32,000 bases of DNA from Nitrosopumilus sp. GTDB lineage: Archaea > Thermoproteota > Nitrososphaeria > Nitrososphaerales > Nitrosopumilaceae. The notes under the pieces are model-generated. The model worked only from the letters and a program-made list of their open reading frames with translations. It had not been told where the DNA came from and searched no databases. The stretch lies in assembly GCF_025699125.1 (NCBI RefSeq), contig NZ_JAILWC010000001.1, forward strand, positions 134,884-166,883. Reading direction: 5' to 3'. This document shows positions 1 to 32,000 of the stretch, piece by piece. How positions within the stretch are numbered: the stretch's first letter is position 1; each line of letters begins with the position of its first letter. The translations under genes and the position numbers were made by a program.

Positions 1-1
1 T

Positions 2-3000
2 CAGGATGCACTCACAGGGTCTGAAAGAATATCGGATCCTATTTTATTAAAAAAATTAGATGATGGAATTTTTTGGGGAAATCAAAGATTCTCTATTGGT
101 CTGTGGATAGGAAATAAAATCACGCCAAAAACATTTTCATGTGGATACAAACGATCTACAAACAAGGTTCTGCTTAATTGTGAGGGTGCACTATTGCCAC
201 AATGGCATGAAAAACGTAAAAGATCTGAATCTGCAGGAGATCCTGATCAAGTACAGAATTGTCCTGTATGTAAAAATATTTTATGTGTCCCAAAAGACCA
301 AAAAATCAATCAAAAGTTTACAAAAATTACTTGGATAGTTCGATTATCAAAAACTAAAGACATTCTAGAAAAATTGCCTCAAGAATTATTTGAAGATAAT
401 TCAATTATTCTTGATACGAAACCACTCTTTGAAATTGTTTCACATCCATCTGACAATGAATACTATTACAGATTAACTATGGATATTAAACCTAAAAAAA
501 ACACTCAATCACTTGATAGGAGTTTAATTGATAGATGGTGGATAGGTTGTGTAAAAAACCAATTAGTTACAGCTGATGAGGATGACCCACTTCAATCTAC
601 TGCTCCATCCATGCCTGGTTACTTTTTTCTTAAGTATGGTGAAAAACGATATGATTTTGCAATGTTTTGTACAAATAAAGATTGTGAACTAAATCAAGTT
701 GAATGGTTTGAAAAACTTGAAAATAAATTCAATGCGTCAATACCTCCAGCTTTTCAAATTAAAAATTCTAGATATCTCTCAACATCCGTGCCAATTTCTG
801 CTTTTTTGTATGATGATATAGTTTACTCCAAATGTCCTAGCTTTTTAATTACAACAGTTGATAAATTTGCAAACCTCCCTTTTGAACCTAAATGCTCATC
901 CATTTTTGGAAATGTGAATGTTGTCCATCCTGTTTTTGGATACGGGCGAAGAAGCACCATTGAATCCCCCCTTTTGAAAAATGGCGTTAGATCTCAAATC
1001 CCTCCACAAGAACTTCAAGATGTTCCTGGATTTAATCCACCTTCGTTGATTTTACAAGATGAATTGCATCTTATCGAAGGCCCGTTGGGAAGTATGATGG
1101 GAATTTATGAAATGGCAGTAGATGTACTTTCTAACAATGGATTAAAACCAAAATATATTGCATCTAGTGCGACTATCAAAGAAGCTGAAAGTCAGGTTGG
1201 AACCATCTTTAGAAAAAAGGTTTCAATTTTTCCCAGTCCTGGAATTGATTCTTTTGATAACTATTTCTCTAAAATTGAAGAAGACCCATCATGTATTGAT
1301 GAAAAACCTGGAAGACTTTATCTTGGTATGCTAAGTGGAAAAACTGCCGTATATCTTCCAATTCAATCACAGTCAATTATAATGGCTGAAATTTTTAAGA
1401 TGAGAAAACATCCTGAATTCTATGATTTAACTGCTAAAGAAAGGGCAGATATAATTAAAGAAACAGATCCCTATTGGACTTTTGTTTCTTATTTTACTGA
1501 TTTGTCATTACTGTCAAAATTTACAAATTATTATTCAGAAAATATTGTGCCAAATGTCAAAAAATTCAGTTCTATTAAAATTCTGAACTCTTTAACACGA
1601 GTGAATAATCAATCTTTTCCTGAAGGATTAAGGCTTTTCCCTGTTGTTTCAGATAAAGAAATGTCTGTTGAAACTGTGAGTGTTTTTTGTACAAATTCTC
1701 CTGGCAGAATTAGAATTGCTCTTTATGAAGACGGATCTCCAATTGGTAAACCCATAGTTACATCTGACTACAAAGAATGTATTGTTGGTGAAAATAATTT
1801 CAATTTTGACAACAAGCTAAACTATGAAATAAAAAATAATCAAAAGATATGGATCTCAGTTATTAATGATAATTCGTCCACCGAATTTGAATCTGTAAAT
1901 TCACAATTAGATTCATTTGAAATAACTCCTTTACATATTCCTGACGAGTTTCCAGATTCTTTTCAAAATCTTTCTAAACTGCAAAAAAATTCTATTAAAA
2001 TCAGTCTCAATTCAACATCACGCTTTCTAAGTTATGAAAAAAATATTCAATTGTCTAGTGAAACTGATGCGCAAGACCTTGTAAAACATTTAGGTGAATT
2101 ACAAGAATCTTCCAACATTGATTCACTTCAAACTTCTCCTGTATTTGGAACTGGTATTGATGTAACTAGACTTGGTATAATACAAATCATGAATCAGCCA
2201 AAAACAAATTCAGGATATATTCAATCTTCGGGACGTGTAGGCAGGACTAATTTTGGTCTTGTATTAACCTGGTTACGCGCAGGTCGTGCAAGAGATCTTA
2301 ATCATTATGAAAACTTTATTGGATATCATAGAATGATACATAAATTTGTAGAACCCATCACCGCATCTCCATTTTCAGATGAAGCTATGGAGTTATGTCT
2401 TGGCCCGATAATTGTTGCAATTTTAAGAAATGCGCGTAATGTGAATGGAATTCCTGTTAGTAGCAAGTGGGTAACATCAGATGGGCCAGATCGTATGAGA
2501 GATCATAATAATGATGATGATGTCAAGGAAATTCGTAAAACACTAATCAAAATTTCACAATCTGATGAAATTGCGCCTTTTAGGAAAATGTATGAGGAAC
2601 AATTTGCAACTCATTTTGATGAATCTAAAGCACGTTGGCATAGATTAGCAACAGAATTACACAATGAAGGAAAAGAATTTGTTTATCAGGAAAGAATCCC
2701 AAACTCTATTCCTGAAAAATGCGTAGTTCTCGGAACTCCTGGTCATAAAGTTATTGATCTGCCTCATGCCTTTGAAAATGCTTCCAATTCACTTAGGCAA
2801 ACAGAGCCTGCTGCAACCTTTTTTGGTGGGCTAGATATAACTACCGAGATCCGTCCTTCACAATTCATTACACGTTATGGACCTGGCACTTTACTGTCTG
2901 GAAAATATCATACTTTTGTAGTCCCTTCTATTCAAAGCCTGGTTGGAAATTTGAATGGCAAAGGTAATTTTGCTGATGATAATTTACAAGGTATTTCAGG

Positions 3001-4918
3001 ATTGTACAAGTATGAAGTCAATGATTCTAGGATGAGACGAATGTTACTTAGGACTAACACGGATATTAATTGGCGAAAATTGAAACTTTTTTCTTTACCT
3101 ACAAACACCTCCCTGATAATTCCAGCAACGGAAAAAGTTTATCGCTGTGATGCTTTTCCAAAGTGGGTGTATTGCACAAATAAGATTCATGACAATGTAA
3201 AGATTCTGGCTGAGCTTAACTTTGATGATGGGACATATGTAAAATGTCCTGAGTGTCAAAGATTATCAGTTGATAATAATGAAAAAAGTAAAAATTATGC
3301 TGCATCAACACTTGTAATTGCTTGTTCTGAAGGCCATCTGGATGACGTAAATTGGCCTTTTGAGGTTCATCGTGAGAATGGAACTCAATGTAATGGAAAA
3401 GTATTTTCAGTTATCTCTTCTGGTGATAATGACAATGCCGTAATTCGATGCATGGGTTATTGGAATGGTGGCACATTTGTTCAGAGTACTTGTAATTCAT
3501 CTGTGGACAATTTAGCACTTAAGGGAAGATCTGGTACCGGGCAAATCGCTTGTACTGCAAAAATTGCAGAAACCAATCGTGAAGATCGACACGGTTGTAC
3601 AAGGAATGGAAACATGTCTAAAGCAAAATTGACCAACAAAACACAGATGAGTATTAGAATGCCTCTTGTTGCAACCTCGATGGAAATTAAGCCACAAAAA
3701 TCACAATTGTTCAACACTTTACAACCGCTTGCAGGAGCAATCACCCAATTTGTAAAAACCTATCTGAAATACGAACATCCGGAAAAACAAACTGTTACTC
3801 AAGAAGATTTTGTGAGAATTTTGCGAGATGAACAAAAGGATCATAAAGAAATTACTTCAGAATTGATTCGAAAAACAGAAAATGTGCGAGAAGATGTATT
3901 TACAGATGTTGTCCATCAAATCATACAGTTTAGCGCAAAACCAGAAACCCCTCTTGAATTATTATCCGAAAAAAAATCTTTTGAAGAGGAATTAAGCAGT
4001 TTAGAAACTCTAACACGTGAAAATGGGCCTAATGTATCGATCACTCCGGGAACCATTTCTACTAGAAAACGATTTCCAATCAAATTCACCACTACTTGGA
4101 ATCTGTCCTTCGAATCTATGCCCTTTGAAGGTGTGAACGTAACTCAAGTACAAACAGGATACAGTAGGGAAATATCTCCTCCTAGACCTCCTGGAATTAA
4201 TGACGATAGAAATTCCGACATAAGAATTGGGAAAATAATTTCAGATACTGAAATTTACAAGGATGAAAATGATTCACGATGGTATCTTGCAAATCAATTA
4301 CGTGGAGAAGGAATTTTCATACATTTGAATCCGCAAGTGCACAAGGACGCGATGGATATTTTTGAAAAATCAAACGATGATTATGCTGTATGGAAAAAAA
4401 TTCATCAAGAAACATTAGAAAAAAATAATATTGAAATTAAACGATTAAAAAATGAAGAACATAAAGAGCAAGACATAGATGCGCTAGAACGTCAGAATCT
4501 GCAAACAAATCCTCTTTTTGTTTGGTGGCATTCATTTGCACATGAATTTATTAATCAGCTTTCAATTGATTCTGGATTTTCAGGAGTTTCTCTAGGAGAG
4601 CGTATTTACTGTGTAAAAAAGCCTGATGACACATTTACTGCGGGAATATTCATTTATGCTTCAAGTCCTGGTACTGATGGGACTCTTGGGGGTCTAACAA
4701 GTTTAGTTGATGAGAGAATTCTTCCAGTTATTGTAAACAAAACCCTACGTAAAATAACCTCATGTTCAAATGATCCGATATGCTCTGCATCAAAAATTAA
4801 CAATCACAAAAGAACCGGTGCAGCATGTCATATCTGCTTGATGAATTCCGAAACTTCTTGTGCCTATCTTAACAAATTTCTCGATCGAAATTTAGTTCGA
4901 GGCACTTTAAATGGATAA
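2..4918 (+). CDS. 5'-partial giant SF2 DExH helicase fused to a Cys-rich DUF1998 module (DISARM DrmA-DrmB-like fusion)
   Basis: Frame 2 is open from nt 2 with no stop before the first ATG at 194, so the gene is cut by the window edge and helicase motif I lies upstream. Motif II is DELH (1058-1069), in the context 'PPSLILQDELHLIEGPLGS'. Motif III is SAT (1166-1174). Motifs V/VI are 'TSPVFGTGIDVTRLG...QPKTNSGYIQSSGRVGR' (motif VI at 2222-2245). From about 2845 ('IRPSQFITRYGPGT') there is a Cys/His-rich region ('KCPECQ', 'ACSEGHLDDVNWPFEVH'). It ends in a DUF1998/MrfA-type signature, 'WWHSFAHEFINQ...SPGTDGTLGGL...SCSNDPIC...GAACHICL...SC' (4523-4865). Confidence 0.7.
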   Translation, partial: QDALTGSERISDPILLKKLDDGIFWGNQRFSIGLWIGNKITPKTFSCGYKRSTNKVLLNCEGALLPQWHEKRKRSESAGDPDQVQNCPVCKNILCVPKDQKINQKFTKITWIVRLSKTKDILEKLPQELFEDNSIILDTKPLFEIVSHPSDNEYYYRLTMDIKPKKNTQSLDRSLIDRWWIGCVKNQLVTADEDDPLQSTAPSMPGYFFLKYGEKRYDFAMFCTNKDCELNQVEWFEKLENKFNASIPPAFQIKNSRYLSTSVPISAFLYDDIVYSKCPSFLITTVDKFANLPFEPKCSSIFGNVNVVHPVFGYGRRSTIESPLLKNGVRSQIPPQELQDVPGFNPPSLILQDELHLIEGPLGSMMGIYEMAVDVLSNNGLKPKYIASSATIKEAESQVGTIFRKKVSIFPSPGIDSFDNYFSKIEEDPSCIDEKPGRLYLGMLSGKTAVYLPIQSQSIIMAEIFKMRKHPEFYDLTAKERADIIKETDPYWTFVSYFTDLSLLSKFTNYYSENIVPNVKKFSSIKILNSLTRVNNQSFPEGLRLFPVVSDKEMSVETVSVFCTNSPGRIRIALYEDGSPIGKPIVTSDYKECIVGENNFNFDNKLNYEIKNNQKIWISVINDNSSTEFESVNSQLDSFEITPLHIPDEFPDSFQNLSKLQKNSIKISLNSTSRFLSYEKNIQLSSETDAQDLVKHLGELQESSNIDSLQTSPVFGTGIDVTRLGIIQIMNQPKTNSGYIQSSGRVGRTNFGLVLTWLRAGRARDLNHYENFIGYHRMIHKFVEPITASPFSDEAMELCLGPIIVAILRNARNVNGIPVSSKWVTSDGPDRMRDHNNDDDVKEIRKTLIKISQSDEIAPFRKMYEEQFATHFDESKARWHRLATELHNEGKEFVYQERIPNSIPEKCVVLGTPGHKVIDLPHAFENASNSLRQTEPAATFFGGLDITTEIRPSQFITRYGPGTLLSGKYHTFVVPSIQSLVGNLNGKGNFADDNLQGISGLYKYEVNDSRMRRMLLRTNTDINWRKLKLFSLPTNTSLIIPATEKVYRCDAFPKWVYCTNKIHDNVKILAELNFDDGTYVKCPECQRLSVDNNEKSKNYAASTLVIACSEGHLDDVNWPFEVHRENGTQCNGKVFSVISSGDNDNAVIRCMGYWNGGTFVQSTCNSSVDNLALKGRSGTGQIACTAKIAETNREDRHGCTRNGNMSKAKLTNKTQMSIRMPLVATSMEIKPQKSQLFNTLQPLAGAITQFVKTYLKYEHPEKQTVTQEDFVRILRDEQKDHKEITSELIRKTENVREDVFTDVVHQIIQFSAKPETPLELLSEKKSFEEELSSLETLTRENGPNVSITPGTISTRKRFPIKFTTTWNLSFESMPFEGVNVTQVQTGYSREISPPRPPGINDDRNSDIRIGKIISDTEIYKDENDSRWYLANQLRGEGIFIHLNPQVHKDAMDIFEKSNDDYAVWKKIHQETLEKNNIEIKRLKNEEHKEQDIDALERQNLQTNPLFVWWHSFAHEFINQLSIDSGFSGVSLGERIYCVKKPDDTFTAGIFIYASSPGTDGTLGGLTSLVDERILPVIVNKTLRKITSCSNDPICSASKINNHKRTGAACHICLMNSETSCAYLNKFLDRNLVRGTLNG

Positions 4919-5456
4919 TTACTCTATTGGAGATGTCCAAGCCATTGGCGCATCAGGTAAAGTATGGATGGGATTCCATGCTGTAGATATTGCTGATCTC
5001 CTGTTTGGCGAATTAGAAAAAGCTGATTCTTCCATACAAATTTCATCCTTTTCTACAGGACATGACAGTAGTGAGATGCGTCATTTTTTTAATTTACTTG
5101 AAAAAAAACTTGGTGACCCTACCATGAAAATTAATATGATTATTAATGATGATGGAAAAAACAATACTGTTACTTCATTTGCTAGAAAAAAAATTCAAGA
5201 ATTGGAATGTGATAAACCAGAACAGTTTTTTCCACAATTTTTTAAGCAGACAAAAATTAATAATCTAAATAAAATTTTGCATGCAAAACTCATTGTAATT
5301 GATGGAACAACTGCATTAATTGGGTCTGCAAATATTTCAAAGGGTGCATTGGAGTCAAATTATGAAATAATGCTAAAAATAAAAGGAAATGTTGCTGTTG
5401 ATCTTTCACGAATGCTTTCAAAACTATCTGAGGAAATTAGGAAAGAAAATGCATGA
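4911..5456 (+). CDS. Single-HKD phospholipase D-family nuclease (Nuc/DrmC-like)
   Basis: The canonical HxK(x)4D(x)6GSxN motif 'LHAKLIVIDGTTALIGSANIS' lies at 5280-5333. The 181-aa size fits Nuc-like enzymes that dimerise. The start overlaps the upstream stop by 8 nt (ATGGATAA). Confidence 0.75.
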   Translation: MDNYSIGDVQAIGASGKVWMGFHAVDIADLLFGELEKADSSIQISSFSTGHDSSEMRHFFNLLEKKLGDPTMKINMIINDDGKNNTVTSFARKKIQELECDKPEQFFPQFFKQTKINNLNKILHAKLIVIDGTTALIGSANISKGALESNYEIMLKIKGNVAVDLSRMLSKLSEEIRKENA

Positions 5457-6943
5457 GTGAGAGAAAATACAATCCTGAAAATGCCGAATTTAACCAGAAA
5501 CAAGACTTTGATTTTACTTTATTTGATAAATTACTCCCAAACTTTGATTTTCGTTACAAAAAAAATCTAATGACACGTATGATTGAAGATTGTACATCGA
5601 TTCAAGCAAGAATTGAAAGATTATCGTTTAAGATATCTTCTAAAAATAGAGATGATTCAAACCTCCTGAGATTTTTTACGATAAGAAATGTACAAGGGGA
5701 TGCAAGTTATTTTAAAATAAAATTTCCAATGCCAATCATTCATCACATCCATCCGGCATTCAAACATCTTCATAAAAAAATTGGCAATGCATACTATCCA
5801 GGAGTTGAAGAATTCATGCCGTGTTATTTATTAAATTTTAACCACGTATCTCTTTCCAAGATAGGGCTAAATTCTATTAATGACTCAACCATTGATTCCA
5901 TTGGAAATGGTATCTATACTAAATTCAGTCATGAAAATAGTGGAAAATATGCCCAATTTTCATCCACAAATATTTTACGACTAGGTGGCAGTCACGAAAA
6001 TATTCTTGAAGGAAAAGAAATCATCGATTGTTGCTTTGAATATGCTTATTGGAATTTACCTGCCCCACATAACACGACGTCACCCACAATTAATAATTTA
6101 ATTTATCACTCAAGTAGTAAAATTTATGAAAATAATGTTTTGGAATTGAATAAAACTTTAATTAAAATTATAAAAATTAGAAGAAAATCTGAATCATTAA
6201 CAATTTTGAAAACACAGAATATTAAATGCATGTATGCAGATGTTGTAATACTTGTAGATGACGGAAATAATATTTCTTCAGAAAAACGCACAGTACTCCT
6301 AATTGAGAGTCTTGCAAATTTATTTAAAGATGGTGAAATGTTCACTGGATTACTTTTAAGACAAAGTTTTTCTCAGCCATACTATTCAATAATTATTGGA
6401 AGCGTTGGTAAAAAAATAGAGTCAAATGACTTAACATATTTAATTAGTATTGTAATGCAAAAAAGACTTCAATTCTTGGAAGAGAATTCCAGTATCACAT
6501 ATGTGGATAAAATAAGTAGACTTTCTGTTGATGTTTCGGAAATTATTAAAAATAATTCTTCTGAAGATGGTATTTTCAATTCTTCCTTTAAATCAATTAG
6601 TGATTTTGAAAACAATATGGAAAAATCAATTGAAAAATTATTTCCAATATACATAAATTATGATGGGGCAATTCATCAATTATCCTCAACAATTATTTCT
6701 TTTCTTTTAATTTATGATCCAGAAATTTTACAAAATAAAAATGCACTAATTACAATTATAAAAATCCTTGATTTGATAAGTGTTAATTCAAAAGAATGGG
6801 GCGAATCTGCACAATCACAATTAAAAATATCAAATAATGCATCTGATCATCTTACTTCAACTACGATGAATCTTCTTATTGAAAATTTACCAATTTTAGT
6901 CAATATGATGATGTATTCAAGAATTTTTTCACAGAATTATTGA
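5453..6943 (+). CDS. Hypothetical protein, 496 aa, no recognisable domain
   Basis: A 496-codon open frame in very AT-rich DNA, where stop codons should be frequent. It shares a 4-nt ATGA overlap with the PLD gene stop. It has a His-rich patch 'HHIHPAFKHLHKK'. I recognise no Walker, nuclease or methyltransferase motif. Confidence 0.65.
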   Translation: MSERKYNPENAEFNQKQDFDFTLFDKLLPNFDFRYKKNLMTRMIEDCTSIQARIERLSFKISSKNRDDSNLLRFFTIRNVQGDASYFKIKFPMPIIHHIHPAFKHLHKKIGNAYYPGVEEFMPCYLLNFNHVSLSKIGLNSINDSTIDSIGNGIYTKFSHENSGKYAQFSSTNILRLGGSHENILEGKEIIDCCFEYAYWNLPAPHNTTSPTINNLIYHSSSKIYENNVLELNKTLIKIIKIRRKSESLTILKTQNIKCMYADVVILVDDGNNISSEKRTVLLIESLANLFKDGEMFTGLLLRQSFSQPYYSIIIGSVGKKIESNDLTYLISIVMQKRLQFLEENSSITYVDKISRLSVDVSEIIKNNSSEDGIFNSSFKSISDFENNMEKSIEKLFPIYINYDGAIHQLSSTIISFLLIYDPEILQNKNALITIIKILDLISVNSKEWGESAQSQLKISNNASDHLTSTTMNLLIENLPILVNMMMYSRIFSQNY

Positions 6944-6952
6944 GATTTGAGC

Positions 6953-6960
6953 GGGGTGAT
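6953..6960 (+). promoter_or_regulatory. Shine-Dalgarno-like GGGGTGAT, 5 nt upstream of the TTG start of the Cas4-like gene
   Basis: It matches GAGGTGAT, the complement of the archaeal 16S 3' end, at 7 of 8 positions. It sits in the 22-nt gap between operon genes 3 and 4. Confidence 0.4.
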
Positions 6961-6965
6961 ATTTT

Positions 6966-7703
6966 TTGATTAAAGTCAACAAAGAAAACGACATTGCTTT
7001 CTTGACTGCATCGGTTACTGATTTTGCAGATTCGTTAGGATACTGTAACTACAAAATACCACTATACATTCAAGGAGTCAAGCCAAAACCTTCGGCATCC
7101 CTAATTCTAGGCACGAAAGCCCACCATGAAGAGGAAAAATATGAACAAGAACTTGCAGAGTTAGAGCCAGTATCATTTGAGCAAATCGAAGACAAGCAAA
7201 AAAACATCGAGTTTGCAAGAGAGAACATCTATTCTTCGCTGAGTATCCCATTTGAATTTCCTTCCGAGAATGTTTTGGTTTCACTATCTGGTAGAATTGA
7301 CAAAATTCTGCGAATTGACGAAACACTGGTTATTCAAGATGACAAGTTTACAGGACGGCCCCAAACATACGATGCTAAAACGCAACCATACCCAAGTCAA
7401 TTATTGCAAGTTTTAGCATATCTAAATTCCAATTACTCTGCAAAGAGAACCAGGAATCCTGAAGATTTTTTTGAAATGCCTCACACCCAAAAGAAATGGC
7501 AGATTAGAATCTGTGACAGCAAGACCAGAAAGCCATACAAAGTGTTCTCTGATTTTCAAGACTCTTTTTCTTTGCATTACTTGCATTCCTCATTGGAAAA
7601 ATTTGCAGCGATATCTCTTGGAATTGCACCTCCGGAACACCACAACAACGTAAACAAGTGTAATGCGTGTAATTTAAAATCATTCTGCTCTTACAAGATT
7701 TAA
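6966..7703 (+). CDS. Cas4-like / RecB-family PD-(D/E)xK exonuclease with a 4-Cys Fe-S cluster signature (DUF83-like)
   Basis: An N-terminal Cys sits in 'LTASVTDFADSLGYCNYKIPLY'. Other matches are 'GTKAHH', the 'GRIDKI' motif (7290-) followed by 'VIQDDKFTG' (7335-7346), and the QxxxY motif 'QLLQVLAY'. The C-terminal CxxCxxxxxC 'CNACNLKSFC' lies at 7659-7688. The start is TTG and is preceded by an SD-like element. Confidence 0.65.
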   Translation: MIKVNKENDIAFLTASVTDFADSLGYCNYKIPLYIQGVKPKPSASLILGTKAHHEEEKYEQELAELEPVSFEQIEDKQKNIEFARENIYSSLSIPFEFPSENVLVSLSGRIDKILRIDETLVIQDDKFTGRPQTYDAKTQPYPSQLLQVLAYLNSNYSAKRTRNPEDFFEMPHTQKKWQIRICDSKTRKPYKVFSDFQDSFSLHYLHSSLEKFAAISLGIAPPEHHNNVNKCNACNLKSFCSYKI

Positions 7704-7720
7704 TTTGTCTTTGATTTGTT

Positions 7721-8143
7721 TCATTTTGTTATTACTATGTCTATTCCTTCTTCATCTTTATCATAAACGATCTTTTTTATAGATTTTATCTCATATACTA
7801 AATGATCATAATCTCTTTTGATCAATCCCAAGCCGTCATTTTCTCCCTCGGAGTCCATCTTTTCAGGAAGAACATCCAGAACTATCTTCAATAAATTATC
7901 AAGATCTTTTTTTATTCTGCCTTCTGGTTGTGGGTTTTGATCCTTACTTCCGTCGTATAGGAAAAACCGTACGTCTATAGATAACTCTTCATCATGACAA
8001 AATTTTCTGATTTCATCTAAATTTTTTGTTTGTTTTTTGATTTCTTCTCTGAGTTTTGTTTTTCTCTCAACTGCAAAACTTGATGCTGTAAGTGGCTCAA
8101 AATTTCGGATTCTGATGGTGTGGGATTTTTTCCTAAAAAACAT
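7721..8143 (-). CDS. RusA-family Holliday-junction resolvase-like endonuclease
   Basis: 'KKDLDNLLKIVLDVL' matches the RusA core (E. coli 'RRDLDNLQKAAFDAL'), which carries the DxD catalytic pair. A third acidic position lies in 'RDYDHLV'. The size (140 aa) and the C-terminal 'EGIDIVITK' strand fit the family. Confidence 0.5.
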   Translation of the reverse strand: MFFRKKSHTIRIRNFEPLTASSFAVERKTKLREEIKKQTKNLDEIRKFCHDEELSIDVRFFLYDGSKDQNPQPEGRIKKDLDNLLKIVLDVLPEKMDSEGENDGLGLIKRDYDHLVYEIKSIKKIVYDKDEEGIDIVITK

Positions 8144-8175
8144 AATTTAGTTTCAACTTTTTACTTGAAATCTAC

Positions 8176-8183
8176 ATATATAA
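8176..8183 (-). promoter_or_regulatory. TATA-like box (TTATATAT on the minus strand) about 36 nt upstream of the RusA-like ATG
   Basis: An A/T box lies in the 109-bp divergent intergenic region shared with the RNase J-like gene. Confidence 0.3.
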
Positions 8184-8252
8184 CAAAATCTCTATTTTTA
8201 GGCATGAAAACAAATCACTACTCTTTAACATATGAAAATATGATTATTTATC

Positions 8253-9656
8253 ATGACCAGCCTTACTTTCTATGGAGGAGTAAATGAAATTGGCGGAAAC
8301 AAAATTCTGCTCCAAGATAAAGACACCAAAGTATTCCTAGATTTCGGTAAAAGCTTCAGCCGTAGAGCGTCATATTTTGAGGAGTATCTCAATCCCAGAA
8401 CATCAAACGGGATAGTTGATTTTCTAACAATGGGGCTAGTCCCAAACATCAAAGGTGCATACAGAGATGACTTGATGACAATGGCAGGAAGAAAACCAGA
8501 AGAGCCTGATATTGATGCGGTGTTGCTTACCCATGCACACGCAGATCATGCAGATTACATTTCATTTTTGCATGAGGATATACCAGTCCATATGGGGGCT
8601 GGATGTCATCTTATTCTCAAAGCATTGGCAGAACGGGCACAAAGAAATATTGAAAAAGAAATTCTTGATTACAAGCCAAGACCGTATAACGCAAAAGATG
8701 AACCGATTACAAGAAAAATCAATGAGTTCAGAACTGGAGATAAATTCAAGATTGGCTCATTAGAGGTAGAACCGATTCACGTGGATCATTCTGTTCCCAG
8801 TGCATATGGATTCATCATTTACACATCTGAAGGCCCTATTGCATATACTGGTGACATACGATTACACGGAACACATCCAGAGATGACTCAGGACTTTATT
8901 GAAAAAGCAAAGGAAGTCAAACCAATTGCATTGATTTCTGAAGGAACGAGAATTTCAGACAAAGAAACACAAGAATCAGAGAAAAAAGTATACGAGGAAT
9001 CCAAAAAAACAGTTTCTGAAACCAGCAATCTGGTATTTGCAGATTTTAACTTCAAAGACGTAGACAGACTAATGACATTTTTCAATATCGCAAAAGAAAC
9101 TGGAAGAAAGTTTGTAGTAAAAATGAACGATGCGTTCTTTTTGAAGCATCTGTCTCAAGACAAGCACCTTAATGTGCCAAACATTGATGACGAGGACATT
9201 ATCATCTATTTGCCAAAGAGAGGATCTGGCCAATATTCAGACAAAGATTACAAAGGGAAGGATCGAGAATTTCTGGACATGCACAACACGTGGACTGCCG
9301 AGCAGATTGCTCAGAGACCTGACAAGGTACTTTGCGCTATTGGGTTTTACAGCTTTACAGCACTGATTGACATGCAACTAAAGTCAGGTGCACGATACAT
9401 CCATTCTTCTTCTGAGCCTTACAATGAGGAACAAAAGTTATCAAAAGAACGTCTAGACGCGTGGATCAATCATTTTGGCATGCATAAATTCCAGAGTCAT
9501 TGCTCAGGACATGCAAGAGGACAAGACCTGCTTGATGCAGTTAAAGAAATTGGAGCAAAGATGCTTTATCCTGTTCATACCGAGCACCCAGATGCATACA
9601 AGAAAGTTGCAAAGAATATGACAATAGTTGAAGAGGGGAGACGATATGATCTTTGA
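8253..9656 (+). CDS. rnj: RNase J-like metallo-beta-lactamase / beta-CASP ribonuclease
   Basis: The N-terminus is 'LTFYGGVNEIGGNKILLQDKDTKVFLDFG'. It has the HxHxDH motif 'THAHADHADY', 'IHVDHSVPSAYG', 'YTGDIRL', and beta-CASP/C-terminal motifs 'HCSGHARGQDL' and 'YPVHTEHP'. Confidence 0.75.
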   Translation: MTSLTFYGGVNEIGGNKILLQDKDTKVFLDFGKSFSRRASYFEEYLNPRTSNGIVDFLTMGLVPNIKGAYRDDLMTMAGRKPEEPDIDAVLLTHAHADHADYISFLHEDIPVHMGAGCHLILKALAERAQRNIEKEILDYKPRPYNAKDEPITRKINEFRTGDKFKIGSLEVEPIHVDHSVPSAYGFIIYTSEGPIAYTGDIRLHGTHPEMTQDFIEKAKEVKPIALISEGTRISDKETQESEKKVYEESKKTVSETSNLVFADFNFKDVDRLMTFFNIAKETGRKFVVKMNDAFFLKHLSQDKHLNVPNIDDEDIIIYLPKRGSGQYSDKDYKGKDREFLDMHNTWTAEQIAQRPDKVLCAIGFYSFTALIDMQLKSGARYIHSSSEPYNEEQKLSKERLDAWINHFGMHKFQSHCSGHARGQDLLDAVKEIGAKMLYPVHTEHPDAYKKVAKNMTIVEEGRRYDL

Positions 9657-10379
9657 GGTTCATAACAAACACACTTTATCCAAAGCCAACGAATCCCTCA
9701 ATAAAAGAATTGACTAAACAATTTCCAATAAGATAACTAATGGGCAGATTTTAGGCATTACTTTTTCGAAAGTTTCTTCACTTAATCGTTAATTTTGAAC
9801 ATATTAGAAGATTAATGGATTTTTTAAAACAAATCATATCATCGTTTCTCTTAAAACAGAAAACAAAAAAGTCATTTTTAGAAGGAATTCAAACTTTACA
9901 ATATTCTACTAGAGAAAATTATCAATCAGCACTAAACAAATTTGAAATATTCTGTAATCACCAATACAATCAAAGAACAAGTAATGAAATTATTTAAGAG
10001 ATAAAGACATTTTCAATGGAGGAACGCAATGACTATTTTTTAAAGAACTAAGACAGGATTTGATACTTTGAAAATAATCTGAATGCATTAATCGTACATT
10101 TTATGATGTTTTAAAATATTTTCAAGACTAGTACGACAAAAAACCCAATCTTAGTTGGGTGGAAAATGAAATGCAGCCAACCTGCCAAGAGGGAGATCAA
10201 ATAAAAGGCACCATTTAGTGCATGAAGGGATATTTTGAGCCTAAAGTATCGATTGTATAGATACTCATGTTTCCCAATACCATTTGATTGATCCATGAAT
10301 CAAGTTGAAACTCTGATAGCTAACAGTCAGATTATTACTCTAGGAAAATATCATACAACACAGAGGGGAAAAATTAGAC

Positions 10380-11477
10380 ATGAATGAAGATCCAGTAAAA
10401 AGCATGATTGCAGAATTGGGTGCTCATCTTTCACAAAAAGAGCATTCAGATATAGTTCTAAACAATGGGAATGGTAAGCAGTTTCTCATTGCACCCTCAG
10501 AGTTTGTTGAAATAAAACCCATTGATTCACCTCGCAAGATTGCATTTGTAGATGGAGGGGACGGCCCACTAGAAGAGTCACCAAACTTTTTAATCACAAT
10601 TAATCGGGTATACTTTTCATTGTTCCAGGGCAAAAAGAGAATAAAACCAAAAGCGAATCCTCGAGTCCAGTTTTTCTCGTGTGTAACATCAAACATTCAA
10701 ACCGTTAACGGTAAAAAAATAGTCAGTTACGATACAAAACTATTCCCTCACACTACTGAAGATAAAAAATATCTCCCAGTAGAGTCTGATCTGACTTCAA
10801 ACACTGAAAGCGCCACGGTACTACAAGGTTCAAGATTGAATTCATTGGGCAGACGATTTGCTGAATGGCAATTGGCAATTCATGTAGTGGAATCAGAACT
10901 AGAAAAAGGAGACATGCTAGTTATGGACGGCTCTCTGCAGACCAGTTTCAAAAACGAGATAAAGTATGCAAACAAACTGTACGATTTGGCAATTAGTAAG
11001 GGAGTGATCGTGTGTGGTTTGGCAAAGACAAGTCGATTAATCACAGAGTCTGGCCATCCATTATTAGCGCGAGTTGCAGAGATTGCAGAAGATGTTCCAT
11101 TTGGAAAATGGCATGTCAAGGTAGCTGAAGAGATATCCTCTGATGACAGAGGTTTCATGCTTGCTGTAAAGTTTCATGAAAAATCAAGATACGTGTTTAG
11201 ATTTGAGATACTGCGAGAACAGTTTTCTTTAATGACTCCTGATGAATTAAATTCAGTTCTTGGCAGTTTGGTTGAGAATTCTCAGGATGTAGCCATGATT
11301 GGTTATCCATATGGGGCAATTGATGCAGACAGATTTGCTCAAGTCAGGCGTGATGAACTGGGAATGTATCAAGGGTTCATTCTATCTGAGAAGCTTCGAG
11401 ATCCCATTTGGAAGAGACTGCAAAAATATTCTGCCAGCTTGTCTGCACATGACACACTAAACGGAGTGACCAGCTGA
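10380..11477 (+). CDS. nurA: NurA 5'-3' nuclease
   Basis: It has the acidic motifs 'IAFVDGG' and 'LVMDGSL'. It is the first gene of the nurA-herA-mre11-rad50 cluster, and its stop overlaps the herA ATG (TGATG). Confidence 0.75.
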
Positions 11478-13060
11478 TGGATGAGATTTCCATAGTAGGT
11501 CAGGTAGTAGGAGGAAGCTTTGGAGATATTGTAATTCGCCAAAAATCCGGAACCAACCTGGAGATTGGGGATTTGATGGTCTCTGAAGAGAACGGTTCAT
11601 TTTTGATTTTGCAGGTGTTTGCATTGGAGTATGGCTCTCAAATACAAGACAAGATGCAGCAGATGATGTCCGGTGTTAATTTGGAGCAGGGAATAGTTGA
11701 TGCAAATTTCTATGAACCAGAATTTGTAAACTATGTTCTAGCTAGAATCAAACCACTAGCACGAGTGTACAAAGAAAATAATGACGTAAAGATTCCAAAA
11801 TCATTACCTTCGTTTTTTAACAAGTTACGATTAATTAGCAAAGATGATTTAAAATTTCTGCAAAAGGAGAAAGACTCTATCTTTGTAGGATATATCAGAA
11901 GTGGAAGCAAAATAATTAAGGAAGCCGAAGTTTGGTTGCCAGCAGAAGATGTGTTTTCGCATCACGTGTTAATTCCTGCAACTACAGGCCGTGGAAAATC
12001 AAATTTGGTAAAAACAATTCTCTGGCATGTGCTAGATACAAACAAGGTTGGCGCGTTGGTGTTAGATGCACATGACGAATACTTTGGGAGAAACGGAGTA
12101 GGACTCAAGGACCATCCAAGGGCCAAAGAGAACATGGTGTATTATACTCCGTCAAATCCACCAGTCGGCGCAAACAGATTGACAATCAATTTGCAATCAA
12201 TCAGGCCGGAGCACTTTGAGGGAATTGTAGATTTTTCTGATCCTCAATTCCAGGCAATCAGAACTGCACACAGACAGCACAGGGCAAACTGGATTCGGGA
12301 ATTGATGATTACCAATGTTGCATCAATTGAGAACAGTGGGGACACAAGACGACAGGGAGAGTTTGCAGTTGGTACGATGATGGTGGTTCAGCGCAAATTA
12401 CGCCTGATTTTGAGCCTAGAAGTAGATGAAGAGCAGGTAATCGTATCAAGACACGAGGTCTTTGACAGTACGACAAAGGGACTCAACACAGTAGATGATA
12501 TCGTACGAGACATAGAGCAAGGCAAAGTCGTAGTTTTGGATACGTCACGATTAGGGGATGAGGCAGAGTTGTTGGTCGGAAACATCATTGCATCCAAACT
12601 ATTGCAGAAATACAAGGATGCCAAAGCTTCAGGAGAACTAGATAGAAAGCCGGTAGCTACCATAGTCATTGAAGAAGCACCACGTGTCATCGGTGTGGAT
12701 GTGTTGACATCAAGAAATGACAACATCTATTCCACCATAGCCAAAGAAGGACGCAAGTTCAAAGTCGGACTAACTGCAATTACACAATTGAGCAGTGTCA
12801 TTCCAAAAACAATTCTAGCTAACATGAATACAAAGATAATTTTGGGAAACGAGATGAAGCAGGAAAGAGAGGCAATCATAGCTTCTGCCTCCCAGGATTT
12901 ATCCGAAGATGACAAAAACATTGCAAGCTTGGATAAAGGCGAGGCAATCATTACCAGTATATTTGTGCCATTTGCAATGCCAATCAAAGTTCCTTTGTTT
13001 GAGGATATAGTGAAAAACAGAAAAAGTACAGCAAGCACTGGCAAAACAAAGGTGTTTTAG
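11477..13060 (+). CDS. herA: HerA hexameric DNA translocase/helicase
   Basis: Walker A is '[10 protein letters not shown]' and Walker B is 'TIVIEEAPR'. The N-terminal HAS-barrel-like sequence is '[15 protein letters not shown]'. Operon context supports the call. Confidence 0.85.
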
Positions 13061-13062
13061 TT

Positions 13063-14319
13063 TTGTTATTTGCGCATTTGTCTGATATTCACCTAGGTTT
13101 TCAAAAACACGAATCATTGCAAAAGATAGAGCAACATGTATTTGAAAAAATAATGGATGAATGCATTTCTCGCAAAGTAGATTTTATTTTAATCCCAGGA
13201 GATTTGTTTCATGTAAACATTCCAGAGATGAGAGTTCAGAAATTTGCATTTAAAAAATTTCGTGAAGTGTATGATGCAGGAATTCCAATATACGTAGTTT
13301 ATGGGAGTCATGATTTTTCACCAGTGTCTAACTCGGTAATTGATCTGCTATCTGAAATAGGATACATTACCAAAGTGACCAGAGCAACAAGCAATGAGAA
13401 TGATACCATATCTTTGGATTTTTTAATTGATGAGAAGACTGGCGCCAAAATTGCAGGACTGTCCGGACTCAAAGTAGGAAAGGACAGGGAATGGTATGAG
13501 AAACTAGACAGGGGTTCTTTGGAGGCAGAATCGGGCTTTAAGATATTCCTGTTTCACGGGGGAGTCTCTGAAATGAAGGCTGATTCAGGCATGGATGGGG
13601 ACCATATGCCGCTTTCTTTACTGCCCAAGGGATTCTCATATTATGCAGGAGGACACATGCACAAATGGAATCACCAATCATTTGAGGGATATCCTAATGT
13701 CGTATATCCTGGAACTCCTTTTGCAGGGTACCATGCAGATCTGGAAGATAATGCAAATGGGCAAAGACGCGGATTTGCCCTAGTAGAGTTTGATGATGTA
13801 GTAAAGTCTGTCGAGTTTGTAGAGATTCAAAACACATCGTATGAAATCATTGAAGTTAATGCGGATAACAGAAAAGCTGATTCCATCAATCAGGAACTGG
13901 TAGAGAAAACAAAAGACATTGATCCTGCAAACAAGGTTGTAATTATTAAGGTCAGAGGAGAGTTGACTTCAGGCAAGACTGCGGACGTAGATATTTCTAC
14001 AATCAGAGATAGTTTGAATGAACGCAATGCAATGGTAGTTAATGTAAGCAAGAACGGACTAACATCAAAGGAATATTCCATTACAGAAGCAAAGGGGAAT
14101 AACAAAGAAGAGATTGAGACGAACGTATTTTCAGAAAACATCGGGCAATTACGTTTTGATCATGCAGAGTTGTTAGGTGATAATGGAATCAAACTTGCAA
14201 AAAAGTTACTGCAAGAATTGGGACAGCCCATCTTAGTCAATGAAAAGAAAAACGAGTACGTTCCAAGGATTCGCAACAACGCCCTGGCAATTTTAGGATT
14301 AGATAAAGATGATTCTTAA
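13063..14319 (+). CDS. mre11: Mre11 DNA double-strand-break repair nuclease
   Basis: Phosphoesterase motifs are present: 'HLSDIHLG', 'PGDLFH', 'GSHD' and 'GGHMH'. The start is TTG, 2 nt after the herA stop. Confidence 0.85.
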   Translation: MLFAHLSDIHLGFQKHESLQKIEQHVFEKIMDECISRKVDFILIPGDLFHVNIPEMRVQKFAFKKFREVYDAGIPIYVVYGSHDFSPVSNSVIDLLSEIGYITKVTRATSNENDTISLDFLIDEKTGAKIAGLSGLKVGKDREWYEKLDRGSLEAESGFKIFLFHGGVSEMKADSGMDGDHMPLSLLPKGFSYYAGGHMHKWNHQSFEGYPNVVYPGTPFAGYHADLEDNANGQRRGFALVEFDDVVKSVEFVEIQNTSYEIIEVNADNRKADSINQELVEKTKDIDPANKVVIIKVRGELTSGKTADVDISTIRDSLNERNAMVVNVSKNGLTSKEYSITEAKGNNKEEIETNVFSENIGQLRFDHAELLGDNGIKLAKKLLQELGQPILVNEKKNEYVPRIRNNALAILGLDKDDS

Positions 14320-16729
14320 TAGTATCATTATTGATAACATTCGAAGTTACGAACACGAAGAAGTAGAGTTTCCTCGCGGAATATCTCTGTTTGAAGGAGA
14401 TATCGGTTCAGGAAAATCAACAGTACTCATGTCAATTGAATTTGCATTGTTTGGTTTAGGATCTCAGAAAGCAGAGGCACTGCTTTCAAAAAAATATGAT
14501 TCAGGATCAGTGATTTTGGATTTTTCAGTTGATGGTGAAAGATATGAAATCAAAAGAACCTTGATGAGAAAGAAATCAGCCATTAACCAGGATCCAAAAA
14601 ATTCCTGGATAAAGATTGCAGGTGAGAAAGAACTGCTATCACCATCGGAACTAAAACAGCGAGTGCTGCAGATTTTAAAATTCAACGAGCCTGCAGACCC
14701 CAAGGCTGAGAGCAAAATCTTCAGATATGCCATATTTACGCCCCAGGAAGCCATGAAGGAGGTGCTTTTTGACTCTGCAAAAAGACTGGAGACAATTCGC
14801 AAAGCATTTGGAATTGAAGATTACAGCATCGCGCATTCCAATGCACGTGAAGTGCTTTCTGAGATAAGGACCAAAGCTGCAGTTTTGCAGGTAAAATTCA
14901 GCGACATTTCTGAATTGGAATCCCAGATTAACGAATCAAAGAAAATGATTTCTGAAATCAATGAAGAGATGTCTAAAAAACAAAAAGAATCAAAGAATCT
15001 CCAATCACAAGAAGAAAAGAACAATGATGAACTGAGAAAACTGCGAGCTAAAAACAATGAGAAGATAAAACTTGAATCAAGAAAAGAAAACCTGGAAGAA
15101 AAGATCGAATCTGGAAAAGAACGAATTGAGAACATAGAGAAGGACTTTGAATCATTTGAGATTGAATTAAGAAACAACAATGAAAAGATGGAGAAATTAA
15201 TTGAGATAAAAAAGCCAGACACTACAAAGAGCATTACTCAATTAACAACAGAGATTAAAAAATTCCAGGAAACAAACAACGAATTGATCAAACTAGAATC
15301 TGAGAAAGATAGCATTACATCAGACATTACAAGACTGAAAGAGAATTTAGGGGACAAGATAGACTCTGATAAAGAATCCATTCAAAACACATTAGACGAT
15401 CTAGTTCAAGAAAAAGAATCATTAGAAAAATTTGCTGAGGAGATTAAAGAAAAACTGGACAAAGTAAAAGACAGCAGAGTTCAAAAGGAAACCCTAAAGA
15501 ATTCATTAGAGAAAGAAATTGAAACATTTACAGCATTGGGAAATGCATGCCCGACTTGCAAGCAAGAGATTACTGATTTACACCATCACAATCTAGTTGA
15601 TGAAAAGAAGAAAGAAGTAGATGCATTAACTCTAGAATTGAAATCAATTACTGATTCTTTTTTTGAATCAAACTCAAAATCCAAAGAGATTCAAACAAAG
15701 ATAGAATCGTATGAAAAAGAGATTCAACAAATACAGAGAACCATTCCAGGAATTGAAGAATACCACAGGAAAACAACACTGATATCGCAAATTGAGGCTA
15801 AAATTAATAGATTAAAAGAGAGTTTCTCAGAGTTTGAAGGAAATAATCCCGTAGAATACCTAACAGAAGTCAAAGACAGCCTGACTATCTACGAGAATGC
15901 AACGGAGCAAATGAAACAGATAGTGGAGGCAAAACAAAAAGTCGAGAAACTAATTTCAAATTATCAAAGAGAAATAGAATTAACTGAATCGCAAATTACT
16001 CAAAGGGAGTCAGAACTAAAAGAAATTCAATTGGAACTAGAATCATTTGGGAATTTAGACAAGGAAATCTCTGGCAAAGAAGAAGAACTGGGTTCGCTTC
16101 GAAATGAGATTTCAAGAATTTCAAATACCATTGCGGCATCTCAAGAGAAATCAAACAATGAATCCCAAAAAATCGAGCAAAACAAACTCAAAATAAACGA
16201 ATCCAAAAAATGGGAAGTAAGATACAAGAAATTTGTCCAGTTCCAGGAATGGTTAGAGGTGTTTTTCATTCCAACAATATCTCAGATTGAAAAGCAGGTG
16301 TTACTATCCATATTGCAAAATTTCAACGAGACATATTCCAGATGGTACTCCATTCTGGTTGAAGATCCTACCAAAGAATCACGAATTGATGAGAACTTTA
16401 CACCGATTGTAAATCAGGACGGATATGATCAAGAAGTGGGATTTTTGTCAGGCGGGGAAAAGACAAGCATTGCATTGGCATACAGGTTGACTCTGAATTC
16501 CCTGATGAGGAAAGAGACAGAGTCCATGAAATCCAACTTGTTGATTTTAGACGAGCCCACAGATGGGTTTTCCAAGAATCAGTTGGGAAAGGTAAGAGAG
16601 GTATTAGATGAGCTCAAATCAGAGCAGATAGTGCTTGTTTCCCACGAAAAAGAACTTGAGGGGTATGTAGATAACATTTTTCAGATTTCAAAAAGCGATG
16701 GAATATCAAAGATTGTAAGAATGAACTAG
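14309..16729 (+). CDS. rad50: Rad50 ATPase
   Basis: Walker A is 'GDIGSGKST'. Long coiled coils flank the CxxC zinc hook 'CPTC' (15548-15559). The ABC signature is 'LSGGEKT' and Walker B is 'LLILDEPTDG'. It overlaps mre11 by 11 nt. Confidence 0.9.
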   Translation: MILNSIIIDNIRSYEHEEVEFPRGISLFEGDIGSGKSTVLMSIEFALFGLGSQKAEALLSKKYDSGSVILDFSVDGERYEIKRTLMRKKSAINQDPKNSWIKIAGEKELLSPSELKQRVLQILKFNEPADPKAESKIFRYAIFTPQEAMKEVLFDSAKRLETIRKAFGIEDYSIAHSNAREVLSEIRTKAAVLQVKFSDISELESQINESKKMISEINEEMSKKQKESKNLQSQEEKNNDELRKLRAKNNEKIKLESRKENLEEKIESGKERIENIEKDFESFEIELRNNNEKMEKLIEIKKPDTTKSITQLTTEIKKFQETNNELIKLESEKDSITSDITRLKENLGDKIDSDKESIQNTLDDLVQEKESLEKFAEEIKEKLDKVKDSRVQKETLKNSLEKEIETFTALGNACPTCKQEITDLHHHNLVDEKKKEVDALTLELKSITDSFFESNSKSKEIQTKIESYEKEIQQIQRTIPGIEEYHRKTTLISQIEAKINRLKESFSEFEGNNPVEYLTEVKDSLTIYENATEQMKQIVEAKQKVEKLISNYQREIELTESQITQRESELKEIQLELESFGNLDKEISGKEEELGSLRNEISRISNTIAASQEKSNNESQKIEQNKLKINESKKWEVRYKKFVQFQEWLEVFFIPTISQIEKQVLLSILQNFNETYSRWYSILVEDPTKESRIDENFTPIVNQDGYDQEVGFLSGGEKTSIALAYRLTLNSLMRKETESMKSNLLILDEPTDGFSKNQLGKVREVLDELKSEQIVLVSHEKELEGYVDNIFQISKSDGISKIVRMN

Positions 16730-16884
16730 TCAGAATTATTAATTTATGAAAAACAGGTACCCATTGCTTGTCCACATAACATCAAGGTATGTGTTGTGAA
16801 AAAAGATAATGATGATCAAACATGGGAAAAAGTTTTGGAAATGGCTGGGCCAAAACCAAAAAAATCTTCTTAGTTTAAAAAAAT

Positions 16885-17022
16885 CTACAATTCCACACTG
16901 GTCTTGAGATAAATTCTGTCATTTTCTATGACAAATACAATTTTGTCGCCTTCACTCCATTTCTGTGATCTTCTGACTTCCTTAGGAATTGTTACTTGAA
17001 ATTTGTGGCTGATGGTACTCAT
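16885..17022 (-). CDS. Small AbrB/SpoVT-type (swapped-hairpin) DNA-binding protein, 45 aa, not in the supplied ORF track
   Basis: My hand translation gives MSTISHKFQVTIPKEVRRSQKWSEGDKIVFVIENDRIYLKTSVEL. This matches the AbrB/MazE consensus 'vtIPkevR..l....GD.v.f....d.i.l'. Confidence 0.5.
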   Translation of the reverse strand: MSTISHKFQVTIPKEVRRSQKWSEGDKIVFVIENDRIYLKTSVEL

Positions 17023-17162
17023 GCCTAGTATCTCTTTTTTTGATTTGTCACTCAATACAATGCGCCTTACTTGTAAAGAAAGTAGGTAAAGTTGATTAAG
17101 TAGGCCAAAGAAAGTAAAGAAATCTTTGCAAGTAAAGGAGTTTTGAGGTTGAGAAATAAAGC

Positions 17163-18626
17163 ATGTTAATCAATAAGGGAACAATTGTATTCGGATTGCT
17201 ATCTGTTTCACTTTTAATAATTCCAGCATTTGCAGAATCACAAATACTCCCAACTGAGAAAGGAACACTAGCTGTTAAATTAACATATGATGAGATAGAT
17301 CCAAACACTCAAACAAAAATAAATATTGATTTTATCAATCCTCACACACAAAAAATCCAGGCGCATATTGATTACACTGTGTCAGTTTCAAAAGATGGCG
17401 AGACGGTATTTGGTCCAATTCCATTAACACATGCATCATTAGGTTCTGTAAAGATTCCAATTGAATTCAATCTTGGTGAAGGAGTATACACTATGAATTT
17501 TAATATTGAAGGAATTTTATTCCAGCCAATCCCGGCAGAAGATGTTTCTTTTGATATAGTGGTTAAGAATTCTTTGGACTCACCAAATGATTCCATCTTA
17601 CCACAATCAAAGGAATCTGAAATAGATTCAGATAATTCGCCGTTTTCTTCCAGAGAAGATGCATTGCCCGTGGTAGATACAACAGTCGAATCAATCCCTC
17701 TGCAATTTGATATCTTTGGTGGTGAGAGGTCTGCAGTATTGCCAGAATTAAGTGGGGAGGAAAAAGCTGAAGAAATTGTCGAATTGTACTATTCAGATTC
17801 TTTTGCTTATCTGGATCTTAACAACAATGACTTTCAGATTATTGCAGACTTGCTCAACAAGTATGTTTCTAAGATAAAAGAAGAAGTTCCTAAAGAAGTA
17901 ATTGCCAGTCCTGCATATCTTTCATCAGATGTAGATTTGATTGATGATATTCTTGAAAAAGCTGAACTGAAAGAAGAGTTTTATTCAGAATATGTAAAGG
18001 CATTGAAAGATATTGCTAAAAACAAATTAGAATTATTAGATTCCCTTGAAACAGAAAAGAAAAATGAGATTAATGAATTAGAACTTGATGACACCTTAAA
18101 AGAAGATTACATTTCAAGAATTTCCAAAATAACAGATATTCAGAAAAAGAGCTTTGCATCTAAAATGGCAGAAATCATTACTCCTTTGGAAGAAAAATCA
18201 AAGCCAAATTCTGCCCAAAATAAAATCAAAGATGAAATTTTGAGTCAACCTGAAGGCGGAGGCTGCCTTATTGCAACTGCAGCATACGGTTCTGAACTTG
18301 CTCCCCAGGTACAGCAATTGAGAGAGATTAGAGACAATCAATTACTAAACACAGAATCGGGTACAAATTTCATGGAATCGTTCAATCAATTCTACTATTC
18401 GTTTTCACCAGTAATTGCTGATTACGAGCGTGAAAATCCATTATTCAAAGAAGCAGTAAGGATTGCAATCACTCCGATGATTAGTTCACTATCTGTCTTG
18501 AATTATGTAAATGTGGATTCAGAAATTGAAGTTTTGGGATATGGGCTATCCCTGATCATACTTAATGTGGGAATGTACTTTGTAGCACCTGCAATTATCC
18601 TTATGGGCATCATAAAACGATTTTAA
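17163..18626 (+). CDS. Secreted or membrane-anchored protein with an acidic/coiled-coil middle and a conserved Cys motif before a C-terminal TM helix
   Basis: The N-terminal signal-like segment is 'GLLSVSLLIIPAFAES'. The motif 'GGGCLIATAAYGSELAPQVQQLREIRDN' is followed by hydrophobic 'LSLIILNVGMYFVAPAIILMGII'. Confidence 0.6.
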   Translation: MLINKGTIVFGLLSVSLLIIPAFAESQILPTEKGTLAVKLTYDEIDPNTQTKINIDFINPHTQKIQAHIDYTVSVSKDGETVFGPIPLTHASLGSVKIPIEFNLGEGVYTMNFNIEGILFQPIPAEDVSFDIVVKNSLDSPNDSILPQSKESEIDSDNSPFSSREDALPVVDTTVESIPLQFDIFGGERSAVLPELSGEEKAEEIVELYYSDSFAYLDLNNNDFQIIADLLNKYVSKIKEEVPKEVIASPAYLSSDVDLIDDILEKAELKEEFYSEYVKALKDIAKNKLELLDSLETEKKNEINELELDDTLKEDYISRISKITDIQKKSFASKMAEIITPLEEKSKPNSAQNKIKDEILSQPEGGGCLIATAAYGSELAPQVQQLREIRDNQLLNTESGTNFMESFNQFYYSFSPVIADYERENPLFKEAVRIAITPMISSLSVLNYVNVDSEIEVLGYGLSLIILNVGMYFVAPAIILMGIIKRF

Positions 18627-19360
18627 ATCAAAAACTCTGCAGCATTTTTTCCATCTTCTGTAATGTTAATCCATCTAGTTCGTCCGATCTTTTCTACTTT
18701 GATAAACTTCCACTGGTTCTCCAATGTATTGATGATGTTTTTATCTAAACTTGCAAATGTTGCCTGACTTTGATTTTCCGCATTGACCACAATCAGTTTT
18801 TCTTCTTTGGCAAGGCGAGCCATCTCTTTTTTAGAAATCCTGCCGCCCTTTTCTGAGATAATTCTTAATGCATCAATGTGTTTTTTGTCTGGCCTTTTGA
18901 TTTCATAGGTTGGAACGTCTTGAATATCTTTTATCCCGGTAGATATTGCTTTGCCTGAAAAGACAAGATAGTCTTTTGCCTCTACATAAAATGGATGAAT
19001 GTTTTTTTCATCATTGAACATCATGCATGCCATCATGCATGCAATTGCTTGAATTTTACTTCCTGCCGCCAAATTAACATAAATGATGTTTCCTTTTTCT
19101 TTTTCAATAATTTCTTTTACAGATTTGATTATCTTGAAGAGGTCGAGTCTGTCATGATACTCCCTAACTACTTCGATGTTTTGTTTTTGTAATTGTTTTG
19201 ATATTTTTTCATAAAACGTGATTGCCTTGTCAATACTAGGATTTTCATGAACTAGTAGGCAGACCTTGTCTGCTTTCATCTTCTTTGCAGGCAAGACGAT
19301 TCTGTCAATTTCATAGCCTACAGGAGCAATATGCACACGCAAGTTTGTCAGTTTAGCCAT
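18623..19360 (-). CDS. Putative regulator with an N-terminal Rossmann/CARF-like domain (Csa3/HFX_2341-like) and a C-terminal winged helix
   Basis: From the second Met, the sequence is 'MAKLTNLRVHIAPVGYEIDRIVLPAKKMKADKVCLLV', followed by 'VNLAAGSKIQAI'. The C-terminal wHTH-like part is 'IDALRIISEKGGRISKKEMARLA...GRTRWINITEDG'. I prefer the start at 19360. The longer track ORF (to 19417) would translate through the TATA-like box at 19394-19408. Confidence 0.45.
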   Translation of the reverse strand: MAKLTNLRVHIAPVGYEIDRIVLPAKKMKADKVCLLVHENPSIDKAITFYEKISKQLQKQNIEVVREYHDRLDLFKIIKSVKEIIEKEKGNIIYVNLAAGSKIQAIACMMACMMFNDEKNIHPFYVEAKDYLVFSGKAISTGIKDIQDVPTYEIKRPDKKHIDALRIISEKGGRISKKEMARLAKEEKLIVVNAENQSQATFASLDKNIINTLENQWKFIKVEKIGRTRWINITEDGKNAAEFLI

Positions 19361-19393
19361 GATAGTATCTACAGTATGCATACTATGGTCATG

Positions 19394-19408
19394 ATATATA
19401 ATAATTTT
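19394..19408 (-). promoter_or_regulatory. TATA-like box (AAAATTATTATATAT on the minus strand) about 38 nt upstream of the ATG at 19360
   Basis: The A/T box has spacing compatible with a short-leader archaeal promoter. It lies inside the 5' extension of the track ORF. Confidence 0.3.
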
Positions 19409-19828
19409 GCAACTCAAGATAATTCATGAAATCAATCACACTATTGCACAAAAGCCATCAAGTGGGGGGAGAGCCCACACTCTCTACCTTTTTCCCAAGA
19501 ATAATTCGAGAGTTTGATGATAATGATGAACCAATGATGTATGGGGAAAAATATTAGATGATTTATTCTAAAAGAAGATCAAGCATCAATTAGGAGAAAA
19601 TGTTTAACATTCAAAAAATCAAAGAAAAAAAGATGGACATAACCCGTGAACAAAAAAGATATCGTAAACCAAGTCTTTTTAATTTAAAAGAGGAACTTTA
19701 GGAAAAGCGCCAATTTTTGACACCAAGAAGATCTTCTTCAAAGTACCAACCGACTTTACAGAATCTGCTCTTGACAATAAAACATAACTCTATTTTATCA
19801 AAAACAGTTTTACAATTGTGCGATGTAA

Positions 19829-20278
19829 TTAAGGTGATAGTTTAGATGCATAATCTGCTAGTTCTTTATCACATGCACTTTTTCTTTTCTCGAAATCCTT
19901 AATTTCCTCATCATTCACATATCCGCGCATCTCAGCAAATCGTATAATTTCATAAATCCGCGTTCCATCAAGAGGACTATGTTTCTGAAAACCAGGAATC
20001 CCGCATATTTCCAGCCCCAGTGAATCCATTTTCATAAGAATAAGTTTAGCCTGACTCAGATCACATTTTTTCAGTTTTAATATTTCAAATGTGAGTTCAT
20101 TTCTAGAGTAATTGGGATGAGGATAACCCTCCTTTAGGCATATCAGATAATGGATAATGTTGTGGATTGTGTCATCTGAGGGAAGTTGCATTTCACCCTC
20201 AGATGACGAATTATCCACATCTAGGAATTTTAGAGCAATTCTGGTAATTCTGTCCTCAAAACTCATGACATGATCCAT
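19829..20278 (-). CDS. Hypothetical protein, 149 aa
   Basis: Supported only by the open reading frame. It overlaps the upstream 81-aa ORF by 23 nt. No motif recognised. Confidence 0.4.
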   Translation of the reverse strand: MDHVMSFEDRITRIALKFLDVDNSSSEGEMQLPSDDTIHNIIHYLICLKEGYPHPNYSRNELTFEILKLKKCDLSQAKLILMKMDSLGLEICGIPGFQKHSPLDGTRIYEIIRFAEMRGYVNDEEIKDFEKRKSACDKELADYASKLSP

Positions 20279-20501
20279 TTTTCTTCCTAGTTACATCCTC
20301 TAATTTTTCAATTCTTTCTGCGAGTTTTGATTCCTCTTGTTTGAGAAGATTGTTCAGTTTGTCTGACAGATAACCTATGTTGGTGGCAATTTTAATTGCA
20401 GTTTCGTCATCCGTGGTTTTCTCAAAACGTTCTGCTTGTCGTATGATGATTCTCCGTAACAACTTTCCATATGTTGCACGATTCTTCCAGCTAGCAGGCA
20501 T
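20256..20501 (-). CDS. Hypothetical small helical/coiled-coil protein, 81 aa
   Basis: Supported only by the open reading frame. The charged heptad-like region is 'LNNLLKQEESKLAERIEKLEDV'. It is co-oriented with and overlaps the next gene. Confidence 0.35.
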   Translation of the reverse strand: MPASWKNRATYGKLLRRIIIRQAERFEKTTDDETAIKIATNIGYLSDKLNNLLKQEESKLAERIEKLEDVTRKKNGSCHEF

Positions 20502-20711
20502 CGTTGTACTCCTTTTTTGGTATGCATTTGTTCCTAGTTAGGAGCAAAAACGGTGATGTTGCTGTCATTGTAATGCACCTATCTCGTGGAACCCTACTGA
20601 CAAATCCGGATTCCAACACTCCCAATACAGAATCCCTGGTAGTATGTGTGATATTTATGGTCATTAACAGAATAACGGTCACTATAAATATATACATTTA
20701 ACACCTAATAT

Positions 20712-21545
20712 GTGCCTCTAAGACCCACATCATACCTAAAAAATAGTTTGGATATTCTGCTAGCGATATTGGAACATGGAGAAAAGATACTACGTGGAAA
20801 GAAAACAATAGGACATGGTCTCCTTGAAGCAGATTTTGACAAGAATAATGTACCCGGAACAAGAGAGATCATGCGTTCAAGAAGTGAACCGTTTCTAGAA
20901 TCAAAATACATCAAAATGCTGAGGGCAAAAGGTAAAAAATCAAAAGGATATTATTCGATTACTTCCTTGGGATTGGTGTTTCTATTTCAAAACAAAATTG
21001 AGATCACGGAAACAATTTTCAAGAAAACTATCACAAACTTACAATTTTTTATCAGACATAATCAAAAGAACTCAACTAGATTAGAATATGATCCAATTCT
21101 TGATTTTAAATTAATAGAAAAACAACTCAAGGAAATAGATAAGAAATTATTGTTTCAAATTCTCAGGAATGTTTTCAATCAAATAGAAATTAAAAAGGAT
21201 GCTGACAAAATAAAAATTAATTTGAATTACATGGTGGATGAAGAAATTTTTTCGATTACAAAGAGATTTGTCATAAAGAATAAAAAAATCTATGAGAAAG
21301 AGACAGAAATTACTGAGGAGGAGTTTGGCCACTATGTGGCGTTATTTGTTTTATTATCGTTTCACCACGCATTGGTCGTACATTTTATCAGGGAGGAGGA
21401 CAAAAAAATGTTTGAATCGTTTAACATAGACCTGTTAAAAGAGATAAGTGACTTTAATAGTTCCAGATTAAGTGATATGTCCCACAGATTTACGGATTAC
21501 ATTAATGTTCAGAGAAACATAGATGAAAGATTGAAGATTATTTAG
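20712..21545 (+). CDS. Hypothetical protein with a possible N-terminal winged-helix domain, 277 aa
   Basis: GTG start. 'SLDILLAILEHGEKIL...KGYYSITSLGLVFL' resembles a wHTH. The rest is Lys/Ile-rich with no recognised domain. The A/T box 'ACTATAAATATATAC' (about 20682-20696) lies about 20-30 nt upstream. Confidence 0.4.
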   Translation: MPLRPTSYLKNSLDILLAILEHGEKILRGKKTIGHGLLEADFDKNNVPGTREIMRSRSEPFLESKYIKMLRAKGKKSKGYYSITSLGLVFLFQNKIEITETIFKKTITNLQFFIRHNQKNSTRLEYDPILDFKLIEKQLKEIDKKLLFQILRNVFNQIEIKKDADKIKINLNYMVDEEIFSITKRFVIKNKKIYEKETEITEEEFGHYVALFVLLSFHHALVVHFIREEDKKMFESFNIDLLKEISDFNSSRLSDMSHRFTDYINVQRNIDERLKII

Positions 21546-21612
21546 TTTTTAATAATCATTAGTGTTAATCGAATATGGATCAGACTAGATTTTAATTACT
21601 GTGTGGTCATTG

Positions 21613-21801
21613 TCAGTATCTTTCTTTTCTCGGAATGACATTTCTGATTCCACCTTGTGGTTCAGCAACATCACCGTTCCTCCGCGGAATCAGATGAATG
21701 TGACAATGCATTATTGTCTGCCCAGCATCTTTTCCAATGTTTATTCCAACATTAAATCCTGTTACTGTTTTGTCTTTTTCAAGAATTTTTCTTTTGGTCA
21801 T
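21613..21801 (-). pseudogene. N-terminally truncated HIT (histidine triad) family gene remnant
   Basis: The 62 aa carry only the C-terminal half of a HIT fold, including the triad 'HCHIHLIPR'. An in-frame TAA lies 8 codons upstream of the ATG, and the next gene ends at 21854. That leaves no room for the usual N-terminal half (about 50-70 aa). Confidence 0.55.
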
Positions 21802-21853
21802 GTTGTTCTCACTATTGCAATTATTTTATTAAAAATTATGATGTCTTTTGAAT

Positions 21854-22825
21854 TTATCCGATTCTTCCTTTGAGAATAATTTTCTCGTCGGTTCCAGAAG
21901 GTGTAGACCTGTCGATGTATCTGATTTCATAGCTGTCTCCAATGTGGATGACTTTGCCATCTAATTCTCTTGGAATCTTGATCTTCACCTCAAATGTGCT
22001 TGTATTGGGGCCTGTCTCAATCAGATAGCTGGAGTTTGCGTCAAATCTTGGATTTGCTAGAGTGGTTCTGATTCCTCCATCCCCTCTGTATTCAAGAGAA
22101 CTTAGTGGAATCTTGTCTTCGTCTTTGGAGTCTCTATTTGCATCAGGCTCGTAAATTCTTATGGTGAATTCATGGCCAATTCGCGAACCTCCTCCAGACG
22201 ATTCTACTTTGGCAAACGTCTTTGTCAATGGAACTGACTTGACCAGGATTCTCTGCTCTCCTGAATAGTCTGATTCATCCAAGTATTTTATCAGAACAAT
22301 GTCGTCTTGACTCAGAGGTCTTCCATTTATCGTATCTGGCAGTTCCAATTTGATGTAAAATTCACCGGTGTCTGGTCCTGTCTCAATCATGTTTTTTGGA
22401 CCGTTAATGGGAATTCCGTTAATCGTAAATTCAAACAATCCCTGAATGGGAACAACCTCTATTCCACTATGTGCCGTATTCAGGTCCTGATCAGTGATAT
22501 AGAAATTCACCACTGACATGCTTGATGCGGGAACTGTCTGCATCTCTTTTTCTGATGCCGTAACTGATTGGATGTCTTTTTGCAAATCTGAAAAATTTAT
22601 CGGGATAAATAACATTCCTGCTTTTTTCATCCTCTCTGCAGTATCCGGTTTTACACAAGCAGCATCTCCGTTTGTTCTGATTACTAGTTCTAATCCCGCT
22701 TTACAAATTACGTCTGCGGCTGGAATTCCTTGCTCCATCTGTTTTCTGGGAGATTCCACGTCTCCAAATGATGGTTGAATCATAAGAAATACACTGCAAA
22801 TAATTGCTGCATAAACTAAATTCAT
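21854..22825 (-). CDS. Secreted protein with two repeated surface-protein-type modules
   Basis: The signal-like N-terminus is 'AAIICSVFLMIQPSFGD'. There is an internal duplication: 'IETGPDTGEFYIKLELP...IKYLDESDYSGEQ' versus 'IETGPNTSTFEVKIKIP...IRYIDRSTPSGTD'. Confidence 0.6.
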   Translation of the reverse strand: MNLVYAAIICSVFLMIQPSFGDVESPRKQMEQGIPAADVICKAGLELVIRTNGDAACVKPDTAERMKKAGMLFIPINFSDLQKDIQSVTASEKEMQTVPASSMSVVNFYITDQDLNTAHSGIEVVPIQGLFEFTINGIPINGPKNMIETGPDTGEFYIKLELPDTINGRPLSQDDIVLIKYLDESDYSGEQRILVKSVPLTKTFAKVESSGGGSRIGHEFTIRIYEPDANRDSKDEDKIPLSSLEYRGDGGIRTTLANPRFDANSSYLIETGPNTSTFEVKIKIPRELDGKVIHIGDSYEIRYIDRSTPSGTDEKIILKGRIG

Positions 22826-22939
22826 TATTTTTTTTGTATTTCTTTACATAAATAATTTGATAACAAGTTGTACTCTTCAGAAAACCACATCTGAGAATTT
22901 GCCGTTTTATTATATCTGATAAAATCTATTGATTTTTGA

Positions 22940-23512
22940 ATGATTCGCTTTGTATTCCTGCTTCTTTTGGTTGTTCCTGCCAACTATGCATTTGCAGAAC
23001 ACATCTTCAACCCTGAGGCACATGCTCAATATCTTGATATCTCTCAGTTGGAATCTGAAAAAGTTACGTTTGATTTTGATGGAAAATCTTATGACATTTA
23101 CTATGGTTATCACGGAAGTCTTGATGCCATGGGATCCGATGACCCACTTCCAATATTATCCTCTATGAACATCAACGAGGAAAGAAAGTCAATTGAAATT
23201 ATCATGGAAGACGTCCCTGAGAAAACCGATTTTTGGGTAAGAGTGCCACAAGACGTTCTTTATGCGGAAGGTGAAAAATTTACAGTTCTAGTCGATGGGG
23301 CTGATACTGGATATGACTTGATGAAATTTCCAAATGATTACGTGATTGGGTTTATCGTTTCAGAAAATACTAAAAACATTGAAGTCATTGGAACTAGAGT
23401 GATCCCGGAATTTGGGGCACTGACAATCCTGATTCTTGCAATATCCGTAATGGGAATAATTTACCTTGCTCGAAAGAATCCCATTCTGAGTGGTTGGACT
23501 AGAATTAATTAA
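22940..23512 (+). CDS. PEFG-CTERM sorting-domain surface protein
   Basis: The N-terminal signal is 'FVFLLLLVVPANYAFA'. The C-terminus, 'PEFGALTILILAISVMGIIYLARKN', has the PEFG motif, a TM helix and a basic tail. This is the thaumarchaeal archaeosortase-type signal. Confidence 0.7.
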   Translation: MIRFVFLLLLVVPANYAFAEHIFNPEAHAQYLDISQLESEKVTFDFDGKSYDIYYGYHGSLDAMGSDDPLPILSSMNINEERKSIEIIMEDVPEKTDFWVRVPQDVLYAEGEKFTVLVDGADTGYDLMKFPNDYVIGFIVSENTKNIEVIGTRVIPEFGALTILILAISVMGIIYLARKNPILSGWTRIN

Positions 23513-23617
23513 GCGAAATATCCTCAAAAATCTGGTATCATTCAAAAAATGAATGTTGGTCTGTGAACAAACTTTTCATTTAATCTCTCAAGAATAACGG
23601 TTCAAACATCACGATTC

Positions 23618-24451
23618 TCATTTTACAACATATTTTGTGATTTTTTCAGATAACAAAACATTGCAAATATCCCAAGGCGTTACTAGCCAATCTTTGTACA
23701 TAATACATGGATGTACCATATCGTACATCATCTTTGATAATTCATCAATTTTCAAATTATCTGATACAACTTTGGCTTCTTCCAGCTCTACGATATCTGC
23801 TGATTCATTTAGAAAGTCATCCGTTTCTGTTAAGTGCTTCATTTTCTCTGATATTGCCTCTATGATTAACCTGTCGCTAAGATACTTGTTGGTGCCTTCA
23901 AGCAAAATCTTTCTTGCTTTGTTATCAAACATTGAATTGATCAAATCGCCAAAAGTATCTCCTTTTCTGAATGTAACTAGTTTCTTTTTTGGCAAATCCT
24001 CAATGGTAAGATTCGTCCTACATTTCTTACCTATCTCCAGAACTTTCTGTGCAGAGATTGCAGAATAAAATCCCCATTCGTTAGGAATGATAGCATATGC
24101 TCTTCCTCTCTCTTTCCAAAAATTCATCAAATCTTTGTACTTTGTATCTTTGGATACTGTAACTAGATTTGGCTCCATTATGTCTTCAACATTGGTTCCA
24201 TAGAACAAACTCGAAGTAGGATTCTTTAACAGATTTGCCATTATTTCCTTACCTCCAATTGTTCCTATTGGATTTTCTTTTTCATCTCTTACAATAATTG
24301 AATCCGTGGCTGACTCCAAATATTGCACCAGCATTCCAGTGACAACCCATACTTCTGTTCCTTTGTTGGTGTGGATACATAGTGACCACGTTAATCTCTC
24401 AGGCAGTAATTCTCCTAGTGTTCTTTCTGCTATGGGAATGTTTTGTGACAT
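23618..24451 (-). CDS. CBS-domain protein (paralog A)
   Basis: It has repeated CBS-like segments, for example 'IIVRDEKENPIGTIGGKEIMANL' and 'VEDIMEPNLVTVSKDTKYKDLMNFW...AYAIIPNEWG'. It aligns along its whole length with the divergent neighbour. Confidence 0.5.
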   Translation of the reverse strand: MSQNIPIAERTLGELLPERLTWSLCIHTNKGTEVWVVTGMLVQYLESATDSIIVRDEKENPIGTIGGKEIMANLLKNPTSSLFYGTNVEDIMEPNLVTVSKDTKYKDLMNFWKERGRAYAIIPNEWGFYSAISAQKVLEIGKKCRTNLTIEDLPKKKLVTFRKGDTFGDLINSMFDNKARKILLEGTNKYLSDRLIIEAISEKMKHLTETDDFLNESADIVELEEAKVVSDNLKIDELSKMMYDMVHPCIMYKDWLVTPWDICNVLLSEKITKYVVK

Positions 24452-24631
24452 ACAACTAGTTTGATTTTATTGCATAAAGCAGCCATATTCAATTCTCAAA
24501 AATGATAAGATGTGTATGATTATTTTGACAAATACATAACATAAAATGAATTAGCTGTATTCCTTGATTTTCTAACATAATAATCAAGAATCTGTTAAAA
24601 TACCATTTTTACGTATTTCAAGTGAGAACAA

Positions 24632-25516
24632 ATGGGATCTGTAAACAAAGAAGGAATTATGGAATTGACATTAGGACAACTATTTCCAGATACCTTAACT
24701 GATACAAATTGTGTGTTTGTAGATAAAGACAGAGAGATTTGGGTATCTACTGAAATGTGTGCTCAATATTTGGAATCTACAATAGATGCACTTGTAGTTC
24801 AAGATGATGGAAAATCCATAGGACTTGTAGGTGGGTACGACATTTTAGATTTTTTGCGAAAAAATCCTACACGCGATTCTCAATATCAACACACAACCCA
24901 AGAAATTATGTTCAAGGACGTCCCTCAAGTTACTAGCCAAACTAAATTCAAAGATCTAATGGATACTTGGAAAAATAGCCGAAGAGCATTTGCAGTTATA
25001 CAAAATAAGTCTGGAAGTTATTCTCCGGTTTCTGCAAGAAAAATGCTTGAGGTGGGAAAAAAATACAAAACTGATCTTTCGATATCTTCAATGCCAAAAA
25101 AGAAGATTATTACATTTCAAGGAGACGAACCATTAAGAGAAATACTTGATCTAATGTTTAACAACAAAACACGAAAATTATTACTGGGGACCTCAAACCA
25201 ATTTATCAGTGATAGAACAATTCTTGAAGGACTCTCACGAATTTTAAAGTTCCAAAAAGATATTGATAACTTGCTGGATGTCCCAATTAACAAATTCACA
25301 TTTGATCACATCAAAGTTCTTACTGAAGATCTTCCATTTGACAAACTTTGTTCAGTGATGAACAGAATGGAACATCCTTATGTAATTTACAAGGACATCG
25401 TTGTCAGTCCCTGGGATATTTGTTTGGCTCTATCATCTGAAGATTTGCAGAAATCTGAAGTCAGACTTGAAATGACAAAAAAATGTCCTCATTGCGGCAA
25501 GGATGTAAACTTCTAA
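24632..25516 (+). CDS. CBS-domain protein (paralog B) with a C-terminal CxxC tail
   Basis: It carries 'LVVQDDGKSIGLVGGYDILDFL' and 'IMFKDVPQVTSQTKFKDLMDTW...AFAVIQNKSG'. By eye it is roughly 40% identical to paralog A. It has an extra 'CPHCGKDV' at the C-terminus. Confidence 0.5.
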   Translation: MGSVNKEGIMELTLGQLFPDTLTDTNCVFVDKDREIWVSTEMCAQYLESTIDALVVQDDGKSIGLVGGYDILDFLRKNPTRDSQYQHTTQEIMFKDVPQVTSQTKFKDLMDTWKNSRRAFAVIQNKSGSYSPVSARKMLEVGKKYKTDLSISSMPKKKIITFQGDEPLREILDLMFNNKTRKLLLGTSNQFISDRTILEGLSRILKFQKDIDNLLDVPINKFTFDHIKVLTEDLPFDKLCSVMNRMEHPYVIYKDIVVSPWDICLALSSEDLQKSEVRLEMTKKCPHCGKDVNF

Positions 25517-25681
25517 CAATGGTAAAAACCCCTGATTCTATTTGTGATTTTATTGGGAGTCCAGAATTTTTGTTGTGGGTACCGTAAGCGGAAACAATTT
25601 TGCAAATCTGTCTCTTAGATTTTCTTCAAAGTTGAGGTAGCCAAAGTTCACTAAAACTATTTTGGCGTGCAAAACAAACAT

Positions 25682-25699
25682 CCTTGGTAAACCTTGGTA
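25682..25699. repeat. Tandem direct repeat CCTTGGTA-AA-CCTTGGTA with 10-bp period, upstream of the aspartate dehydrogenase gene
   Basis: Read directly from the sequence: 25682-25689 and 25692-25699 are identical. It lies about 80 nt upstream of the TTG start at 25775. Confidence 0.8.
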
Positions 25700-25774
25700 G
25701 ATTCTAGTCGTAATGCGGAAAATAATACCTGATTTTTTTAGATTAATTAAGTGACTCTTCCCTAGTATTATTAA

Positions 25775-26593
25775 TTGAAAAGAATAGGTCTGTTGGGTTG
25801 TGGTGCAATTGGAACCCAGATTGCTCATGCAATTGACACAGGTAAAATTCCAGGAGTTCTGACTCACATTTATGATAACTCAAAAGATGCTGCCACTGAA
25901 CTTGCATCAAAATTAAACAACAAGCCCTTGATTGTTGAAAATTCGCATCTCTTGTCTTCAAATCCAATTGACATTATTGTGGAAGCTGCATCCCAGGACG
26001 CAGTAAAAGATGTTGCATTGAGTGTATTGCAAAACAAGCGTGACTTGATGATCATGAGTGTTGGTGCTTTATTGGATGAATCAATTTATGATGTTTTATC
26101 AGATGCATGCAACCACTTTAAAAAAACAATCTATCTTCCATCCGGCGCAATTGCAGGACTGGATGGCTTAAAATCAGTCAAAGATGAATTGGAATCCTTG
26201 TCCCTCACAACAACCAAACATCCACGTTCCCTAAAAGGTGCAAAGTTTTTTGAAACTTCGGATATTAATTTAGATGCAATTGACTCATCAACAATAATTT
26301 TTGAAGGAACTGCCAAAGAAGCTGTGTCTATGTTTCCTGCAAACATCAATGTCGCTGCTCTTTTATCATTATGTGGAATAGGAAGTGAAAAAACAATTGT
26401 AAAAATCATTGCAGATCCCAATACTGACAAAAACACACATCACATTGAAGCTAAAGGAAAATTTGGAAAAATGACCTTTACCATTGAAAATTTCCCTGAT
26501 CCTAGCAATCCAAAAACCAGCAGGTTGGCAATTTTGTCTGCAATTGAAACTCTGAGAAAATACTGCTCTGATGATATTCAGATTGGCACCTAA
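25775..26593 (+). CDS. nadX: L-aspartate dehydrogenase
   Basis: The N-terminal Rossmann motif is 'IGLLGCGAIGTQIA'. The C-terminal 'PSNPKTSRLAILSAIETL' is typical of AspDH. It lies next to nadA and nadC. TTG start. Confidence 0.8.
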   Translation: MKRIGLLGCGAIGTQIAHAIDTGKIPGVLTHIYDNSKDAATELASKLNNKPLIVENSHLLSSNPIDIIVEAASQDAVKDVALSVLQNKRDLMIMSVGALLDESIYDVLSDACNHFKKTIYLPSGAIAGLDGLKSVKDELESLSLTTTKHPRSLKGAKFFETSDINLDAIDSSTIIFEGTAKEAVSMFPANINVAALLSLCGIGSEKTIVKIIADPNTDKNTHHIEAKGKFGKMTFTIENFPDPSNPKTSRLAILSAIETLRKYCSDDIQIGT

Positions 26594-26614
26594 TGTGGCA
26601 ATAATTGCCACATT
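26592..26614. repeat. 23-nt perfect palindrome AATGTGGCAAT-A-ATTGCCACATT overlapping the nadX stop codon
   Basis: Read directly: 11-bp arms around one central base. As RNA this gives a 9-bp stem with a 5-nt loop, followed by TATATTTT. It could be a terminator-like hairpin or a dimeric operator between nadX and nadA. Confidence 0.8.
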
Positions 26615-26652
26615 AGCTATATTTTCAGAGAATTACGGTCTACTTCCCATTC

Positions 26653-26660
26653 TTTAAATT
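26653..26660 (+). promoter_or_regulatory. TATA-like TTTAAATT about 30 nt upstream of the nadA ATG
   Basis: The A/T box spacing implies a leaderless or near-leaderless mRNA. The same pattern occurs at nadC and mrp. Confidence 0.3.
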
Positions 26661-26685
26661 CTCACAAACTCAAATTTCGTGGTCT

Positions 26686-27642
26686 ATGTTAGTCCAACAG
26701 TCATCCCAACTCAAAGATGAGATTTTGAGACTCAAGAAGGAAAAAAATGTGGTAATTTTAGCTCACAACTACCAAATTCCTGACGTACAGGATGTTGCAG
26801 ACTTTGTTGGTGACTCTCTGGGTCTATCACGACAAGCAGCAAACGTGGATCAAAAAATAATTCTGTTTTGCGGTGTAAATTTTATGGCAGAAACCGCAGC
26901 AATAATCAGTCCTGACAAAAAAGTACTGCTTCCTGATTTAGATGCTGGATGTTCCTTGTCTGATTCTATCACTGTTGATGAACTGCGTAACTGGAAAAAC
27001 CAACATCCAAATGCCATTGCAGTAGGATATGTCAATACCACTGCAGAGATTAAAGCAGAGCTTGACTATTGCTGTACTTCATCGAATGCCGTTAATGTGG
27101 TAAAGTCCATTCCTGAAGAAAAAGAGATTTTGTTTCTGCCTGACATGTTTCTTGGATCTTATGTCGCAAAAATGACTGGAAGAAAAAATATGCATATCTG
27201 GGCAGGCGAATGCCATGTGCATGCAGGTATTAGGCCTGAAGACGTATCTGAAAAATTAGACTCTATGAAGGATGCCGAATTTATCATTCATCCAGAATGC
27301 AGTTGTACAACACCAATGATGTATGACGTTGCAGATGGAAGCTTTGATGACAAAAAAGTCTCAATTCTCTCAACAGAAGGAATGCTGAATCATGTAAACA
27401 AATCAAAATCAAAAAACTTTGTTGTTGCAACTGAAACCGGTATCTTGTATAGGATGAGACAGCAAAATCCTGGAAAAACATTTGTTCCTGCATCTGAGAA
27501 AGCTGAATGTCAATACATGAAGATGATTACTCTTGAAAAAGTATATGATGCACTAATTAATGAAAAAAACATCGTCACTGTTCCAAAAGAGATTGCAGAT
27601 AAGGCTCGTTTAGCAATTAATAGAATGCTTGAAATCAGCTAA
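26686..27642 (+). CDS. nadA: Quinolinate synthase
   Basis: It carries 'VVILAHNYQIPDVQDVADFVGDSL', 'GVNFMAETAAI' and conserved Cys positions, and its length fits NadA. Confidence 0.9.
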   Translation: MLVQQSSQLKDEILRLKKEKNVVILAHNYQIPDVQDVADFVGDSLGLSRQAANVDQKIILFCGVNFMAETAAIISPDKKVLLPDLDAGCSLSDSITVDELRNWKNQHPNAIAVGYVNTTAEIKAELDYCCTSSNAVNVVKSIPEEKEILFLPDMFLGSYVAKMTGRKNMHIWAGECHVHAGIRPEDVSEKLDSMKDAEFIIHPECSCTTPMMYDVADGSFDDKKVSILSTEGMLNHVNKSKSKNFVVATETGILYRMRQQNPGKTFVPASEKAECQYMKMITLEKVYDALINEKNIVTVPKEIADKARLAINRMLEIS

Positions 27643-27647
27643 ACTGT

Positions 27648-28043
27648 GTGATATTTTTGGTTGGATTATTCACTCCAAAAGATCCTCAAAAGAAAAAAAA
27701 TATTGAAAAACTTAAAGAGATCAAAAAATTAGTTAAAGAAAAAAAATACGATGCTGCATTAAAATCCGGCACAGAATATCTGCACAAAGTTCCACATCAT
27801 CATGATCTTTTGTTTACTTTGGGTGGCATTTACTATTTGCAAAAAAAGTACAAAACCGCAATAACTTATTTTGAGCGAGCACTTGAAATTGGTTCTTATG
27901 ACATTGAAGTTTTATTACTGAAAGCGTATTCTCACCAAAAATTAGGTGAAAATAAAAGATCTATTCAATGTTGTGAAAAGATTCAAGAAATTAACCCCAA
28001 AAACAAAGCAGTTATTGCATTATTGGAAGAACTGAATCATTAA
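27648..28043 (+). CDS. TPR-repeat protein
   Basis: It has TPR-like repeats 'LGGIYYLQKKYKTAITYFERALEI' and 'KAYSHQKLGENKRSIQCCEKIQEINP'. GTG start. It overlaps the convergent nadC end by 4 nt. Confidence 0.55.
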   Translation: MIFLVGLFTPKDPQKKKNIEKLKEIKKLVKEKKYDAALKSGTEYLHKVPHHHDLLFTLGGIYYLQKKYKTAITYFERALEIGSYDIEVLLLKAYSHQKLGENKRSIQCCEKIQEINPKNKAVIALLEELNH

Positions 28044-28858
28044 ATTTCTAAACTCACATCAATTCCTTTAACCGAATTCGTTATGCTTCCAACCGATATG
28101 ATGTCCACTCCTGTTTTTCCATACTTTTCGATATTTTTGGAATTGATTCCGCCTGATGCCTCCAGCATTACTTTGTTTCGTAATTTCTGATTTTTTAGCT
28201 CTTGAATTGTCTTCTTGATTTGTACTGGTGAGAAATTATCTAGCATGATTATTGTTGCTCCTTCTTTTGCTGCAAGAATTGCATCAAAAGTATTTTCAAC
28301 TTCAACCTCAAATTTCTTGTATCTCTTCTTTGTTTTTTTAATTAACGATTCCAATGACCCCTCAATTGCAATGTGATTGTCTTTTATCATCACCATTTCA
28401 TCTAGTCTGAGTCTGTGTTTTCTACCCCCTCCAATCTCTACTGCCTCTTTATCAAAATATCTTAGTCCTGGGGCTGTCTTTCTTGTTGCATACAATTTTA
28501 CATTTTTTGGAATCTTCTTTACAAGATCATTTGTTTGAGTTGCAATTCCGCTCATTCTTGTAATGAGATTTAACACAGTTCTCTCACACGCTAGAATCTT
28601 GCCAGCATCTCCTGAAATGATCATTATTGCTTGATTGGGTTTAATTTTTGAGCCGTCTTTTCTCAGAATTTTTGCATTACATCCTTTTAATCTGAAAATC
28701 TCTTTTGCATGTGATGCTCCTCCTATTACGGCATTCTCCCTTGAAATTATTTTGGCTGTGATCTTTTTTTTTGATAACAGAGAACTTGTAATGTCTCCTG
28801 TACCGATATCTTCAGCAAGAAACTGTGACAACTGTTTTTTGGAATTAAATGACAACAT
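28040..28858 (-). CDS. nadC: Nicotinate-nucleotide pyrophosphorylase (quinolinate phosphoribosyltransferase)
   Basis: It carries 'ATRKTAPGLRYFDKEAVEIGGGRKHRLRLDEMVMIKDNHIA' and 'VEVEVEN...IMLDNF...LEASGGI'. Confidence 0.9.
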   Translation of the reverse strand: MLSFNSKKQLSQFLAEDIGTGDITSSLLSKKKITAKIISRENAVIGGASHAKEIFRLKGCNAKILRKDGSKIKPNQAIMIISGDAGKILACERTVLNLITRMSGIATQTNDLVKKIPKNVKLYATRKTAPGLRYFDKEAVEIGGGRKHRLRLDEMVMIKDNHIAIEGSLESLIKKTKKRYKKFEVEVENTFDAILAAKEGATIIMLDNFSPVQIKKTIQELKNQKLRNKVMLEASGGINSKNIEKYGKTGVDIISVGSITNSVKGIDVSLEI

Positions 28859-28880
28859 TATTGTTAAAACGCTAATGTGA

Positions 28881-28888
28881 TTTTAAAG
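28881..28888 (-). promoter_or_regulatory. TATA-like CTTTAAAA (minus strand) centred about 27 nt upstream of the nadC ATG
   Basis: An A/T box lies in the 43-nt gap between the nadC start and the spt4 stop. Confidence 0.3.
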
Positions 28889-28901
28889 ATTTAGAAATTT
28901 T

Positions 28902-29090
28902 TTATGTTACTTTGATTGCATACTTGCCCTTTTGGGTAATGCCTAAAGTTTTTGAAATCTCTGAATTAGTTGGATCAACTACAAGTACTATTCCACTCCA
29001 ATCTGGTGTCAAATCTGATGATTTACAACCGGGACAGACTTTACCTGTGGTAACAAACTTGCATTTTCTGCATGCCATCTCTCGTGCCAT
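28902..29090 (-). CDS. spt4: Transcription elongation factor Spt4 (RpoE''-like zinc ribbon)
   Basis: The four-Cys ribbon is 'CRKCKFVTTGKVCPGCKS', followed by 'DWSGIVLVVDPTNSEISK'. It lies immediately downstream of rpo7. Confidence 0.8.
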   Translation of the reverse strand: MAREMACRKCKFVTTGKVCPGCKSSDLTPDWSGIVLVVDPTNSEISKTLGITQKGKYAIKVT

Positions 29091-29091
29091 T

Positions 29092-29688
29092 CTAACTTGC
29101 CTCTACTTCAGCTTCTTTTGCTGGTTTGTCTGAACCTCCACCAGCTTTCTTTATCTCTTCTGCAATCCAATCATCTGCACCAAGGAATGGTTGTCTGCAA
29201 GTAATTCCAATCTTGCCCATTGCGGCAGCTTTGCCTAATGATACTGCAGTAATTCTTGCACGCAGTGTAGAACCAACTTTTAGTGTTCTTCCACTTTGAT
29301 TAGCTAAAATCATTCCAGATTTTACATCGCTCTTTAGGTAATCATCCATAACTTGTGATAAATGAAGCAATGCATCAGTTGGACCAATTCTTACAAATGC
29401 TCCAAAGTCTGTAATGTCTACAATTTCTCCCTGAACAATTTCTTGTAATTTTGGATAAAATGTCAATGCCTCAAATTGAACCTTATGGAATGTTCCACCG
29501 TCGCCTGCAATCATTTTTCCCATTTCGTCAACTTTGGCATCTAAAATCATAATGATGTAACCTAAATCTGCATTAATCATACTCTCGTACTTTTCTTTGA
29601 GTATGTTCACTGCCGCCTTTTTGAGTGTGGTTCCAAACAAGCTAGGGGGAATCCTAACAACATCAACTAGGGTGGATATAGAAAACAA
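29092..29688 (-). CDS. rpo7: RNA polymerase subunit Rpo7 (E') with an S1 domain
   Basis: The S1 motif is 'GEIVDITDFGAFVRIGP'. The maximal ORF starts at TTG 29712. I prefer TTG 29688, which gives 'MFSISTLVDVVRIPP', the usual Rpo7 N-terminus. A TAAAATAC box (29728-29735, minus strand) would put the transcription start downstream of 29712. Confidence 0.8.
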   Translation of the reverse strand: MFSISTLVDVVRIPPSLFGTTLKKAAVNILKEKYESMINADLGYIIMILDAKVDEMGKMIAGDGGTFHKVQFEALTFYPKLQEIVQGEIVDITDFGAFVRIGPTDALLHLSQVMDDYLKSDVKSGMILANQSGRTLKVGSTLRARITAVSLGKAAAMGKIGITCRQPFLGADDWIAEEIKKAGGGSDKPAKEAEVEAS

Positions 29689-29816
29689 CTGTGTATTTTC
29701 CTTGAATTTCAATTTATGAATGTTTAGGTATTTTAGGCTTGAATTTCCAAAGATTTTGCTAATTTTTCAAATAAATGACAATTTTTTTTGTAATCTAACT
29801 TATAGTTGCGAGCTGT

Positions 29817-29841
29817 AGTTCACGTTTAAATAAAGTGAACT
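29817..29841 (+). promoter_or_regulatory. TATA-like TTTAAATAAA (29825-29834) bracketed by a 7-bp inverted repeat AGTTCAC/GTGAACT, upstream of mrp
   Basis: Read directly from the sequence. The A/T box centre is about 27 nt upstream of the ATG at 29856. The inverted-repeat arms are at 29817-29823 and 29835-29841. Confidence 0.4.
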
Positions 29842-29855
29842 GACTTTTTGACACA

Positions 29856-30968
29856 ATGGTTGGAATAGATCAAGTCCTTGAAAAACTTAGCACTGTCATT
29901 GATCCTGATTTGAAAAAAGACATTGTATCAATGGGCATGATTAAAGATTTGGAACTAAATGATGGTGATTTGAAATTTACTTTGGAACTAACGACTCCTG
30001 CATGTCCATTCAATGTCGAAATTGAGGATGATGTGAGAAAGGTAATTGGTGAAATAACTGATTTGAAAAATTTTGATTTGAAGGTAACTGCCAAAGTAAT
30101 GGAAGGTCGTTCACTTGATGCTGATACTGGAATGGCAACTGTCAAAAATATCATTGGTGTTGCAAGTGGCAAGGGTGGAGTTGGAAAATCAACTGTTTCT
30201 CTGAATTTAGCATTAGCTTTATCTGAATCAGGAGCTAAAGTTGGATTGTTAGATGCTGATATCTACGGTCCTAGCATTCCACTGATGTTGGGAATGAAGG
30301 ATGGATTCATGGAAGTAGAAGACAACAAACTCCAACCTGCAGACTCTAATGGATTAAAAGTTGTTTCTTTTGGTTTCTTTGCAGACCAGTCTAATCAAGC
30401 AGCAATTTACCGTGGTCCAATCATTTCTGGAATACTGAAACAATTTTTAGTTGATACTAATTGGTCTGACTTAGACTATCTTATTGTAGATCTTCCACCG
30501 GGTACTGGTGACATTCCACTAACTCTTGCACAAACAATTCCTATTACTGGAATTCTTGTTGTCACTACTCCCCAAGATGTAGCAAGCAACGTTGCAGTCA
30601 AAGCTGTATCCATGTTTGAAAAACTAAACGTTCCAATCATTGGCGTAGTTGAAAACATGAGTTACTTTCTCTGTCCAAATTGCAATGACAAACATTACAT
30701 CTTTGGTGAAGGCGGTGCAAAGAAAATTAGCGAACAATTCAACATGCCTTTCCTGGGCGAGATTCCATTAAACTCTGGAATCATGGCAGGTTCTGATTTG
30801 GGAAAACCAATTATGATTACAAATCCTGATTCTCCAAGTGCTCTGGCTTTTAGAAAGAGTGCAAAAAATATTGCAGCACAATGCAGTATTCTTGCAGCAA
30901 AGTTACAAGATGAGATGGCATCTGAAAGTTCTAGTGAAGAGTCATCTCCTGAGGCAAGTACTGTATAG
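29856..30968 (+). CDS. mrp: Mrp/ApbC/NBP35-family Fe-S cluster carrier ATPase with an N-terminal DUF59 domain
   Basis: The DUF59-like N-terminus is 'VIDPDLKKDIVSMGMIKDL'. The deviant Walker A is 'SGKGGVGKST'. It also has 'CPNC' and 'VENMSYF'. Confidence 0.9.
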   Translation: MVGIDQVLEKLSTVIDPDLKKDIVSMGMIKDLELNDGDLKFTLELTTPACPFNVEIEDDVRKVIGEITDLKNFDLKVTAKVMEGRSLDADTGMATVKNIIGVASGKGGVGKSTVSLNLALALSESGAKVGLLDADIYGPSIPLMLGMKDGFMEVEDNKLQPADSNGLKVVSFGFFADQSNQAAIYRGPIISGILKQFLVDTNWSDLDYLIVDLPPGTGDIPLTLAQTIPITGILVVTTPQDVASNVAVKAVSMFEKLNVPIIGVVENMSYFLCPNCNDKHYIFGEGGAKKISEQFNMPFLGEIPLNSGIMAGSDLGKPIMITNPDSPSALAFRKSAKNIAAQCSILAAKLQDEMASESSSEESSPEASTV

Positions 30969-30979
30969 TCACGATTAAT

Positions 30980-31474
30980 GTGAAATTATCTGAATCTCTA
31001 CGAGACCAATTGAAAGTTCCTTTAGGATTACTTTTACCTGAAAGCCAAGCTGACAAAACAAATATTCAAAAACATCTTCCAGAGAATTCCTACATTATCA
31101 CCGTTGGTGATAGGACAACTGAAAAAATGATTGAGTTTGGTCTGATTCCTTCTTTGCAAATAATTGACAATTTGGAAAAAAGGAAAAAAAGAGAACCTCC
31201 CAAGTTGGAATCTGCAATTGAATTGACAGTTGATAATCCTCCTGCAGAAATCACATCAAACAGCATGGATGTAATTAAAAAAGCCTTTACAATGAAAACT
31301 CCAATACGATTAACTGTAAACGGTGAAGAAGATCTTCTGGTCTTACCAGTCTGTATTTATGCTCCTGAAAATGCAACTGTTCTGTACGGTCAACCAAATG
31401 AAGGACTAGTTATAGTCAAGATTACCCCAGAAATTAGAAATAAAGCACAATCATTACTTGATTCAATGGAATAA
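30980..31474 (+). CDS. DUF359 protein (archaeal GTP-dependent dephospho-CoA kinase family)
   Basis: It carries 'ITVGDRTT' and 'VNGEEDLLVLPV', which are characteristic of DUF359. GTG start. Confidence 0.65.
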   Translation: MKLSESLRDQLKVPLGLLLPESQADKTNIQKHLPENSYIITVGDRTTEKMIEFGLIPSLQIIDNLEKRKKREPPKLESAIELTVDNPPAEITSNSMDVIKKAFTMKTPIRLTVNGEEDLLVLPVCIYAPENATVLYGQPNEGLVIVKITPEIRNKAQSLLDSME

Positions 31475-31476
31475 TT

Positions 31477-31536
31477 GGGGTATGATGAGACGGTGGCTGT
31501 ATGATTGATGATTACTCTACTAAACCTTCTGACCCT
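31477..31536 (+). ncRNA. Candidate C/D-box sRNA (2'-O-methylation guide)
   Basis: Box C is AUGAUGA (31482-31488), followed by a 12-nt spacer GACGGUGGCUGU. D' is AUGA (31501-31504), then a 3-nt loop, then C' AUGAUUA (31508-31514). A 14-nt spacer CUCUACUAAACCUU precedes box D CUGA (31529-31532). A terminal GGG/CCC stem joins 31478-31480 to 31533-31535. The A at D' position 1 and the U at C' position 6 are mutually compensatory relative to the consensus C and G. Confidence 0.4.
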
Positions 31537-31627
31537 ATTAATTCATATTTTTAAAGAATCAAAATACACCAAACTTCTCACAACAATTGACATTTCAAGA
31601 TAAACGCAAATTGTTGTAGAAAAAACA

Positions 31628-32000
31628 ATGAAACTTGATCCTGAATTACGATTACAAATATTAGAAAAAGTTGGAATCTACTCAAACCGTTTCTCTATTC
31701 CAGAACCTAGAATTCTATTGTCCACAAAAGAAGTTCTTGATGCTCCAAAGGAAATGACTGAAGGCAGACGTACATCTGCATACAAGTATTATGGGGTATC
31801 TTACCTTCAGCATAATTTAGTATTCATAAATGTGAGAAAAATTCCTGATGAGAAAACTCTTGAAAACACTCTTGTCCATGAATTAATCCATATGAGATTT
31901 CCATATCTTGCTCATGGCAAAAGATTCAACAAATTAGTAAGACAAGGGCTTGGAGGCAAAACATTTTTGCCTTATCGAAAAAGAAACAAGATCTCTGCTA
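31628..32000 (+). CDS. 3'-partial HExxH protein (SprT-like zinc metallopeptidase-like)
   Basis: The frame is open from the ATG at 31628 to the window end, so it is absent from the ORF track. It carries 'TLVHELIHMRFPYLAHGKRF', an HExxH with a downstream His. Confidence 0.45.
   Translation, partial: MKLDPELRLQILEKVGIYSNRFSIPEPRILLSTKEVLDAPKEMTEGRRTSAYKYYGVSYLQHNLVFINVRKIPDEKTLENTLVHELIHMRFPYLAHGKRFNKLVRQGLGGKTFLPYRKRNKISA

Follow-up and report, generated by a model that had tools for sequence, protein, structure and literature searches.

A probable DISARM-type cassette with a fused DrmA-DrmB helicase and a lineage-specific third protein in Nitrosopumilus

Does the gene cluster at the left edge of a 32-kb stretch of Nitrosopumilus DNA (hereafter, the window) represent a new defence system, or a form of DISARM? 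The original prediction described a four-gene unit without a methyltransferase, in which a Cas4-like nuclease could form a second nuclease arm. The region 1-7703 indeed contains four genes in one orientation on the forward strand: a 5'-truncated DrmA-DrmB fusion (the 3' three-quarters of the gene, 1-4918), the PLD nuclease gene drmC (4911-5456, 181 aa), a gene encoding a 496-aa protein, hereafter the orphan (5453-6943), and a gene of a Cas4-like PD-(D/E)xK nuclease with four cysteines (6966-7703). The open reading frame calls confirmed both this arrangement and the predicted junctions. The ATG codon of the second gene lies 8 nt inside the first gene, the second and third genes share an ATGA overlap, and the fourth gene starts with TTG after a 22-nt gap containing GGGGTGAT. 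The frame of the first gene is open from nt 2 with no upstream stop codon, and thus its 5' end is cut off by the window edge. The products of the third and fourth genes are 100% identical to proteins in NCBI.

The DISARM core domains DrmA, DrmB and DrmC were all recovered by Pfam and PADLOC profiles, and the helicase and DUF1998 are encoded, as predicted, in a single uninterrupted frame. With the protein of the related locus L022 as the reference, the window portion of DrmAB covers residues ~558-2196 of ~2196 and is 94% identical to this region. The first ~1.67 kb of the gene, Walker A included, lie beyond nt 1. The PADLOC profile of DrmA (PDLC02571) matches the window portion at positions 530-1016 of 1282 (E 7.9e-177), and that of DrmB (PDLC02583) at positions 5-604 of 606 (E 3.4e-105). 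The latter match, at residues 948-1635, defines the DrmB-equivalent OB-CON-DUF1998 region of the fusion (2843-4906), which contains the Zn-binding MZB/DUF1998 domain (residues 1512-1613, nt ~4535-4840; Pfam MZB, 28 bits with the cut-off 24.2). Helicase motifs II (DELH, nt ~1058), III (SAT, nt ~1166) and VI (QSSGRVGR, nt ~2222) are found within the window; GGGKT, at approximately residue 491 of the full-length protein, is outside it. Full-length relatives match positions 2-1015 of the 1282 in the DrmA profile (E 1.5e-292) and also the DrmB profile. Among the NCBIfam models, DrmB_fam scores 298 bits on the L022 protein (cut-off 240), and DISARM_DrmAL scores 938 bits on the helicase, slightly short of its cut-off of 999. 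Fused homologs of 2100-2250 aa form about 100 clusters. One common trait of DISARM, separate adjacent genes for DrmA and DrmB, is absent here; in the DISARM branch of the YprA family the two are consistently split (Bell et al. 2025, 10.1101/2025.09.15.676423).

The product of the second gene is matched by Pfam PLDc_2 (1.3e-15, residues 34-162) and by the PADLOC DrmC profile PDLC02614 (1.8e-18); NCBIfam DrmC_I gives 52.5 bits, below the cut-off of 133. The HKD motif (HxKxxxxD...GSxN) is intact: HAKLIVIDGTTALIGSAN. Judging from its length, the protein is too short to accommodate the four-helix bundle found at the N-terminus of typical DrmC. PLD nucleases without this bundle are known to accompany fused YprA-type helicases (10.1101/2025.09.15.676423).

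For the orphan, the prediction that it has no recognisable domain was borne out, as profile searches of Pfam, PADLOC, NCBIfam and PDB sequences produced no matches. In a structural model (AF2, pLDDT 70, pTM 0.76), Foldseek found nothing in PDB and BFVD at E <= 0.001; the weak recurring matches were of the OB-fold/SSB type (Stn1, RPA, LEF-3), none of them significant. Neither the orphan and its distant homologs nor the proteins p409 and p389 encoded upstream match the PADLOC DrmE profile or any NCBIfam family. An hhalign comparison of the orphan with a 507-aa protein preceding DrmA on a Bacillus plasmid gave a probability of 1.4%, the 507-aa protein itself not being recognised as DrmE. The family consists of 75 representative clusters among 1.84 billion proteins, and a pattern scan of 185,579 species-representative genomes found the orphan in only two. 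One distant match of the orphan search, P0323, contains a mad2-like region. In related loci the orphan gene is always 3' of drmC, mostly via an ATGA overlap. Proteins encoded at the same position in the distant loci L018 and L019 (476 and 477 aa) are orphan homologs (hmmsearch, 1.4e-157 and 4.5e-95). The orphan is a small family restricted to DISARM-like loci and completes the invariant cassette as its third member.

The genes of DrmAB, DrmC and the orphan are contiguous and follow in this order in all 16 related Nitrosopumilus-type loci, spanning 43-94% DrmAB identity, with drmC directly 3' of the helicase gene in each. The identities of the three proteins co-vary across loci (r = 0.95-0.97; for the orphan and DrmAB, r = 0.97). 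In loci L016 and L013 the flanking genes are nearly identical (p409, 95.6%; p185, 93.5%; the Cas4-like protein, 99.2%), whereas the cassettes have diverged (DrmAB, 60.8%; DrmC, 70.2%; orphan, 58.5%), which indicates that the cassette has been swapped as a block. These patterns indicate that three genes, rather than the predicted four, are inherited and exchanged together at a variable chromosomal site.

The neighbourhoods of the related loci are variable and of the defence type, with Mrr, SRA-McrA, DndB, a MvaI/BcnI restriction-modification (R-M) system, IS elements, and restriction enzymes of the EcoO109I, TdeIII and Eco47II types. To the left of the helicase gene, the closest relatives have genes of 185 aa and 66 aa, a divergent gene of 409 aa, and a C5 methyltransferase with a type II restriction enzyme. 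No tRNA genes were found in the window or adjoining the cassette in the scanned loci; the only one seen, tRNA-Ser in L018, precedes the helicase gene by about 5.4 kb. No marker of an integration site thus came to light. The cassette sits in a defence hotspot and is an accessory locus. The rare occurrence and the variable, R-M-rich settings sustain the original view that this thaumarchaeal locus is of the defence rather than the housekeeping kind.

Based on these observations, we consider it likely that positions 1-6943 are the downstream part of a Nitrosopumilus-specific DISARM-type antiviral cassette that consists of a fused DrmAB, a short DrmC and the 496-aa partner and is exchanged as a block. 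Judged by its profile matches and gene order, the locus is a putative class-2-like DISARM variant, in which a lineage-specific partner takes the place of DrmE. It is not canonical DISARM, since there is no detectable equivalent of DrmD or DrmE, and DrmA and DrmB form one gene.

The prediction that a methyltransferase is missing holds for the 32-kb window, where none was found by Pfam scans of the larger open reading frames or by tblastn with a related C5 methyltransferase. It is not supported as a trait of the system: a C5 methyltransferase (pfam00145) is encoded within about 8 kb of the cassette in 10 of the 11 informative related loci (L022/L005, L016/L017, L013, L021, L018, L019, L008, L009, L011, L015). 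The only exception is L020, which is part of a complete chromosome and lacks a methyltransferase gene within 10 kb. In L022 and L016, the closest relatives (94% and 88% helicase identity), the methyltransferase gene is upstream of the helicase gene on the opposite strand and usually adjoins a type II restriction enzyme gene. This position corresponds to the region beyond window position 1, and from relatives at these identities we infer an upstream methyltransferase for the locus of the window as well. The impression of a methyltransferase-less system probably arose from the window edge.

The methyltransferases of the related loci match the PADLOC profile DrmMII (PDLC02650) with E from 3e-99 to 3e-71; however, generic type II methyltransferase profiles in PADLOC score about as well. 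One possibility is that the three genes are self-sufficient and sense DNA structure, namely free 5' ends of single-stranded DNA, rather than methylation, the nearby R-M systems being independent occupants of the same hotspot. The block is exchanged without its flanks, and L020 has no methyltransferase nearby. The linked methyltransferases represent at least three lineages, and their divergence does not follow that of the cassette: those of L009 and L011 are 93% identical, whereas the orphans of these loci are only 54% and 48% identical to that of the window. Most of the methyltransferases adjoin a recognisable restriction enzyme and may be no more than R-M systems that share a defence island with the cassette. 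There is also a precedent in class 1 DISARM, where defence is independent of methylation and DNA structure is sensed through a trigger loop (PMC9142583, 10.1101/2021.12.28.474362). On the other hand, linkage in 10 of 11 loci, in three different arrangements, exceeds what is expected of random neighbours. In L009, L018 and L019 the methyltransferase has no recognised restriction enzyme beside it (L019 also has Vsr), and in L015 a deletion has removed the helicase and retained the methyltransferase. Finally, loss of the methylase is deleterious in class 2 DISARM (10.1101/2021.12.28.474362). Self-sufficiency of the three genes is unlikely in our opinion, although it is the strongest competitor of the DISARM-type cassette.

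The fourth gene could extend the cassette to a four-gene system without a methyltransferase, with a Cas4-like Fe-S nuclease as the second arm beside DrmAB and DrmC. In the window and in L016, L021, L006 and L013 it is co-oriented with the orphan gene and starts 9-25 nt past its end, leaving no space for an obvious separate promoter, and the window itself has no methyltransferase. The nuclease assignment follows from Pfam PDDEXK_1 (27.9 bits, cut-off 22), weak matches to Cas4 profiles (E about 5e-5) and the motifs C27...C232-x2-C235-x5-C241, GRID, DDK and QxxxY; in 19 homologs C27, C232, C235, C241, D112, D125-K127 and Q148-Y152 are invariant. Its AF2 model has pLDDT 34, probably due to a shallow alignment, and hence does not confirm the fold; the single sequence had no meaningful match among PDB sequences. 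As in Cas4 and RecB-family Fe-S nucleases, the cysteines follow a 1+3 pattern. However, TIGR00372 gives 16.9 bits with the cut-off 65, no cas genes were found in the window or among the neighbours of the Cas4-like gene, and the window contains no CRISPR arrays, nor any Rfam RNAs; this is a stand-alone Nitrosopumilus gene.

The distribution of this gene differs from that of the cassette. Searches of the same kind yielded 370 clusters of the Cas4-like protein and 26 of the orphan, and the identity of the former stays flat at 76-83% regardless of the cassette divergence. In L023 (N. salaria BD31) and L025 the gene is found with MBL, HFX_2341 and DUF7220 as neighbours and in the absence of DISARM genes, and it is missing from five DISARM-like loci, L020, L018, L019, L008 and L009. 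In L022/L005 it is separated from the orphan gene by a DUF7662 gene and an MBL gene in inverted orientation. Homology between loci upstream of the gene ends at its start codon, and the gene is outside the exchanged block. It is a widely conserved Nitrosopumilus neighbour, outside the cassette, at which the variable site ends on the right. It is probably co-transcribed with the cassette through an accident of position but is part of another, widely conserved set of genes. As the gene is widespread and separable in both directions, and as most related loci do have a nearby methyltransferase, we rejected the four-gene system, which is quite improbable.

Alternatively, the locus could be a MrfA/YprA-type DNA-repair module with a housekeeping role that works with the adjacent repair genes. 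This is suggested by the helicase-DUF1998 fusion, an architecture also found in the repair branch of YprA proteins, and by the RusA-like (7721-8143), MBL/beta-CASP (8253-9656) and NurA-HerA-Mre11-Rad50 (10380-16729) genes directly downstream in the window. We rejected this reading as hardly credible, since the full-length relatives match the DrmA and DrmB profiles rather than repair-branch models, NurA and HerA adjoin the cassette in the window and in no other locus, and the cassette is rare and variable, its flanks elsewhere containing R-M genes, Mrr, DndB and IS elements.

The preferred reading, a DISARM-type cassette, can be set against the described systems. Class 2 DISARM comprises the core triplet and a pfam00145 methylase, drmE being present only 'on occasion' (10.1101/2021.12.28.474362). 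The Nitrosopumilus locus shares with the Bacillus paralicheniformis type the DrmA-type helicase, the OB-CON-DUF1998 module DrmB and the PLD nuclease DrmC in the same order, a linked C5 methyltransferase in most related loci, one extra protein without a known function, and a place in a defence island beside R-M genes. It differs in the single DrmAB polypeptide, in the 181-aa DrmC lacking the usual bundle, in the extra protein that is encoded 3' of drmC and has no detectable similarity to the DrmE profile, in the methyltransferase that is outside the operon, varies in position and orientation and usually comes with a type II restriction enzyme, and in the archaeal host. Unlike class 1 DISARM, the triplet has no SNF2 protein DrmD or N6-adenine methylase DrmMI beside it. 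A search beside the cassette in the window, and up to 10 kb from the helicase or orphan gene in the relatives, revealed no SNF2 or N6 methyltransferase domains; the only N6_N4 methyltransferase seen belongs to the separate MvaI/BcnI system, about 9 kb downstream in L002.

Uncharacterised DISARM-like clades, with many unclassified classes, have been reported among YprA helicases (Bell et al. 2025, 10.1101/2025.09.15.676423). According to that work, too, fused helicase/OB-CON-DUF1998 proteins accompany PLD nucleases without the four-helix bundle; however, the 496-aa partner is not described there, and we found no Nitrosopumilus or thaumarchaeal entry in the text or in three supplementary files. 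A literature search for DISARM in Nitrosopumilus returned no paper. The Dpd helicases DpdJ and DpdF and the Druantia protein DruE are also YprA-type helicases fused to DUF1998 and associated with PLD nucleases, but their profile matches here are marginal (DpdF, E from 0.0076 to 4.5e-4; DruE, E 0.017), and the locus has neither 7-deazaguanine biosynthesis genes nor a C-terminal nuclease fusion.

By analogy with published work on DISARM, in which DrmAB binds single-stranded DNA with a 5' overhang and has lower ATPase activity on 5mC DNA, and DrmC is dispensable (PMC9142583), a mechanism may be proposed. Host DNA would be marked by the linked C5 methyltransferase. The fused DrmAB would load on single-stranded or 5'-overhang DNA of the invader and be stimulated by unmethylated DNA. 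The 496-aa protein would be an obligatory partner with the position and role of DrmE, and may bind single-stranded DNA via an OB-like beta domain. DrmC would be the supplied nuclease, perhaps a dispensable one. A bolder and rather doubtful version, which we rate somewhat above simple self-sufficiency, is that the orphan is a previously unrecognised obligatory DISARM component, perhaps a sensor or adaptor that binds single-stranded DNA through an OB-like beta domain and replaces DrmE in archaea, and that the triplet is self-contained, horizontally exchanged and uses any host C5 methylation or none. If so, ammonia-oxidising archaea would have their first defined case of DISARM-type immunity.

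The analysis also demonstrates that a known system can appear non-canonical when it is cut by the window edge and adjoined by a conserved gene. The orphan is a candidate to replace DrmE, a poorly understood protein, and the compact, naturally single-chain DrmAB could be material for structural work. The L020 genome, where the cassette has no nearby methyltransferase, offers a natural test of the need of DISARM for its own methylase. The ammonia oxidisers of the genus Nitrosopumilus rank with the most abundant microbes of the sea, and their antiviral defences are poorly known. They probably have a DISARM-type system in an unusual form, in which the helicase is fused, the PLD nuclease is minimal and the third protein is lineage-specific, and the cassette behaves as a swappable unit at a conserved chromosomal hotspot.

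At the window start lie four co-oriented genes on the same strand. The first, at 2-4918, encodes a fused DrmA-DrmB helicase (DrmAB). Its reading frame is open from nt 2 with no upstream stop, and thus the gene is cut by the window edge; some 557 N-terminal residues of the helicase, the Walker A motif among them, fall outside. The remainder matches PADLOC DrmA (E 7.9e-177, profile positions 530-1016 of 1282), PADLOC DrmB (E 3.4e-105, whole profile covered) and Pfam MZB/DUF1998. The second gene (4911-5456), whose ATG lies 8 nt inside the first, encodes a short PLD nuclease, DrmC, with an intact HKD motif (PLDc_2, 1.3e-15; DrmC, 1.8e-18). It is joined by an ATGA overlap to the third gene (5453-6943), which encodes a 496-aa protein, the orphan. 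The fourth (6966-7703) has a TTG start preceded by a 22-nt gap with GGGGTGAT, and encodes a PD-(D/E)xK protein with the Cas4-type pattern of 1+3 cysteines. For the third and fourth products NCBI has 100%-identical proteins from Nitrosopumilus sp. The ORF coordinates and overlaps bear out the gene arrangement and junctions of the original prediction, every domain named there is backed by Pfam and PADLOC profile searches, and the orphan, described as lacking a recognisable domain, has no matches in Pfam, PADLOC or NCBIfam. The observation itself is therefore confirmed.

We compared the window with 16 distinct related loci of the Nitrosopumilus type, mapping genes by tblastn and ORF calls. Wherever the contig extends far enough, DrmAB, DrmC and the orphan adjoin one another, and the stop codon of one gene usually overlaps the start codon of the next. 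Even in L018 and L019, the most distant of the loci, where DrmAB is 54% and 43% identical to that of the window, orphan homologs of 476 and 477 aa occupy the same position (hmmsearch 1.4e-157 and 4.5e-95). Across 11 loci the identity of DrmAB to the window co-varies with that of the orphan (r = 0.97) and of DrmC (r = 0.95). Pairwise identity matrices show that the three genes are swapped between loci as one block. The clearest case is L016 versus L013, where the flanking genes are nearly identical (95.6% for p409 and 93.5% for p185, the 409-aa and 185-aa proteins encoded upstream of the helicase, and 99.2% for the Cas4-like protein), whereas DrmAB, DrmC and the orphan are only 60.8%, 70.2% and 58.5% identical. 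The unit is these three genes, hereafter the cassette. Of the four-gene order, the DrmAB-DrmC-orphan part does recur in related loci, but the Cas4-like gene is not constant. L015 (202-1658) contains a deletion remnant, in which the sequence for orphan residues 208-496 directly adjoins a counterpart of the 409-aa gene, and the helicase, DrmC and the orphan N-terminus are lost. The C5 methyltransferase further downstream has remained intact, as has an Eco47II-type restriction enzyme. In L021, a Nitrosopumilus chromosome, IS clusters (IS66, DDE_Tnp_1, DDE_3) lie on both sides of the cassette, at 3228-7336 and 19573-25631.

The Cas4-like gene had been taken for an operon member and a possible second nuclease arm. 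This is not supported, as the gene is widespread and is missing beside the cassette in five loci (L020, L018, L019, L008, L009). It forms 370 clusters, the best 120 of which encode proteins of 245-263 aa, in nearly all cases 245-248, that share 76-83% identity with the copy in the window; one of these comes from Ca. Nitrosopumilus salaria BD31 and several from complete ~2-Mb chromosomes. In BD31 (L023) and the chromosome L025 its neighbours are a metallo-beta-lactamase (MBL) gene, an HFX_2341 regulator, DUF7220, DUF5615 and small ORFs, and no DISARM genes are found around it. In L022 and L005 an inverted MBL gene and a DUF7662 gene separate it from the orphan. When the upstream regions of eight loci are aligned, homology starts essentially at the Cas4-like start codon, and is preceded by the orphan, DUF7662 or non-coding DNA; therefore the 22-nt gap is due to the location of the cassette, not to membership in it. 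The apparent second nuclease is a conserved neighbour gene.

The HFX_2341/CARF-like protein is also encoded in L013 (14870-15658), L016 (18105-18863), L023 (13788-14552) and L025 (10857-11621), and recurs with Cas4-like, MBL, DUF7220 and DUF5615 (PIN-like) genes and runs of small ORFs. An MBL paralogue of 494 aa, 36-38% identical, recurs beside the Cas4-like gene in many Nitrosopumilus loci, and in L019 (9718-9852) 44 residues of the window-type MBL survive as a remnant directly against the start of the helicase. The HFX_2341/Cas4-like/MBL group looks like a conserved Nitrosopumilus gene set bordering a variable site, a candidate integrated element or defence hotspot scaffold.

The absence of a methyltransferase, as originally noted, is true of the 32-kb window, but a C5 methyltransferase occurs near the cassette in 10 of the 11 informative related loci. 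The upstream layout is fixed in the closest relatives, L022 (DrmAB 94% identical) and L016 (88%). Just upstream of the helicase there are two small co-oriented genes, of 185 aa (weak PIN-like matches) and 66-70 aa. These are preceded by a divergent run encoding the 409-aa protein, a ~389-aa protein with a weakly HNH-like C-terminus, a pfam00145 C5 methyltransferase and an EcoO109I-like restriction enzyme. Judged from the position in these relatives, the lack of a methyltransferase in the window is probably explained by the window edge. The methyltransferase immediately adjoins the 409-aa gene in L013. In L021 it is accompanied by Vsr and a restriction-enzyme remnant, with IS elements inserted between these and the cassette. 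It is directly divergent from the helicase in L018 and L019, the latter also having Vsr. In L008, L009, L011 and L015 some 300 nt separate the orphan from the methyltransferase on its downstream side, and the methyltransferase is followed by a TdeIII-type enzyme, nothing recognisable, the contig end and an Eco47II-type enzyme, respectively. L020 alone has no C5 methyltransferase within 10 kb, and OZ253552.1 is a cassette-bearing genome without a methyltransferase close by.

The linked methyltransferases match PADLOC DrmMII (3e-99 to 3e-71), with generic type II methyltransferase profiles about equally good. At least three lineages are represented among them, their divergence does not follow that of the cassette, and most are paired with a restriction enzyme. 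They may work for the cassette, for their own restriction enzyme, or for both. Regions with a restriction enzyme beside the methyltransferase are L022 713-2756, L016 1585-3740, L008 4736-6588 and L015 1984-3710. The EcoO109I-like, TdeIII and Eco47II enzymes represent three structurally unrelated type II families, all of which probably recognise and cut GGNCC-type sites. If all three are GGNCC-specific here, the methylation specificity would be conserved and the nuclease partner swapped. The 185-aa (weakly PIN/DUF5615-like) and overlapping 66-70-aa genes (L022 5422-6176; homologs in L016, L006, L013, L020 and L021) directly precede the helicase in one subclade and are a possible toxin-antitoxin-like or regulatory pair; another subclade (L010) has in this position genes for an HNH-like protein of 126 aa and a winged-helix protein of 92 aa.

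The orphan is rare: an index of 5.8 billion proteins contains only 26 clusters of it, and a set of 1.84 billion proteins contains 75 representative clusters. In a pattern scan of 185,579 species-representative genomes it was detected in two, each a Nitrosopumilus MAG chromosome; this is a lower bound, as the patterns were derived from a single subclade. Fused helicases form a larger family, with ~100 clusters whose members are 2100-2250 aa long and 33-94% identical, and all inspected contexts are thaumarchaeal. The nearest unfused DrmA proteins come from Chloroflexi, Alphaproteobacteria and Nitrosopumilus. Unfused relatives P0105, P0124 and P0128 have a precomputed PF01878 (EVE) domain. EVE domains are readers of modified bases, and this may bear on the sensing of DNA modification by DISARM helicases.

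Class 2 DISARM consists of the DrmA/DrmB/DrmC triplet and a pfam00145 methylase, with drmE only "on occasion" (10.1101/2021.12.28.474362). The cassette family fits this outline with four departures. Firstly, DrmA and DrmB are fused instead of separate; Bell et al. 2025 describe DISARM as the YprA branch with DrmA and DrmB consistently split (10.1101/2025.09.15.676423). Secondly, DrmC is a short protein without the four-helix bundle, a form of PLD nuclease that the same study links to fused helicases. Thirdly, profiles reveal no relationship between the extra protein, the orphan, and DrmE. Finally, the methyltransferase is outside the operon. With NCBIfam the helicase scores 938 bits, slightly below the DrmA cut-off of 999, the DrmB part is above its own cut-off and DrmC below. 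The class 1 components DrmD and DrmMI are absent, and Dpd and Druantia profiles match the helicase only marginally. Thaumarchaeal loci are not mentioned in the examined text and supplements of Bell et al. 2025, and a literature search for DISARM in Nitrosopumilus found no paper.

Directly after the Cas4-like gene the window contains a RusA-like resolvase gene (7721-8143, minus strand), followed by an MBL/beta-CASP gene (8253-9656, plus strand), a complete NurA-HerA-Mre11-Rad50 operon (10380-16729, plus strand) and the HFX_2341/CARF-like winged-helix regulator (18623-19417, minus strand). Beyond the regulator there are ordinary metabolic and information-processing genes. No CRISPR array, tRNA or Rfam RNA was found in the window. 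The NurA-HerA-Mre11-Rad50 operon has a G+C content of 0.37-0.43 versus about 0.33-0.36 in its flanks, and a higher G-rich skew; HerA and Rad50 moderately match the PADLOC mad8 and mad3 profiles, and also LmuB. It adjoins the cassette in none of the related loci. A two-copy tandem repeat of 30 nt (22523-22581, 79% match) lies within a minus-strand ORF (21854-22825) that has no Pfam match.

The analysis establishes gene content, linkage, co-divergence, cassette exchange and the defence-island context. By analogy with published DISARM work (PMC9142583; 10.1101/2021.12.28.474362), the fused DrmAB would load onto ssDNA or 5'-overhang DNA and would be activated preferentially by unmethylated DNA, linked C5 methylation would shield host DNA, and DrmC would be an accessory nuclease. 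The orphan might, speculatively, be an obligatory partner. In its AF2 model a helical hairpin at the N-terminus is followed by a beta-rich middle part and then by a helical domain at the C-terminus; the model has only weak recurring OB-fold/SSB-like matches, which are compatible with ssDNA binding and are not evidence for it.

The finding is real, yet less exotic than originally proposed: the cassette is a new archaeal variant of an already known defence system, DISARM. Its real interest lies in the private 496-aa component and the fused helicase, and in cassette-like exchange at a conserved hotspot of an ecologically important archaeon.
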